This document shows, in pieces, positions 1 to 64,000 of a stretch of DNA of 64,000 nucleotides; the first letter of the stretch is position 1, and each line of letters starts with the position of its first letter. This DNA is from Candidatus Pelethomonas sp. GTDB taxonomy: Bacteria > Bacillota > Clostridia > Oscillospirales > Oscillospiraceae. Position numbers and translations under genes: made by a program. The stretch spans positions 74,652-138,651 of the forward strand of contig JAZOVU010000029.1 in NCBI GenBank assembly GCA_045658885.1, in the 5' to 3' direction. The notes under the pieces are model-generated. The model was not told the origin of the DNA and did no database searches. It saw nothing but the letters and a program-made list of their open reading frames with translations.

Positions 1-719
1 GTAAAGTTTGGCTGTACTGTGCGTACTCGTTGGCGGCTATCAATCTCGCCACTTGGCTCGTCGTACAGGAAACAATCGTTGCTCTGACACTTATCCTGTT
101 TTTCAGTGTCCTATTCCTCTGTGCCGCTGTTCGCATTGAATTTCTGACGCGCCGTGTGCAGGAGAAGTTGACGGCAGAAAGCGGAAAAGAGTGGTATGTA
201 GACGAAGATGACAAGTGGATTTTTGGTATCTTTTACTACAATCCCCATGACACCCGTACGCTTATCAACACGCGCGTGGGAATTAACCACACCTTTAATC
301 TGGCACGACCCGCAGGAAAAGCGTTGCTAGCATTTACCATACTTTTGATGCTCTCGATTCCGTTCTTAGGCATTTTTATCGACAGTATCAGCAAGCAACC
401 GTTGGCATTGGACATCCATGCAACCGCCATTGTGGCATCCCACGGCAACAGTCGGTATGAAGTGGCTTTGGAGGATATCGACACCATGACCCTGCTTGAT
501 ACTTTGCCCAAAGGTTTGCACCGTGTCAGCGGAACTGGGATGGACAATCTCCAAAAGGGGCGGTTTCGTTCCCCAGAGATGGGTCATATAACCCTCTGCC
601 TCGACCCACAGTGTCCACCGTTCCTACTGCTTCAGACCAAAGACGGACGACATTTTCTATTTGGCACAAGGGATTTTGCGATATCAGAAGATATTGTGGC
701 AGAACTCTTGCCAAAATAA
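1..719 (+). CDS. membrane protein, DUF5808-like region plus bacterial PH-like C-terminal region (probably 5' partial)
   Basis: The frame is open back to the window edge. It has an N-terminal hydrophobic helix, a segment FGIFYYNPHDTRTLINTRVGINHTFNLARP typical of DUF5808 proteins, a second TM stretch, and a soluble C-terminal domain. Confidence 0.5.
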   Translation, partial: KVWLYCAYSLAAINLATWLVVQETIVALTLILFFSVLFLCAAVRIEFLTRRVQEKLTAESGKEWYVDEDDKWIFGIFYYNPHDTRTLINTRVGINHTFNLARPAGKALLAFTILLMLSIPFLGIFIDSISKQPLALDIHATAIVASHGNSRYEVALEDIDTMTLLDTLPKGLHRVSGTGMDNLQKGRFRSPEMGHITLCLDPQCPPFLLLQTKDGRHFLFGTRDFAISEDIVAELLPK

Positions 720-809
720 GTGCATAAAGCAGAAAAAACTGGGAACGCCGTACAGCGTTCCCAGCTAATTTTTTTGTTACGCCTAATCGAACAAAAGAGT
801 TACTTCCGA

Positions 810-2159
810 TTAGAAGCAGCCCTGCTCCATCATAGCGGTAGCAACCTTCTTGAAGCCAGCGATGTTAGCACCAGCAACCAGGTCGTAACCCAGGCCGTAC
901 TCCTCAGCAGCCTCAACGGACATAGCGTGAATGACCTTCATGATGCCCTTCAGCTTCTCGTCGACCTCCTCAGCGGTCCAAACCAGACGCTCGCTGTTCT
1001 GGCTCATCTCCAGACCGGAAACAGCAACGCCACCGGCATTAACAGCCTTGGAAGGAGCAACAATCATGTGCTTCTGCTCACGCAGGAACTCCAGAGCATC
1101 GTTGGTGGTGGGCATGTTAGCAACTTCGATGTAGTACTTGACACCGGAAGCAGCAATCTTCTCAGCGGAATCCATGCGGACATCGTTCTGGGTAGCGGCG
1201 GGCATGTAGACATCGACATCCTTCACGCCCCAGCACTTAGCACCGGGAACGAACTCGCAGTTGTACTTCTCAGCATAGGGCTGGCAGTGCATGGGGTCCT
1301 TAGCACGCATCTCGAGGATGTAGTCCAGCTTCTCGCCAGTAACACCATCGGGATCGTGGATGTAACCGTCGGGACCTGCGAAGTAGGTAACCTTAGCACC
1401 CAGCTCAGCAGCCTTCTTCATGATACCCCAGCCGACATTGCCGTAGCCGGAGATAGCGATGCGCTTGCCCTCGATGGTGTCGTTCTCGTGAGCCAGAACT
1501 TCCTGCAGGTAGTAGACAGCACCGTAACCAGTAGCCTCGGGACGAATCAGGGAACCACCGTAGGTGAAGCCCTTACCGGTGAGAACGCCGTTCTCCCAAA
1601 CGCCCTTCAGGCGACGATACTGACCGTACAGGTAGCCAATCTCGCGGCCGCCAACACCCATGTCACCAGCGGGAACATCGACATCGGGTCCGATGTAACG
1701 ATACAGAGCAGTCATGAAGCTCTGGCAGAAGCGCATAACTTCAGCGTCGGACTTACCAGCGGGATCGAAGTCGGAACCGCCCTTACCGCCGCCCATGGGC
1801 AGACCAGTCAGGCTGTTCTTGAAGGTCTGCTCGAAGCCCAGGAACTTGATGACGCTGGGGGTAACATTAGCCTGGAAACGCAGACCGCCCTTGTAGGGGC
1901 CGATAGCACCGTTGAACTGGCAACGATAGCCGATGTTGGTGTGCCACTGACCAGCGTCGTCGCACCACACAACACGGAAAGTAAACATACGCTCGGGCTC
2001 GACCATGCGGGTCAGCAGGTCAGCCTTCTCGTACTCAGGATGTGCATCAATAACGGGGGAAATGGAGCTGAAAACCTCTTCGACGGTCTGGCAGAACTCA
2101 GGCTCGTCGGCATGCTTCTTCTTGACGTATTCGATTACGCTCTCGACATACTTGTTCAT
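810..2159 (-). CDS. gdhA: NADP-specific glutamate dehydrogenase
   Basis: Motifs KGGLRF, GLPMGGGKGGSDFDP and GYGNVG are present along a full-length GDH-like sequence. AGGAGG lies 9 nt upstream of the ATG at 2159. The ATG at 2168 abuts the RBS and is unlikely to be the start. Confidence 0.93.
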   Translation of the reverse strand: MNKYVESVIEYVKKKHADEPEFCQTVEEVFSSISPVIDAHPEYEKADLLTRMVEPERMFTFRVVWCDDAGQWHTNIGYRCQFNGAIGPYKGGLRFQANVTPSVIKFLGFEQTFKNSLTGLPMGGGKGGSDFDPAGKSDAEVMRFCQSFMTALYRYIGPDVDVPAGDMGVGGREIGYLYGQYRRLKGVWENGVLTGKGFTYGGSLIRPEATGYGAVYYLQEVLAHENDTIEGKRIAISGYGNVGWGIMKKAAELGAKVTYFAGPDGYIHDPDGVTGEKLDYILEMRAKDPMHCQPYAEKYNCEFVPGAKCWGVKDVDVYMPAATQNDVRMDSAEKIAASGVKYYIEVANMPTTNDALEFLREQKHMIVAPSKAVNAGGVAVSGLEMSQNSERLVWTAEEVDEKLKGIMKVIHAMSVEAAEEYGLGYDLVAGANIAGFKKVATAMMEQGCF

Positions 2160-2463
2160 TGGAATCATCCTCCTTAAATTTTAACAAAAAGAGCGAGCAG
2201 GAAACTTCCCACCCTTTTTCTCCTTCTTGTCCATCTTAACACTAATCGCTGGAAAACTCAACTAAAATAGCCCTCTTTTTCCCTGTACAAAATGTGGAAC
2301 TTTCTCCCGTTTTTTTGTGTATTTTGATTATTGGTGCTTAGATAGCGAAATCTGAGCGAAAACTGTCAGAGAACCACTTGAATAAAACCCAATATCTGTG
2401 ATATAAGTATACCGTCCATACCGCTGCATTTTAGAAAGAAACAATGAGAAAGGAAGAAAAAAC

Positions 2464-3681
2464 ATGAAAGTAACCTCCCGTGGCAAACTCCTGCGCGCTG
2501 TCGCAGGATGTCTTGTCGTACAGCTGTGCGTCGGTATCCTCTATCTGTGGAGTGTGTTCAAGCAATCCGCAATGACCCACTTCGGTTGGGAAAACGGCGC
2601 AGTCAACCTCGTGGCCTCGTATATGCTCCTCTCGTTCTGCCTTGGCGGACTGGTCGGTGGTATTTTACAGGACCGCATCGGCTCTAAGCCTGTCTGTATC
2701 GCTGGCGTTGCCCTGTTTGGTACTGGTATCCTCGCCTCCTCCTTCCTGCCTGCCACCGCACCCATTGCACTCTTTTATCTGACCTACTGCCTGCTGGCTG
2801 GTATGGGTACTGGTTTCGCCTATGGCGCAGTGCTCTCCTGTATCCAGAAGTGGTTCCCCCACAGACGCGGTTTCGCCACTGGTCTGGCAGTATCCGCATT
2901 TGGTCTGTCCACCGTGGTATTCTCCCCTGTCATCAGTGCCCTGCTCACCCGTATGTCCCTGCCGATGACACTGCGTACCCTCGCTGCGGTCTTTCTGGTA
3001 CTGGGTCTGGGGGCTTGTACCCAGATTTCTCTGCCCGATAAGGCATATCTGGATAGCTTGCATCTCCCCACCACCACTGCTTCTGCTACAGAATCCAAAA
3101 CGCTCTCTCAGGCCATTCGTATGTTGCCGTTCTGGTTGCTGTTCGCAGGTGCATTCCTGTACAACGGTACTTGGAATATGCTCACGCCCCTCATCAAAGG
3201 TCTGGGTGTTGAGCGTGGCTTGAGCGAAACTGCCGCCGTTATGTGTGTTTCTCTCACTGGTATCACCAATGCCGCAGGCCGTCTGTTGATGTCTGCTCTC
3301 TCCGATAAGTTGGGACGCGTTAAGACACTGACCCTCCTCTGCGCCATGACACTGGTAAGCGCACTGTTGCTGATTTTTGTCAACGGCCCTCTTTACCTGA
3401 TTGTTGTTCTGGTTACTGCATTTGCATTCGGCGCACAGGCCGCCATTAGTCCTGCTACCTCTACCGATTTCTTCGGTCCCAAGTACTCCGCTACCAATTA
3501 CGGCGTGATTATGCTGTCCCTCGGTCTGTCGTCCCTGACCTTTAACGCCATTTCCAACGCACTCTATGCCGCCAGTGGCAACTACACTAGCACCTTTATT
3601 ATGGGTGCGGTTACTGCACTGCTTGCCGCAGTCGCATTCGTACTCATTGGCCGTCTGAATAAAAAGCGCATCAATGCTTGA
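2464..3681 (+). CDS. MFS transporter (oxalate/formate antiporter-like family)
   Basis: About 12 hydrophobic segments, 405 aa, MFS-like loop motifs, and a purine-rich RBS upstream. Confidence 0.8.
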   Translation: MKVTSRGKLLRAVAGCLVVQLCVGILYLWSVFKQSAMTHFGWENGAVNLVASYMLLSFCLGGLVGGILQDRIGSKPVCIAGVALFGTGILASSFLPATAPIALFYLTYCLLAGMGTGFAYGAVLSCIQKWFPHRRGFATGLAVSAFGLSTVVFSPVISALLTRMSLPMTLRTLAAVFLVLGLGACTQISLPDKAYLDSLHLPTTTASATESKTLSQAIRMLPFWLLFAGAFLYNGTWNMLTPLIKGLGVERGLSETAAVMCVSLTGITNAAGRLLMSALSDKLGRVKTLTLLCAMTLVSALLLIFVNGPLYLIVVLVTAFAFGAQAAISPATSTDFFGPKYSATNYGVIMLSLGLSSLTFNAISNALYAASGNYTSTFIMGAVTALLAAVAFVLIGRLNKKRINA

Positions 3682-3735
3682 TACTTACCATAACCATCCA
3701 AACAGTCACACTATTTTTAATGGAGGATTTTCAAT

Positions 3736-4296
3736 ATGACTTACACCATGAAAGTTGCTGGTCTGGAGCGCGAACTGCCTCTCTGCAAGGTTTCCGACGA
3801 CCTCTATATCGGCGCATTTATTATCTTCGGTGATGCTGAACTGACGGTAGCCTGTGCGGAAGAACTGCTCAAGCGCATCCCGGCGGACAGCTACGACTAT
3901 ATGCTCACCGCCGAAGCTAAGAGCATTCCCCTCATTCACGAGATGGCGCGCCAGAGTGGTGCGAAGAAATACTTCATCGCACGCAAGGGCTCCAAAGTCT
4001 ATATGCCCGACCCCATCCATGTTTCCGTTCGCTCCATCACCACACTGCGTCAGCAGGATTTGTTCCTCGGCAGTGACGACTGCGCGCTCATCAAGGGCAA
4101 GCGTATTCTGATTGTCGACGATGTGATTTCCACTGGCGAGAGCCTGCACGCACTGGAAGAATTGGTCAAGACCGCAGGCGGTATCGTCACCGGTCGTGCC
4201 GCGATTCTCGCCGAGGGCGATGCACTGACCCGTGAGGATATCACTTACCTCGCTCCCCTGCCTGTCTTTAACGCAGACGGCACGGTGAAGGAATAA
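3736..4296 (+). CDS. type I phosphoribosyltransferase family protein (purine/adenine PRTase-like)
   Basis: PRPP-binding motif ILIVDDVISTGESL. GGAGG lies 9 nt upstream of the ATG. Confidence 0.8.
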   Translation: MTYTMKVAGLERELPLCKVSDDLYIGAFIIFGDAELTVACAEELLKRIPADSYDYMLTAEAKSIPLIHEMARQSGAKKYFIARKGSKVYMPDPIHVSVRSITTLRQQDLFLGSDDCALIKGKRILIVDDVISTGESLHALEELVKTAGGIVTGRAAILAEGDALTREDITYLAPLPVFNADGTVKE

Positions 4297-4311
4297 CCCA
4301 AACTGCATACG

Positions 4312-4351
4312 AAAAGCACCGCTGTTGTTTGTCACGGCGGTGCTTTTTTGT
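4312..4351. terminator. bidirectional intrinsic terminator between the convergent PRTase and addA genes
   Basis: Hairpin AGCACCGC...GCGGTGCT is flanked by an A-run and TTTTTT. Confidence 0.6.
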
Positions 4352-4355
4352 TGCG

Positions 4356-7300
4356 TTATAGGGTAATCGTTTCCCCTGTGCCGAGGAAATACAATACCCT
4401 ACGGATGACTGGTTTTTCAAAAATTTGCTCCAAGGCTGTGCTATATGCCTGTACCTGTGGGCGGTAGTGCTGTACTTTTTCTGCCAGATTCTCCTGCGTC
4501 ACATAGTCGGTTTTGAAGTCCACGACAATAATACCATCGTCCGTTTCCGCAAACAAGTCCACAACACCCTGTAACAGCACTTGGTCGTCAGGGGACACCC
4601 CATCGTAGTACGCCTGTGCATCGACCAACAAGCTAAAGCGATATTCTCGCTCCACCGTCTTTGCCGCACGCAGTTCATCCGCGAGTGGCGAGGTAAGAAA
4701 GCGTTCGATGGCGCGCCGATTCACCGCTTTCGCCTGTTGTTCCGTGAGTAACCGCCGTTCTATCAGCTGTTGTATGGTGTCCGATACCTTGCCATCCAAC
4801 GGAAGATACTGCATCACCAGATGGGTCGCCGTACCGCGCTGGTCTGCGGTCAACGGCACTTCGCCAGAGAGAAACCGCGGTGCGTCAAAACTACAGCGGT
4901 AATACGGGCGCGCAGTGTTTTCTGTAATCTCCTCGTCCTTTCCGCGCCCTTTCATCTGGGTTGCAGTGAGTTTGGTTGGGGTGAAACAGGCATTGCTGTG
5001 TGGATAGACATAGTCCAATACCGCACGGTCAAACGGCAACGCGGTCGGTTGCGCCAGTTCTCCCTCCCCTTCCGTATCACAGACCTGCGCGTGGGCAAAA
5101 TCCATCCCATCATGGAATTGGACGCGCCATGCGGTATCCTCGGTCAGTGCATATCTGCCCTCGTCCATGTTGGCAATCACACGCAGTTCCAGAGATTCGC
5201 GCCGTTGCAACAGGGGCAACAGAATCCACTCCGCCATGGATTTCGCGCTGTCCACGGTTTCTGGTGGAACAGGCAGGGACGACACCGCCATCAGGTCAGC
5301 AAGTTTTTTCGCCGCCGACTGCATCGAGGCAACCATAATGAGCTTTTCTCTGGCACGGGTCATGCCGACATACAGCACACGCATCTCCTCGGCACGCATC
5401 TCCCGACTGATACGCGCCGCAATCGCATCACGGGCAACAGTCGGATAGCGGATGTGTCGTTGCAGGTCGATGTACATAGGACCCAACCCCAACTTAGGAT
5501 GCACGAGAACAGGTGTCTGCAAATCCACCTGATTGAACGACTTGTTGAGGTCAGCTAAAATAACGATGGGAAATTCCAAGCCCTTCGACTTGTGGATACT
5601 CATAATCTGTACCCCGTTGTTGGTGCTGGTAGAAACACCTGTCGGCTGGTCGCCGTGCTCCAACAGAAAACGCAGATGGCTGACAAAGGAAAACAGTCCC
5701 TTGTACCCAGCAGTTTCAAAGTTTTTCGCGTGTTCGTACAGCGCAATGAGATTTTCCCGGCGGTCCTCTCCGTGCGACATCGCGCCGAACACACCCAAGA
5801 TATGAAAGGTATTGTATAGGTGCCAGAGCAGACGGTGTACACTCATATCCTTGGCGCGTGTGCGAAGCTCCGCCAACTGTGCAAGGAATTGGGTACAGTC
5901 CGCATCGGTACAGGCGACCAGGGCATCGTAAAAATTCCCCTCTGCGTGTTGTCCGCGGATAAGCGCCAGTCGGTCAGGGCTGAATCCGAAAACAGGCGAA
6001 CGCAAAACAGAAATGAGTGGCACATCCTGTCGAGGATTATCTAATACCTGCAAGAAAGCGAAAACAACCGCTACCTCCATCGTCGCAAAAAAATTGTCGT
6101 TTTCCTGCACGGAACAGCGGATATTTTGCTCCGCCAAGGCGCGGATATAGTGGTGCAAGCGAGGTCCTGGGGAACGCATCAGTATCACGATATCCTCCGC
6201 ACAACAGGGGCGGAACCCATCGCCGTCTGCCACAGGATAGCCCTCATCCAACAGCGTACGAATCCGCTGGGCAACAAAACGCGCTTCGAGCAGGGCACGG
6301 CTCACGCGCTCCTCCCCGCCGAACGGCACCCCAAGCAGATGGAACTCTGGCGCGTCATCTGCGCGCTCTGGCAGATAAGTTGCGCCAAAATTCAGCTGTT
6401 CCTCGTCGCCGTAGTCCATCTCGCCCATTTCCTGGGACATAATCGCACGGAATACAAAGTTGGTCGCGTCCAACACGGGTTGTCGGGAACGGAAATTCTG
6501 GGAGAGCAAAATCTTTCTCGCTTCCCCCGATACGGCATCCTGTGCGTAGGGATACTGGAGATACTTCTCCAGAAAGATGGTGGGGTCGGCCAGACGGAAG
6601 CGGTAAATGGACTGCTTCATATCTCCCACCGTAAAGAGATTTTGACCATTCTGAGAAATGGCGGAGAAAATACAATTCTGTACTTGGTTGGTGTCTTGAT
6701 ACTCGTCCACCATCACTTCACAATATCGTTGGGCAACCAGATGCGCCAACGGCGTGCGTTCTCCGTTCTCGTCTAAGAGCAGAGAGATGGCGTAGTGTTC
6801 CTGGTCGGAGAAGTCGGTCACATTACGGCGCAGTTTTTCTTTGCGGTAGGCATCGGAGAAATCCATGCAGAGCTGTAACAGTGCCTCCATCGCCGCCGCG
6901 CAGTTCCGCAAATCGAGCGTAGCATCCTCCGCGCGGACGGAGAGAATCCCCAGTGCGCTCGCCAGTTCCTTTTTGCACTTGGCACGGATACTCTTTAGCT
7001 TTTCTTTCAGTTCGACCGCCGTACTTTTGCGAGAACCAGACAGTGTCACCCAGTCCAATGGATAGGAACCAGCGACATCCCAACCCTCGTCTATCTTTCG
7101 CGCCAGATGTTCTAACATGGTGATGTCAAGTAGAAAGGCTTTCCCATAGCCTTTTTTCAGTTCTTCATCGCCATCCATCTGGGCAACACAGTCCCTAAAT
7201 ATCGAAATCCAGTGGTGTACCTTTCGTTTGAGTGCGGAAAGCAGCTCCTGTCCGAATACCGTCTGGCTGACATCGTCTGGCAACGACCGCCAGCTTGCTT

Positions 7301-7901
7301 TTTGTTCTTCCAACCATTTCTCGGGGTAGGCGTGGCTCTGTATTTTGGCATATAGCTCCAATACTAATGTTTCCAAACCACGGTCATCTCGACCAAATCC
7401 GAAGGCATCCGCCAACATCGCTCCGCCGTGCGTCAAGTTCGCATAGAAGGATTCCAACACACGGGGCAATACACGGCGGCGCAACAGGTCTGCCTCACTC
7501 TCATCGAGTACGCGGAAATCTGCCGTTAAACTGCGTCCCTCCGCCGTATGCAACAGATGGACATTTTCGCGCAACAGACCCGTGCAAAATGCGTCAATCG
7601 TCTTAATATCCGCCTGATAGACCAGCAGTAGCTGTCGCTGTAGATGGCGATTACTGGGGTCATCGGCTAGGTACTCGCTCAACTCCTGTGCGATGCGCTC
7701 GCGCAGTTCAGCGGCGGCGGCGCGGGTATAAGTGATGATGAGGAAATCATCAATGTTTGCCTGTTCTTCGCCGAGAATCCGCCGAAACAGTCGTTCCACC
7801 AAAACGCGCGTTTTACCACTACCAGCGGCTGCACTGACCAACAGACTTCCCCCTTGGTTCTCGACGACTGCCTGTTGGCTCGGTGTGAGCTGAATCTTCA
7901 T
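4356..7901 (-). CDS. addA: ATP-dependent helicase/nuclease subunit A (AddA/RexA, UvrD-like helicase plus PD-(D/E)xK nuclease)
   Basis: Walker A AAAGSGKT, DEYQDT box, UvrD-like motifs, 1181 aa. The ATGA overlap with addB indicates translational coupling. Confidence 0.9.
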   Translation of the reverse strand: MKIQLTPSQQAVVENQGGSLLVSAAAGSGKTRVLVERLFRRILGEEQANIDDFLIITYTRAAAAELRERIAQELSEYLADDPSNRHLQRQLLLVYQADIKTIDAFCTGLLRENVHLLHTAEGRSLTADFRVLDESEADLLRRRVLPRVLESFYANLTHGGAMLADAFGFGRDDRGLETLVLELYAKIQSHAYPEKWLEEQKASWRSLPDDVSQTVFGQELLSALKRKVHHWISIFRDCVAQMDGDEELKKGYGKAFLLDITMLEHLARKIDEGWDVAGSYPLDWVTLSGSRKSTAVELKEKLKSIRAKCKKELASALGILSVRAEDATLDLRNCAAAMEALLQLCMDFSDAYRKEKLRRNVTDFSDQEHYAISLLLDENGERTPLAHLVAQRYCEVMVDEYQDTNQVQNCIFSAISQNGQNLFTVGDMKQSIYRFRLADPTIFLEKYLQYPYAQDAVSGEARKILLSQNFRSRQPVLDATNFVFRAIMSQEMGEMDYGDEEQLNFGATYLPERADDAPEFHLLGVPFGGEERVSRALLEARFVAQRIRTLLDEGYPVADGDGFRPCCAEDIVILMRSPGPRLHHYIRALAEQNIRCSVQENDNFFATMEVAVVFAFLQVLDNPRQDVPLISVLRSPVFGFSPDRLALIRGQHAEGNFYDALVACTDADCTQFLAQLAELRTRAKDMSVHRLLWHLYNTFHILGVFGAMSHGEDRRENLIALYEHAKNFETAGYKGLFSFVSHLRFLLEHGDQPTGVSTSTNNGVQIMSIHKSKGLEFPIVILADLNKSFNQVDLQTPVLVHPKLGLGPMYIDLQRHIRYPTVARDAIAARISREMRAEEMRVLYVGMTRAREKLIMVASMQSAAKKLADLMAVSSLPVPPETVDSAKSMAEWILLPLLQRRESLELRVIANMDEGRYALTEDTAWRVQFHDGMDFAHAQVCDTEGEGELAQPTALPFDRAVLDYVYPHSNACFTPTKLTATQMKGRGKDEEITENTARPYYRCSFDAPRFLSGEVPLTADQRGTATHLVMQYLPLDGKVSDTIQQLIERRLLTEQQAKAVNRRAIERFLTSPLADELRAAKTVEREYRFSLLVDAQAYYDGVSPDDQVLLQGVVDLFAETDDGIIVVDFKTDYVTQENLAEKVQHYRPQVQAYSTALEQIFEKPVIRRVLYFLGTGETITL

Positions 7902-10900
7902 GCTTTCTCACTCTCCTTCTGATTGCTCTCATCGATATAGTTCCAAAAGTCCTCGGTACGGATGGGACGAATCAATTTCATATGGTCGTTCTCGTCCATA
8001 TCCATAAAATGACACGCGGAGGCAAATTCGCAGTAAGTACAGGCGTTATCGTTCTCGTTGTGTCCACAGGGGTCCGCATCAATATTTCCCCCATGCAGTT
8101 CCGTGGCAATCCGTTTTAGCAAGGTGTCCACATATCGACTGAGTTTTCCCAGTTCCTCGGCAGTTGCCACGCCTTTGGTAATACTGCCATCTTTTCCAAT
8201 CGACAGAGGCAAAAACCGTGGATTCTCCAATGCACCGTGTTCCATCGCCTCCAATACGGCAGGTTCTGCCAACACCATACCACTGCGGCGCAGTTCCTTG
8301 TCCATGGCATCGCGCAGTTTTTGTTCCGCCACACCGCGCGGCGCATGGATGAGTACATCACGCGCTGGGAAGTACAGAATACCAGCAGGCACGACCTCCT
8401 GCCCCTGAAACAGGTGCTTGCCCTGTTTTTGTAGAGCAAAGAGATAGAGCAACATCTGGATGTTTAAGCCGTGGCGCACATCGCTCAAATCAAACGCCTT
8501 TTTACCAGATTTGTAGTCGACCACGCGGAGATATAGTTTGCCATCTTTGAGCCATCCGTCCACACGGTCCACCTTACCAACGACTGTCAATGCTGTTTCA
8601 TCGGTACGCATGGAAATAGCAGGTACTGTTCCATGCTCGCTAAAATCCAACTCAAAATACAGGGGGACGAAGTCGGACTTCTGTAGTTCCTCCGCCGCAT
8701 TCTCCACAATCGTTGTGACCGTCTTACCCAACCGCCGAAACAGATATTGAAAACGCGCTTCTTTTTCCGTAAAACCTGGCAAAGAAGTTTCCATATACCC
8801 TTGAATCACTTCATCAATGAATGTCTGCAACTCCCCTTCCCCAAGGGCAGAAAAACCACCACACGCCATGACCTTGCGCGTGACATGTTCCAGTACATAG
8901 TGCATAAAGGTGCCAATCTGCGTGGCATCGAATTTTGCTCCACTGCGCTCCTTGGCACGCAGTCCGTACTGCATAAAGTAGGCGAAGTGGCAGGAATTGA
9001 TTTTATCAATTTTACTGGCCGACAGGCGGTAATTACGGCCATACAGGGCTTCTACCGCCTGTTCGGATAACCGACCGCGTGTCATACCTGCGGCGCGTTG
9101 CATTGCGGTAAGCTTCGGCGCATATTGGTCATTAGTCGCGAAATAGTCCCATAGAGGACTACCACAATTTCCACCTGCCATCTCCAAGGCAGGAATCCCT
9201 GCGCGCAGACGGTAGGCATGGTTGCTATCTTCCGCCTGTATCTCAACACCTTCCAACAGCGCGCGGATACGCCCCACCACAAACGACGGGCGCAACGGAT
9301 TGCCCAGTAAATCCGCCGTTGGCCATGTGACACACAGCCCCTCATACGGCTGTGCAAGGGTGGCATAGAGGTTTTGTAGTTCAATATCCAGCAAATCCAA
9401 TCCACTGGGGGCAAGTTCAATGCCACGCTCTGACAACAGCGAACGGTCCTCCCGATTGAGCAACCCTGTGTGCATCTGCACCGCAGGCAGAACATGGTCG
9501 TTACACCCTATCAGAAATACATATCTGCTCTGTCGCCGTTCATTTCTGGTAATCTGCGACACCTGTACCTGGTCGAGGGAGGCAGGAATCGTACCAATGT
9601 CGTACTGGGTCAGAATGAGTTTCATCAGTCTGCCAAATTCCTCGTGGTCCATGGGCATATCACCCAATGTCTGTGCAAACTGGTCCATGACACTGCACAG
9701 CAATTCCCACAGCTGGCTGTACTCGCTGGCGCGCTGTAGTTCTCCCAACTGTTCCAACTGTTCCGTTCGCTCTGACAGCTGTGCCGCCAGACCGATATCC
9801 TCCAAGAACTGCCACAAAACTTTGAGTTTTCCTGTTGCTCCCTCCTCTGCCTTATATCCCTGTGCCAGACGGCGCAGAGGGTCGCTCACACGGCTACGCA
9901 GGGTATTGATATACGCCAGCTTTTCCTCCTGTTCCTCCGAAAAGCCGTCGCACCAACCGTCGGGGTTCGCACTCCAATTCTCCTCACGCACCCACATCGA
10001 GCCGTGGATGTCCCACAGAATGACATAGTTCTCGAGAATGTCGCACTCCTCGTCATTCAAACCTGCCAGTCCTGTTTTCAGCCAGCGGAACATATCCTCG
10101 TACTCATAGCCACCTGCCACACTGTCCAACACCCCCGTGAGCAGGCTGATGACAGGTTTTTCGAGAATGTCACTGCGCCGACTGAGGTAAAATGGAATCC
10201 CATATCGTTCAAAGACATTTTCCATCGTGGCGGCATAGTCGTCAATGTTACGGGCGACCACAGCAATATCACGAAACCGACAGCCTTTCTCTCGGACAAG
10301 GCGCAAAATTTCAGAGGCAACATATTCCACTTCTGAGAACATTCCATTGGCACGGTACAGACGCACCGCAGAGCAGTCGCCCTGCCATGCACCATTTCCG
10401 CCGAAAAAATTTGCCTCCAGATGTTGCAGGGCGTTGGTCGGCTGTTTACTCTCTCGATACACCACATGACAGGGGATACTATCCCTAGAACAGAGGCGAA
10501 GCAGTCTATCTCTCGTCCGCAGACTTTGGTGGAAAATTTCGAGCGTACTGCCTTGCTCCCCCAACAGCGTGATACTGACACTCTCACAGCGGTGCAGGAG
10601 CATCGCAATCAGCTGTTCTTCCTGCGCGGTAAAGTAGGAGAATCCGTCCAAGTAGAAATCCTTTCCGTCTGCATAACCAGATTCCTCCAATCGCTCCAAT
10701 AGCTTCGTCATCAAATCACGGCGGTCACCATGCTCTCCCTGTAATTTGGACAGGTACGCGGCATAAATCAGACTGACATCGCGCAGTTTGTCCCCCGACA
10801 TCCCCTCCAAAATCTGCGAAACATCGCCCAATGTTTCTGGAAGGACACGACAACTCTGCAATTCATCGCACAGTGTCACCAGTTCTGCCAAAAAACTCGC

Positions 10901-11239
10901 CCTGCGCGACGGACGCGCATAGACTTTCAGAACAGATGCCGTTTCTTGGAGTGCCAGTTGCATCATCAACAGCTTACCACCTGCGTCCAGTGTTCCGTCT
11001 GTCAATCCCCCTGTCAAGGTCAACACACGGTTTGCCAACAGACGCGGACTCAACACTTCCGCGTAGCGCGAAACGCTCGCACCGCACTGTCGCACCAAAT
11101 CCACTTCCGTCTGGTGTGAAATATGCTCTGGCACCAATAAAATTTGTTTTCTGATGTTTCCTCGCTCCTGCATCTGGGCAAAGATGCGCTGTGTCTTTCC
11201 TGTATTCGCACGACCGATTAAAAGATTCATTCTTGCCAT
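7898..11239 (-). CDS. addB: ATP-dependent helicase/nuclease subunit B (AddB/RexB)
   Basis: N-terminal GRANTGKT. A C-terminal nuclease region carries a Cys cluster (CGHNENDNACTYCEFASAC) typical of the AddB Fe-S domain. Start chosen at MARMNLLIGRA, which has an upstream GGGGAG RBS. Confidence 0.88.
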   Translation of the reverse strand: MARMNLLIGRANTGKTQRIFAQMQERGNIRKQILLVPEHISHQTEVDLVRQCGASVSRYAEVLSPRLLANRVLTLTGGLTDGTLDAGGKLLMMQLALQETASVLKVYARPSRRASFLAELVTLCDELQSCRVLPETLGDVSQILEGMSGDKLRDVSLIYAAYLSKLQGEHGDRRDLMTKLLERLEESGYADGKDFYLDGFSYFTAQEEQLIAMLLHRCESVSITLLGEQGSTLEIFHQSLRTRDRLLRLCSRDSIPCHVVYRESKQPTNALQHLEANFFGGNGAWQGDCSAVRLYRANGMFSEVEYVASEILRLVREKGCRFRDIAVVARNIDDYAATMENVFERYGIPFYLSRRSDILEKPVISLLTGVLDSVAGGYEYEDMFRWLKTGLAGLNDEECDILENYVILWDIHGSMWVREENWSANPDGWCDGFSEEQEEKLAYINTLRSRVSDPLRRLAQGYKAEEGATGKLKVLWQFLEDIGLAAQLSERTEQLEQLGELQRASEYSQLWELLCSVMDQFAQTLGDMPMDHEEFGRLMKLILTQYDIGTIPASLDQVQVSQITRNERRQSRYVFLIGCNDHVLPAVQMHTGLLNREDRSLLSERGIELAPSGLDLLDIELQNLYATLAQPYEGLCVTWPTADLLGNPLRPSFVVGRIRALLEGVEIQAEDSNHAYRLRAGIPALEMAGGNCGSPLWDYFATNDQYAPKLTAMQRAAGMTRGRLSEQAVEALYGRNYRLSASKIDKINSCHFAYFMQYGLRAKERSGAKFDATQIGTFMHYVLEHVTRKVMACGGFSALGEGELQTFIDEVIQGYMETSLPGFTEKEARFQYLFRRLGKTVTTIVENAAEELQKSDFVPLYFELDFSEHGTVPAISMRTDETALTVVGKVDRVDGWLKDGKLYLRVVDYKSGKKAFDLSDVRHGLNIQMLLYLFALQKQGKHLFQGQEVVPAGILYFPARDVLIHAPRGVAEQKLRDAMDKELRRSGMVLAEPAVLEAMEHGALENPRFLPLSIGKDGSITKGVATAEELGKLSRYVDTLLKRIATELHGGNIDADPCGHNENDNACTYCEFASACHFMDMDENDHMKLIRPIRTEDFWNYIDESNQKESEKA

Positions 11240-11330
11240 GGTATTTTCTCCCCTAGTGGCTACAACGGGGCTGTTACAAACCGCAGTTGCAACAGCCCCA
11301 AGAAATTTTATATACAATAAAAATAAACAA

Positions 11331-11813
11331 TTAGAGAATTAAAGCGACCGCGTGTGCCGCCATTCCCTCACCGCTTCCTGTAAAACCAAGGTGTTCCTCC
11401 GTGGTCGCCTTTACATTGACCTGTGACAGCTCCACCGCAATATCCTCCGCAATATTTTGTCGCATCTGCGGAATATACGGCGCAACCTTGGGACGCTGGG
11501 CAATCAGGGTAACATCGACATTGCCGAGGGTATATCCCTCTGCCTGTAAGCGTCTGGCGACTTCGCGCAGGAGAACTCTGCTGTCCGCACCGCGATACTG
11601 CTCGTCCGTGTCTGGGAACAGCTTTCCGATATCCCCCAGTGCAGCCGCACCGAGTAGGGCATCCATCAGCGCGTGTAGCAGCACATCCGCATCTGAATGA
11701 CCGAGCAACCCTCTTTCATACGGAATTTCCACACCGCCCAATATCAACTTCCGTCCCTCTGTGAGGCGGTGTACATCATATCCGTGGCCAATCCGTGGTA
11801 CCTTCATAGGCAT
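11331..11813 (-). CDS. ispF: 2-C-methyl-D-erythritol 2,4-cyclodiphosphate synthase
   Basis: [22 protein letters not shown] and typical IspF length (160 aa). Confidence 0.95.
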
Positions 11814-12535
11814 TCCTCCCGACGCTGTAGAATCGCTGTAGCGAGTGCGATATCCTCTGGCGTTGTTATCTTAATATTTTCATACGAGCCATCTGTCAAA
11901 TAGACGGTCTTTCCCAGTCGCTCTACGGCACTGCAATCATCCGTAATCTCTGCACCCTCGTCGCGTGCAGACTGTAGTGCGGCGGCAAGCAACGCGGCAT
12001 CGAATACCTGCGGTGTCTGGACAGCAAACAGGGTTGCACGATTGGGGGTACTCTGCACCACACCGTCCTGTGCAATCTTGATGGTGTCTTTGACAGGTAC
12101 CGCAGGTGCGGCGGCATTGGTCTGATACGCACGACGAATGACACTGTCAATAAAAGCTCCATCTGCCAAGGGGCGCGCACCGTCGTGTACTGCATAGAAG
12201 TTTGCGTCCTTGCGACACTCCAAAGTCGCCTGTAAGACGGATTCCAACCGACTGGCACCGCCACAGACGATTTTGACATTCTTTCGGATGCCATAAGTCT
12301 TGCAGAGGTCCCCGACGGTCAAAATATCCTCGCTCCGCGTGGCAACGACAATCTCATCGACCAGTTCCGCATCGTCGAGGGCAAGCAAGGTACGCGCCAA
12401 CACGGGAATCCCATCCAGCGGAAGCAACATCTTATTTTGTCCCATTCTACTGGCACTTCCAGCGGCAGGCACAATCGCGCTACAGATGGGGCGTTCCTCC
12501 TGGGCGCGTCCCAGCAACTTGTCAATCCATTTCAT
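11804..12535 (-). CDS. ispD: 2-C-methyl-D-erythritol 4-phosphate cytidylyltransferase
   Basis: [13 protein letters not shown] motif. Overlaps ispF and carD in an operon arrangement. Confidence 0.9.
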
Positions 12536-13023
12536 CCAGCTTTATCTCCCAACATGGCATCATTGATTCGACTTTCGACTTCGCGGGAATCCACCCCCAT
12601 CGAAAGAACCAGTTCCGAAATGAGAATCTGTTTCGCAGTGTGGAGCATCTTTCGCTCTCCATTGGAGAGACCCCGTTCACTGTCGCGGCGTGTCAATCCC
12701 TTGATGACATGGGCCACCGAACGCAGATTACCACTCTTGAGAAGTTCCATGTTTTCACGATAGCGGTGGTTCCAGTTGCTTGTCATATCCACCTGCATAG
12801 AACCGATATCGTCTAGCAACGCATGGGCTTCCTCCGCCGTCACGATATCACGCAGACCCACGATTTGACTGGTTGCGACTGGAATTTTCAACACCAACCC
12901 TCCAACAGGCATCTTGAACACATAGTAGTCCTGTCTGGCCGTTCCTACTTTCTCTGTCACAATGCCGTCAATCACACCTGCGCCATGCATGGGATGCACC
13001 ACCTTGTCCCCTATCTGGAACAT
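12532..13023 (-). CDS. carD: CarD/CdnL family RNA-polymerase-binding transcriptional regulator
   Basis: MFQIGDKVVHPMHGAGVIDGI is a CarD_TRCF-like N-terminus. The ATG at 13023 has AGAGAGG 10 nt upstream. A TTG at 13029 is the alternative start. Confidence 0.88.
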   Translation of the reverse strand: MFQIGDKVVHPMHGAGVIDGIVTEKVGTARQDYYVFKMPVGGLVLKIPVATSQIVGLRDIVTAEEAHALLDDIGSMQVDMTSNWNHRYRENMELLKSGNLRSVAHVIKGLTRRDSERGLSNGERKMLHTAKQILISELVLSMGVDSREVESRINDAMLGDKAG

Positions 13024-13099
13024 CTTCAAGACACCTCTCTTCTTATACCTACCCCGCGTTCTGTCCCATGACCTACTTTCCCATTGTTTCGCTTGTTTC

Positions 13100-14305
13100 T
13101 TAACAGATGAGCTCGTTGGTCATATCGCGAACCAACTGCTTGTCAATATACCTCTGCGCCCGACTACGCAACTCCTCACGGAGCGTCCCCTCGATATCCA
13201 ACAGGCAATCGAGCAGAATTGGATTGAACGCACCGCACTCTCCGTTTTTAATCATGTTGATGGCGGTTTCATGCGAGAATGCCTTCTTATAGACACGCTC
13301 ACTGGTCAGCGCATCATACACATCGGCCATAGCGGTGACTTGGGCGCAGATGGGGATATCGTCCCCTTTCAGGCCATCGGGGTAGCCCCGTCCATCATAT
13401 CGCTCATGGTGCCAGTGTGCAATACTACACGCATACTCCAACAGTGGTTCACGCTCTAAATAGAACACGCCACCGAGCATATCCGCGCCCTTCTTGGCAT
13501 GCGTTTTCATAATCGCAAATTCTTCCTCGGTCAACCGCCCCGGTTTATTGAGAATCTGCTCTGGGATGACAATCTTGCCGATATCATGTAGGGCAGATGC
13601 CGTACTAATCAGCGTGATATCCTTGTGGGTCAGCCGATATTTCGTGGTTTTCTTGACCAGTCGCTTCAAGAGAATTTCCGTCAATGCGCGGATATGTACG
13701 ACATGAAGCCCACTTTCTCCGTTGCGAAATTCTACAATGTGGCTCAGAATATCAATCATCAACCCACTCTGTCGTTCTTTTTCGTAGACCTGACGCTCCA
13801 CCATAGAAATCAGTCGTTTCTGTCTGGCGTACAGCAGAATCGTATTGACGACACGGTGCCGAACAATGGCCGCGTCAAACGGGCGATTGATAAAATCCGC
13901 TACGCGCAGTTCATAGGCGCGTTCAACCGCAACGGGAGAACGGTCCGACGAGATGATGATAACAGGGATATCTGCAATCCAGTTCTCGTCGTTCATGCGG
14001 TCCAATACGCCGAACCCATCCAACTTTGGCATAATAATATCCAACAACACCAGCGAGATCTCATGCGCCTGTTGCTCCAAAATCTCAATGGCTCGTAAAC
14101 CGTCACCCGCCTCCAAAATATCGTACTCCTCCCGCAACATCTGCGTCAGGATAAAACGATTCATCTCGGAATCATCCACAATCAAGATTTTTTGTTTTCC
14201 AATTTCGTGCATTCGCTTCACATCCTCTAAGTAGTCATCACGGAAAAATTGCGCCTGTTCCGCTTTTTCGCGCCCCATTTTACAAGAAAACACAAAATTA
14301 TGCAA
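13100..14305 (-). CDS. response regulator receiver domain fused to an HD-GYP phosphodiesterase domain (start uncertain: 14305, 14278 or 14212)
   Basis: ILIVDDSEMNR...LLDIIMPKLDG is a REC domain. ALHDIGK...HHERYDGRGYP is an HD-GYP domain. Confidence 0.85.
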   Translation of the reverse strand: MHNFVFSCKMGREKAEQAQFFRDDYLEDVKRMHEIGKQKILIVDDSEMNRFILTQMLREEYDILEAGDGLRAIEILEQQAHEISLVLLDIIMPKLDGFGVLDRMNDENWIADIPVIIISSDRSPVAVERAYELRVADFINRPFDAAIVRHRVVNTILLYARQKRLISMVERQVYEKERQSGLMIDILSHIVEFRNGESGLHVVHIRALTEILLKRLVKKTTKYRLTHKDITLISTASALHDIGKIVIPEQILNKPGRLTEEEFAIMKTHAKKGADMLGGVFYLEREPLLEYACSIAHWHHERYDGRGYPDGLKGDDIPICAQVTAMADVYDALTSERVYKKAFSHETAINMIKNGECGAFNPILLDCLLDIEGTLREELRSRAQRYIDKQLVRDMTNELIC

Positions 14306-14469
14306 GGCGGACAGGAAAAATTTACAGGTAGCAGTTTTCTCCGTACAATTTCACAGATACCATTGTAGCACACTAAAGCAACAAAAGCAAGAGAGAATCT
14401 CGTGAAAAAATAACAGAATCGAAGAAGCACCAAACCAACTATAAATTTTCGACATAAATCTTATATACT

Positions 14470-14498
14470 TTGACAGCTTGCTTTTTTGTATATATAAT
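14470..14498 (+). promoter_or_regulatory. sigma-70/sigmaA-type promoter of the pur operon
   Basis: Perfect TTGACA (14470-14475), a 17-nt spacer, then TATAAT (14493-14498). Confidence 0.65.
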
Positions 14499-14519
14499 GG
14501 TACTATATTGTTGTATGAA

Positions 14520-14640
14520 AGGATAGGCGCATCTGTAACTGACGGAAAGTGGAGTACCACATGGGAGCAGTGCGTTATATTTCGTGTCGACCGTCTGGGC
14601 AGTCCTATTCCATTAGTTCGGGGTGGGTCTGCCCTTTTTA
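14520..14640 (+). promoter_or_regulatory. ZTP (pfl-motif) riboswitch with intrinsic-terminator expression platform
   Basis: GCGCA..CUGACGG-AAA-GUGG-AGUA-CCAC-AUGGGAGC-AGUGCG is followed by a linker and then CCGUCUGGGCA. This matches the pfl architecture, with GACGG pairing to CCGUC as the pseudoknot. GGGCAGUCC...GGUCUGCCC plus UUUUUA forms a terminator that overlaps the 3' subdomain. The element sits in the 5' leader of purE. Confidence 0.7.
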
Positions 14641-14669
14641 GGTTGTATAAAATTGTGAAGGAGATACAC

Positions 14670-15164
14670 ATGAGAAAGATTGGCATTATTATGGGGAGTG
14701 ACAGCGACCTCCCTATCGTGGAAAAAGCCATCAACACCTTACAGGAATTTGATGTTCCGTATGAAGTGCATATTTTTTCCGCCCATCGTACCCCGGAGGA
14801 GGCACGCCAGTTTGCACTGAACGCCCGTGCAAACGGATTTGGTGCGATTATTGCCGCCGCTGGCAAGGCCGCCCATCTGGCTGGTGCTATCGCCGCCGCT
14901 ACCACCATCCCCGTGATTGGTATTCCTGTCAAAAGCTCGAATCTTGACGGCGTTGATGCCCTGCTGTCAACCGTTCAGATGCCCTCTGGTATTCCGGTAG
15001 CTACTGTTGCGATTGATGGTAGTGTCAATGCCGCCTTGTTGTCTATCCAGATGCTCGCCATCGAGGATGCCACCCTCGCAGAAAAGCTCCAGGCCAAGCG
15101 TGATGCCGACACCAAAAAGGTTTTGGAGAAGAATGCCACTATCGAAGCAAAGTTTAATCACTAA
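14670..15164 (+). CDS. purE: N5-carboxyaminoimidazole ribonucleotide mutase
   Basis: MRKIGIIMGSDSDLPIV...AHRTP...AGKAAHLAG. GAAGGAG RBS upstream. The longer ORF from 14478 covers the riboswitch and is rejected. Confidence 0.95.
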   Translation: MRKIGIIMGSDSDLPIVEKAINTLQEFDVPYEVHIFSAHRTPEEARQFALNARANGFGAIIAAAGKAAHLAGAIAAATTIPVIGIPVKSSNLDGVDALLSTVQMPSGIPVATVAIDGSVNAALLSIQMLAIEDATLAEKLQAKRDADTKKVLEKNATIEAKFNH

Positions 15165-15197
15165 TTCAAATTGATATTGTAACGGAGGAAAAACACC

Positions 15198-15884
15198 ATG
15201 GAAAAGAAGCTTATCTATACTGGCAAGACCAAGAATGTCTACGAACTCGAGAACGGCAACTGCCTGTTGCTGTTCAAGGACGACTGCACTGGCAAGGACG
15301 GTGTGTTTGACCCCGGTGAGAACGCCGTCGGTCTGACCATCGAGGGCGTGGGCGATGTGAACCTGCGTATGTCCATCTACTACTTTGAGAAAATCAATGC
15401 CGCTGGTATCCGTACCCACTTCGTCAACGCAAATCTGGAGGACACCACCATGGAGGTTCTGCCTGCCAAGGTGTTCGGCAAGGGTCTGGAAGTCATCTGC
15501 CGCCGCAAGGCTGTCGGCTCCTTCTTCCGTCGCTATAACGACTACTGCACCGAGGGTCAGGACCTGCCCTACTATGTGGAGACCACCTTCAAGAACGATG
15601 CACTGGGTGACCCCCTCGTGACCAAGGACGGTCTGGTTGACCTGGGCGTAATGACCGCCGAGCAGTACGACTCCCTGAAGGCACAGACCCAGGCTATCAC
15701 CAAGATTGTTGCTGACGATTTGGCCGAGAAGGGTCTGGAGCTGTACGACATCAAGTTCGAGTTCGGCTACGCTCCCGACGGTTCCGTTATGCTCATCGAC
15801 GAGGTCGCTTCTGGCAATATGCGCGTGTATAAGGACGGCCAGTACATCGACCCCATGACTCTGAACAAGCTGTTCTTCGCATAA
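15198..15884 (+). CDS. purC: SAICAR synthase
   Basis: [13 protein letters not shown]-terminus and a C-terminal LIDEV...RVY region, typical of PurC. Confidence 0.93.
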
Positions 15885-15932
15885 TCCCTCTCCCTTGGGA
15901 ACGGATGTAATCTATAAAACAGGAGGAACCTC

Positions 15933-17354
15933 ATGGGAGGATTTTTTGGTGCAATCTCCAAGAGAGATTGCGTCCTTGATATCTTTTTCGGCACGGACTA
16001 CCACTCTCACCTCGGTACGCTGCGTGGCGGTATTGCCATGTACGATAACAAAGAGGGTTTCCAACGCCAAATCCATAACATTCAAAACACCCCTTTCCGA
16101 ACCAAGTTCGAGAAAGACATCAGCGACTTTCACGGCTGTAGCGGTATCGGTTGTATTAGCGATACCGACCCCCAGCCCCTGTTGGTGCGCTCCCACCTCG
16201 GTCTGTTCGCCATCTGCACCGTCGGTCGCATCAACAACGCCGAGGAGTTAATTAGCACCCACTTCTCCGACCGTGGTCATCAGTTTATGGCGATGGGCTC
16301 TGGCAAGGTCAATACGACCGAGCTGACAGCGGCACTGATTAACCAGAAGGATACACTGATAGAAGGTATCCGCCATGCGCAGGAGGTCATCAGTGGCTCC
16401 TCCTCCATCCTCATCTTGACCAGCGAAAGCATCATCGCCGCACGCGACAAAGTTGGTCGTTTACCCGTCCTCATCGGTAAGAAAGACGACGGTTGCTGTG
16501 TTTCGTTTGAGTCTTTCGCCTATCAGAAATTAGGATATTCCAATGCCTATGAGCTTGGCCCCAACGAGGTCGTAGAAATCACTGCCGACGGTTGGAAAAC
16601 CCTCGCCCCTGCTGGGGACAAGATGAAGATTTGCGGTTTCCTGTGGACCTACTACGGCTACCCCAACTCCACCTACGAGGGTCGAAATGTCGAGTTGATG
16701 CGCTACCGCAACGGTGAGATTATGGCGCGTGACGAGGTGTTGCGCGGTTCTCTGCCCAAGGTGGACTATGTCGCTGGTGTGCCAGACTCTGGTATCCCCC
16801 ATGCGATTGGCTACGCAAACCGCAGTGGTAAATACTTTGCCCGTCCCTTTGTCAAGTACACTCCCACTTGGGCACGCTCCTTTATGCCCACCAACCAGAC
16901 TTTGCGGAAACAGGTGGCTGAGATGAAACAGATTCCTGTCCCCGAATTGATTGAGGGCAAGAAGCTGTTGTTCGTGGACGACTCCATCGTGCGCGGTACC
17001 CAGTTGCAGGAGACTGTTGAGTTCCTCTACAGTTCTGGTGCAGAGGAAGTCCATATGCGCTCCGCCTGTCCGCCGATTATGTTCGGCTGTAAGTACTTGA
17101 ACTTCTCCAGCAGTAAGTCCGATATGGAGCTGATTGCCCGTCGTACCGTGCAGGAGCTGGAGGGTGACGAGGGACACAACCATCTGGATGAGTATGCGGA
17201 TTGCAACACCGAGCGCGGCCAGTGCCTCCTCAATGCAATTTGCAAGAAGCTCGGCTTCGACTCCCTCGGGTATCAGTCGCTGGAGGGCGTTTTGGAAGCC
17301 ATCGGCATCGACCCCGAAAAGGTCTGCACCTACTGCTGGACTGGAAAAGAATAA
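15933..17354 (+). CDS. purF: amidophosphoribosyltransferase (glutamine PRPP amidotransferase)
   Basis: Ntn-type N-terminal domain plus PRTase motif LLFVDDSIVRGTQ. Position in the pur operon supports the call. Confidence 0.88.
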   Translation: MGGFFGAISKRDCVLDIFFGTDYHSHLGTLRGGIAMYDNKEGFQRQIHNIQNTPFRTKFEKDISDFHGCSGIGCISDTDPQPLLVRSHLGLFAICTVGRINNAEELISTHFSDRGHQFMAMGSGKVNTTELTAALINQKDTLIEGIRHAQEVISGSSSILILTSESIIAARDKVGRLPVLIGKKDDGCCVSFESFAYQKLGYSNAYELGPNEVVEITADGWKTLAPAGDKMKICGFLWTYYGYPNSTYEGRNVELMRYRNGEIMARDEVLRGSLPKVDYVAGVPDSGIPHAIGYANRSGKYFARPFVKYTPTWARSFMPTNQTLRKQVAEMKQIPVPELIEGKKLLFVDDSIVRGTQLQETVEFLYSSGAEEVHMRSACPPIMFGCKYLNFSSSKSDMELIARRTVQELEGDEGHNHLDEYADCNTERGQCLLNAICKKLGFDSLGYQSLEGVLEAIGIDPEKVCTYCWTGKE

Positions 17355-17379
17355 AATTGAAAGAAAGCGAGAACAAGAG

Positions 17380-18429
17380 ATGAGCGAGAGTAGTTATTCC
17401 GCTTCCTACGCCGCCGCTGGCGTTGATATCACCGCAGGCTATAAGGCGGTTGAGTTGATGAAAAAGCACATCGCACGCACCAAGAACGAGGGCTGTCTGG
17501 ATGATGTAGGCGGTTTCGGTGGTTGCTTTGGTCTGCCTCTGGCTGGTATGGAGGAGCCTGTTCTGGTTTCTGGTACCGACGGCTGTGGCACCAAGGTCAA
17601 GATGGCCATTCTGCTGGACAAGCACGACACCATTGGTGTTGATGCGGTCGCTATGTGCGTCAACGACATCATCTGCTGTGGCGCAAAGCCCCTGTTCTTC
17701 CTTGACTATATCGCCTGTGGCAAGAATATCCCCGAAAAAATCGCTGAAATTGTAGGCGGTGTTGCCGAGGGTTGCGTCCAGTCTGGCGCAGCACTCATCG
17801 GTGGTGAAACCGCCGAGCACCCCGGTATGATGCCTGTCGAGGAGTACGACTTGGCTGGCTTTGCTGTGGGTATTGTCGACAAGAAAAAGATGATTGACAA
17901 CAGCAAGACCGCTGTGGGCGACAAAATCATTGCCCTCGCCTCCACTGGTATTCACTCCAACGGCTTCTCCCTGTGCCGTAAGGTGTTCAATATCGACAAC
18001 AATGATGCCATGCTGTATCAGCCCCGTGAGGAGCTGGGCGGTGCCACTATCGGTGAAACCCTGCTGACTCCCACCCGTATCTATGTCAAGAGCGTTCTGG
18101 CTCTGCTGGAGAAAGTCACCGTCAAGGGCATCAGCCACATCACAGGCGGTGGTTTCTATGAGAATATTCCCCGTTCCATCCCCAAGGGACTGGGTGCGAA
18201 AATCAATAAGGCCGATGTCAAGGTTCTGCCCATCTTTGATTTGATTGCTAAGACTGGCAATATCCCCGAGCGCGATATGTTCAACACCTACAATATGGGT
18301 GTCGGCATGACCATCACCGTCGCCGCAGAGGATGTAGACACTGCTCTGGAAATTCTCCGCGCAAACGGCGAAACTGCTTACCTGCTGGGCGAGATTGTCG
18401 CCTCCGAGGAGCAGGTCATTCTGGAGTAA
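17380..18429 (+). CDS. purM: AIR synthase (phosphoribosylformylglycinamidine cyclo-ligase)
   Basis: YAAAGVDI...GGFGG...SGTDGCGTK. Start set at MSESSY. The upstream extension overlaps purF out of frame. Confidence 0.95.
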   Translation: MSESSYSASYAAAGVDITAGYKAVELMKKHIARTKNEGCLDDVGGFGGCFGLPLAGMEEPVLVSGTDGCGTKVKMAILLDKHDTIGVDAVAMCVNDIICCGAKPLFFLDYIACGKNIPEKIAEIVGGVAEGCVQSGAALIGGETAEHPGMMPVEEYDLAGFAVGIVDKKKMIDNSKTAVGDKIIALASTGIHSNGFSLCRKVFNIDNNDAMLYQPREELGGATIGETLLTPTRIYVKSVLALLEKVTVKGISHITGGGFYENIPRSIPKGLGAKINKADVKVLPIFDLIAKTGNIPERDMFNTYNMGVGMTITVAAEDVDTALEILRANGETAYLLGEIVASEEQVILE

Positions 18430-18434
18430 GCGGT

Positions 18435-19043
18435 ATGAACAAAGCGAGAATTGCCGTCTTTGTTTCTGGCGGCGGCACCAATTTACAGGCGATTATCGAC
18501 AAGGCCACCGAGGGTGGTATTCCCCACGGTGAATTGGCTGTCGTCGTATCCAGTAAAGCAGGTGTGTATGCACTGGAGCGTGCCGCGAAAGCCAATATCC
18601 CCAGTGTGGTTGTGTCCAAGAAGGATGCTGGCAGTCAAGATGCGTTTGAAGCACAGTTGCTTGCTGTGCTGGAGTCGTATCACATCGACATGATTATTCT
18701 GGCTGGCTTTATGTCCATCCTCACCAAAAATTTCACCGACCGCTACCCCCAGCGTATCATCAATGTCCATCCCTCTCTGATTCCCTCCTTCTGTGGCGAA
18801 GGGTTCTATGGACTGCGTGTACACGAGGCGGCACTCCAGTACGGTGTCAAAGTCACTGGTGCAACCGTCCATTTCGTCAACGAAATCCCCGACGGTGGAC
18901 AGATTATCGCCCAGAAAGCGGTGGACATCCTGCCCGATGACACCCCTGAAATCTTACAAAAGCGCGTAATGGAGCAGGCAGAATGGTTGCTCCTGCCCCA
19001 AGCGGCTGAAATCGTGGCCGCTACGCTCGTTTCCCATACTTAA
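18435..19043 (+). CDS. purN: GAR formyltransferase
   Basis: IAVFVSGGGTNLQAI...NVHPSLIP motifs. Confidence 0.95.
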   Translation: MNKARIAVFVSGGGTNLQAIIDKATEGGIPHGELAVVVSSKAGVYALERAAKANIPSVVVSKKDAGSQDAFEAQLLAVLESYHIDMIILAGFMSILTKNFTDRYPQRIINVHPSLIPSFCGEGFYGLRVHEAALQYGVKVTGATVHFVNEIPDGGQIIAQKAVDILPDDTPEILQKRVMEQAEWLLLPQAAEIVAATLVSHT

Positions 19044-19064
19044 ACGATAGAAAGAGGAACAACT

Positions 19065-19784
19065 ATGGATATCTATGCTGTCAATGATTTGAACAAGTTG
19101 CTCGCGGAGAATCCCTATCCTGGCCGTGGTATCGTCATCGGCAAGAGCGCGGACGGCACCCACGCCGCTATCGCCTACTTTATCATGGGGCGCAGTGTCA
19201 ACAGCCGTAACCGCATCTTTGAAACCACCGAGGACGGTATCCGCACCAAGGCTTACGACGAGAGCAAGCTGGAGGACCCCAGCCTTATCATCTACCACCC
19301 CGTCCGTCGTCTGGGCAATCAGCTGATTGTCACCAACGGCGACCAGACCGACACCATCCGTGACGGTTTGCAGGAGGGTAAGACCTTCTCCCAGTCCCTT
19401 GTCAGCCGTTGCTTCGAGCCCGATGGCCCCAACTGGACCCCCCGTATCAGCGGTCTGGTGAACTTCACCGAGGGCGGTTTTGACTACAGTATGTCCATCC
19501 TCAAGAGTGCCGATGCCGAGGGTAGTGCTTGCAACCGCTTCACCTACGACTATGCGGCTCTCAACGGTCTGGGTCACTTTATCCATACCTATGTGACCGA
19601 CGGCAACCCCATTCCCACTTTCCAAGGTGAGCCTGAGCGCGTCGCCATCGGCAACTGCGCCGAGGAGTTCACCAAAAACATCTGGGAAAACCTCAACGCT
19701 GACAACAAGATTTCTCTGTACACCAACTGGGTCAATCCGACCACTGGTGAGGAGAAAGTCACCATTATCAACAAGCATCAGTAA
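19065..19784 (+). CDS. IMP cyclohydrolase, archaeal PurO-like type
   Basis: The N-terminus NPYPGRGIVIGKSADGTHAAIAYFIMGRS resembles the PurO-type IMP cyclohydrolase family. It sits directly before an AICARFT-only gene. Confidence 0.8.
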   Translation: MDIYAVNDLNKLLAENPYPGRGIVIGKSADGTHAAIAYFIMGRSVNSRNRIFETTEDGIRTKAYDESKLEDPSLIIYHPVRRLGNQLIVTNGDQTDTIRDGLQEGKTFSQSLVSRCFEPDGPNWTPRISGLVNFTEGGFDYSMSILKSADAEGSACNRFTYDYAALNGLGHFIHTYVTDGNPIPTFQGEPERVAIGNCAEEFTKNIWENLNADNKISLYTNWVNPTTGEEKVTIINKHQ

Positions 19785-19802
19785 GAAGGAGAGTACAAAA
19801 GA

Positions 19803-20987
19803 ATGAACGAACTGGAACTGAAATACGGTTGTAACCCCAACCAGAAGCCTGCTCGCATCTTTATGAAGGACGGCTCTGACCTGCCCATCACCGTGCTCAA
19901 CGGAAAACCCGGCTATATCAACTTCATGGACGCGTTTAACTCTTGGCAGTTGGTCAAGGAGTTGAAGGCCGCTCTGGGTATGCCTGCCGCCACCTCCTTC
20001 AAGCATGTTTCCCCCACCTCCGCCGCTGTCGGTCTTCCCCTCAGCCCCGAGCTGAAGAAGGCCTGCTTCGTCGAGGATGTGGAGGGTCTGGACGAGAATC
20101 CCCTCGCCTGCGCCTATGTCCGCGCCCGCGGTACCGACCGTCTGTGCTCCTTCGGTGACTGGGTGGCTCTCAGCGATGTCTGCGATGCCATGACCGCCTC
20201 CCTCATCAAGCAGGAGGTTTCCGACGGTGTCATCGCTCCCGGTTACACCGAGGAGGCTCTGGAGATTCTCAAGAGCAAGCGCAAGGGCGGTTACAACATC
20301 GTCCAGATTGATGAGAACTATGTCCCTGCCCAGCAGGAGAACAAGGACATCTTCGGCATCACCTTTGAGCAGGGTCGCAACAACTTCAAGATTGACGCAG
20401 AGCTGTTGGGCAATGTGGTCACCGCCAACAAGGACCTGCCCGAGAGTGCCAAGCGCGATTTGATTGTGGCTCTCATCACGCTCAAGTACACCCAGTCCAA
20501 CTCCGTCTGCTATGCAGTTGACGGTCAGGCTATCGGTGTCGGTGCTGGTCAGCAGAGCCGTGTCCACTGCACCAGACTGGCTGGTACCAAGGCAGATACT
20601 TGGATGTTGCGTCAGCACCCCAAGACGCTGGCTCTGCCTTTCCTGCCCTCTCTGGGTCGTCCCGAGCGCGACAATGTGATTGACAGCTACATCAACGGCA
20701 ACGAGGAAGATGTCTGTGCCGATGGTATCTGGCAGAACTACTTCACCGTACAGCCTGAGCATATCACCGCCGCCGAGCGTGTGGAGTGGCTGGCAAACTT
20801 CGCCAATGTTGCACTGGGCAGTGATGCGTTCTTCCCCTTCCCCGACAATATCAAGCGCGCACGCAAGAGCAGTGTCAAGTATATTGCCGAGCCCGGCGGT
20901 TCCATCCGCGATGATTTGGTCATCGCACAGGCCGACGAGTACGGCATGGCTATGGCATTCACGGGAATGCGTCTGTTCCATCACTAA
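19803..20987 (+). CDS. purH: AICAR formyltransferase (PurH C-terminal-domain-only protein)
   Basis: LKYGCNPNQ...GVGAGQQSRV...EPGGSIRD...MRLFHH are AICARFT hallmarks. No MGS-like cyclohydrolase domain is present. Confidence 0.88.
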   Translation: MNELELKYGCNPNQKPARIFMKDGSDLPITVLNGKPGYINFMDAFNSWQLVKELKAALGMPAATSFKHVSPTSAAVGLPLSPELKKACFVEDVEGLDENPLACAYVRARGTDRLCSFGDWVALSDVCDAMTASLIKQEVSDGVIAPGYTEEALEILKSKRKGGYNIVQIDENYVPAQQENKDIFGITFEQGRNNFKIDAELLGNVVTANKDLPESAKRDLIVALITLKYTQSNSVCYAVDGQAIGVGAGQQSRVHCTRLAGTKADTWMLRQHPKTLALPFLPSLGRPERDNVIDSYINGNEEDVCADGIWQNYFTVQPEHITAAERVEWLANFANVALGSDAFFPFPDNIKRARKSSVKYIAEPGGSIRDDLVIAQADEYGMAMAFTGMRLFHH

Positions 20988-21070
20988 TAGTATCAGCGAC
21001 CGTGGGCTGTCCCAACACCAAGGGGCAGACCCTCGGCCGCTTCCAGTCTATATTTGAGGTAATAAAAAGT

Positions 21071-22345
21071 ATGAGAATTATGGTGATTGGCGGTGGCGGC
21101 CGCGAACACGCCATTATCCAAAAAATCAAAGAAGATTCCCGTGCGGAGGTCATCTTCGCCCTGCCCGGCAACGGCGGTATTGCCGCCGATGCACAGTGTG
21201 TCGATATCAAAGCAACCGATATCGACGGCATAGTGGAGTTTGCGAAAAATAATGCGATTGACTTCGCCGTTGTCGCCCCCGATGACCCTCTCGTGCTCGG
21301 TGCGGTCGATGCCCTCAACGCAATCGGTGTCCCCTGCTTTGGCCCGAAAGCCAACGCCGCCATCATCGAGGGTAGTAAGGCATTCTCCAAGGACTTGATG
21401 AAGCGTCACGGGATTCCCACAGCACAGTATGAGATTTTCACCGAGCTGGACAAGGCTCTCGCCTATTTGGACACCGCACCGATTCCCACCGTTGTCAAGG
21501 CAGATGGTCTGGCACTGGGCAAGGGTGTTATCATCGCCCAGACCCGTGAGGAGGCCAAGAATGCCGTTTCTGAGATGATGGAGGGTGGTAAATTCGGCAA
21601 GAGTGGTACTACCGTCGTCATCGAGGAATTTCTCACTGGTCCTGAAATCTCTGTTCTCGCTTTCACCGACGGTAAAGTGGTGAAGCCGATGGTCTCCTCG
21701 ATGGACCATAAGCGCGCCTTTGACAACGATGAAGGTTTGAACACTGGCGGTATGGGTACCATTGCCCCCAACCCCTACTACACCACAGAGGTGGCAGACC
21801 GCTGTATGCAGGAGATTTTCCTGCCCACCATCCATGCCATGCGCGAGGAGGGTCGTCCGTTCACTGGCTGTCTGTACTTCGGACTGATGCTGACCGCCGA
21901 TGGTCCCAAGGTCATTGAGTACAACTGTCGCTTTGGCGACCCCGAAACGCAGGTCGTTCTCCCCCTGTTGGAGAGCAGTCTGTTGGAGATTATGCTCGCC
22001 ACCGCCAGCGGCACACTGGCGGAAACAGAGGTTAAATTCTCTGATAAATCCGCCGCCTGCGTCATTCTGGCGAGCCGTGGCTATCCCGAGAGCTACGAAA
22101 AAGGGTTCCCCATTACCCTGCCTGCTACCGCGGAGAATGAGCGCATTTACATCGCTGGTGCGACACAGAAAGACGGTGTCCTCGTCACCAGTGGTGGTCG
22201 TGTTCTCGGTGCAACGGCGGTTGCGCCTACGCTCGAATCCGCTATTGCCTGTTCCTACAATCTTGCTAATCGTATTCACTTCGATAACGCCTTCTGCCGC
22301 CGTGACATTGGTCAGCGCGCTCTGAAGGCTTTGGGAGGTCATTAA
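21071..22345 (+). CDS. purD: phosphoribosylamine-glycine ligase
   Basis: MRIMVIGGGGREHAI, an ATP-grasp region, and a GGRVL C-terminal motif. Confidence 0.95.
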   Translation: MRIMVIGGGGREHAIIQKIKEDSRAEVIFALPGNGGIAADAQCVDIKATDIDGIVEFAKNNAIDFAVVAPDDPLVLGAVDALNAIGVPCFGPKANAAIIEGSKAFSKDLMKRHGIPTAQYEIFTELDKALAYLDTAPIPTVVKADGLALGKGVIIAQTREEAKNAVSEMMEGGKFGKSGTTVVIEEFLTGPEISVLAFTDGKVVKPMVSSMDHKRAFDNDEGLNTGGMGTIAPNPYYTTEVADRCMQEIFLPTIHAMREEGRPFTGCLYFGLMLTADGPKVIEYNCRFGDPETQVVLPLLESSLLEIMLATASGTLAETEVKFSDKSAACVILASRGYPESYEKGFPITLPATAENERIYIAGATQKDGVLVTSGGRVLGATAVAPTLESAIACSYNLANRIHFDNAFCRRDIGQRALKALGGH

Positions 22346-22348
22346 CCA

Positions 22349-25300
22349 ATGGTTTATCGTATTTTTGTTGAAAAGCGTCCTGGTCTCTCCCCCGAGAGCG
22401 AAAATTTACTGCATGACCTGCGCTCCTTCCTCGGCATCAACGCCCTGGAAGGTGTCCGTATTCTGAATCGCTACGATGTGGAAAACATCGCCCCCGAGGT
22501 CTATGCCGCCGCTAAGAATACCGTGTTCTCCGAGCCACAGGTCGATGTGACCTATGACGAAACTTTCCCCGAGCCCCGCACTTTCCACACCACTTTGGCT
22601 GTGGAAGCACTGCCTGGTCAGTTTGACCAGAGAAGCGACTCCTGCGCCCAGTGTATTCAGCTGATGGCTGGTGTGGAGCGTCCTCTGGTTCGTAACGCCA
22701 AGGTCTACATCCTCGAAGGTAAGTTCACCAATGAAGAACTGGAGAAGATGCGTGGCTATCTGATTAACCCTGTCGAGTGCCGTGAGGCCAGCTTGGAGAA
22801 ACCCGAAACTCTCGCACAGGAGCACGCCGTTCCCCCTATGGTCGAAATCCTGACGGGCTTTACGACGATGGACGAGAGTGCATTGCAGAATTTCTTGGAT
22901 GAGCGCGGTCTGGCAATGGACCTCGACGACCTCAAGTTCCTGCAGACCTATTTCCGTGACGACGAGAAGCGTGACCCCACCATCACCGAGGTTCGTCTGG
23001 TCGATACCTACTGGTCCGACCACTGCCGTCACACTACTTTCTCCACCCATCTGACCGATATCGACATCACCGACGAGGCAGTGAAGGAAGCCTATGCGCG
23101 TTACCTCGCCGCCCGTGTCGAGGTGTACGGTGAGGAGAAGGCCGCTGTGCGTCCCCAAACCCTCATGGACATCGCTACCATCGGCACCAAGACGCTGAAG
23201 AAGCGTAATATGCTGCCCGAGCTGGACGAGAGCGAAGAAATCAACGCCTGTTCCATCCATGTTCCTGCCACCGTTGACGGACAGGAGCAGGATTGGTTGC
23301 TGATGTTCAAGAACGAAACCCACAACCACCCCACCGAGATTGAGCCGTTCGGCGGTGCCGCTACCTGTATCGGCGGTTGCATCCGTGACCCCCTGAGTGG
23401 TCGTGTCTATGTCCACCAAGCAATGCGTGTCACTGGCGGTGGCGACCCCCGTGTTTCCTTTGCCGACACCACCCCTGGCAAGTTGCCCCAGCGTAAGTTG
23501 GCTACGACCGCCGCCGCAGGTTACAGCTCCTACGGCAACCAAATCGGTCTGGCGACTGGCCATGTCGCTGAAGTGTACCACGACGGCTACATCGCCAAGC
23601 GTCTGGAGTGCGGTGCCGTTGTGGGTGCAGCTCCTGCCGACCATGTCCGCCGTGAAGTCCCTGCCCCCGGTGATGTTGTCATCCTGCTGGGTGGCCGTAC
23701 TGGTCGCGACGGTATCGGCGGTGCAACTGGCTCCTCCAAGAGCCACAATATGAAGTCCCTCACCACGATGGCCTCCGAGGTCCAGAAGGGCAATGCCCCC
23801 GAGGAGCGCAAGATTCAGCGTCTGTTCCGCAACGGCGATGTGACGCGCCTGATTAAGCGTTGCAACGACTTCGGTGCAGGCGGTGTTTCCGTCGCTATCG
23901 GTGAGTTGGCGGATGGTCTGACCATCGAATTGGATGCCGTTCGTAAGAAGTACGACGGTCTGGACGGCACCGAGCTGGCTATCTCCGAGAGTCAGGAGCG
24001 TATGGCAGTGGTCGTTGCCGCCGAGGATGTCGATGCGTTCATCGCCGCCGCCGAGAAAGAGAACCTCGAAGCCTACCGTGTCGCTACCGTCACCGAGGAG
24101 AAGCGCATGGTGATGCACTGGCGCGGTGAGAAAATCGCTGATTTGAGCCGTGACTTCCTGAATACCAACGGTGCCGCCAAGCGTGCCGCCGTTTCCGTTG
24201 CGAAGATTGACCGCACCGCTGTCAACGCTCCCCTGTTCACCTCCCTCAAGGAGATGGCAGGTAGCCTGAAAACCGCCAGCCGCCGTGGTCTGACTGAGCG
24301 TTTTGACGGTTCTATCGGTACGGGTAGCGTTCTGATGCCGTTTGGCGGTCAGACCCAACGCACCCCTGCACAGGCAATGGCCGCCCTGTTCCCTGTCGAA
24401 CCTGGCCAGACCACCGACCAGGCCAGCGTGATGGCATGGGGCTTCGACCCAGACTATATGTCCATCGACCCCTATTTTGGTGCAAAGGATTCTGTCTACG
24501 CCTCTATGGCAAAGTTGGTTGCCGCTGGTGCAGACTACAAGAATGCCTATCTCACTTTGCAGGAGTTCTTTGAGAAGCTCCGTCAGGAGCCCCACCGCTG
24601 GGGCAAGCCGTTTGCCGCACTGCTCGGTGCGCTGGACGCACAGATGGAACTGGGTGCCGCCGCCATCGGTGGTAAGGACTCCATGAGTGGTTCTTTCATG
24701 GATTTGGATGTTCCCCCCACACTGATTTCCTTTGCGATTGCCCCCATCAAGGCCGACCAGGTTCTCTCCCCTGAGTTCAAGGAAGCTGGTCATCCTGTCT
24801 ATGTCTTTGGCAAAGATGAAAAGGGCGTAAAGGAAGCTTGGGAAGTATTCCATGCTCTGCATACCGAAGGCAAGGTCAAGGCTGCATGGGCTGTCGAAAA
24901 TGGTCTTGCTGAGGCAGTCATGAAGATGAGCTTCGGTAACAACATCGGTTTCTGTGTAACTACTCCTGCAGACTCCCTGTGGTACACTCCCCTCTGCGGT
25001 ACTATCGTCGCAGAGCTGACCGAGGATGTCGCAGTGTCTGGTGCTACCAAGATTGGTGTCACCACCGCCGAGCCTGTTATCGACCTGCTGACCGACAAGG
25101 CCACCATTGCCGAACTGCTGGATATCAATGACGGTGTTCTGGAGGGTGTCTACTCCACCAAGGCCAAGGCCGAGAGCAAGCTGGAGAAGTTCAGCTACAC
25201 CGTAGGTTGCACCGCCGCCCCTGTTATCAAGTCCGCCAAGCCTAAGGCTTTGATTCCTGTGTTCCCCGGTACCAACTGCGAATACGACACCGCACGCGCC

Positions 25301-26035
25301 GTTATCGCCGCAGGTGGTGAGGCAGAGATTATGGTTATCCGCAATCTGACTGCCGACCAGGTCGCAGAGAGTGCCGAGCGTTTCGCCAAAGCGATTGCCA
25401 CCAGCCAGATGATTGTCATTCCCGGCGGTTTCTCTGGCGGTGACGAGCCCGATGGCTCTGGTAAGTTCATCACCAGCTTCCTGCGTAACGGTGCTGTCCG
25501 TGAGGAAGTCACCAAGTTGCTCGATGAGCGCGGTGGTCTGATGGCTGGTATCTGCAACGGCTTCCAAGCCTTGATTAAGCTGGGTCTGGTTCCCTACGGC
25601 AAGATTATCGACACCGACGAAAACTGCCCCACGCTGACCTACAACACCATCGGTCGTCACCAGAGCAGTATTGTTCGCACCCGTGTGTGTAGCAATAAGT
25701 CCCCGTGGCTGGCTGAAACCGAGGTGGGCAACATCTACTCCGTGCCTATCTCCCACGGTGAGGGTCGCTTCATCGCACCCGAGGCACTGATTGCCCAGCT
25801 CGCAGAGAATGGACAGATTGCAACGCAGTATGTCGACTTCAACGGCGAGCCTACGATGGATACTGCCTTCAACCCCAACGGCTCCCTGTACGCTATCGAG
25901 GGTATCACCTCCCCCGATGGTCGTGTCTTTGGTAAGATGGGTCACAGTGAGCGTATCGGCGCAAACCTGTATCGCAACATCCCCGGCAACTTCGATATCG
26001 GTATGTTCCGCAGTGCTGTGAAGTTCTTCCAGTAA
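22349..26035 (+). CDS. purL: phosphoribosylformylglycinamidine synthase, single-chain large form
   Basis: 1228 aa. It has an FGAM synthetase core (HNHPT, GGRTGRDGIGGAT) and a C-terminal class-I glutamine amidotransferase domain (GICNGFQ...HGEG). Confidence 0.95.
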   Translation: MVYRIFVEKRPGLSPESENLLHDLRSFLGINALEGVRILNRYDVENIAPEVYAAAKNTVFSEPQVDVTYDETFPEPRTFHTTLAVEALPGQFDQRSDSCAQCIQLMAGVERPLVRNAKVYILEGKFTNEELEKMRGYLINPVECREASLEKPETLAQEHAVPPMVEILTGFTTMDESALQNFLDERGLAMDLDDLKFLQTYFRDDEKRDPTITEVRLVDTYWSDHCRHTTFSTHLTDIDITDEAVKEAYARYLAARVEVYGEEKAAVRPQTLMDIATIGTKTLKKRNMLPELDESEEINACSIHVPATVDGQEQDWLLMFKNETHNHPTEIEPFGGAATCIGGCIRDPLSGRVYVHQAMRVTGGGDPRVSFADTTPGKLPQRKLATTAAAGYSSYGNQIGLATGHVAEVYHDGYIAKRLECGAVVGAAPADHVRREVPAPGDVVILLGGRTGRDGIGGATGSSKSHNMKSLTTMASEVQKGNAPEERKIQRLFRNGDVTRLIKRCNDFGAGGVSVAIGELADGLTIELDAVRKKYDGLDGTELAISESQERMAVVVAAEDVDAFIAAAEKENLEAYRVATVTEEKRMVMHWRGEKIADLSRDFLNTNGAAKRAAVSVAKIDRTAVNAPLFTSLKEMAGSLKTASRRGLTERFDGSIGTGSVLMPFGGQTQRTPAQAMAALFPVEPGQTTDQASVMAWGFDPDYMSIDPYFGAKDSVYASMAKLVAAGADYKNAYLTLQEFFEKLRQEPHRWGKPFAALLGALDAQMELGAAAIGGKDSMSGSFMDLDVPPTLISFAIAPIKADQVLSPEFKEAGHPVYVFGKDEKGVKEAWEVFHALHTEGKVKAAWAVENGLAEAVMKMSFGNNIGFCVTTPADSLWYTPLCGTIVAELTEDVAVSGATKIGVTTAEPVIDLLTDKATIAELLDINDGVLEGVYSTKAKAESKLEKFSYTVGCTAAPVIKSAKPKALIPVFPGTNCEYDTARAVIAAGGEAEIMVIRNLTADQVAESAERFAKAIATSQMIVIPGGFSGGDEPDGSGKFITSFLRNGAVREEVTKLLDERGGLMAGICNGFQALIKLGLVPYGKIIDTDENCPTLTYNTIGRHQSSIVRTRVCSNKSPWLAETEVGNIYSVPISHGEGRFIAPEALIAQLAENGQIATQYVDFNGEPTMDTAFNPNGSLYAIEGITSPDGRVFGKMGHSERIGANLYRNIPGNFDIGMFRSAVKFFQ

Positions 26036-26050
26036 ATAAGAAGATAATAA

Positions 26051-26090
26051 AAGCGAGAGTGTTACGCATGGTAGCACTCTCGTTTCTCTC
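26051..26090. terminator. hairpin terminator shared by the convergent purL and kinase genes
   Basis: CGAGAGTG-13 nt-CACTCTCG is followed by TTTCTCTC. Confidence 0.45.
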
Positions 26091-26092
26091 TA

Positions 26093-27124
26093 TCACAACA
26101 CTATTTGGATTTCCTCTGTCTGGTACAAAATTTTCTGCACCAACGCTTCGATAAGCTGTACACATTTGTCCCGATGGGATTCCTCTCCCAACCATTTCAC
26201 CATCAGGCATACATCGGGATATTGGAACAAATCCACAATTCCCTTGTAATACGGAAAGGCGTAGCGTTCCACCGCATTCATGGTGTAGTGCCGAAAAATC
26301 ACGGAAAGAAGTTCTTCCTGTTCCCTATCCATCTTTTCCAGTATCTCCGCCACCGATAGACGCGCAAATTCTTCCTCCCACGGAAACCAGTTCGTTTCGT
26401 TCAAAAATACATTGATGTTTACATCCGTCCCACTGCAATTAAAATCAATCAGACCAACAAAGTGATTCTGGTCGTGCAGTAGATTGGAGGTATTCAAATC
26501 CCCTTGGAATACACAGCGCGGTAGTGCATCGAAAACTGTCATAATCCTCTCGCGCAGTCTGTCATTCAGTTGTTCCACTTGTTGTCCCAACTGTGCATAG
26601 CCGTGTTCATGGAGTGCCTTCACCAGTACATTGGCATTTTCCTGCTTTTCATCCACATTGGTATCCAACGGTGCGAGGTCTATGATACTCCACATACAGC
26701 GTGTATCGGAGAGGTCTGTGTTGGAATATCTGGAAGCCAAAACGCCCAAATGCTCTACCACCTCTCGTCGGTCAAGATTCTCTGCGTCACACAGCGGATA
26801 TTTTGCAAACTCTTCGACAAAACAGGTGTAGTCCCTGCCCTCCTTTTTCCAACTGCACGACAATGCGCCCGTTTCAGTCGGAAGTAACGCAGGACAATAC
26901 ACACCAATCGCACGATAGCGGTCGAGTAGGCGATTGATTTCTTGCAGTCTACTCTCCCACATGGCACAGACGGAACAGATTTTCAAAACATAGCGGTCAT
27001 CCAAAATGTAGTGGAATCGTTCATCCTCTGCGCCGTGCGAGGTATCATACCACTTGGTGACTTTCTGAAAGGTCAAACCAAAATAGTGTAATATATCTAA
27101 CAGTTCTCTGGTATCGAATTTCAT
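26093..27124 (-). CDS. APH/CotS-like phosphotransferase (eukaryotic-like kinase fold)
   Basis: YVLKI (beta3 Lys), catalytic loop QGDLNTSNLL (D-x4-N), and IDFN (DFG equivalent). The start overlaps the upstream XRE gene stop as ATGA. Confidence 0.72.
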   Translation of the reverse strand: MKFDTRELLDILHYFGLTFQKVTKWYDTSHGAEDERFHYILDDRYVLKICSVCAMWESRLQEINRLLDRYRAIGVYCPALLPTETGALSCSWKKEGRDYTCFVEEFAKYPLCDAENLDRREVVEHLGVLASRYSNTDLSDTRCMWSIIDLAPLDTNVDEKQENANVLVKALHEHGYAQLGQQVEQLNDRLRERIMTVFDALPRCVFQGDLNTSNLLHDQNHFVGLIDFNCSGTDVNINVFLNETNWFPWEEEFARLSVAEILEKMDREQEELLSVIFRHYTMNAVERYAFPYYKGIVDLFQYPDVCLMVKWLGEESHRDKCVQLIEALVQKILYQTEEIQIVL

Positions 27125-27915
27125 AATTTTTCGAGCATCTCCTTATCATAACAGTAGAAGTTACTGGTTTCAAAAATTTCTCCTTCTTCCCGTTGGAACA
27201 CCTCCAAAATTCCCTTGGCAATCCGTGCATATTTGTCGGCTTCGGTATTCTCGCCCTTTTCGCGCAGGCGGTCACGCATGATGCACAACATATCCACGGT
27301 TTCATCCAGGGATAACCCCATCTGTTTTCGTGCCGCGTCCAACGATTTATCTCCCTCCAACAGAAAGGCCATCTGTTGCAACTTGGTGAAGTAAATCTCT
27401 GGGATTTGTTCCAGTGTCGGTTCTACCAATGCCTGCTGTCCTGTCTGATGGTAGGTGTCCGCCAAAATACGCAACGCATCGTACTTTACCTCGTCATCAC
27501 GCGTCCCCTCGATGAGCGTTTTGCAGATGGTGATAATCTCCTCGCTTCGCTCCGCTGGCTCCAACACACAGAGAATATTGTTAAGAATGATATCATTGCC
27601 AGGATACTGCTTCAGACCCTCGCGGAGAATCGCCTCCGATTTTGCGGGATTACTGAAGCGGAACACATACGCGGCATTACAGATTTCAAATACTCTGCGC
27701 TCCATCTCCAACCGATTGTAGTCAAACAAATCATCGGTTGCAATATCAAAAAACGACGCGATAGCAGGGATAAGGGTAATATCTGGCATCGCCGTTTCAT
27801 TTTCCCATTTGCTGACCGCCTGAAAGCTGACACCTAAAAATTGTGCCAACACCTCCTGCGAGATATTGCGCGCCTTTCTTAATTCACGAATTTTCCGTCC
27901 CAATTGCATCCCCAT
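27121..27915 (-). CDS. XRE-family HTH regulator with a helical-repeat (TPR-like) C-terminal domain
   Basis: LGRKIRELRKARNISQEVLAQFLGVSFQAVSKWENE is a Cro/C1 HTH. About 190 aa of helical repeats follow it. AAAGGAGG RBS precedes the ATG at 27915. Confidence 0.8.
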   Translation of the reverse strand: MGMQLGRKIRELRKARNISQEVLAQFLGVSFQAVSKWENETAMPDITLIPAIASFFDIATDDLFDYNRLEMERRVFEICNAAYVFRFSNPAKSEAILREGLKQYPGNDIILNNILCVLEPAERSEEIITICKTLIEGTRDDEVKYDALRILADTYHQTGQQALVEPTLEQIPEIYFTKLQQMAFLLEGDKSLDAARKQMGLSLDETVDMLCIMRDRLREKGENTEADKYARIAKGILEVFQREEGEIFETSNFYCYDKEMLEKL

Positions 27916-28206
27916 AGTTCGTCCTCCTTTTGGTGCATGACTGCATGACACTATGGTATCATGGTATTCCTCGAAAGCAAATAACGCATTGGTTGAGAAA
28001 ACTTCTACCATCGGTAGAAAGCGAACATATACTGGCAACCTCGTCTTTTTCTATCTTTCTGTGCATAGCATATACCAACCAATCCCACGAGGAGGAATGT
28101 GTATGCCGAAACAGGATATCACGGTTGTCTGCGTATATGGAAAACAGGACAGCGCACAAGCCCTTATCAAACAGTCATTTTTATGCTATTTGCACCGCTT
28201 GCTCAG

Positions 28207-29556
28207 ATGCAACAGACCATAAGTGCGGCACTGTACATCCGATTATCCAAGGAAGATGCGTATGACGGACCCTCGCAGAGTGTCACCAACCAGCGCACCA
28301 TGTTGGAACGCTACACCCACGACAACCATATTCCGGTCTATGACACCTATATTGACGACGGATTTTCTGGCTGTCACTTCGACCGCCCCCAGTTTCAACG
28401 GCTCTTAACCGACATCGAATCTGGCAAGGTCAACATGGTGATTACGAAGGACCTCAGCCGACTGGGGCGCGACTATATCCTCACGGGGCACTATATCGAA
28501 CGGTATTTTCCCGAGCATGGGGTGCGCTATATATCGCTGTTGGATGGCATCGATACCCAGAGCAACTCCCCTGCCAACGACTTCACCCCATTTCGCGCCC
28601 TGCTGAACGATATGTACGCGAAAGATATCTCCCGAAAAATCACCAGTGTCAAGCGCGAGAAACAGCGACGCGGACAGTTTATTGGGGGAAAGCCAGTATA
28701 TGGCTACCAAATGCACCCCACCGAGAAAAACTGCATCGTTATTGATGAAGTAGCCGCTACGACCGTGCGCCAGATTTTCTCGATGGCATTGGCTGGGATA
28801 AGCTGTCGTCAGATTGCCAAGACACTGACAGAGAACGGCATACCATCGCCAGCGGTGTACGCAGGGCAAGCAACGGTTGGGCAGTGGCGTGGGGAGCGTA
28901 TCAGCGAGATGTTACAAAACGAAACCTACCTCGGCAATATGGTACAGGGGCGCAGGGTGAAGATAAGCTATAAGTCGAAGAAAAGTCTGCGCCAGAAACG
29001 GGAGAATTGGGTCGTGGTGGCACAGACGCACGAGGCCATTATTGACCGCCCCACCTTTGATGCCGTACAGCGTCTATTGCACAGTCGCAGACACACACGC
29101 CACAGAACCTATGATTTTCCCCTGAAAGGGTTGGTGTTCTGCCACGAGTGTGGACATCCCCTTGGGGTCATCAATCGTCGGACACGCACGGGAAAGGATA
29201 CCCTCTACTTCGTCTGTCGTACCTATCAACGGGGAATAAAGTCCCATCCATGTACCGCCCACTGTGTAAAGGTGGATACGATTACAGCCGTTGTTACAGA
29301 GAAGTTAGCGGAAGTATGCCATGCAGAACTCTCCCTTGCCCATCTTCTCCCGATAGCAAAGGACGCTCTCTCCACCTTACCGCAACCAATGACCGAACCG
29401 CAAAACTTAGATGCCGAAGCTACCGCTATGACCGAGCAGTTTCTTTCGACCCTCTCCCAGAATCGGGAATTTCTCTCGCAGATGTTTGAGAAAATCGCGC
29501 TGACCGCCGACAAGCAAGTGATTCTGTACTGTCGCTTCCAAGACAACACTTTATAA
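28207..29556 (+). CDS. large serine recombinase (resolvase catalytic domain, recombinase domain, zinc-ribbon)
   Basis: AALYIRLSKED...SVTNQ, MVITKDLSRLGRD, and a CHECGHP...CRTY...C Zn-ribbon. Start chosen at MQQTIS. Confidence 0.88.
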   Translation: MQQTISAALYIRLSKEDAYDGPSQSVTNQRTMLERYTHDNHIPVYDTYIDDGFSGCHFDRPQFQRLLTDIESGKVNMVITKDLSRLGRDYILTGHYIERYFPEHGVRYISLLDGIDTQSNSPANDFTPFRALLNDMYAKDISRKITSVKREKQRRGQFIGGKPVYGYQMHPTEKNCIVIDEVAATTVRQIFSMALAGISCRQIAKTLTENGIPSPAVYAGQATVGQWRGERISEMLQNETYLGNMVQGRRVKISYKSKKSLRQKRENWVVVAQTHEAIIDRPTFDAVQRLLHSRRHTRHRTYDFPLKGLVFCHECGHPLGVINRRTRTGKDTLYFVCRTYQRGIKSHPCTAHCVKVDTITAVVTEKLAEVCHAELSLAHLLPIAKDALSTLPQPMTEPQNLDAEATAMTEQFLSTLSQNREFLSQMFEKIALTADKQVILYCRFQDNTL

Positions 29557-29585
29557 AACTTTATAAAAATGTTTTGGGTATGTGG

Positions 29586-29614
29586 TTGAAATATCCGACG
29601 GATTATGATAAAAT
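29586..29614 (+). promoter_or_regulatory. candidate sigmaA promoter for trxA
   Basis: TTGAAA, a 17-nt spacer ending in TGA, then TAAAAT. Confidence 0.45.
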
Positions 29615-29668
29615 TCCTGTAGAAAGGGTATACTACCGTGGTATATCCACGAAAACAGGAGGTCAAAT

Positions 29669-29974
29669 ATGAGCATTACAACTGTTACCGTTGAGAATTT
29701 CGAGCAGGAAGTGACTGCGTGCGAAAAGACCGTTTTGGTTGATTTCTGGGCTCCCTGGTGTGGTCCCTGCTGCAACCTCGCCCCCGTGATTGACGAGATT
29801 GCCGCCGAGCGTACCGATATCAAGGTTGGCAAAATCAACATCGACGACAACAAGGACCTTGCCCGTCAGTTCAAGGTCATGGCTATCCCCACCATTCTGG
29901 TTTTCAAGAACGGCGAGGAAGTCGCTCGTAGCGTCGGTCCCGACACCAAGGAAGAAATTCTGGAACTGCTGTAA
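29669..29974 (+). CDS. trxA: thioredoxin
   Basis: WAPWCGPC active site, 101 aa, AGGAGG RBS. Confidence 0.95.
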   Translation: MSITTVTVENFEQEVTACEKTVLVDFWAPWCGPCCNLAPVIDEIAAERTDIKVGKINIDDNKDLARQFKVMAIPTILVFKNGEEVARSVGPDTKEEILELL

Positions 29975-29987
29975 CCGAACCAACAAC

Positions 29988-30027
29988 GAGAAATCCGTGA
30001 GTTTGTACGACTCACGGATTTTTTTCA
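29988..30027. terminator. bidirectional terminator between trxA and radA
   Basis: AAATCCGTGAG-9 nt-CTCACGGATTT followed by TTTTT. Confidence 0.65.
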
Positions 30028-31413
30028 TTTCTTCGCCTGTTTTCCCATGACAGCGCGGATGGCCTCCCCGATATTGCCTGCTTCGAGAATCGTCAATCCC
30101 TCCACCATCGGTTGCTGGTTTCCACGGCATTTCGGAATCACACAGCGTTGGAAACCCAGCCGATGCACCTCAGCCAACCGCTGTTCCAAATGGTTGACAC
30201 TGCGTAATTCCCCCGTCAAACCGACTTCTCCGATGGCGACCACATCACTGGGAATCGCTGTATCCAGATAGCTCGATGCCATCGCAAGGACAGCGGAGAG
30301 GTCCGCAGCAGGTTCGTCCAAGGTCAGACCGCCGATAATATTGAGGTAGGCATCACACTGCGACACCTGCAAGCCCCCCCGCTTCTCCAACACCGCCAAC
30401 AACATGGCGGCGCGGTTGTAGTCAAAACCGTTACTGGAGCGTCGGGAAGTGCCGTAGGCGGATGGCGCAAGCAGAGCTTGCACCTCTGCCAAGACAGGGC
30501 GCACGCCCTCCATCACGCAGGTAACACAGGTCCCCGGGGTGTTGTCGGGACGACCTGCCAACAGCATCTGCGAGGGATTCTCTACCTCCGCCAGTCCGTC
30601 CGCCATCATTTCAAAGACACCAATCTCATTGGTTGCACCAAAACGATTTTTTGCAGCTCTTAAAATGCGGTAGGACATATGCTGGTCGCCCTCAAAGTAC
30701 AGCACACAGTCCACCATATGTTCCAACACTTTCGGACCAGCAATTGAGCCCTCCTTGTTGATATGGCCGATGACAAACACCGTAATATTTTTCCCCTTCG
30801 CCAGTTGCATGAGCGTCATCGTAGCATTTTTGACCTGTCCGATACTGCCAGGGGTGCTGTCCAACTCCACTTGGTACAAGGTCTGGATCGAGTCCACAAT
30901 CAAAATATCGGGCTTCTCCTGTTCCACAGACTGTAGGACATCGCCCAGATTACTCTCCGACAAAACGAACAGCCGTTCACTCCGTACACCTAACCGTTGG
31001 GCGCGCAATTTCAGTTGGCTGACGGACTCCTCGCCCGACACATAGAGGACTTTCGAGAAGGCACATAGGCTCTGACAAATCTGTAGCATCAGCGTAGATT
31101 TGCCGATACCTGGCGCACCACCGACCAACACCAACGACCCCTTGACAGCCCCACCGCCCAATACACGGTCCAGCTCTCCCATGCCAGTGGAAAATCTCGT
31201 TTCTTCTTCTGCCGTAATCTCTGGCAAGGAAATCGCCTTCACAGTATAAAACGGCGAAGCCGTCCTACCAGAAACACGGGAATGACCAAGTTGGACAGGA
31301 TGTTCCTGTTCTACCACCGTATTCCACGCGCCACAGGCAGGGCATCTGCCTGCCCACTTTGCCGTTTCATTGCCACATTCTGTGCAGTAAAAAACACTCT
31401 TTGCTTTTGCCAT
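30025..31413 (-). CDS. radA: DNA repair protein RadA/Sms
   Basis: FYCTECGNETAKWAGRCPACGAWNT zinc finger, Walker A GGAPGIGKST, KNRFG motif, and a Lon-like C-terminal domain. Start at MAKAKS has a GGAGAA RBS. Confidence 0.95.
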   Translation of the reverse strand: MAKAKSVFYCTECGNETAKWAGRCPACGAWNTVVEQEHPVQLGHSRVSGRTASPFYTVKAISLPEITAEEETRFSTGMGELDRVLGGGAVKGSLVLVGGAPGIGKSTLMLQICQSLCAFSKVLYVSGEESVSQLKLRAQRLGVRSERLFVLSESNLGDVLQSVEQEKPDILIVDSIQTLYQVELDSTPGSIGQVKNATMTLMQLAKGKNITVFVIGHINKEGSIAGPKVLEHMVDCVLYFEGDQHMSYRILRAAKNRFGATNEIGVFEMMADGLAEVENPSQMLLAGRPDNTPGTCVTCVMEGVRPVLAEVQALLAPSAYGTSRRSSNGFDYNRAAMLLAVLEKRGGLQVSQCDAYLNIIGGLTLDEPAADLSAVLAMASSYLDTAIPSDVVAIGEVGLTGELRSVNHLEQRLAEVHRLGFQRCVIPKCRGNQQPMVEGLTILEAGNIGEAIRAVMGKQAKK

Positions 31414-31445
31414 CTGCCGTTCTCCTTGTGATTGGTTTTCCCCCA

Positions 31446-32204
31446 TTATAACACATTTGTGGTCTGCTGAACAGCCGTATTTTCCCCAACGCGCAGGTAG
31501 TCGGTTATCGCACTGACAATACACACAGAGAGTTTCCGTTGATATTCCGCCGTTTTCAATAATTGGGTATCCGCTTCGTTGGAGAGAAAGCCACATTCGA
31601 TTAACACGGCAGGTATCGTCACCGATTTCATCAGATAACTGCTCCCCCCGATTGGTTTACTCTCTTTCGGTCGCCCTACATTCACCGTCTGATTCAACAC
31701 CATCTGCATGGCCTGTGCCAGTTCAGGACTTCCGCTATTCTCATTATAAAAGACCTGTGCACCACGGACACTCTTGGCGGCTGGCATACTGTTTTGATGA
31801 ATGCTGACGAGAATCCCATGCTCAACCGCGTTGCACAGCTCTACTCTGTTTTTCAAATCAGAAACTTTCTTTTCGCGTATCGTCTGTGCGGTATCGTCGT
31901 GAATGGAGATATCCTCCTGTCGGGTCATCACAACCTCCCAACCGAGCAACCGCGCTATCTCTGTCACGGTCGACGAAACTGCGAGATTGATATGGGATTC
32001 AATCGTGCCATCCGTGGCGACGGCTCCCCCATCTTCGCCCCCATGCCCAGGGTCGATAATCAATATCGGCACATTCTCGTCCACGAAAACATCTGCCGCT
32101 GTCTGGACAGATTCCCCTTGTCGTGTAATGAGCGCAAATGTCACAAGCAATGCCACAAGGCACAGTACATAATATATCGTCCATTTCCGAAATGTAATAA
32201 ACAA
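31446..32204 (-). CDS. cwlD: N-acetylmuramoyl-L-alanine amidase, CwlD-like (TTG start)
   Basis: N-terminal TM helix, IIDPGHGGEDGGAV, and the SIHQNS...ECGFLSN Amidase_3 pattern. Confidence 0.8.
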   Translation of the reverse strand: MFITFRKWTIYYVLCLVALLVTFALITRQGESVQTAADVFVDENVPILIIDPGHGGEDGGAVATDGTIESHINLAVSSTVTEIARLLGWEVVMTRQEDISIHDDTAQTIREKKVSDLKNRVELCNAVEHGILVSIHQNSMPAAKSVRGAQVFYNENSGSPELAQAMQMVLNQTVNVGRPKESKPIGGSSYLMKSVTIPAVLIECGFLSNEADTQLLKTAEYQRKLSVCIVSAITDYLRVGENTAVQQTTNVL

Positions 32205-32413
32205 ACCATCACCCCCCTCTACTCTATGCGATGCCCCCCACGATTATGTTTTGACACTACCTCCTTGTCATCTCGTCCCATTCACTATGTACCCGTCCGG
32301 GCGTATACATATTGATTGATAGCCTGCATGTTGAGTAGACTGCGGCTATTGTCTGTCAGCCAACCAGTTGGCTGATAATGGGAAACTTTTCTCTCAGCCT
32401 ACGCGTTCGCGTG

Positions 32414-32442
32414 TTGGAATAGATAAAATCCTGTGATATTAT
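32414..32442 (+). promoter_or_regulatory. candidate promoter for the cas operon
   Basis: TTGGAA, a 17-nt spacer, then TATTAT, located 34 nt upstream of the cas3 GTG. Confidence 0.4.
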
Positions 32443-32475
32443 TATAAAACCAAGAGAACAGGAGGAACGAAACAA

Positions 32476-34665
32476 GTGTATTACGCAAAATCAAAGCGAC
32501 AGGACGGATCTCAGCCTACCGTGGAAGAACATCTGGATGCTGTATCAGCACAGGCTGCGTTGTACGGCGATGAGGTCGGAATGAGGGAGCAGGCACGGGT
32601 CGCCGGGCTTGGACACGATTTAGGAAAGTGCGGTGAACGGTTCCAGAAAGTCTTAAAGCATGAACTGCAAAATATCGACCATGCCGTCAGCAGCGCAATA
32701 ATCCTCTACAGGATTTTCGGAAAGTCACCCCATGCGGCGCAGCGCACTGTGATCGAGGCTGTAAACGGTCATCACGATGGGCTGAGAAACTTTGAAACGG
32801 TGAAAGGACAGCAGCAATCCCTGACTACCGAAGAGGGAAAAACACCGTCTCTGCATGGTAGAGAGGAATACCAAAAAGCAGTTTCGTATTTTATGGAGAC
32901 ACACCTCATTGAAAACTTGAAAGTACCAAAATGGGATGTTCAGAAGGAAAACCTGGAGTCCATGCTTTGCACGCGGATGCTGTTTTCCTGTCTGGTAGAT
33001 GCAGATTACAGCATATCGGCTTGGGAGGATGATAAGACTTACTTTGATGCCACCAAATCACCGGAACTGGATACAGTGGCTGGGTTGGATGCGCTGTATG
33101 CCTATTGCGACGGGATTCGCAGAAATTCCAAGGCAAATGCCAGTGTGAATGCAATCAGAAATCAGGTGTTTGAAGTCTGCGGCGATTGCGGCGAGCGGGA
33201 GCCTGGTGGATTGTTTACACTGACAGCACCTACGGGAACCGGCAAGACTTTGGCACTGCTTCATTTTGCCCTTCGCCATGCCCGCGCCACAGGGAAACGG
33301 CGGATTATTATCGTGCTGCCCTTCCTTACTCTCGCAGAGCAAAATGCGGCGGTTTATGAAAAAATCATGCCCTCGGTTCTGGAGGATCACAGCCAGAGTC
33401 GCTTGGGCGAGGAAATGCAGGAGTTTGCGTCCAAGTGGAATATGCCTTTTATCATCACCACTTCCGTGAAGTTCTTTGAATCTCTCTTTGCCAGCAAACC
33501 AACAGATTGCCGAAAACTCCATAATCTGGCGCAAAGTGTTGTGATTTTCGATGAAGCCCACAGTCTGCCGCCACATCTGACCTGTGCGACAGTAAAGACG
33601 ATAAACGAACTGTGTGAGCGATATCAGGTGAGTATGGTGTTCTCTACAGCGACGCAGCCGAATTTTGACGCGATCCCTGACATGAGCTGGAAACCGAGAG
33701 AAATCCTGCCGAATCATGGGATGTATTATAACAATCTCCGCCGGGTAGCGGTGGATTGGCGGCTCCGAAACAGAACCCCTCTGACGGCCATTGCAGAGGA
33801 GATGCTGGAGCAGACCAGTGTCTGCGGTATTTTCAATCTGCGCCGCCATGCGCGGGAGGTTTTTGATAAGCTATATGCGCGTGATCCAGAATCGACATTC
33901 CTGATTTCCACGGACCTGTGCCCAGCACATCGACTTCAGATTGTTGAACAGATTCGCAAGCGTCTTGCAGAAGGTAAGTCCTGTCGGGTTGCCGCGACCC
34001 AATGTATCGAGGCCGGTGTGGACCTGGATTTTGAGGTTCTCTATCGGGCATTGGCTCCGTTGGATGCCATCATTCAGGCGGCGGGACGATGTAACCGGAA
34101 CGGAAAACAGTTGGGGCGGGTCATTGTGTTTGAGCCAGATGACAGGCGGCAATATCCCGATGACTGGTATTGCAACGCCGCGGAGCTGGTGAAGCGATTG
34201 TCGCTGGAGCAGGAGATTGACATCAACGACCCAAAACACATTCAAGAATATTACAGCGAGCTGTTTCAGGATACCAGAGATGCGAAACAGTTGACAAAAG
34301 CCATCCGGGAACGAGACTATGCACAGGTGGATCATCTCTACCGCCTGATTTCTGCCGAGGGAGAGAAGCTAATCGTTCCTTATGCAGGGATGCTCGTGGA
34401 ATACCGTTCTGTTTGTACAGAATTGAAAGAACATGGTATCACGCCAGGATTGATGAAGGCGGCAGCCCCTTTTACTATTACTGTCTTCGACCGGGGGAAT
34501 TTGAAGGATTTTGCGGAGCCGGTGTATTTCAGGAAAAATAGGAACCAAGAATGCGTTCCAAGCGGCTATTGGATTTTGCGGGCACAATACGAGAAGTGCT
34601 ATACAGAGGACGGTGGATTTAAGCTACCAGAGGAGCAAGCAGCTTATTTTGATTTCATCTATTGA
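32476..34665 (+). CDS. cas3: CRISPR-associated helicase/nuclease Cas3 (HD plus DEAH helicase), GTG start
   Basis: HD region GLGHDLGKCGERFQ...DH, Walker A APTGTGKT, and FDEAHS box. AGGAGG RBS upstream. Confidence 0.9.
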   Translation: MYYAKSKRQDGSQPTVEEHLDAVSAQAALYGDEVGMREQARVAGLGHDLGKCGERFQKVLKHELQNIDHAVSSAIILYRIFGKSPHAAQRTVIEAVNGHHDGLRNFETVKGQQQSLTTEEGKTPSLHGREEYQKAVSYFMETHLIENLKVPKWDVQKENLESMLCTRMLFSCLVDADYSISAWEDDKTYFDATKSPELDTVAGLDALYAYCDGIRRNSKANASVNAIRNQVFEVCGDCGEREPGGLFTLTAPTGTGKTLALLHFALRHARATGKRRIIIVLPFLTLAEQNAAVYEKIMPSVLEDHSQSRLGEEMQEFASKWNMPFIITTSVKFFESLFASKPTDCRKLHNLAQSVVIFDEAHSLPPHLTCATVKTINELCERYQVSMVFSTATQPNFDAIPDMSWKPREILPNHGMYYNNLRRVAVDWRLRNRTPLTAIAEEMLEQTSVCGIFNLRRHAREVFDKLYARDPESTFLISTDLCPAHRLQIVEQIRKRLAEGKSCRVAATQCIEAGVDLDFEVLYRALAPLDAIIQAAGRCNRNGKQLGRVIVFEPDDRRQYPDDWYCNAAELVKRLSLEQEIDINDPKHIQEYYSELFQDTRDAKQLTKAIRERDYAQVDHLYRLISAEGEKLIVPYAGMLVEYRSVCTELKEHGITPGLMKAAAPFTITVFDRGNLKDFAEPVYFRKNRNQECVPSGYWILRAQYEKCYTEDGGFKLPEEQAAYFDFIY

Positions 34666-34821
34666 CAAATCGTTGTGCGCTAAATATAATAAATATGACA
34701 CAAGAAAAATTTCTTGTGCGCCCAGTACGCTGATACGCTTGTTGGGCGGGGATTGAAAAGTATTGATTATTTTTGCCCCTGTGAGATACATGGGGGCGCA
34801 AATAGAATCGGAGGTGACAGT

Positions 34822-35469
34822 TTGGAAGTTACAATTGAAGTGTGGGGCGATTTTGCGTGTTACAGTCCCCCACAAAGCAAAGTGGAAAGAATGACCTATC
34901 CATTTCCTACGCCATCGGCGGCAAGAGGTATTCTTTCGTCAATTTACTCGAAACCGAACGAATTTTATTGGCAGGTATGCCGCATCGAAGTCCTAAATCC
35001 CATCCAGTATATCTCCTTCAAGCGTAACGAAGTGAAGGTGAAAGTATCGGATACCCCCATCTACACGGATGAGGAACGGACCCAGCGGCAGACCGTTGCC
35101 CTGAAGGATGTCCGCTATCGCATCACGGCACAAATCATTCCCCGGAAGGGCTTTGATGGGAGTGTCAAGCAGCTCTATGAGCAGGCTATGCGGCGCATTC
35201 GTACAGGTAAGTGTTTCCTGCAGCCAAGTTTGGGCTGCAAGGAATTTGTAGCCTATTTTGAGGAGAGCGATGGGTCCCGCCAGCCCATTGATGTGAGTAT
35301 GGATATAGGCTGGATGGTTTACGATGTATTTGATCTGCATGATTTTTCCGTCAGCAAAAAGGCCAAGCCAAAGCTATCGCTGTACCATGCGGTCATGGAA
35401 CACGGTGTCATTGATGTACCCCCCTATGACAGTCCGGAGGTCGTGAAGGGAGGGGACGCAAAATGCTGA
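34822..35469 (+). CDS. cas5: Cas5c (Cas5d) pre-crRNA endoribonuclease, TTG start
   Basis: EVWGDFACYSPPQSKVERMTYPFPTPSAARGILSSIY is a Cas5d-type N-terminus. GGAGGTGA RBS lies before the TTG at 34822. Confidence 0.85.
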   Translation: MEVTIEVWGDFACYSPPQSKVERMTYPFPTPSAARGILSSIYSKPNEFYWQVCRIEVLNPIQYISFKRNEVKVKVSDTPIYTDEERTQRQTVALKDVRYRITAQIIPRKGFDGSVKQLYEQAMRRIRTGKCFLQPSLGCKEFVAYFEESDGSRQPIDVSMDIGWMVYDVFDLHDFSVSKKAKPKLSLYHAVMEHGVIDVPPYDSPEVVKGGDAKC

Positions 35470-37241
35470 ATGCACTGTACGATTATGCCGTGCGTCATGA
35501 ACTGTCCCTGCCTGATGGCTACGCAAAAAAGACCGTGGCAGTATATATCTCTTTTTCCAGTCACGCGGATGACTATGTGGGGATTCACAAGGGCGATGAT
35601 TGGGAAATTCCCTGCCCGGATATTGGAAGTCTCGCCAACGGAAAAGAGAAAAGCAATATCATTGTAGAAAAGCGGAGTGTCGTAATCCCTGACGAAGAAA
35701 ATGCGAAAAGCATCTTTTTTCGCAATGCTCTGGTGGAGTTTGGACAAGTGGAGCCGGATGCTGCGCTTTGTGCAGAAAAGTTGTCCAACGCAGACATTTT
35801 GGAGCAAATCCGGAAGAGACTGGATGTCAAGCCCACTAACCGTGTATCGTTTATGGTAGACGGACGCAAGCTCCATAACAGTCCTCATCTGCTGGAATGG
35901 TGGAAAAAATGGAGACAAGGGATTATGCCACCGAAAAAGGGCGATCTGGCTCCCTGTCTGATCACCGGCGAGCTGACCACACCTATGGCAACGGCTCCCT
36001 CGGTCAAGGGACTGCGTGTGGTTGGCGGTCACGCCAGCGGCGATGCGCTGATCTGCTTTGATAAGCCCGCTTTCTGCTCCTATGGACAGAAACAAGCGGC
36101 TAATGCTCCTGTTTCGGAAACGGCAATGGGTGCGGTGAAGGCTGCTCTGGACGAGCTGATCTCTGATGCCCCTATCCTCTGTGGTATGAAATTTGTCCAT
36201 TGGTACGACCAGGATATCGAAACGGAAAATGACCCATTCTTCGATGTGAATTTTTTTGGTCTTGGCAATCCAGACCAGAAGGACGACGAGGATGAGGAGG
36301 CGGATGATAACGATACAGCCGAAAGGGAAATTGCTGCACGGATCCGGGCTGATCAGGTGATTGCGTCCGTCAAGACCGGAACAACGGCGGGAACACTGGA
36401 TGCTATCTATCACATTCTGCTGCTGTCAGGTGTAGGAGGACGCGTGATGGTTCGCCGGTATGAGATGGGTGAATACGAGACCCTCCAAAAAAATCTGGAT
36501 AAGTGGAATCGTGATCTGGCACTGGTACATCCCTATGCGCAGGGGCTCTGCAAACCACTGAAGCTGACCGGGCGGCTGATTCGCTTGCTGAAATATCAGA
36601 AGAATGACCGAAAAATTTTTGAGCGACTGGGAAAAGAACTGTCCGGCATTACGCCTGCGGTTCTGACCGCAATTTTGGGTGGCGGAAGGTTGCCGGATGC
36701 GGTTGCTATACGGGCGTTGTCGTATATTCGCTCAAAGATGCTTTCCGATGATGAAGAACAGAATAACGATAATCTGGACGGCTGGGCTTGCCAATGGCTG
36801 AAGGTCTGGCTGCTGCGTAACCATGAAAGGAGCGAGGAACACTTGAACGAATATTACAATCCCAATCACCCGGAGCCTGCATACCACTGCGGCGCAGCTA
36901 TGGCAGTCTACGGCGAAATTCAGCATAAAGCTATGCCGGAAGTGAATGTGAACATGGCCCAACGCTTTTATGCATCCTGTATCCAGACACCCGCTCTGGT
37001 GCTAGGTCGATTGAGCCACATGAGTATCCATCATCTTGCAAAGATTGAGAATAAATTCTACCAGGACCTCTATCAGAAGTTGCTGGAGCAGGTACATACT
37101 GCGATTGGCCCCATGGTCCCCACGACTTTGAACCTGGAGAAACAGTCCTATTTCGCTCTGGGTTACTACCAGATGTATGCGAAGATGCGTCAGGACCGCA
37201 TCGAAGCTGCCAATAAAAAGAACGCACAGGAGGATGCATAA
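35463..37241 (+). CDS. cas8c: Cas8c (Csd1) large subunit
   Basis: 592 aa between cas5c and cas7c. N-terminus MLNALYDYAVRHEL is Csd1-like. Position in the operon is diagnostic for type I-C. Confidence 0.82.
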   Translation: MLNALYDYAVRHELSLPDGYAKKTVAVYISFSSHADDYVGIHKGDDWEIPCPDIGSLANGKEKSNIIVEKRSVVIPDEENAKSIFFRNALVEFGQVEPDAALCAEKLSNADILEQIRKRLDVKPTNRVSFMVDGRKLHNSPHLLEWWKKWRQGIMPPKKGDLAPCLITGELTTPMATAPSVKGLRVVGGHASGDALICFDKPAFCSYGQKQAANAPVSETAMGAVKAALDELISDAPILCGMKFVHWYDQDIETENDPFFDVNFFGLGNPDQKDDEDEEADDNDTAEREIAARIRADQVIASVKTGTTAGTLDAIYHILLLSGVGGRVMVRRYEMGEYETLQKNLDKWNRDLALVHPYAQGLCKPLKLTGRLIRLLKYQKNDRKIFERLGKELSGITPAVLTAILGGGRLPDAVAIRALSYIRSKMLSDDEEQNNDNLDGWACQWLKVWLLRNHERSEEHLNEYYNPNHPEPAYHCGAAMAVYGEIQHKAMPEVNVNMAQRFYASCIQTPALVLGRLSHMSIHHLAKIENKFYQDLYQKLLEQVHTAIGPMVPTTLNLEKQSYFALGYYQMYAKMRQDRIEAANKKNAQEDA

Positions 37242-38237
37242 ATGGCTATCAAGAACCGCTACGAATTCATGTACTATGTCGCCTGCACCAACTGCAATCC
37301 CAACGGCGACCCGGATATGGGCAACACGCCCCGCATCGATCCCCAGACCATGCATGGCTATCTGACCGATGTTTCCACCAAGCGGCGTATCCGCAATTAT
37401 GTCCAGACCGCCTACGGAGACGAAGACGGTATGGAGATCATCATTCAGCAGTCCACCAACATCAACCGCCATATCGCCCGGGCCAAGCGCGAAGCGGGCT
37501 TTGAGGATTGCGCCAAGGGTACGGATGCTGTCTATGCCGGCCGTCGGAAGGCCTGTGAGCTGTTCTATGATGTGCGTACATTTGGTGCCGTCATGTCCAC
37601 CGGTCCCAATGCCGGTCAGGTTCGTGGTCCCGTCCAGATCGCCTTTGGCAAGAGCCTGGACCCCATCCTGCCCCTTGATATCTCCATCACCCGTGTTGCA
37701 ACCGCTGAAAAAGCAGGTAATGATACGCTGGAAGATTATCTGGAGCAGGAGGCAAATGCCTCTGAGGATAAGCTGCGTACCATGGGTCGCAAGCAGATTA
37801 TCCCCTTTGGCTTGTACGAAGTCCGTGGCTTTATCAGCGCCAATCTGGCTGGAGAGACCGGCTTCGATGACAACGACCTGAAGGTTCTTTTTGAAGCAAT
37901 CCTGAATATGTACGAGCATGACCACTCCGCCAGTAAGGGCGAGATGGCTGTTGTTTCTCCCCTCATCATCTTCAAGCATGTCGGCACCGATTCCGATGAA
38001 AAGCAGCGCATCCGCCAGGCAAAATTGGGCTGCGCCCCTGCCCATCGACTGTTCGATTTGGTTAAAGTGGAAAAGAAAGCTGATGTGGCTTATCCCAGAA
38101 GCTACCATGACTATGTTGCAACTGTGGATCTGGAGCACATCCCTGCAGGTGTGGAAATCGGCTTCCAGACCGATGCCTTCAGCTGCATCACCTGGAATAG
38201 GCTTCCCACGGGAGAGAAGTGGTTCAACCATGGATGA
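37242..38237 (+). CDS. cas7: Cas7c (Csd2) backbone subunit
   Basis: NRYEFMYYVACTNCNPNGDPDMGNTPRID is the typical Csd2/Cas7 N-terminus. Confidence 0.9.
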   Translation: MAIKNRYEFMYYVACTNCNPNGDPDMGNTPRIDPQTMHGYLTDVSTKRRIRNYVQTAYGDEDGMEIIIQQSTNINRHIARAKREAGFEDCAKGTDAVYAGRRKACELFYDVRTFGAVMSTGPNAGQVRGPVQIAFGKSLDPILPLDISITRVATAEKAGNDTLEDYLEQEANASEDKLRTMGRKQIIPFGLYEVRGFISANLAGETGFDDNDLKVLFEAILNMYEHDHSASKGEMAVVSPLIIFKHVGTDSDEKQRIRQAKLGCAPAHRLFDLVKVEKKADVAYPRSYHDYVATVDLEHIPAGVEIGFQTDAFSCITWNRLPTGEKWFNHG

Positions 38238-38892
38238 TTGGGAATCGCTCCCTCTGTCACGGCTTGCCCACGCAGGCTACTGCCTGCGTCGGGCAGCCCT
38301 GCTGACCAATGAACAGCTTTGGCAAGAAAATGCCGATACCGCAAAGGGACGGGAGGCTCATAAACGGGTCCATACCAACAGGATCGAGCGGCGCGGCGAG
38401 CATCTGCAGCTTTTTGAATACGATGTTTTTTCCAAGAAACTGAACATCGGTGGAAAATGTGACTGTATTGAGGCAACAAGGGATGACGCAGGTTGCTTTA
38501 TCCCGTCGGCAGAGTTTGCAGTGCGTTTGTATCCTGTAGAATACAAAAACGGAAAGCTTCGGGACGAAGAGGAGTACGAACTTCAGCTCTGCGCGCAAGC
38601 CATGTGTCTGGAAGAAATGTATGACACGACTATCCCGGAAGGTGCCATTTTTTATATCAGTTCCCACCGTAGAAAAACGGTAGAATTTACGGACGAGTTG
38701 CGTGAGCAGGTTCGTGATACTGTACAGAAACTGGAGGACATTCGCCGCAACTATTCCATTCCGCCAGCAGTTTCCGGCCCGAAATGTAAGCGTTGCTCCC
38801 TCCGCGAGCTTTGCCTTCCAGATGCCGCCCAATCCGCAAAAAAATACTGCGACAAACTCGCAAATGAAGCGATGGGGGTGGATGCTCTGTGA
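38230..38892 (+). CDS. cas4: Cas4 RecB-like exonuclease
   Basis: N-terminal Cys (GYCLRRA), a D...EYK nuclease core (PVEYKNGK), and C-terminal CKRCSLRELC, giving the four-Cys Fe-S pattern. Overlaps the cas7 end by 8 nt. Confidence 0.9.
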   Translation: MDDWESLPLSRLAHAGYCLRRAALLTNEQLWQENADTAKGREAHKRVHTNRIERRGEHLQLFEYDVFSKKLNIGGKCDCIEATRDDAGCFIPSAEFAVRLYPVEYKNGKLRDEEEYELQLCAQAMCLEEMYDTTIPEGAIFYISSHRRKTVEFTDELREQVRDTVQKLEDIRRNYSIPPAVSGPKCKRCSLRELCLPDAAQSAKKYCDKLANEAMGVDAL

Positions 38893-39914
38893 AAAAGCTT
38901 CTGGAAACCATGTACATCACTACACCGGATAGCTATGCTTTTTTGCGCAACGAAAATATCTGCGTAGAAGTTGGCGGTGAAGAGCGGGCATCTGTCCCGG
39001 CATCTCAGGTGGATTCCATCGTGTTCATCGGAAAAAATACCGTATCTACCGCACTGATGGCCTTTTGCGGCAAGCATGATATTACCCTGAGCTTTATCGG
39101 CATACACGGAGAGTTCTGCGGACGGGTCTGCGGCCCGGTCAGCGGAAATGTACTCCTTCGCAAAAAACAATATGAGAGCTTGCATGATACCAAATTTGTA
39201 TCTACAACGGTTCGGAATATTCTTTATGGTAAAATCCGAAACGGTAAAGATGTTCTCTTGCGGTATGCTCGCAACGCAGCGAAATCCAAGAATGCCGATG
39301 TGCTGTATGCTGCAGCAGAAAAGCTCGGCGGTATGGCAAAGATGCTGTCTGAGACGGATAATGTGGATATTATGCGCGGCATCGAGGGTGCTGCAGCCAA
39401 CGCCTATTTCTCTGTATTTGACAATATGATTGATGGAAAGAACGGCTTTGTCTTTGACACAAGAAGCAAACGACCTCCCAGAAATGAAGTCAATGCAGTT
39501 CTGTCTTTTGTATACACGCTGATGACCCACGATTGCGTCTCTGCATTGGAGACGGTAGGCTTGGACCCCGCAGCAGGATATCTGCATACACTCCGGCCTG
39601 GACGCGCCTCCTTTGCATTGGATATGATGGAAGAATTGCGTTCGCCCCTGTGTGACAGGTTCGTCATCAGTCTCCTTCATAAAGGACAGCTATCCAAGAA
39701 GGATTTCAACAGCGAGGGTGATGCAGTCTGGCTCAATGAAAAAGGACGACGAACTGTTCTTTCTGCGTGGCGGGAACGCAAGCGGGAGGAAATCACGCAT
39801 CCGTTCTTCAAGGAGAAGATACAGATTGGCTTGATTCCCTATACACAGGCGATGCTCTTTGCCCGGGTTCTGCGTGGGGATCTGGATCTGTATCCTCCCT
39901 TTGTGTGGAGGTGA
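38889..39914 (+). CDS. cas1: Cas1 integrase (type I-C), GTG start overlapping the cas4 stop
   Basis: Conserved Cas1 core (EGAAANAYF...RPPRNEVNAVLSF...GYLH). 341 aa. Confidence 0.95.
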   Translation: MKKLLETMYITTPDSYAFLRNENICVEVGGEERASVPASQVDSIVFIGKNTVSTALMAFCGKHDITLSFIGIHGEFCGRVCGPVSGNVLLRKKQYESLHDTKFVSTTVRNILYGKIRNGKDVLLRYARNAAKSKNADVLYAAAEKLGGMAKMLSETDNVDIMRGIEGAAANAYFSVFDNMIDGKNGFVFDTRSKRPPRNEVNAVLSFVYTLMTHDCVSALETVGLDPAAGYLHTLRPGRASFALDMMEELRSPLCDRFVISLLHKGQLSKKDFNSEGDAVWLNEKGRRTVLSAWRERKREEITHPFFKEKIQIGLIPYTQAMLFARVLRGDLDLYPPFVWR

Positions 39915-39918
39915 GGGT

Positions 39919-40209
39919 ATGCTGATGCTTGTAACATATGATGTCAATACTACCACGCCTGCCGGAGCCAAAAGACTTCGCCAAGTGGCGAAGCTCTGTG
40001 AAAAATATGGAATTCGTGTCCAAAATTCTGTTTTTGAGGTGCTGGTGGATGGAGCGCAGCTTGTGAAACTGAAAGCGAAGCTGTCAGAACTGATCGATGA
40101 AGATGAGGATTCCGTCAGACTCTATCGTCTGGGCAATTCTTATGAACACAAAATCGAAACGATGGGTCGTGTACCGCTGATTCAAACCGGTGGTTCTATA
40201 ATCCTCTGA
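39919..40209 (+). CDS. cas2: Cas2
   Basis: MLMLVTYDV...RLRQVAKLCEKYGIRVQNSVFE. 96 aa. Confidence 0.95.
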   Translation: MLMLVTYDVNTTTPAGAKRLRQVAKLCEKYGIRVQNSVFEVLVDGAQLVKLKAKLSELIDEDEDSVRLYRLGNSYEHKIETMGRVPLIQTGGSIIL

Positions 40210-40371
40210 CTGCGCAGATATTCCCCAACCACAAAACTCTGGGAGATCGGCGCAGAAAATAACATCTTTTCAGCATTGGACTGCGAATTGATATCTTTCC
40301 ATTTTGTATATAGCACACAAAATATTGCTGTTACTTATGCGGTACGATGACATTTTTTGTGCATTTGTGCC
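40210..40371 (+). promoter_or_regulatory. CRISPR leader
   Basis: A 162-nt non-coding, relatively AT-rich stretch lies between the cas2 stop and the first repeat. This is the usual type I-C layout. Confidence 0.5.
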
Positions 40372-41131
40372 GTCGCCCCCCCTGCGGGGGCGCGAATTGA
40401 AATGGTACATACCTTGAGGAGTTTGTGGCGCAGAAGTGTCGCCCCCCCTGCGGGGGCGCGAATTGAAATATTACATGGCCGTTCTTGTACGGCGAATATT
40501 TAAGTCGCCCCCCCTGCGGGGGCGCGAATTGAAATTTTCAGCTTCTCCGTCAACTGGCCATCCGTGTACGTCGCCCCCCCTGCGGGGGCGCGAATTGAAA
40601 TACGGATCAGGAAATCGCGTACTTCATGAACCTCTGGTCGCCCCCCCTGCGGGGGCGCGAATTGAAATATAAATAGATTGGGTTTTCCGTCCAGCACCGC
40701 CTTGTCGCCCCCCCTGCGGGGGCGCGAATTGAAATAATTGTTCCTGCGCTGAAATTCAAACTGCTATTGGTCGCCCCCCTGCGGGGGCGCGAATTGAAAT
40801 ATTTAGTGCCTTTACAACAGTTTCCAAAAGACCAGGTCGCCCCCCCTGCGGGGGCGCGAATTGAAATCATAAAGCCGAACAATTTCCCTAAGGTGTTGGA
40901 TGTCGCCCCCCCTGCGGGGGCGCGAATTGAAATCGTCCCTGCCGTATATGGATACCCTGCGGATTCAGGTCGCCCCCCCTGCGGGGGCGCGAATTGAAAT
41001 GCCAACGCCATCAGCAAGTGCGAGGTGAAAACCGTCGCCCCCCCTGCGGGGGCGCGAATTGAAATAACGACATCCTGTATGTGGTACTGACTGTCGCAGG
41101 TCGCCCCCCCTGCGGGGGCGCGAATTGAAAT
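40372..41131 (+). CRISPR. CRISPR array, 12 repeats (32 nt, GTCGCCCCCCCTGCGGGGGCGCGAATTGAAAT) and 11 spacers of 33-35 nt
   Basis: Repeats counted by hand at 40372, 40438, 40504, 40570, 40637, 40704, 40770, 40836, 40902, 40969, 41034 and 41100. The palindromic core CCCCCNNGCGGGGG and the ATTGAAAT 3' end are typical of type I-C. Repeat 7 is 31 nt because it lacks one C. Confidence 0.97.
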
Positions 41132-41244
41132 CTACAATGCCGTCAGCGGTCAAGCCAGCCAGTGACCATGCGCACCCATACCGCATACGATGGAATGCGG
41201 ACGCAGAAACGCGTCTGAGCCTGTCTTTGAGGAGGAGTTTTCCA

Positions 41245-41700
41245 TTGGAAACGATGAAACCAAACGGCTGTCCGACGATGGAGGGCAGTCTACCTGGCCA
41301 GTGTGCCAGTATGGTCTTTCCGTATGTCCCGATGCAGGGCGAAAGTCCTGAACGCTACGATGCACAGGAAGGGCTGGCGACTGGCACTTTGTTCCCCGGG
41401 CTGAATCTGCCGTTTTTTAAGGCGATTCGCTCCCGTATGAACTGTGACAACCGCGCCCTGTGTGAATTGATGGCACTGAGTTTTGCCATTACAGAACTGG
41501 GCTTATATCTGGATACCCACAAGAACGACCGCGAGGCCCTGCGCCTGTATCGCGAGTATGTCGCAATGGCGGAAGATGGAAGAAAACGCTACGAGGCGGT
41601 GTATGGCCCACTGATGCAGAAACATGCTGGGGACGACCAAAACGGTTGGAACTGGATTGATAGTCCGTGGCCGTGGGAATACGAAGGAGGGCGAAAATAA
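41245..41700 (+). CDS. fused CotJA-CotJB-like spore coat protein (start uncertain: TTG 41245 or ATG 41254)
   Basis: The N-terminal part FPYVPMQ...YDAQEGLATGTLFPGLNLPF is CotJA-like. The C-terminal part ELGLYLDTHKNDREALRLYREY...YGPL...WNWIDSPWPWE is CotJB-like. GAGGAGGAG RBS at 41229-41237. Confidence 0.7.
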   Translation: METMKPNGCPTMEGSLPGQCASMVFPYVPMQGESPERYDAQEGLATGTLFPGLNLPFFKAIRSRMNCDNRALCELMALSFAITELGLYLDTHKNDREALRLYREYVAMAEDGRKRYEAVYGPLMQKHAGDDQNGWNWIDSPWPWEYEGGRK

Positions 41701-41796
41701 TGTTTGTCTATGAGAAGAAATTGCAGTATCCCGTAAAGATTAAAAATTGTAATCCAAAACTCGCCGCCGTAATTATCAGTCAATATGGTGGTGCTT
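41700..41796 (+). pseudogene. cotJC: cotJC (Mn-catalase-family spore coat protein) remnant, truncated after about 32 codons
   Basis: MFVYEKKLQYPVKIKNCNPKLAAVIISQYGGA matches the conserved CotJC N-terminus. It then diverges and stops at 41888. The TAATG overlap with the upstream gene and the GAAGGAGG RBS are retained. Confidence 0.65.
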
Positions 41797-41861
41797 ATAT
41801 CAATAGGATACAACCAACTAATAGACCCCGAATCCAAATCGCGGATTTCTTTGCACAGGTA

Positions 41862-41889
41862 TTGCAAAATGTTCTAGCTGTCGTATAAT
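41862..41889 (+). promoter_or_regulatory. candidate sigmaA promoter for fic
   Basis: TTGCAA, a 16-nt spacer, then TATAAT, 11 nt upstream of the GAGGAAG RBS and the ATG at 41901. Confidence 0.5.
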
Positions 41890-41900
41890 AGAGGAAGAAA

Positions 41901-42932
41901 ATGCGTAAGTTAATACGCAAGTTATCGAGAGGTGTTTTCATGGGAAATTACAAACCACCATTTACCATCACAAATCAAATTTTATTCTATGTATCTTCTA
42001 TTTCAGAAAAAATAGGTCGGATTACGGCAACCAGCAACTTGGAATCAAAACCACACCTAAGAAAAAATAACCGTATCAAGTCTATCCATTCCTCTTTGCA
42101 GATTGAAGCGAATTCCCTTTCTTTGGGACAAGTGCGGGATGTCATCAATGGAAAGACTGTTCTTGGCGAGCAAAAGGAAATCCAAGAAGTAAAAAATGCC
42201 TATGCCGCATATGAGCGTCTTTCTGAACTCAATCCATACAGTATCAACGATTTGAAAACATACCACGGCATTATGACGAGATATCTTGTTACAGAATCTG
42301 GTGATTTCCGTCGCGGTGAAGAGGGTGTTTTTAACGGTGAACAGTGTATTTTCATGGCACCGCCTGCACGATTGGTTCCACAGTTGATGGATGACTTGTT
42401 TTCTTGGATGCAGGAAGCGAAACATGGTGTGCATCCGCTCGTTGTAAGTAGCGTATTTCACTATGAATTTGTCTTTATCCATCCATTCTCTGATGGGAAT
42501 GGCAGAATGGCGCGGTTGTGGCATACCGCTCTCCTCTCTCAATGGAAACCGATATTTGAATATATTCCTATTGAGAGCCAGATTGCGAAGTTTCAAGAGG
42601 AATACTATGATGCTATTGCCAAATGCCATGTAGAGGGAGAATCTACCATCTTCATTGCGTTTATGCTATCGCAAATTGATAAGATTTTAGAGGATATCGC
42701 TGTACAAATTCGCGAGGATACGGAGCAACTTTCGGAATCCATTACGCGGTTGCTCCATGTGATGGAATACGATATTCCTTATACCAGCAAAACTTTGATG
42801 GAAAAATTGGGACTAAAATCGAAAGAGGGATTCCGTAAAAACTACCTGCGTCCGGCGATAGAGAGGAATCTTATCTGTATGACGATTCCAGAGAAACCTA
42901 ACAGCCGGAATCAGCGATATGTGAAAATCTAG
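41901..42932 (+). CDS. fic: Fic family protein (AMPylase-type Fic domain, N-terminal inhibitory-helix region, C-terminal winged-helix-like region)
   Basis: Core motif HPFSDGNGRMARL (HxFx[D/E]GNGRxxR). N-terminal SSLQIEANSLS resembles the [S/T]xxxE[G/N] inhibitory motif. The gene is visibly more AT-rich than its neighbours. An alternative start lies at 41940. Confidence 0.9.
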   Translation: MRKLIRKLSRGVFMGNYKPPFTITNQILFYVSSISEKIGRITATSNLESKPHLRKNNRIKSIHSSLQIEANSLSLGQVRDVINGKTVLGEQKEIQEVKNAYAAYERLSELNPYSINDLKTYHGIMTRYLVTESGDFRRGEEGVFNGEQCIFMAPPARLVPQLMDDLFSWMQEAKHGVHPLVVSSVFHYEFVFIHPFSDGNGRMARLWHTALLSQWKPIFEYIPIESQIAKFQEEYYDAIAKCHVEGESTIFIAFMLSQIDKILEDIAVQIREDTEQLSESITRLLHVMEYDIPYTSKTLMEKLGLKSKEGFRKNYLRPAIERNLICMTIPEKPNSRNQRYVKI

Positions 42933-42942
42933 CATAGCAATG

Positions 42943-42978
42943 CCCCCAGTCCCAAAAGTCAGGACTGGGGGATTTTTT
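42943..42978. terminator. bidirectional intrinsic terminator between fic and the giant gene
   Basis: CCCCCAGTCC-9 nt-GGACTGGGGG followed by ATTTTTT. Confidence 0.7.
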
Positions 42979-42980
42979 GC

Positions 42981-43000
42981 TTTGTGTCCAACTTGGACAC
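42981..43000. repeat. palindromic motif copy A (TTTGTGTCCAACTTGGACAC)
   Basis: It lies 1 nt downstream of the giant-gene stop. It is a near-copy of the 22-mer at 60378 and 61846. Confidence 0.8.
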
Positions 43001-43001
43001 T

Positions 43002-46000
43002 TTACCACGGACTTTTCGTTTTCCAACCGTAGCTATCCCAGATAGCGCGCTTCTGCTTGGCGGTTAATCTACTTGCCATCAGTGCAGCCTCTATATCCGC
43101 CTTGCTGACATTCTCTGAATCTCTCCTTTTTGCATTCGCTTCGGCTCTTGCAAGCACCGCAATATAGTCCTTTGTCGACACTTTCTGTCTTCTGGCTATC
43201 ATGTACCGTTGATACGCATTGTCACCCATGATGTTAGACAGCATCAACTCTTTGATTACTTCGTCATATGCGCCGTTTGCCACTACTATGTATTTTTCGA
43301 GATTTGTTCCATCTCTGACAGCATCAACTTCATGTGCTACTTCAATAGTACCTTTCGGGAGTTGGCTTGCCCATCCTCCTGTTTTTTCACCCAAAGATAG
43401 GAGTTGCAAAAACTTTTTAGCTTTTTCATCAAGTGAATCACTTTCCGTTGGAGGAACCCAGCGTACAGGCAGACTTCCATTACTTTTCACACCAATCTGT
43501 GCCTTCATCCTATCCTCCATAGCCTTCTTGATTTTTCCAACTGCTTCTTCTACCGCTTCTTCTTCATCAACACCTCCGTCAACACATCTCTGGAGCAACC
43601 CCTCATAGAAGTCCTCATAAATATCCTGGTATGTATCCAAATCGGCATTCATAGCGCGGTAGATATTGTCATAGAACACACCCGAAGCGGTGTCCTCATT
43701 GTAGGTAAGCTTGTCTAGTTCATATTGTAGCTCGAACAGATCATTCTCGCTGAGAATCGTGCTCACAATCGAAGTCGCATTTTGTTTGAGATTGCTAACC
43801 GGAAGACCAAATAGGTCTCCCAGCTTGCAAGCTGCCTCCAATCCTGTAGCAAGTATGGTTTTCTCTCCTTCTCCGCTGAGGGATGTTGCAAGCCGCCTTG
43901 TGGCATCGATTAGCTCGGTTACAGATGTCATGTCAGCTCGGTCTACGCTGTAGCCTTGAATCGCAGCCATTCCGTCCTTGATGTACGGAATATAGCCGAA
44001 CGGATTGAAATTCTGTTGAAAATTTCCCTCCCAGAAGCTGGCATGGTAATCTCCGAAAGTTGTTTCCTCTCCGGTGAAACCGAAATAGCTTTCCCAGAAC
44101 TTCTCCCAGTATCCTTTTTCTCGGTCATCGTCTCGTAGTGCGTCCACCAAAGACTGCATGATTGCGTTTACCCCGAAGGAAATAATCAGCGCAGCAGTGC
44201 TTCTAGCGGTGGCATTCCATGCTCGTTTCTTCGCGACATTGTCTTTTGCATCAATCAGATCCGATACATCCCGCAGCACCATGTTGTACACTTTGCTTGG
44301 CTCACTCATGAAGCTGGTAGCCATTTTATTCAGTGCATTTCCACTGCGCATGATCTGCGTCCGGTGCAACACACTGTCCACAACTTGTGTCCGGTCAACA
44401 ATCTCACCAAACCGCTTCGCAACCATCTGATAAAACGCGGTGCTACCTTTTTCAAGTTCCGGATGCTTGTCAGCGGTTTCCTTCTCCACCGCATTCCAAA
44501 GATGCCCCCATGTTATGTTGTCAGCTACTCCAGCTGCCCACATGAAGCGGTTTTTAATCTTGTCGATCTTGCTTTCGCCTGCAATCAGTGCCCTGAGGCT
44601 CCGTCCAGTGTCAAGCTCAAAATATCCCCAGTCCTTCCATTGTGCGATTGGTGAATACTTTTTTGCTTTTTCCCATCCCTTTTGCGGGTTGTTGCCAGTG
44701 AGGAAGTATTTCGGGTCAAGCATAGCAGCTGCGCGAATGATTGCCGTCGGCTGTTGTATGATAACGCGCAGATTACTGCCAACCTTTGCCATCTTCCAGT
44801 TGCCTGTCATAACTTCGGTAACCGCTTTTTCCTGTCCGGCCTTTGTTCCCTGTGCAATGTCACCTAGCAGATGCTCCAGATATGCCTCACCGTTGTTGCC
44901 GTATACAGATTTTAAGATGCGTTTCACGGTGTCTTTGACCGTAGGAGCTTTATCGCTTTCTGCGTTATTGCTCTCATCAAGATACTGGAAATTCAGCAGT
45001 CGCGTAATATCCTCGTTTGTTCCCAACCATGCGGCGTAGGTAGACATCTGGTTCAAATGTGCGGTAAAACTGTCCATTGCGCTGCGCAGTTCAACGGGGT
45101 TTGCTGCGTCTGGCTGTGTCAGCTTTGTCATACCGTACCCTGGAATCGTCTTTTCTCTGACTTTGCTGGTAGGGTCACTTTTGTTTTCGGTTTTTGTGAC
45201 CTTAATCGGCCAGTAGTATTCCTCCTTAAACTTTTTGTACCCATAGACTTTCATAGTTTCCGCATTACCGTGCGCTGCCAGCGTAGTGCTGAAATACTTT
45301 TGCAAACCATCCATTAGCTTTTTCTGCGAATTGGTCAGCGTGCTGATAATCTCAGTCAAATCATGCTCGCTCACTTGAACCGGTTGAACATTCCCCTTGT
45401 CCAGAATTCCTTTCGTCGCGCCAATGCTGTTCAAGCCACCAATGAAGATATGCGGCAATGCCTGTTCACGATTTGTCAGCGCATAAAGCTCCATGATTTG
45501 ACTGGTGGAGAGTGTCAAAGAGCCTCCATCAAAATCAAAAGTGTGCAATTCTTTATCTAGCTTGGAGAAATCCACGCCAGTTTCCTCAACCAGCTTTTTG
45601 GCTTTTTCAACACCCTCGCTCAGAATGGCAATCTGCCGATCTTCCGCCTGTCGCATCATCCGGAATAGTTCATCTCCTGTATCTCCCAGCTTATGCAAGA
45701 ATGTTTCTGGTGTGAGCATATCAAAGTTAAGCAACTGATCTGCTGCACCGATTGTTTTTCCCAACCCTTTATCGCTGAATATGACTCTGTCTGTCTTTCC
45801 TTTGTTATCCCTGGCAATCGCATCCGCCATTGCGCTTACAGTTTTGTAGCGACCCTCATTGTGCAATTTATCCGCCTGAACGATGGTTTTCTCGATTGTT
45901 GCAAGAACCTCCCACACCATATCCAACTCTTCGCGGTTCATCTCCTTGAGTGTCTTTTCACCCATGCCGGCAATGGCTTGCAAGCGGTCATTTAACTCTG

Positions 46001-49000
46001 GATCAATACACAAAATTTCTCGCTGTGCTACCTGCTCCAACTGCTCACGCAACGCAATCGCCGCTATGGTTCGGTTGGTTTTTTCTGCTCCCAACACACT
46101 TCCCGGTATCACCCGTCGATACATGGCATCTTGCGCAAATTCATACTCAAATCCACTTTCAAGATTGATATATCGCAACAGATGCAACACAGCTCCCCGT
46201 AGTTCTTCTGGTATATGTTGCTTATTTGTGGGGCGCAAAAATTTTTTACCCAGACGAAACGCATGGCGGTAGATAGTTTCCCGACGCTGCGCTGCGTTTT
46301 GTTTTTCGATGCGTAGGCGGTTGCGTTCTGCGTATCTTTCGTGCAGTTTCTCAATATCGTATTCATGCTGTGTAGCATGCGCCTTGATTTCTGCCCGCAG
46401 AATTTTGAGGTCCTTTACTCGTTGCTTTTGCCGCTTTTGGTATTCCCTGTCCGCCCAAGTCGGATTTTTCCGCGGAGTTTGATAAAACCGCTCCAATATT
46501 TCTCCCGCAAGACGATCTATCAAGAGATTTTTTCGGTTGTACGCTTTTGGATTTTCAGCCACCATTTCAAGGTCCTGCAGAACATCGCTAATTCTGGTCA
46601 GTTGTTGGCCTGCGCTAAGCATATCATCTGGGAATAGATCCGGATAATCCTCACTCAGCTCCTGATAAAGACTTTCTACAGAGCGTCCGTCCTCGACCAA
46701 TGTCAACCGTCTGGAATTGCGATTCTTGAAGTCTTCATATCCGCGGTAACCGAAGTATTGCAACTCTGCCCGGTTCTTCTCAGCAATAGTAATTTCTTCT
46801 TTTTTGATTTTGCTTCGCAGTTCCCGATAATCATTGCTTAAGGTTCCTGCATCAGCGATACTTTGGTCAAGAATATCAAAGGCAATACTGTGTGCCTCTG
46901 CTCGGATTTCGTCAAGTGGCTTGTTCTTTTTGTTTAATTGACCATACGCGTTGCCACCTTTTGCGTGTATGCTCTGATACAAAACATCTAGTCGGTCGGT
47001 AAGCTCTTTCTCGTCAATCTTGGAACCGAACTCTTGACGCAGAGCTGCTGCTACCAACCTAACCGCCTCGCGGTTCTGTTTCGGTGCATCCGTTCGCTTC
47101 ATCTGTTCCTTCAAACGCTGGTTTTGACGCTCGAGTGCATCAATCTGTTTCTGTAGGTCTCGAACTCCCTTGACACTTTTCCGTTCTTCGCTCTCTGCAT
47201 GTTCAAAAAAGTCCTTGATGTTATGCGCATTTCGTGTTATATTCTCGGCAGAGATGGTAAACCCTCCGTAACTCGAACGGCTGCCTGCGTCCGCAGGTAC
47301 GCCCTCGCGGGAGGTGGCCATCTCTGTTTTTATTTGCATATCATAAATTTGCGCACGCTGGTCGCTTTCGATTTCTCGTGTTGCAATTACGAACGGAACT
47401 GTTTCCCCATGATATGGTCCACCTGTGATCTGTACCACTGCAACAAAATTATCCCATCCTGGTTGACCAGTTGGGGAGCTACCGATTTTGCTGTGTTCAT
47501 CGTGGCGCGTACTATACGCATATCGAGCAGTGCCAAGCAACTCACGAACTGTTTTCGCTACTGCTGCCTTTTGCGGTGTGGCATAGCCTGTATAATGGTC
47601 CTTTCCTTTTCCTGTGAGATGGGCAACAACAGTTCCGTTCTTAATGCTGAAAGTAACAGAATCGTCGCCAAGCACATCAGTTAAGATTTTTTGGATGAAT
47701 TTGCGGGCGGCTCGTTGATTACTTTGGCTCCAGTCTAGCTCGCTCGCATATCTCTCCACATCTTCCCAGCGAATACTCACGGAGGCACCATCTCTGCGTA
47801 TATCACTGGCTGTATCAGCTATGGCATCTGCCGTTGTCTCCACATCGTTATACTCCAGAAACATTCGATCAATGTTAGTGTCCTTAAAACTGTACCGAAT
47901 CTTACTGCTTGTAGTATCACGATTCTTCCCTGAATTAGCCTCTTCCAACGCACTTTCCCATAGTCGTGCTGCACGGTCCAGTTGCTGAACCTCTCTGCCA
48001 CTCAGCATCGTCTTAATGCGCCGTATTACATCCTGGATCGCATCGAAGATATTCTTTGCAAGTGTTCTATCTTCTCCAGCCAATTTGCGAATCAGCACCT
48101 CATTGTCCAGCAGATTTCCAGCAAAGTCCGCTGCAAGTTCGTCCATTGCCTGTTCTCTGGTGAGATTCTGACCTTCTCGTTCATATAGTTGTATGATCTG
48201 CTCAATCCGTTGCTCTAGTGTGCCGCGATTCTGATAGATCTGCGCAACATACTTTCTGTACTGATTGTATGTTTCACCTGCGACATCCTTCAGATGGTGC
48301 GTAATCTCGTGTTTAGCAACGATTTTCACGGGGTCATCCGCATTCTCACTGATATAGACTCGTCCATTTACAATCCATCCGTTACTATTTTCGCTTGCTG
48401 CAGCCATTTCGATGCTTACACCCACCGCTTTTGCCAGACGATCCAAATATGCTGCATCCTCAGTCGAACCATGAAACCTGTCGCTAGTATAAAATCCTGG
48501 TTGCATGCTGTCTGTGGTGTTTGTTTTTTCTGACTGTGTTTCTTTTTCTGTGTTCAACGCGGACACCGTTTTCTTGTTTCGCCCAAAGAGCGCGTCAAAA
48601 AACAAGCTCTCTCGCTTCGCTTTCTCGTCCACAGGCGCATCTGCGTTCCCCTGCGCCTTTCCCTGTTCCCTCTCCGAAGTTACGCTCTGTTCCTCGCTAT
48701 CTGCGTCAGTCACAGTTGTACCAACGGCGCGGCGCGCGCCATCCGATGTGCGATACTGGGCAATCTCTCCGCCCTCCAAAAGTCCTGTAGACAGCGCAGT
48801 GATAAATGCCGTATATGCCAGCTCCTCACTGGTAGGCGCATCGTATTGGTCGCCATATACAATGGTGCGAAACAGAGGTTCCAGAAAATTCTGCATTTCC
48901 TCCTCAACGACCTCGCCACCAAGCTTCACCCCAGTTGCGCCCAACACGCGCCATGCGGCATTTTCGATTGCTGCCACTTTCGGCAGTAGCTTTTCAGCAG

Positions 49001-50279
49001 ATACTCCTCCGTACGCACCAATACCCGACAGCAGTTTACTCAAAACTGCCTCGCTGGTGCCGACCAGAGTAGCAACCGTTTTTGCTTCCTCTTTGCTCCG
49101 CCCCTCCGCAAGGGCCTGCTGGTAAGTACCTCCTGCGGAAGCCAGACCCACGGAGCCTGCTGCAAGCGATTGGGACAGCACAGCAGGCGCACCGAGCGCA
49201 CCAGCTATCGAGCCGACCAGGATAGAGGGAGCCTGATGGGATACCTGATGGACCACATCGTAGGCGGCGCGTCCGAGGAATCCCTGGTCGTCACGGACCT
49301 CCTGTCCAGCGAACTGTATCGTGCTGGTTGGCAGACGATACTCCTCACCGAGCTGTTTGATGTCTTGTGCATAGCGGTCCAGACCTGTACTGGTTGCTAC
49401 ACCTGCCACCGCAAGCGGATGCAACACGGTGCCCTTGGTTTTCTCAACATCCTCTGCTATGTGCTTTCCATATCTGGCACGGAGCTGTTCCGTAATCGAA
49501 TCCAGATATCGCTGTGCAGATGGATTTCCCTCTTTCGCCAGCAGATAGTTATAGATGCTAACCTCGTCATCCGTCATATAGGTGTAAAGTGCATCACCAA
49601 CAAACTGAGATTTATCGTCGGATTCCAGCCGTCTGGTAATTTCCTCGCTGTTGTCCCGCGAGAAAGTCACGATATTCCCAACCTGCTCTGCACTGGGTCG
49701 CCACCCGAACAAATTCATCTTCCCCTGTGCATCCGCAAAGGATGGATTTTGAATATTCGCCCCCTGATGGCTGTATTGCTCAAAATCTGGAGCTTGGAGA
49801 TAGGCAGAATAATCCGTATGTTGCTTCCGATACTCCTCATACGCATCTTGTGCCGGCGTACCGATAAAGGACTTCACCGCATCTGCATATTGCGATAGCT
49901 GCTTGGTATTGACATCTGAGGCCAGCACCTGCAAACGCTGAGAAAGAGGTCGAGATTGTTGCATTTTCTCAGTTTCTGCCCGGTCTTTCAGCATCTGGTG
50001 AGCCAGAGAAGTATCATCTACCTTGGATGGCCTGGGTCGAGTACGAAAAGCTTCTTTCTGTCTGTTTTCCACCCATGCGGCCGTACGCGCTACATTGCGC
50101 TGCTGTTCCTCTCTCGCCTGCCGGTGTTGGTTGCGCTGTGCGACGGTATCAACCTGACGCTTCGTGTTTCCCATCAGCTCTGACAATGTTCTGCTCTGAC
50201 CGACCGCCGACTGCGAGGAGCCGACGGTGGTATCATGCGTATCATTTTGCCTGCGTATCAATTCCGAAAGCGTTGTCAT
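43002..50279 (-). CDS. giant (2425 aa) phage virion-type multidomain protein with an HExxH motif; candidate polyvalent/ejection protein
   Basis: An uninterrupted 7.3-kb ORF with a GGGGGAG RBS, last gene of the head operon. It has a Gly/Ala-rich hydrophobic block (about aa 340-470), HEITHH at aa 657-662, long K/E/R coiled-coil stretches, and a Trp-rich C-terminal half. Confidence 0.75.
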   Translation of the reverse strand: MTTLSELIRRQNDTHDTTVGSSQSAVGQSRTLSELMGNTKRQVDTVAQRNQHRQAREEQQRNVARTAAWVENRQKEAFRTRPRPSKVDDTSLAHQMLKDRAETEKMQQSRPLSQRLQVLASDVNTKQLSQYADAVKSFIGTPAQDAYEEYRKQHTDYSAYLQAPDFEQYSHQGANIQNPSFADAQGKMNLFGWRPSAEQVGNIVTFSRDNSEEITRRLESDDKSQFVGDALYTYMTDDEVSIYNYLLAKEGNPSAQRYLDSITEQLRARYGKHIAEDVEKTKGTVLHPLAVAGVATSTGLDRYAQDIKQLGEEYRLPTSTIQFAGQEVRDDQGFLGRAAYDVVHQVSHQAPSILVGSIAGALGAPAVLSQSLAAGSVGLASAGGTYQQALAEGRSKEEAKTVATLVGTSEAVLSKLLSGIGAYGGVSAEKLLPKVAAIENAAWRVLGATGVKLGGEVVEEEMQNFLEPLFRTIVYGDQYDAPTSEELAYTAFITALSTGLLEGGEIAQYRTSDGARRAVGTTVTDADSEEQSVTSEREQGKAQGNADAPVDEKAKRESLFFDALFGRNKKTVSALNTEKETQSEKTNTTDSMQPGFYTSDRFHGSTEDAAYLDRLAKAVGVSIEMAAASENSNGWIVNGRVYISENADDPVKIVAKHEITHHLKDVAGETYNQYRKYVAQIYQNRGTLEQRIEQIIQLYEREGQNLTREQAMDELAADFAGNLLDNEVLIRKLAGEDRTLAKNIFDAIQDVIRRIKTMLSGREVQQLDRAARLWESALEEANSGKNRDTTSSKIRYSFKDTNIDRMFLEYNDVETTADAIADTASDIRRDGASVSIRWEDVERYASELDWSQSNQRAARKFIQKILTDVLGDDSVTFSIKNGTVVAHLTGKGKDHYTGYATPQKAAVAKTVRELLGTARYAYSTRHDEHSKIGSSPTGQPGWDNFVAVVQITGGPYHGETVPFVIATREIESDQRAQIYDMQIKTEMATSREGVPADAGSRSSYGGFTISAENITRNAHNIKDFFEHAESEERKSVKGVRDLQKQIDALERQNQRLKEQMKRTDAPKQNREAVRLVAAALRQEFGSKIDEKELTDRLDVLYQSIHAKGGNAYGQLNKKNKPLDEIRAEAHSIAFDILDQSIADAGTLSNDYRELRSKIKKEEITIAEKNRAELQYFGYRGYEDFKNRNSRRLTLVEDGRSVESLYQELSEDYPDLFPDDMLSAGQQLTRISDVLQDLEMVAENPKAYNRKNLLIDRLAGEILERFYQTPRKNPTWADREYQKRQKQRVKDLKILRAEIKAHATQHEYDIEKLHERYAERNRLRIEKQNAAQRRETIYRHAFRLGKKFLRPTNKQHIPEELRGAVLHLLRYINLESGFEYEFAQDAMYRRVIPGSVLGAEKTNRTIAAIALREQLEQVAQREILCIDPELNDRLQAIAGMGEKTLKEMNREELDMVWEVLATIEKTIVQADKLHNEGRYKTVSAMADAIARDNKGKTDRVIFSDKGLGKTIGAADQLLNFDMLTPETFLHKLGDTGDELFRMMRQAEDRQIAILSEGVEKAKKLVEETGVDFSKLDKELHTFDFDGGSLTLSTSQIMELYALTNREQALPHIFIGGLNSIGATKGILDKGNVQPVQVSEHDLTEIISTLTNSQKKLMDGLQKYFSTTLAAHGNAETMKVYGYKKFKEEYYWPIKVTKTENKSDPTSKVREKTIPGYGMTKLTQPDAANPVELRSAMDSFTAHLNQMSTYAAWLGTNEDITRLLNFQYLDESNNAESDKAPTVKDTVKRILKSVYGNNGEAYLEHLLGDIAQGTKAGQEKAVTEVMTGNWKMAKVGSNLRVIIQQPTAIIRAAAMLDPKYFLTGNNPQKGWEKAKKYSPIAQWKDWGYFELDTGRSLRALIAGESKIDKIKNRFMWAAGVADNITWGHLWNAVEKETADKHPELEKGSTAFYQMVAKRFGEIVDRTQVVDSVLHRTQIMRSGNALNKMATSFMSEPSKVYNMVLRDVSDLIDAKDNVAKKRAWNATARSTAALIISFGVNAIMQSLVDALRDDDREKGYWEKFWESYFGFTGEETTFGDYHASFWEGNFQQNFNPFGYIPYIKDGMAAIQGYSVDRADMTSVTELIDATRRLATSLSGEGEKTILATGLEAACKLGDLFGLPVSNLKQNATSIVSTILSENDLFELQYELDKLTYNEDTASGVFYDNIYRAMNADLDTYQDIYEDFYEGLLQRCVDGGVDEEEAVEEAVGKIKKAMEDRMKAQIGVKSNGSLPVRWVPPTESDSLDEKAKKFLQLLSLGEKTGGWASQLPKGTIEVAHEVDAVRDGTNLEKYIVVANGAYDEVIKELMLSNIMGDNAYQRYMIARRQKVSTKDYIAVLARAEANAKRRDSENVSKADIEAALMASRLTAKQKRAIWDSYGWKTKSPW

Positions 50280-50291
50280 CTTCGCTCCCCC

Positions 50292-52394
50292 TTACCCAAG
50301 CTGTACGGGGCTGTATTCTCCGCTCCCATAATGGATAGGCTCTGCCGAAATCCCTAAACCATTATTGTCCTCTGTAATGTATTTGTTGCCTGTGAGCTGA
50401 CTATAGCTGTAGCCACAGAGGACACGGAAAATCCAATCCGCTTCTTCCAATGTAATCACACCAGATTCCACCATCTCACCCAGATACTTGTCGGTCAGGT
50501 CTGCGGAACCCTTCTTCTTAGCCACGGAAACAACATCATCATAGCCCGCACTGCTACCAACACCGCCAGCAGTACCGCCCTGTGAGCCACCAGAACCAAC
50601 CTGTGAATCGCGATATTTCTCCTGTTGCAGGGCAAATTCTTGATTCCACTGGTCCAGTGCTGCCTGAAACTCCTGTTCCCACTGGTTATTCTTAATATTG
50701 GCCTGTTGCTGATTGAAGCCAAATTCTTGATTCCATTGGTCCAATGCCGCCTGAAACTTTTGTGTCCACTGGTCGTTGGCAATATCGGCCTGCTGTTGGT
50801 TAAACCCGAACTCCTTGGCCCACTGCTCCAAAGCGGCATTAAATTCCTGTTGCCACTGGCTATCGGAAGCATTGGCGCGCCCCTGCTGGAACGCAAACTC
50901 CTTCGCCCACTGTTCCAAAGACGCGGCAAACTGTGCCTTGGAAAGCCCAAACTCCTGTTCCCACTGCGAAGCAGAGAGTTCCACCTGCTGTAAAGCCAGT
51001 TTATATTCCTGCTCCCACTGCTTGAGCTGTGCATTGAACTGGTCCACACTGAGGTTATATTCCGCCGCCCACTGCTCCAGAGAGAGAAGCTGTGCGAGAT
51101 AGTTCTGGGTGATGTCCAATGCCTTATCCGCTTTCTCAAACTCACCTTGCGCGCGGAGGTCCTCAATCTGTCGTGCCGTATCGGTGGAGAGTTTGGTCTG
51201 CGCCTGTTGCACAGCAAGCCGATTTTGGGCGGCCGTATTCTGGACAGAGGTATATTGTTCCTGTCCGATACCACCGTTGTCACCGCGAAGCTGGGCATAT
51301 AGTGCGGCATTGTCCATCGCCCGTCGTTCATCAATGGCAACACTCTCTGCCTGCCCCTTAAACTGTGTCTGTGCGTCCTGCAAAGCTCGTTCCAATCCAA
51401 GGACGGCCTGTTGTGTCGCATTGTCAATCTGGCCATTTATCTGTTCCTGTGTAGCGGTTTTCCACTGCTCCAACAGGGAAAGCAACTGCTCTTTCTGCAA
51501 ATAACTGAGCTGTTCCTGGGATGCGCTGGCCGCCAGTTCTTGCAAAGTTTTGCGAATGTTATCAAAAACGGCACTGCTCTCGTCTGCAATTGGATAATTG
51601 GTATACCCCTCTGTCGTTCCATATTGGTTGCGCCACGCATCCGTTGCCTGTTCGATTCCCAACTGTGCTAATGGGATATACATTGAGCCATCTGTTCCGC
51701 CAGAGTAACCAGCACGGGCGCGTGTTTTTTCGGCCTCGTTGTGCCAGTAAGCCTTATCCTCCGCAGTGGTTGCCTTGGCATACATCTCCTTGCAGTACTG
51801 AATATAGGCGTAGGCACCGTCGCTCAAATGCGCCTCATCCGCACCAGATGCTCCTTGTGCCACTGGTCTGGCCGTCCCATCGTAGTAATACCACACGCCG
51901 TCCTCATAAACCCCTTCTACTGGGTCGCCACTGCCACCCCCAGCGATGGCAGTATCTCTATCCTGCGTATAGCCACCTTTTTGGGAGTATTCATCCAGCA
52001 AAGCCGGGTCAATCCCTGCAGCAATCAGCTGTTGTCTTAGTTGCTCGGTGGTGTAGGCATTGCTACTACTAGCATTTTGGCTCTGGTACTGCTTTTCCTG
52101 TGCAAGCTGTTGGTCATATCCCTGCTGGCCACTACCACCCTCACCCCATATCTGTTGATTCAGGCTGGTGTACTCGTCCGCCGAGTTCTGTGTCGTCGAT
52201 GTTGTAGTTGATGTCGTGTTAGCCGTGTCGTTGGTGGTCTTTGGTTGTGTTGCAGAGTTACCCATAATCTGCACATCATAGCTTGGTCGCTGTACGGGCA
52301 ATTCCACATCCCCTTTTCTAGGCGGTCTGGGAAGTGGTCGTATCGTACCAATCTTCTCAATCAGTTTTGGTCTGCGCTGTTCCTCTCTCGTCAT
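50292..52394 (-). CDS. Q/W-rich repeat-containing phage structural protein (701 aa)
   Basis: Start at MTREEQ has a GAGGGAA RBS and lies 10 nt after the portal stop. It has a Thr/Ser/Gln-rich N-terminus, coiled-coil-like Q-rich segments, and 29-aa tandem repeats. Confidence 0.7.
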   Translation of the reverse strand: MTREEQRRPKLIEKIGTIRPLPRPPRKGDVELPVQRPSYDVQIMGNSATQPKTTNDTANTTSTTTSTTQNSADEYTSLNQQIWGEGGSGQQGYDQQLAQEKQYQSQNASSSNAYTTEQLRQQLIAAGIDPALLDEYSQKGGYTQDRDTAIAGGGSGDPVEGVYEDGVWYYYDGTARPVAQGASGADEAHLSDGAYAYIQYCKEMYAKATTAEDKAYWHNEAEKTRARAGYSGGTDGSMYIPLAQLGIEQATDAWRNQYGTTEGYTNYPIADESSAVFDNIRKTLQELAASASQEQLSYLQKEQLLSLLEQWKTATQEQINGQIDNATQQAVLGLERALQDAQTQFKGQAESVAIDERRAMDNAALYAQLRGDNGGIGQEQYTSVQNTAAQNRLAVQQAQTKLSTDTARQIEDLRAQGEFEKADKALDITQNYLAQLLSLEQWAAEYNLSVDQFNAQLKQWEQEYKLALQQVELSASQWEQEFGLSKAQFAASLEQWAKEFAFQQGRANASDSQWQQEFNAALEQWAKEFGFNQQQADIANDQWTQKFQAALDQWNQEFGFNQQQANIKNNQWEQEFQAALDQWNQEFALQQEKYRDSQVGSGGSQGGTAGGVGSSAGYDDVVSVAKKKGSADLTDKYLGEMVESGVITLEEADWIFRVLCGYSYSQLTGNKYITEDNNGLGISAEPIHYGSGEYSPVQLG
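50612..51070 (-). repeat. degenerate 87-bp (29-aa) in-frame tandem repeats
   Basis: Units begin near 50639, 50726 and 50813, with more diverged units up to about 51070. The consensus peptide is QWxQEFxAALxQWxxEFGFNQQQAxIxNx. Confidence 0.85.
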
Positions 52395-52404
52395 TTCCGT
52401 TCCC

Positions 52405-54258
52405 TCACTTTCCCATAGCCCCGATACGCCTGAGTGCAGACTGTGCACTGGGCGGCATCTTGCTGTACTGCATCTGCATATTGATGGGGAGATTCGCAAT
52501 TGCCTTATCCTCACTGATAGGGCCGCCAATGACAGAATTTTGTCCTGCACTCATGGCAACCGCACCACCAGACTTCGCCGCGTTGGTAGCGGAGGCACCC
52601 CCCTCCGCAATTCGCTTTTTAATCCCAGCAATCAACTCAGCCTTGCGGGGGATGAGCTTATCAGGAATACGCTCCAGATAATCGACAATTTCCAAAGTAC
52701 CGTCGCGACGCAGATTATCCAAGGTTTGTACCATCGCGATTTCGCTGTAGTAGGTAGTTGCACCAGCATTCACACGAACATTGAACCAAAGATTCTTAAA
52801 CTGTGCGAAATCATAAGGCTCCAACACTCGGCGCGTCACTTTATTCGTTTGCAACAAGCCTGTCGTTTGGTCGATGATGGGCATACCAGCAGCATCTAAC
52901 TGCGGTTCCTCCAGTGTTCTATCGTGTGCAAGCGGACGCTTGCCATAATAAGTACCAATCATATCTAGCAGGATACCGCCGACATCTTCCAGCCACTCAT
53001 ACAGTCCAGCTCTGGTATTTTCCAACGGTACTTCCGCACTGGACTGTAGCACCATCAGCGCACTGGTGTTATCGGGTTTGACATTACCCAACTGTGCGTC
53101 CGTTGCGCCAAGACAGTCCTTTGTATACCCCACCGCCTTATCGATAGCCATAATAATCTGATTGGACATATCCGCTGGTTGTAGGTTATATGCCACCTGA
53201 GAAATATTCTGCCCAGGCATCAGACCGCGCACCCCGATGGCCTGTCCGACCTCGTTACTCCACTGGCTGATGAGGTCTGCGTTGTATACCGTCTTGGGGA
53301 ATCCCATCAGCTGTAGGTGACGCATCACCATCGCAAACATGGTGTTGATAAAGATTTGATTAGGGATAATCCCCGTGACGAGGGCGCGCCCGTGGTACTG
53401 ATTTTTCTGTTTCTCCCAGTTTCCCCACGCGATAGGATAACGGCTCAACCCTGTGTTCACATCTTCATAAATCACACAGGATTTGGTCGCCTTGGTAACA
53501 TAGACGGTACCATTTTTCTTTTCATACAGATACAGGAACAGTGCTTTTCCATTCTCGCCATCTGCCGCAAGTTCCGTCTTGCCACCGCTACCAGCCATAT
53601 CAAAGAACTCGCTGTCCGAACCAATCTCTCCGCTGGACACATCATCGGCGTATGCCTTGCGTTCTTCCTCCAGATTGGCAACCGTATCACGACCTACAAT
53701 GAGGATATACGGTTGTTTCTCCACATTGGCGACATTGGGATTGCCGAACATGACATTGATACCATCCACCATCTCCATCTGAATCTCACCACGGTAGTCC
53801 CCGAACGCACCGCCGTAGGGGATGGCATTGGCATCCCAATAAAAATGCGCGCAATAGTCACCCGTCTGCGCGCCATCAAAGAGTGCTTCGCGGATGCGGT
53901 AATCCATCTTAAACTTTTCCAGAAGATTTTGCACTTCTGCCGTAGCAATAGCGGCAACATTGCGGTCCGCAGGCGCACCACTGGCTTCTCCGCTGTAGTA
54001 ACTCAACTCGTCAAAGCTGATAGAGGATGAGCTACTGGTGAGCGAGGCCACAAATAGGCTGACCACACGCTTGATGATGTTGAAAGTCGGCTTGGGTAGT
54101 TTGGCCATCGCACTTGTCTGCGGCAGGTGCAACCACTGGTTTCCAGCAAAAAACTCGATGTTCGTATTCACAAGGTCATACTGGTTTGGGGTGAGGCGAG
54201 AATTATACTCGCGTCCCTGCTCATACCACTGCCACGCCTTTGTTACTTTTTCTTTCAA
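52405..54258 (-). CDS. phage portal (head-to-tail connector) protein, TTG start
   Basis: 617 aa. N-terminal NIEFFAGNQW and PKPTFNIIKR resemble P22/T7-type portal proteins. It lies in the head module and overlaps the upstream small ORF as TTGA. Confidence 0.72.
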   Translation of the reverse strand: MKEKVTKAWQWYEQGREYNSRLTPNQYDLVNTNIEFFAGNQWLHLPQTSAMAKLPKPTFNIIKRVVSLFVASLTSSSSSISFDELSYYSGEASGAPADRNVAAIATAEVQNLLEKFKMDYRIREALFDGAQTGDYCAHFYWDANAIPYGGAFGDYRGEIQMEMVDGINVMFGNPNVANVEKQPYILIVGRDTVANLEEERKAYADDVSSGEIGSDSEFFDMAGSGGKTELAADGENGKALFLYLYEKKNGTVYVTKATKSCVIYEDVNTGLSRYPIAWGNWEKQKNQYHGRALVTGIIPNQIFINTMFAMVMRHLQLMGFPKTVYNADLISQWSNEVGQAIGVRGLMPGQNISQVAYNLQPADMSNQIIMAIDKAVGYTKDCLGATDAQLGNVKPDNTSALMVLQSSAEVPLENTRAGLYEWLEDVGGILLDMIGTYYGKRPLAHDRTLEEPQLDAAGMPIIDQTTGLLQTNKVTRRVLEPYDFAQFKNLWFNVRVNAGATTYYSEIAMVQTLDNLRRDGTLEIVDYLERIPDKLIPRKAELIAGIKKRIAEGGASATNAAKSGGAVAMSAGQNSVIGGPISEDKAIANLPINMQMQYSKMPPSAQSALRRIGAMGK

Positions 54259-54503
54259 AATCTATCATCTCCCTCTGTACGATTGATTCCATATGCCGTG
54301 TCCTGGTTGTAGTTGAGCATACTTTCAAACGCTCTCTGTTGGGCCATGAGCTGCATCTGCTCCTCATGTGTCGCCATTTCTACCTGATGCTTGCGGCTGT
54401 ACCGCACGAAAGCATGGTTAGCATACCATCCTGCAAAAAAGCCGCAGGCAAGCAGTACGAGTACAGCCAACATCCCAACGGCACCGTATATCAGATACAT
54501 CAT
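54255..54503 (-). CDS. small single-pass membrane protein
   Basis: 82 aa. N-terminal hydrophobic helix (LIYGAVGMLAVLVLLACGFFAGW). Translationally coupled to the portal gene. Confidence 0.45.
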   Translation of the reverse strand: MMYLIYGAVGMLAVLVLLACGFFAGWYANHAFVRYSRKHQVEMATHEEQMQLMAQQRAFESMLNYNQDTAYGINRTEGDDRF

Positions 54504-54537
54504 ATCTGTTTCTCCCTATTCTGGATATATTCTAAAG

Positions 54538-54595
54538 GCTCCCCTTGTTCCCAAGGGGAGCTGACGGAGGGGATGGGCAGACCGCAATCCCCTCC
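54538..54595 (-). terminator. two strong hairpins downstream of the capsid gene (candidate attenuator/partial terminator)
   Basis: GCTCCCCTTG-TTCC-CAAGGGGAGC (54538-54561) and GGAGGGGAT-12 nt-ATCCCCTCC (54566-54595). Only a weak U-run follows on the minus strand. Confidence 0.45.
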
Positions 54596-54617
54596 TCTAG
54601 TCCGTTCTACTTGTGTA

Positions 54618-55739
54618 TCAACCGATATGCAGGATGGCATCTCCGATGGCAATTGGCATATTGTCCGCATCGACTTCCACGACGCGAACCGCCGTATGGC
54701 CACTGGCTGGCTTGATTTCCAGACGATTGGAGCTCAGAGCCGTCCATTCGGAAACAGTCAGTGCCGTGCCATAAGTAACAGCAGGCAGACTGCCCTGTTC
54801 CTTAGCAGTAACATAGTAGCGCGTAGTACCCTCCTTTTCGCTAGTGACAATAATGGTGGACTTACCAGCGGTAGTTGCCGCTGTTCCGACAATCAGATTT
54901 TTCAAGACAGCCTGACTGCCGTGATAGTAGATAGCAGACGCTTTCTCATCGAGAACAAAGCAGTCATACATCATGCGTCCCTCGACCAACCAGCCAGAGA
55001 TACCAGGAGGATTGTCGTGAATTTTATAGTCGGTCAACTGCTTGGGCGCGGTGGCGGCCATCTTATGTGCAATCAAGAAAGCTGCGCCAGCAGGCAAACG
55101 ATTGGAGGGAACCTTCACAATCTTGCAACCGTCCACCTCACCGATGACACCTTTTTCCAACATCGCCTGTCGCTGGTCGCCGTAGTTGACAAACGCGCTG
55201 TCCTGCTTCAGAAAGTTCACGAACTGATAGGAACAAAAACACACGCGCCCCTTATCGGGAACATTGTGGTTCCCCAGATACTCCATACCGCTCAGAAACG
55301 CTTCATAGGCATTTTCCTTGGTAATCGCTCTGGTGGAATACGCACCGTGTCTGGTGGCGGCAGAGGCCATCGTTTTGAATACATAAGTATCAAACTCTGG
55401 GATGCACACCTCGCGTGTCTGACGGCTCAGAGCCTTACCTGCATCACTCACCATCTCGCTCTGGATTTTATCGCCGCGGTCGATGATAAAAGTGAACGCA
55501 CGGTCGCGCCTGACGGTCAGCTCCTGCACATTGCGGGTCAGGTCGCTGGCACTACCGTAGCGGTTCGCGCCACTGCGCTGGTAGTCGCCCATCGGTACGA
55601 CGGGAATCGAGAACACCTTGACCGTCTGCACGCCAGTAAACTTGTAGTCATCGTTCAATGCCAGGATAGCCTGACTTTCTCTGTGGAATCGCTCGTCCAC
55701 ATCTTTGGAATATTTGCTTGCGAGGTTAATCATAGACAT
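54618..55739 (-). CDS. major capsid protein (HK97-fold type) with a C-terminal Ig-like extension
   Basis: 373 aa, directly after the scaffold-like gene. Its N-terminal region resembles phage capsid families. The Thr/Val-rich beta C-terminus is typical of decoration or Ig-like domains. Confidence 0.72.
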   Translation of the reverse strand: MSMINLASKYSKDVDERFHRESQAILALNDDYKFTGVQTVKVFSIPVVPMGDYQRSGANRYGSASDLTRNVQELTVRRDRAFTFIIDRGDKIQSEMVSDAGKALSRQTREVCIPEFDTYVFKTMASAATRHGAYSTRAITKENAYEAFLSGMEYLGNHNVPDKGRVCFCSYQFVNFLKQDSAFVNYGDQRQAMLEKGVIGEVDGCKIVKVPSNRLPAGAAFLIAHKMAATAPKQLTDYKIHDNPPGISGWLVEGRMMYDCFVLDEKASAIYYHGSQAVLKNLIVGTAATTAGKSTIIVTSEKEGTTRYYVTAKEQGSLPAVTYGTALTVSEWTALSSNRLEIKPASGHTAVRVVEVDADNMPIAIGDAILHIG

Positions 55740-55773
55740 TGTTCCTGTTTCTCCTTTTCCTTGTTAATTCCTG

Positions 55774-56628
55774 TTAATCATCAGAATAAAACCCTCTGAG
55801 GAAGGGGTCATCCGCCTTGGTATTGGTTTTTCCACCAGCGGTTGCGCTTTTCACGGGACCTTTCGCGGCAGACACTGCGTTCTGCTTTGCGATTTCTAAG
55901 TCGCGGCGTAGCTTCTCGTTTTCTGCCCGTGCCTGCTTCGCCTCGTGTTCGGCATAGGCTACGCGCAGAGGGATATTGCGCCTTACGGCCTCGGATACGA
56001 CCTCCTGTGGCAGTGTCCCCCCGTTGGCAAGCTGTTGTCGCAACGCAGGGCGGTCGGCGGTCAGGTCGTGCAACTCCATCAAAAAATTACGGGCGGCCTG
56101 CTTCTGCTGTACAGGGGGTGTCTGCTGGGTTGCGGCGGACATTCTGCGTTCCACAATCTCACGGGCAACTTCGGGGTGTACAGGATGCTCTGGGTCCTCT
56201 ACCAGACGCTTGATTTCTGCCTCGCGGTAATTCTCTCTGGCCTTGTCCATCATCACCTGTGCGTTTTCGAAGCCCATCTTTTTGCTCAGAGCATCGTACC
56301 CACTCACGACACCCTCTAACTGCTGTACGCGCCTACGCAGCTGCACCACTTCCTGCTCGTGATTTTGTGTGGGGGTGGTGTTTCTTTTCTCCTCTGCGTC
56401 ACGCTGCGTCTGCTCCTCGCTGGGCTTCTCCTCGGTATCTTGAGCGGCCTTATCCGCCGTTTCACTGTCCGTCTGTACTTCCTCGGACTGCCTTCCCGTG
56501 TTCTCCTGTGTGGTACCACTCCAGCTCTCTGGCTGGAACAGGTCATCCCCCTCCTGGTAGCCGTCTGGCAGAATAGCGGCATCTTCATCGGGAACAACTG
56601 CGGTGTTCTCCATCTTTTCATTGTCCAT
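55774..56628 (-). CDS. scaffolding-like protein
   Basis: Acidic, low-complexity N-terminus and a long helical, charged C-terminus. The position between terL and the capsid gene supports the call. Confidence 0.55.
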   Translation of the reverse strand: MDNEKMENTAVVPDEDAAILPDGYQEGDDLFQPESWSGTTQENTGRQSEEVQTDSETADKAAQDTEEKPSEEQTQRDAEEKRNTTPTQNHEQEVVQLRRRVQQLEGVVSGYDALSKKMGFENAQVMMDKARENYREAEIKRLVEDPEHPVHPEVAREIVERRMSAATQQTPPVQQKQAARNFLMELHDLTADRPALRQQLANGGTLPQEVVSEAVRRNIPLRVAYAEHEAKQARAENEKLRRDLEIAKQNAVSAAKGPVKSATAGGKTNTKADDPFLRGFYSDD

Positions 56629-56646
56629 TTTGGAATCCTCCCTGAT

Positions 56647-58155
56647 TTAGTAATAAGTTTGTGAATAGGTATCGTACAAAGTCTGATTATCCAGTGTGGC
56701 ATTGGCGAGGTCGTCGTAACCGTTGCCGATAGATTGCCGTGCTGTCCTGTCTGGCAGTGCGCCAGACGCATACAGGAGATAGCTGATGGCCTGTGATGCA
56801 CTGTCCACCATATCGTCATGCTTTCCAGCGGGAAATGCGGTGAATTGGTCTACGAACGCGGCAAGCCATTCTTCGCCCTGCGGCAAGAATACATGACCCG
56901 ATTCAATCGCTGGTGCAATGGCATTGACACGCGCCTCTTTGCCGCCTTTCGGCTGTACTGGCACACAGAACATCTCTTTTTGGAGCATTTGGATGATGGC
57001 ACTTCCGTTCGCCTTATCCTCGATAAGCACCGTCATAGCGTCTGGATAGAGTTGCTTCACGGTACGGATGGCCTCCAGCGTCTGTGGGAAATCCATGTGT
57101 TGATTCAGGCAGTAGCGCAGGTAGTAGTCGTTGCCGATTTTGCTCCACACCTCGATGGCCACGAAGTCGTTTTCGGTATTGCCCTTAAAGGTGGCATCTA
57201 CAGAAACAACACTCGTTGCAAAGAGAGGGTGATTTTTCGCATCGTAATACCGCCACCATGCACGCTTGACGAGATTGCCACCCTCCACACGGGGCGCACA
57301 CTGGTACAGTGCCGACCATGCGCGTGCTCCGCCCTCCGCACTGGCCAAATAGCTCTTTTTGAACTGTTCCAGCCATCGCTTATCCTTTCCCAGTTCTGGG
57401 CAAAGTGCCTCCCCTACAGCGCGCCCCAACGGGTCGTTCTCCTCTGCCTCTACTGGCAGACGCACCAGACGCACATTGTCCTCGAATTGCAACAGTCGCG
57501 CCGCCAAGTCGTCCTCGTGCCAAGGTGTCATAATCACAATCACCTTTGCGCTGGCTTGCAAACGGGATTTGAGCGAGTTCAGCCACTCATTCCACAGCTG
57601 ACTGCGGTAGGTTGGACTGTCCGCCTCGACACGGTTTTTAATCGGGTCGTCGATGATAAGTAAGTTGGCAGGGTTGCCTGTAATGCCAGAGCGAATACCA
57701 CGGCTCAGTAGCTGTCCATGGGTGGTTCCGTAGGCATTTTTCAGTTCAAATTCTCTGGCGCGGTTGACACCTGCAATCTCGACACCGAACAGGATTTTCC
57801 CGTATTGCGCCACTTTCTCCTTGTTACGCCGTGCGAAACGCTCTGCACTCTCATCGTTGTAGCTCGCCAGAATCACACGCCAGTCTGGATGCCGTCCTAA
57901 CACCCACCCAGGCAGTGCCTCTGTGACGGTCATACTCTTTCCGTGCTGTGGTGGCGTTTCGAGAATGAGGATATCGTATGCATTGCCCGTCGTGTTCTCC
58001 ACGAAGCTCTGAATCTCTGCTGCCAGATATTCTGCAAAGCGCGTGTTGCGCCACCGTTTGTTGACATAGCGCAGGTAGTGGATAAAGTGCCGTCTGGCCA
58101 GTTCACGCCTTGCCAGCTCCGTATGGATATCGCTCCTCGTCAGCACATGCCTCAC
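56647..58155 (-). CDS. terL: terminase large subunit
   Basis: Walker A-like ETPPQHGKS, Walker B LLIIDDP, and a C-terminal RNaseH-like nuclease region with DFVAIEV...HDDMVDS. Confidence 0.88.
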   Translation of the reverse strand: MRHVLTRSDIHTELARRELARRHFIHYLRYVNKRWRNTRFAEYLAAEIQSFVENTTGNAYDILILETPPQHGKSMTVTEALPGWVLGRHPDWRVILASYNDESAERFARRNKEKVAQYGKILFGVEIAGVNRAREFELKNAYGTTHGQLLSRGIRSGITGNPANLLIIDDPIKNRVEADSPTYRSQLWNEWLNSLKSRLQASAKVIVIMTPWHEDDLAARLLQFEDNVRLVRLPVEAEENDPLGRAVGEALCPELGKDKRWLEQFKKSYLASAEGGARAWSALYQCAPRVEGGNLVKRAWWRYYDAKNHPLFATSVVSVDATFKGNTENDFVAIEVWSKIGNDYYLRYCLNQHMDFPQTLEAIRTVKQLYPDAMTVLIEDKANGSAIIQMLQKEMFCVPVQPKGGKEARVNAIAPAIESGHVFLPQGEEWLAAFVDQFTAFPAGKHDDMVDSASQAISYLLYASGALPDRTARQSIGNGYDDLANATLDNQTLYDTYSQTYY

Positions 58156-58649
58156 GCTCCCATCTGGTCTGCCATCGCCAGAAGCTGTGCATCCGACAGC
58201 TCCTCCATCGGGGCCACAGGCTCTGCGCTGGTACTGGGCTTTGCCAATCCTTTGTGGTTGCGTTCCAGCTCATAGGTTAGACCGTTGATGCGCTTATTCT
58301 CACGCTCCAGTAGCTGTCTGCTTTTCCAGCCCAACATCCGTTCCTCCGCCTCCTGTGTCACCTCGCGGAAGATTTCCAGCTGGCAGTATCGCTCCCAAGT
58401 GGTCTTGTGGATACCCAGATGCTCACACAACCCGTAGATATCTGGCGGAATGTAAAATACTCTCCGCCGAATTATCTCGCCCAGCGCATTTTTGACGGGA
58501 ATCTGCTGGTAGACGGTATGCCCGTACTGGTCCTTGGCTCCCGTCGGCACCTGCTCTGTGACATCCTCCATCCGTGAGATGGTGTCGAAATAGTGATTCA
58601 CCGCTTGGCTCAATTCTGCGGTCGTCGTATAGGCTCTGTTTCTGCCCAT
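58152..58649 (-). CDS. terS: terminase small subunit
   Basis: 165 aa, overlaps the terL start. N-terminal HTH-like segment with the GLCEHLGIHKTTWERY pattern seen in terS families. Confidence 0.65.
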   Translation of the reverse strand: MGRNRAYTTTAELSQAVNHYFDTISRMEDVTEQVPTGAKDQYGHTVYQQIPVKNALGEIIRRRVFYIPPDIYGLCEHLGIHKTTWERYCQLEIFREVTQEAEERMLGWKSRQLLERENKRINGLTYELERNHKGLAKPSTSAEPVAPMEELSDAQLLAMADQMGA

Positions 58650-58819
58650 GCCTCTCCCTCCTGCGCCTCGCTACAGGCGCGCCCCCACGCGCATCATGCG
58701 CTCCCCCCAGTGCGTGCGCTGTCCGCCGCAAAATCCGTGCCCCTTTGCTCCGCACCAGGCTATCACCTCTGGACAAAGCAAAAAGCCCGAACCCACGATT
58801 TTCACACTTTCTGCGTCAA

Positions 58820-59020
58820 TCATGGGCTCGGGCTTCTGGAGCACTGGCCTCTGTCGATATCTAGCAACATCTCGTTTTTGCATTTTCGGCAAAACGCTGG
58901 GATGTTCCTGCCACTTGTGGTTGCCAAGACTTTCGGGGTCATTTTTCCCCTACAGACTGGGCAAACGGGGTATCCGTCTTTCACTGTGACCATTGTACCA
59001 TTATTGTGAGATATGTTCAA
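58820..59020 (-). CDS. cysteine-rich KTR-family small protein
   Basis: The CPVCRGK...FCRKCKNE four-Cys pattern and the length match the Cys-rich KTR family common in clostridial mobile elements. Confidence 0.55.
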   Translation of the reverse strand: MNISHNNGTMVTVKDGYPVCPVCRGKMTPKVLATTSGRNIPAFCRKCKNEMLLDIDRGQCSRSPSP

Positions 59021-59074
59021 TAGATTTCCCCTTCTTTCTCTTAGTCCGTTCTATTATTAAGACTGGTTTCAAGA

Positions 59075-59884
59075 CTAAAACCAAGATGCTATTTGCGGTT
59101 TTCGTCCTATAGCATAGCACGGTGTCGGCCGTATCTCCACAGGATAGAGCAGATACCTTGCTCCAATACAGTCTGCGAAGCCGTATGGGTTCTTCTCATG
59201 GAACTGGATGTAATCAATCGCTCCCTCTGGTGCAGTCAGCGTGATACCGTCTAACGGCAACTCGATGTACGCAACGGCAATCCTGCGGTCTACACTTCTG
59301 CTACAGCACCAGGTACGCTCTCCTGGCTTGGCGCGTCCAAATTCTCGCGCCTCCTTGGTGAGATACTTGGCAAGCTCGCGGTAATAATGGATATCCACAG
59401 GCTCCGCCCGAATCTCTCCGCACTCCCACAGACTGCGTAGCTCCTCGACCTCTCGGCTGTTGACGACCATGTGGTGATGGAGCCGTCCATGTTCCCAACT
59501 GGTATCTTGTCCAAACGGCGCACTATCCTCTGCCCTATGGAATCCCTCAGTGACATAGATGTAACGCAGTGCCTCGCCCCGTCGCTTTCGTACCTCGCGC
59601 AGTTTTCGCAAGAACTTGCGAATCTGTTGTTTCGCCATGTTTTTGTTGTCTGGCAGGTGCGTATCGTCATAGGTCAGTGTCACGACCGTATCCCCTTTGC
59701 CGAAATTGTTGGCAATGATAAGCTCCAGCTCCTGCCAACTGCATTTATTGTTATAAAACTGCATGGCGGCAGAGGTTGTTTTGGTTCGTGCCCCTCTACT
59801 TCGTTTTTTCTGGCTACCGTCTGGAATGGTACCGATAACCTCAATATGGAGCAAGCCAGCTCGGATATGCTTTATCGCTTTCAT
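59075..59884 (-). CDS. HUH-superfamily rolling-circle replication initiator (Rep)
   Basis: Motif order VVTLTY (motif 1), RLHHHMVV (HUH, motif 2), AKYLTKE (catalytic Tyr, motif 3). Confidence 0.68.
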   Translation of the reverse strand: MKAIKHIRAGLLHIEVIGTIPDGSQKKRSRGARTKTTSAAMQFYNNKCSWQELELIIANNFGKGDTVVTLTYDDTHLPDNKNMAKQQIRKFLRKLREVRKRRGEALRYIYVTEGFHRAEDSAPFGQDTSWEHGRLHHHMVVNSREVEELRSLWECGEIRAEPVDIHYYRELAKYLTKEAREFGRAKPGERTWCCSRSVDRRIAVAYIELPLDGITLTAPEGAIDYIQFHEKNPYGFADCIGARYLLYPVEIRPTPCYAIGRKPQIASWF

Positions 59885-60051
59885 TTCTCACCTCGCATCA
59901 CGAGGTACATCTGATGGAGCCATATTCTGATTTGCACGAGTAAACCTGCCCTTTTGAACCCCTTGTACCCTTTCTGCGTCAGGCACAGTCTGCACGGACT
60001 GGATGGCGTTGGTCTACAGAAGTAATTATCACAACAATCACAGTTTTTCAT
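59881..60051 (-). CDS. small Cys-rich hypothetical protein
   Basis: MKNCDCCDNYFCRP...CRLC. AGGGGGG RBS. ATGA overlap with the rep start. Confidence 0.4.
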   Translation of the reverse strand: MKNCDCCDNYFCRPTPSSPCRLCLTQKGYKGFKRAGLLVQIRIWLHQMYLVMRGEK

Positions 60052-60343
60052 TGGCACCCCCCTGTTGTAACCACCAAGCGAAAGTATCTCCATACGGGCA
60101 ACCGCGCCCTACATCGTCACACGGATGCAGGCGCACCGTTTCTCCCTCTGTGTTGATAGTATCGATTCCCTCACAGTTTCGACAGAAACGGTCGGTAAAA
60201 TCTGCCCATATTTCCTCACCCGTATGGATTTGGCGCAGAAATGCAATCAATGCCGTGTCATTTTTCGTTCTAATCTGGTCGAGCACCGTTCTCGGTGGAA
60301 ACAGCTTCCAATAGAGCTGATACACCATGTTTCTAATCCGCAT
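60038..60343 (-). CDS. hypothetical protein
   Basis: GGAGGAGGA RBS lies 5 nt before the ATG at 60343. The protein has a Cys-containing C-terminal half. The longer ORF from 60400 would start inside palindromic motif B. Confidence 0.45.
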   Translation of the reverse strand: MRIRNMVYQLYWKLFPPRTVLDQIRTKNDTALIAFLRQIHTGEEIWADFTDRFCRNCEGIDTINTEGETVRLHPCDDVGRGCPYGDTFAWWLQQGGANEKL

Positions 60344-60377
60344 TCGTTTCCTCCTCCCACTGCTATATGGTGTCTGC

Positions 60378-60399
60378 ATTTGTGTCCAAGTCGGACACA
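60378..60399. repeat. palindromic motif copy B (ATTTGTGTCCAAGTCGGACACA)
   Basis: Identical to the 22-mer at 61846-61867. It lies in one of the few intergenic gaps of the element (60344-60416). Confidence 0.85.
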
Positions 60400-60416
60400 T
60401 CCTCCTTCGCCCCCTG

Positions 60417-60620
60417 TCAACTCATTTGGAACGATTCCCGAAAGGCTGTGCCGTTCATCGCCACCTCCACGGTATAATACCGCCTGGTCGGGTGGATATA
60501 GACCACCCGACCAACGACACAACTGGCGACCTGTTGCTTTGTCTGTGGGTCAATCAGTTTCGCGTGTGTCGCAAACCCAGCAGGGATAAATTGCTTTCTA
60601 TCGCCTAACTTAACCATCAT
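60417..60620 (-). CDS. hypothetical small protein
   Basis: 67 aa. Overlaps the stop of the ParB-like gene, consistent with coupling. Confidence 0.4.
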   Translation of the reverse strand: MMVKLGDRKQFIPAGFATHAKLIDPQTKQQVASCVVGRVVYIHPTRRYYTVEVAMNGTAFRESFQMS

Positions 60621-61911
60621 ACACCTCCTCCAGCTCTCTCCACTTGGATGCAGGGATTACCCCACCGTGTATCTCATCCGTCAGACCGAGGAGATAATCT
60701 GCGCTACAGCGCAGTAGCTTGCACACCTGCGCAGGACACTCCAATGTTTCTGGGGTCAGTTTCTCTTTGTACCAACTTCCAGATTTTTGGAAATCCCCCT
60801 GCGCCCATCTACGGATACTTTCAACGCTATACTTGTTCCACCGTTCCCACTGGATTGTCACATCATCCGCCAAACCTGCCGCATCAATTGCTCGTAACAG
60901 TCGTTTGGCACATTCCTGTGTTTTCTGCCGATACAGGCTTTCTCGCTCTCGTCGTTCAGCCTGTAGGTGTTCCTCTGTCTCCGCCTTTTTCGCCGCCTGC
61001 ACCGCTTTTGCGTGACTGCACATTCTCTCGCAGGGAGCATAGTTTCGCTCGGCTGGTCCACAGGTTAGACAACATCGGTTGCCACCGCACATACTCCAAC
61101 GATTTTCTAAGTCGTGACGGAGGAAGCGGTCCCCATCGGGGCAACTTGTTCCGTCTGGACATTGAAGGTCTTTTGCGTCCCATCGCCACCCCTGTTCGTA
61201 CTGTTTTAGCAGGCTCTCGATAGTATCACTGCGCGGTATATTGGTTCCCATAACGGTACTAATTCTGTGCTGTAGTTCCACAGGCAAACGCGCCAACGCA
61301 TAGGCTGTCTGCTCTGGGAGTTTATTCTGTTCAAAGAGGCACAGGAACTCGCAGTAGAGCTTCTCGCGAATGACTTTCAACCGTGCCAGTTTGGACGCGC
61401 TGACCTTACACGCCGCCGCAACCAAATCGCGCATCCGTCCAGGAAATTCATACCCCTCCTCCTTGAGCCGATAAAACAGCAGTTCCGTTTTTTCCGCCTG
61501 TTTTGCAATCTCTGCACTACTAAGTACGCGGTTGGTAGAGTTTGAGAGGATTAACTGCAATTCCGCCAGAGCCGAGCTTTCGTATGTTCGCACCGTACAC
61601 GGAATGCTCTGGAATCGTGTGTCCCCCTCTTTGACCAGTTCCAGACAAGCGGTATATCGCCGTTCACCGTCAATCAATTGCCACTTCCCCTCCTGCTCTG
61701 GGTGCTTCGTCACCAGCGGATAGTGGTGCAACCCATCCATTGCGATGGAGTGCATCAGTGGTTCCAGTGCTTCTCTGTCAATGGTATAAAAGTTCATGGG
61801 GTTTGGGATGATGTCCGTGAGAGGAATCATTTTGACCTCTGGTGTATTTGTGTCCAAGTCGGACACAATGCCACTGATAGCGGCCGCCAAATCAAATGGT
61901 TTTTTCGCCAT
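60610..61911 (-). CDS. ParB/Srx-like N-terminal domain protein with a Cys-rich middle region and a C-terminal XRE-type HTH tail
   Basis: IPLTDIIPNPMN...LIDGERRY is the ParB N-terminal fold. A CPDGTSCPDG...CGGNRCCLTCGP...C...C cluster follows. The C-terminus CSADYLLGLTDE is characteristic of Cro/C1 HTH ends. Start set at MAKKPFD. Confidence 0.78.
   Translation of the reverse strand: MAKKPFDLAAAISGIVSDLDTNTPEVKMIPLTDIIPNPMNFYTIDREALEPLMHSIAMDGLHHYPLVTKHPEQEGKWQLIDGERRYTACLELVKEGDTRFQSIPCTVRTYESSALAELQLILSNSTNRVLSSAEIAKQAEKTELLFYRLKEEGYEFPGRMRDLVAAACKVSASKLARLKVIREKLYCEFLCLFEQNKLPEQTAYALARLPVELQHRISTVMGTNIPRSDTIESLLKQYEQGWRWDAKDLQCPDGTSCPDGDRFLRHDLENRWSMCGGNRCCLTCGPAERNYAPCERMCSHAKAVQAAKKAETEEHLQAERRERESLYRQKTQECAKRLLRAIDAAGLADDVTIQWERWNKYSVESIRRWAQGDFQKSGSWYKEKLTPETLECPAQVCKLLRCSADYLLGLTDEIHGGVIPASKWRELEEVYDG
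61846..61867. repeat. palindromic motif copy C (ATTTGTGTCCAAGTCGGACACA)
   Basis: It lies inside the first 22 codons of the ParB-like gene, just downstream of the parA stop. Confidence 0.85.
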
Positions 61912-62686
61912 GGCTGTTTCCCTCCAGATACTCGATGACAAACTTCGCATAGTCCCTCGCTGCCGCACATCTGGGGCTGTGGAGATAAAGCGGATGATGG
62001 GCAAAGGTACTCTCGTCAACCAGTCGGTCCGTCCAGCGGATGGTCTGCTGAAATACAGGGATTTTGCTCTTGCGTAAAAACTCCACCGCCTCGTTGGTAT
62101 TCTGTGCATTGCGGTACATCGTGACCAAGGCCCCCACCAGACGCAGTGCAGGGTTGATTTTTCGCATATTGCCGATTTGTTTGAGCAATTCCAGCAGACC
62201 ACTCAGCGAGAACGCATCTATCTTCATCGGTACAATCACTTCATCTGCCGCAAGTAAGGACGCTTTTGCCGCCGTGGAGAAGCTGGGTGGCAGGTCGATA
62301 ATCACATGGTCATAGGCATCATCCTCTGCTACACAGAGCAGGAAATCACGCAGACGATACAACCACCGATTTTGTTCCGAGAGGGTATCGGCTCCCCCCA
62401 TATCCAAGTCCGCCAGTGTCATATCGGACGGAATGATATCCAATCCCTCGATACCACTGCCCTGTACATTGTCCGCCCAATACGGTTCCTGTTCTCCTGT
62501 GAGAATTTCTCGCAGTGTAGTACAGTCCGTATCCGTGGAGAAGAACGAACTACTGTTCCCCTGATGGTCCGCATCAATCAGCAGGACACGCTTGCCATGC
62601 TTTGTGGCAAGGATAGCCGCCATGTTGACAGCGGTGATAGTCTTGGCTACCCCGCCCTTCAGGTTCATCATTGCTGTTGTTTTCAT
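61892..62686 (-). CDS. parA: ParA/Soj-type partition ATPase
   Basis: Deviant Walker A NLKGGVAKT, LLIDADHQGN, and typical length (264 aa). Confidence 0.88.
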   Translation of the reverse strand: MKTTAMMNLKGGVAKTITAVNMAAILATKHGKRVLLIDADHQGNSSSFFSTDTDCTTLREILTGEQEPYWADNVQGSGIEGLDIIPSDMTLADLDMGGADTLSEQNRWLYRLRDFLLCVAEDDAYDHVIIDLPPSFSTAAKASLLAADEVIVPMKIDAFSLSGLLELLKQIGNMRKINPALRLVGALVTMYRNAQNTNEAVEFLRKSKIPVFQQTIRWTDRLVDESTFAHHPLYLHSPRCAAARDYAKFVIEYLEGNSHGEKTI

Positions 62687-62711
62687 GCTTTCAAAATGCT
62701 CCTTCCGTTTT

Positions 62712-64000
62712 TCAAGACTCCCCTATGCTAGGGAGATTGTCAGCCGTATGGCTGGCTGATGGGTTGTCAAGTGTCTTTGCCTGTCTTGCAATCTCCTCGT
62801 AGTACCGCTCAGTATTCCAGTTTTTACTGGTCGTTTCCGTTTTCGATACTTGCTTTTTTTCCTGCGTGAAGAACTGCTTATCACCATCGAAGTCCAGCAA
62901 CATCCCCACACCTGCGATACCGTCCTTATTCTTTGCGATATCGAGGACACGCCGAGAGCAGTAGTCCTTTGGGTTTTCCTTGTACAGCAGAAGTACGGCA
63001 TCGGCATCCTGTTCAATCTGACCACTCTGGCGCAGACTGCTCATGGTCGGGGCATTGTTACTGCCATCTCTGGCACGGCTCAGTTGGCTCAGTGCGATAA
63101 TGGTTTTCCCTGTGCGCCGTCCCAACTGTTGCAGGTCGTTGCTCACTTGGCTGACGCGCTGAAATTCGTCTGTGGCTTTCACCCCGGGGATTTTCTGGAG
63201 GTAGTCAATCACGATAACATCGTAGTGCTGTGCCATCGCATACGCGCCGATACCGCTGACCGTCATACCGCTTGTTTCGAGAAACTCCAGTTGCGGTGCG
63301 GTCATATACTGACGCATCCCCCAAATTCTCTTATAATCTTTGTCATTCAGCCTGTTCTTCATAATCCGCGCGAAGCTCGTCTGCGTCTGACAGGCAACCG
63401 CACGGTCGTAGAGCTTGTCCGCGCCTGTTTCGTAGCTGAAGAACCCGACACGCTTCTCCTGTGCGATATGGAACGCTACCTGCAAGGCAAATGCGGTCTT
63501 ACCTGCGGACGGATAGCCACCGACCACCACCATATCACCCTTGCCGATATGTAACTGCTCGTCCAGTTTCGGGAAGCCGAACCGCAGATACTTCTCCTCT
63601 TTTCCACCGTCCTTGCGTGAGAGGAACGAACGAAATGCCTGTTCCATCGTCACCCTGCGGACATCGTGCCGTTCGCACAGCAGGAGATTGCCCTTGTCAA
63701 ACAGTTCACGCATCTGCTCATCTTCGTCCGCCTCGGAAATCTGCATCCCCAATTCGCGCAGTTGCCACCTACGGCTTTTGTTTCGTAGGCTCTTAGCATA
63801 CTCGTCCGCATTGGCGGCGGTCGGGGTTGCGTTCATAATGTCGGCGAGATACGCGTTGTACTGTCCACCCAGACGCTCATTGACGAGGATACCATCCACC
63901 TTACTACCCTCGGCGTACAACTCTCGGATGGCACGGAACACGCTTTTCTGCTCAGGCAGTAGGAAATCGTCCTCACTGACTGCCATCAGCATCGGCCCTA
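62712..64000 (-). CDS. DnaB-like replicative helicase (5' end probably beyond the window)
   Basis: RecA-like domain with Walker A GYPSAGKT, VIVIDYLQ and SQLSR. The frame is still open at position 64000. Confidence 0.82.
   Translation of the reverse strand, partial: GPMLMAVSEDDFLLPEQKSVFRAIRELYAEGSKVDGILVNERLGGQYNAYLADIMNATPTAANADEYAKSLRNKSRRWQLRELGMQISEADEDEQMRELFDKGNLLLCERHDVRRVTMEQAFRSFLSRKDGGKEEKYLRFGFPKLDEQLHIGKGDMVVVGGYPSAGKTAFALQVAFHIAQEKRVGFFSYETGADKLYDRAVACQTQTSFARIMKNRLNDKDYKRIWGMRQYMTAPQLEFLETSGMTVSGIGAYAMAQHYDVIVIDYLQKIPGVKATDEFQRVSQVSNDLQQLGRRTGKTIIALSQLSRARDGSNNAPTMSSLRQSGQIEQDADAVLLLYKENPKDYCSRRVLDIAKNKDGIAGVGMLLDFDGDKQFFTQEKKQVSKTETTSKNWNTERYYEEIARQAKTLDNPSASHTADNLPSIGES

Follow-up and report, generated by a model that had tools for sequence, protein, structure and literature searches.

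The truncated cotJC reading frame in the window, by which we mean the whole 64,000 nucleotide stretch of DNA analysed here, is almost certainly the left junction of a prophage and not a decayed gene. The prophage, E1, was integrated by a large serine recombinase (LSR) and interrupts cotJC of this gut Oscillospiraceae bacterium at codon 31, within the coding sequence of a mother-cell sporulation gene and directly 3' of an intact cotJA/B. The remaining pieces of the gene lie on two other contigs of the same genome, and two further breaks separate them. Overall, the balance of the evidence tips towards a reading in which LSR insertion into cotJC is followed by excision in the mother cell, which would rebuild the gene.

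The first gene of the cotJ operon is a cotJA-cotJB fusion (41245..41700, plus strand). It is a single intact ORF of 151 amino acids, with Pfam domains for CotJA at residues 26-57 and CotJB at residues 71-145, and is approximately 73% identical at the DNA level to the cotJ loci of genomes from the same genus. Its stop codon TAA and the start codon of the following ORF, ATG at position 41700, share one base (TAATG). This second ORF starts with MFVYEKKLQYPVKIKNCNPKLAAVIISQYGGA and contributes codons 1-31 of cotJC, here called exon 1 (MFVYEKK...IISQYGG; 41700..41792, plus strand). Exon 1 matches positions 1-32 of the Pfam Mn_catalase/CotJC model with 29.8 bits, which is over the cut-off, and all 31 of its residues are collinear with intact CotJC of the same genus. 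A preliminary description of this DNA had recognized the intact cotJA/JB-like gene, the TAATG overlap and the CotJC N-terminus, and was right on all three. It placed the switch to foreign sequence after a GGA at about 41795, slightly too far downstream; cotJC-derived DNA already ends at 41791/41792, in codon 31. The relatives read QYGG-PDGE across the break. Ala32 of the window ORF is encoded by the phage arm, and only mimics the GGADGE of B. subtilis. Comparison with the intact relatives gave no CotJC similarity past codon 31 of the ORF, which reads through approximately 31-32 element-encoded codons (A32...VV; 41793..41888, plus strand) before the stop codon at 41886-41888. The position of the break is not a matter of chance; it coincides with a codon at which dozens of other genomes are interrupted.

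The left 22 kb of E1 (41792..64000) encode a portal protein, the large and small terminase subunits, a 2425 amino acid protein and a replication protein. The first gene of the element is of the Fic/Doc family (41901..42932, plus strand, probable start at 41940; Pfam Fic and Fic-like_C) and has a G+C content of 42.7%, as against approximately 51%. It is preceded by a sigma-70-like promoter, TTGCAA-16-TATAAT (41862..41889, plus strand), assigned by consensus match only (10 of 12 positions), and followed by a hairpin and a T-run at approximately 42940-42978. The promoter, AT-rich fic gene and terminator described earlier were thus found again, and the Pfam search bears out the phage genes reported downstream of them.

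E1 runs to the end of the contig that holds the window (C29), 6.1 kb beyond the window, with ORFs for ParB, ParA, DnaB, an XRE protein and a helicase. Very probably it continues across a TnpB insertion sequence into positions 1-1982 of a second contig, C67, where RelB, a recombinase (LSR1) and attR are found, giving a total of approximately 31 kb. C29 ends in the head of the insertion sequence and C67 begins with its tail, in the same orientation. The link passes through an insertion sequence with approximately 20 copies and hence is not unique, which counts against it. The assembly overlaps do not allow the contigs to be joined, since both repeats concerned, the TnpB insertion sequence and IS66, are multi-copy.

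LSR1 is a protein of 504 amino acids with the Resolvase, Recombinase and Zn_ribbon_recom Pfam domains, all over their cut-offs. The gene is located at the far end of E1 and reads toward exon 2 of cotJC (codons 29-63; positions 28-64 of the Mn_catalase model), with its stop codon 26 nt before the attR core and this cotJC piece. Five other genomes (G033, G005, G015, G017 and G195) have the same layout. Alignment of the junctions gave an attL core, TATGGTGG (41784..41791, plus strand), that is identical to the attR core on C67 (L003 1983-1990), and the site-1 crossover lies inside it. When laid on the intact gene of relatives, the exon 1 and exon 2 pieces overlap by approximately 10 nt. The P' arm ATCAATAGGATAC (41799..41811, plus strand) repeats, in inverted orientation, the P arm ATAGTCTATTGAT that precedes attR on C67 (L003 1969-1981); G012, G017 and G019 have these arms on either side of the site as well. 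The reconstructed attP reads ATAGTCTATTGAT-GTATGGTGGTGCTTAT-ATCAATAGGATAC, that is, inverted arms around a spacer mimicking the codons for Q-Y-G-G. Joining the two flanks gives ...IISQYGGPDGELGA..., which encodes ...QYGGPDGE... in frame and collinear with the intact relatives. The predicted joints are ...ATTATCAGTCAATATGGTGGACCCGATGGCGAACTC... for attB1 (also given as ...CAATATGGTGGACCCGATGG...) and ...ATAGTCTATTGATGTATGGTGGTGCTTATATCAATAGGATAC... for attP1.

A palindromic attP with a cotJC-like core is found intact, directly after the LSR gene, in unintegrated IMG/VR phage contigs that encode LSR1 relatives. LSR1 relatives (38-80% identity) stop at a distance of 20-40 nt from a cotJC piece with the identical break codon; this layout is seen for 45 of 79 named genomes and for many IMG/VR contigs. 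Another MAG (L128) has a 99% identical LSR1. Exact-protein look-ups for a same-strain empty site gave no identical records elsewhere; a scan of metagenomes gave one match with site 1 uninterrupted, the 85% identical relative L040. Decay of cotJC, named earlier as an alternative, is refuted for the break at codon 31: the partner fragment adjoins LSR1, the att anatomy fits, and no relative shows such a truncation without an element. The suggestion of an intervening element in cotJC stands in so far as a 3' fragment lies beside a large serine recombinase and joining restores the frame. It falls short in that the gene is cut further; where 150-160 remaining codons had been expected at the far end, only 35 follow before the next cut.

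This micro-exon of 35 codons is bounded by the attL of another LSR element, E2, which is unrelated to the first; the break is at codon 63 (C67:2088). In brief, E2 carries genes for AIM24, a FAD/Rieske oxidoreductase and def as cargo, followed by LSR2 with a 73 amino acid partner ORF, a Fic gene, and a TnpV gene that is broken by an insertion sequence and the rest of which was not found in the MAG. LSR2 has 508 amino acids and the same three Pfam domains over cut-offs. The 73 amino acid ORF is translationally coupled to it and conserved in 5 loci; it is only a candidate for the LSR2 directionality factor. The E2 arm CAGGGTCAAAATGAAACC matches attL2 of a metagenome contig, L047, that holds both junctions and the continuing exon. 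In the same-genus genome G195 a single contig has LSR1 and LSR2 converging on exon 2, and exon 3, 26 kb apart. A 3.2 kb block (AIM24-oxidoreductase-def) separates attL2 from LSR2, has no terminal repeats and is absent from close relatives, which counts against our main reading. Two other origins of the break at C67:2088 were considered, a deletion into native genes 3' of cotJC and an LSR2-mediated inversion, because LSR2 lies on the opposite strand at a distance of 3.2 kb and because cotJC of G026 is followed by an oxidoreductase homologue. Both are rejected, as the 18 nt past the break match the element arm of attL2 in L047, and as an opposite-strand LSR is normal in this clade (G195, L054, L052 and G245). 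Inverting the block, moreover, leaves cotJC unrestored.

A third contig, C12, holds the last 27 codons of cotJC, which follow the end of a third element; the cut is at approximately codon 171. A copy of IS66 is located 49 nt from this junction. A plain IS66 insertion does not explain the break: the end of the insertion sequence is 49 nt off, and at this very codon G024 and G017 have a conserved, non-IS element end together with an LSR of a fourth clade. A search of the 2.16-Mb assembly did not reveal codons 64-171 (324 bp), nor did the MAG contain the right end of E2 with an attR2-like sequence, or an LSR of the site-4 clade. The predicted context of the missing codons is, in order, a ATTTTGACCC-type arm, GGTACAGAAGAA..., ...TTCGGCGAAG and a CAAACCATACTGATTTAAG-type end. 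A full-length match to PF05067 (approximately 198 codons) was not found, the coverage being model positions 1-32 on C29, 28-64 on C67 and the 27-codon C-terminal tail on C12. The pieces on the three contigs are fragments of one CotJC gene and not a complete gene. The whole gene cannot be rebuilt from the assembly, because codons 64-171 are missing, and the frame is seen to be restored for site 1 only. Synteny 3' of cotJC is not conserved among the same-genus genomes and is therefore of no use for placing C12. IS66 at the third junction, and the TnpB insertion sequences in E1 and E2, indicate that at least some of the elements are decaying.

We found a cotJC match in 244 of 301 sampled genomes of the Oscillospiraceae, approximately 90 of which have fragments only, with clustered cuts. 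The recurrent cut sites are four, at codons ~30, 62, 136 and 174, each with an LSR clade of its own; the fragment survey itself showed three clustered positions. The clades track the insertion sites with 99-100% support, and the site-3 and site-4 LSRs of relatives have all three LSR Pfam domains over cut-offs. Among the relatives it is common for cotJC to be split two or three times while every exon is intact (G080, G195, G103/G285). Besides this genome, at least six further genomes or contigs have the micro-exon of 35 codons enclosed by a pair of convergent recombinase genes. Across the relatives, the elements carry efflux, surface-protein, Fic or CRISPR cargo. In the pair G103/G285 the element is 84.9% identical and its flanks 89-97%, and the exons differ by 44 synonymous and 1 non-synonymous substitutions (dN/dS 0.005). 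The split exons of G233/G301/G136 have dN/dS values of 0.02-0.03. The split cotJC is thus functional in two genera, since the element has diverged together with its host, by 11-15%, and dN/dS of the exons is 0.005-0.03.

The phage attP crossed over with attB inside the shared core, leaving E1 integrated at codon 31, and if LSR1 ran in reverse, the frame across site 1 would be restored exactly. For the later course of events we suggest that each recombinase, together with a directionality factor, would excise its own element once the mother cell is terminally differentiated, and that the intact cotJC would be rebuilt for coat assembly. The elements would stay in the germ line. By the two families of sporulation markers checked, the host is an endospore former: its SpoIVA ATPase is intact, with a score of 379 bits, and there are two genes of the SpoVAC/SpoVAEB type. 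Inspection of the regions upstream of LSR1 and of the pair formed by the 73 amino acid ORF and LSR2 gave nothing convincing as a sigmaE or sigmaK promoter. For LSR1 we identified no directionality factor; the RelB gene upstream of it is not conserved. For the family as a whole, regulated reconstitution is likely, as suggested by very strong purifying selection on the split exons of lineages in which element and host have diverged together. For this genome the same reading is nearly evenly poised, leaning slightly to the negative side, since the assembly lacks one exon and the gene would have to undergo three separate excisions.

The best surviving alternative is that cotJC is a conserved, dispensable LSR target on which elements land passively. 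The gene would then be off in carriers and restored only in rare cells that lose the element by phage induction, with no developmental programme involved. E1 is a prophage with packaging genes, free phages with a matching attP exist, and insertions occur in both orientations and across many families, all of which agree with this reading. So do the paralogous Mn catalase present in many genomes and the mild phenotype reported for cotJC loss, CotJC-less B. subtilis spores having no obvious defect according to work cited in PMC12122855. Against it, split exons from approximately 90 species contain no internal stops, and the low dN/dS where element and host have diverged together is unlike that of a permanently silent gene. 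In addition, many of the elements are islands of 3-5 kb that lack phage genes and would be unable to spread by induction. We regard a passive target as unlikely.

Somewhat less likely still is that the insertions are site-specific and cotJC is nevertheless dead in this genome, its pieces being young pseudogene fragments: exon 3 may be lost, the third element damaged by IS66, or three excisions may rarely coincide. The absences reported above (codons 64-171, an attR2-like sequence and a site-4 LSR), the IS66 fragment at the last junction and the insertion sequences within E1 and E2 speak for this. The missing 324 bp exon would, however, sit between two mobile elements on the type of contig that is dropped by binning, and the MAG consists of 71 contigs, all ending in repeats. 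Moreover, the three exons present are intact, with 94-100% protein identity to relatives, neither LSR gene nor any visible att arm is damaged, and double or triple splits with intact exons are common in the relatives named above. An assembly or binning artefact, with C29, C67 and C12 derived from different strains or species through chimeric contigs or mis-binning, is very improbable: contamination of the MAG is estimated at 3.7% and L128 has a nearly identical LSR1, but the halves of one inverted-repeat attP with matching cores are found on C29 and C67, the junctions are deep within contigs, at distances of 28 kb and 2 kb to the ends, the same TnpB insertion sequence is on all three contigs (93-100% identity), and single contigs of the closed or near-closed genomes G033, G245, G311 and G195 show the same architecture.

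In sigK, the skin element depends on SpoIVCA in B. subtilis and on CD1231 with the RDF CD1234 in C. difficile. The cotJC split is a further case of the known arrangement of the skin, SPbeta and gin type, and excision during sporulation would follow by analogy. As in skin, a prophage-derived element lies within a mother-cell sporulation gene; here the target is a coat gene and not a sigma factor, and three elements share one gene instead of one. The LSRs of the cotJC elements are no more than distantly related to those of skin, and both excision and its control by sigma factors are proposed here by analogy. The SPbeta prophage in spsM uses the integrase SprA and the RDF SprB (PMC4191935, PMC5499854). 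E1 resembles it as a phage-sized element, LSR-integrated in a spore-envelope gene and with free phages carrying a matching attP. It differs in that we identified no SprB-like RDF or sporulation promoter, and in that cotJC is cut again downstream. The gin element, which interrupts gerE in B. cereus ATCC 10987, has GirC and GirX (PMC5595907). The small non-phage islands (3-10 kb) in cotJC of many relatives, with little beyond an LSR and cargo, resemble gin, and LSR2 with its coupled small ORF resembles GirC with GirX; gin occupies another gene, its LSR is of another clade, and the partner of LSR2 is a candidate only.

A skin-like element has been described in cotJC of Laceyella sacchari (10.1101/2022.02.25.481979), and cotJC is among the integration targets listed by Abe et al. 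2013, as cited in 10.1101/2021.11.22.469490. Target gene and recombinase type are the same as here. These earlier cases are single-case mentions in Bacilli, whereas we find four recurrent sites with LSR clades of their own, multiple occupancy, and a split gene in approximately one third of the Oscillospiraceae species with cotJC. The heterocyst elements of cyanobacteria interrupt nifD, fdxN and hupL, several per gene in some strains, with recombinases of the tyrosine type (XisA) or the serine type (XisF). There too, a gene needed only in a terminally differentiated cell is interrupted by one or more recombinase-bearing elements, all requiring excision. The phylum and developmental programme are different and the recombinases mostly so, and the likeness is an analogy only.

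For annotators, our results mean that the cotJC "pseudogene" fragments on the three contigs belong together. The comparative evidence suggests that programmed gene reconstitution in sporulation is widespread among uncultured gut spore-formers; to our knowledge it has so far been studied in a handful of Bacilli and in C. difficile. Tentatively, and well short of an even chance, we speculate that the 198-codon cotJC is a multi-site hub of programmed DNA rearrangement in the Oscillospiraceae and neighbouring Clostridia. It would have four fixed sites with orthogonal LSR clades, up to three of them occupied, so that the recombinases form an "AND gate" in the mother cell. The elements would be vertically inherited as quasi-permanent parts of the germ line, with the micro-exon as a stable product. 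The many naturally orthogonal LSR/att pairs, for which attB and attP are known, are useful tools for genome engineering, and the split cotJC lends itself well to testing how multiple excisions are coordinated.

The present genome (G000) is a 2.16-Mb MAG of 71 contigs, in which the window corresponds to C29:74652-138651. CotJA and CotJB domains were matched in a single ORF (41245..41700), the stop codon of which overlaps the ATG of the next ORF at 41700 (TAATG). This second ORF reads MFVYEKKLQYPVKIKNCNPKLAAVIISQYGGA, after which come 30 residues of unrelated sequence before the stop codon at 41886-41888. Its residues 1-32 match positions 1-32 of the Pfam family Mn_catalase/CotJC above the curated cut-off, and its N-terminus is collinear with the intact 198-aa CotJC of genomes of the same genus; the preliminary description of a truncated cotJC directly after an intact cotJA/B thus holds. 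The switch to foreign sequence, placed there at about 41795, is real and lies slightly upstream: the cotJC-derived DNA ends at 41791/41792, after codon 31, because the relatives have QYGG-PDGE at this point, and Ala32 is encoded by the element. All the features described downstream were identified, namely a promoter-like site (41862-41889), a low-G+C Fic gene (41901..42932), a hairpin with a T-run 3' of it and, further on, phage genes encoding a P22-like portal, the large and small terminase, a replication protein and a 2425-aa protein.

Upstream of cotJA/B, cas4-cas1-cas2 (37918..40209) is followed by a CRISPR array with 12 copies of the repeat GTCGCCCCCCCTGCGGGGGCGCGAATTGAAAT (40372-41131, one copy degenerate, near 40770), which ends approximately 110 nt before cotJA/B. 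The spacers at 40934-40968 and 41001-41033 match contig C31 of the same genome at 51336-51365 (30/30) and 52309-52338 (28/30), respectively. C31 encodes another serine recombinase (C31:40019-41053) approximately 10 kb from these targets, so that the two spacers may be self-targeting against a resident element.

A search of the whole genome gave a second cotJC piece, codons 29-63, at C67:1980-2087, which reads YGGPDGELGASLRYLSQRFSMPYPELRGLLTDIGT. The ORF immediately 5' of it encodes a large serine recombinase of 504 aa, LSR1, in which Resolvase, Recombinase and Zn_ribbon_recom domains were matched. The preliminary description had predicted the remaining 150-160 codons beside a recombinase gene at the far end of the element; such a fragment exists, 26 nt from the LSR1 stop codon, but it holds codons 29-63 only and is then cut again. 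On the intact gene of relatives the first piece aligns to nt 93 and the second from nt 84, and both junctions have TATGGTGG in common. The element arms inside attR (ATAGTCTATTGAT) and attL (ATCAATAGGATAC) are inverted repeats, and the reconstructed attP has a 16-nt spacer between the arms, centred on the shared core. Joined across the site, the host flanks restore the reading frame and give ...IISQYGGPDGELGA... These features form the classical signature of an insertion by a serine integrase. Simple decay of cotJC, the alternative raised for the break at codon 31, is excluded by the partner piece, the shared core, the inverted arms and the restored frame.

Each of C29 and C67 carries half of one attP, which argues that they belong to one molecule. 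C29 ends with the head, and C67 begins with the tail, of a 1.4-kb TnpB-only IS in matching orientations (C29:144597-144768, just past the window; C67:1-140). A link through this IS is plausible but not unique, since the genome has approximately 20 copies. If the contigs are joined directly, the inserted prophage, E1, is approximately 31 kb. The IS is of the IS200/IS605 type with a 373-aa TnpB, its copies are 90-100% identical (one further at C67:8731-8869, a full one at C44:4986-6396), and most contigs end in this IS. In E1 a copy has inserted immediately 3' of the RelB stop codon; in MAG L128 one is found in this position relative to a 99% identical LSR1.

In G033, G005, G015, G017, G080 and G195 a relative of LSR1 lies at a distance of 20-40 nt from a piece of cotJC, and the gene is broken at the identical codon. 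This layout recurs in 45 of 79 named species genomes (16 inversely oriented and adjoining the 5' piece), which include Oscillospiraceae, Acutalibacteraceae, Lachnospiraceae, Eubacteriaceae and Anaerovoracaceae, and in many IMG/VR contigs. Other IMG/VR contigs (~40-85 kb) have an intact attP right after the recombinase gene, with palindromic arms and a core copying the cotJC codons, e.g. TTTGGAGTATGGTGGTGCATACTCCAAA and GTAGTCTATTGACGTCCGGAGGTCCAGA...CCTACAAT. Based on this recurrence and these cotJC-like attP sites, we assign LSR1 to a large clade dedicated to cotJC site 1, made up of integrases from phages and islands.

After codon 63 (C67:2088) the frame leaves cotJC again, where a second element, E2, begins. 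The 18 nt that follow, CAGGGTCAAAATGAAACC, match the arm that the element in metagenome contig L047 has at this position of cotJC (AGGGGTCAAAATGAAACC). L047 contains the two junctions together with the inverted arm ATTTTGACCCCT and the exon that continues the gene. The recombinase of E2, LSR2 (508 aa, 27% identical to LSR1), is encoded on the opposite strand of C67, and relatives with 40-57% identity have the same layout and site in L047, L054, L052, G245/G156/G311, G103/G285 and G195 of the same genus. A single contig of G195 carries LSR1 and LSR2 converging on exon 2, and exon 3 (codons 61-198) 26 kb apart; the convergent arrangement around a micro-exon also occurs in L054, L057, L133, L137 and L168. 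A 73-aa ORF, which overlaps the LSR2 start and is conserved 5' of LSR2 relatives at five loci, may encode a directionality factor. A 3.2-kb block (C67:2089-5330) separates the attL2 arm from the LSR2 3' end and encodes AIM24, a FAD/Rieske oxidoreductase and a peptide deformylase; in most relatives LSR2 directly adjoins the arm. The oxidoreductase is single copy in the genome, with a homologue directly 3' of cotJC in G026 and 5' of a paralogous Mn catalase in G018. Immediately behind the LSR2 stop codon, C67:5265-5300 (minus strand) resembles a degenerate copy of the cotJC site, in which 9 nt (AAATGATTG) match and are offset as in cotJC. E2 runs on through a Fic gene and a TnpV gene cut by the TnpB IS to the contig end.

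Using CotJC of the same genus as query, we located the 3' end of the gene, its last 27 codons (FGEGLRLAKEKLGEKNIYYMNPSFDK), on contig C12. Upstream, foreign DNA of 49 nt separates them from the end of an IS66-family transposase fragment (C12:3799-4305). Copies 98% identical lie at the ends of C34, C27 and C18, making IS66 a second repeat family that breaks the assembly. Because cotJC is broken at this codon (FGE|G) in G024 and G017 too, by an element with a conserved end, a Fic gene and a recombinase of a fourth clade, the third break is again due to a site-specific element, with IS66 secondary. The same break (codon ~176, ...QRFGE|G...) is present in G103 and G285 beside a site-2 element, so at least four genomes are cut at site 4; two of them have the element end CAAACCATACTGATTTAAG in common. 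No sequence was found in the MAG for codons 64-171, for the right end of E2 or for the body of the third element. These codons may really be lost from the genome; however, a 324-bp exon flanked by mobile elements is the type of contig that binning loses.

Fic/Doc genes adjoin the att site or recombinase in three unrelated kinds of cotJC element: E1 (window 41901-42932), E2 (C67:7277-8338) and the site-4 elements of G024 and G017 (L207:1467-2240; L208:2251-3024). They are ~26-27% identical to each other, a repeated choice of cargo.

Among 301 sampled genomes of Oscillospiraceae, a Mn_catalase/CotJC match was obtained in 244, and in about 90 of them it consists of fragments only. In 80 re-examined fragment-only genomes the piece ends cluster at model positions 28-34 (~20 genomes), 59-66 (~43) and 147-152, i.e. 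codon ~136 (~19). At least 12 have multiple occupancy, and internal stops are all but absent from the pieces. The split set includes the closed or nearly closed genomes G245, G311, G083 and G239. A maximum likelihood tree of 77 recombinases places the enzymes of sites 1, 2, 3 and 4 in separate clades with 99-100% support, and a further, small lineage serves site 2. The seeming exceptions to this pattern trace to errors of automatic site labelling at micro-exons. G221 has three pieces on one contig (C1:71980-129852), 17-58 kb apart (1-33 and 28-151 minus, 147-201 plus strand), seemingly scrambled by an inversion between elements. The closest relative found outside the genome, metagenome contig JAEIGA011266171.1 (L040:998-1162, CotJA/B 85% identical), is uninterrupted at site 1 and has an in-frame TAG at codon 10 (CAG TAG CCC; relatives TAT). 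This TAG may be a true nonsense allele, or may come from erroneous sequencing of this 1.1-kb contig of low coverage.

Between G103 and G285 the whole locus is collinear, the element 84.9% and the flanks 89-97% identical; between G233 and G301 the values are 89.5% and 82-88%. Judged by this divergence, the element is clearly older than the species in two genera, so that all exon divergence arose while the gene was interrupted. The G103/G285 exons differ by 44 synonymous and one non-synonymous change (dN/dS 0.005, dS 0.46). In the trio G233/G301/G136 dN/dS is 0.02-0.03, and in the more divergent pair G245/G311 it is 0.07, with dS saturated. Since a never-reassembled gene would not stay so conserved, the evidence is indirect but strong that precise, regular reconstitution of cotJC occurs in the family. 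For the present genome the case is weaker: no close orthologue is available by which E1 could be dated, reconstitution would take three excisions, one exon is unassembled, and the elements have been invaded by insertion sequences. The host encodes SpoIVA and SpoVAC/EB.

The obvious mechanism of reconstitution would be excision in the mother cell, which is known for skin, SPbeta, gin and yin (PMC5025042, PMC4191935, PMC5595907, PMC10747680), whereas for the cotJC elements we infer the timing. Galperin et al. (10.1101/2022.02.25.481979) mention a skin-like element in cotJC of Laceyella sacchari, another study (10.1101/2021.11.22.469490) names cotJC a frequent integration target, citing Abe et al. 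2013, and Clostridioides difficile phi027 adjoins a CotJC homologue (PMC11222575, PMC12122855). In the literature we found no description of four sites, cognate recombinase clades, multiple occupancy or the frequency in Oscillospiraceae. The cotJC case belongs to a known class, the intervening elements with large serine recombinases in sporulation genes; what is unusual is that one small gene holds three of them.
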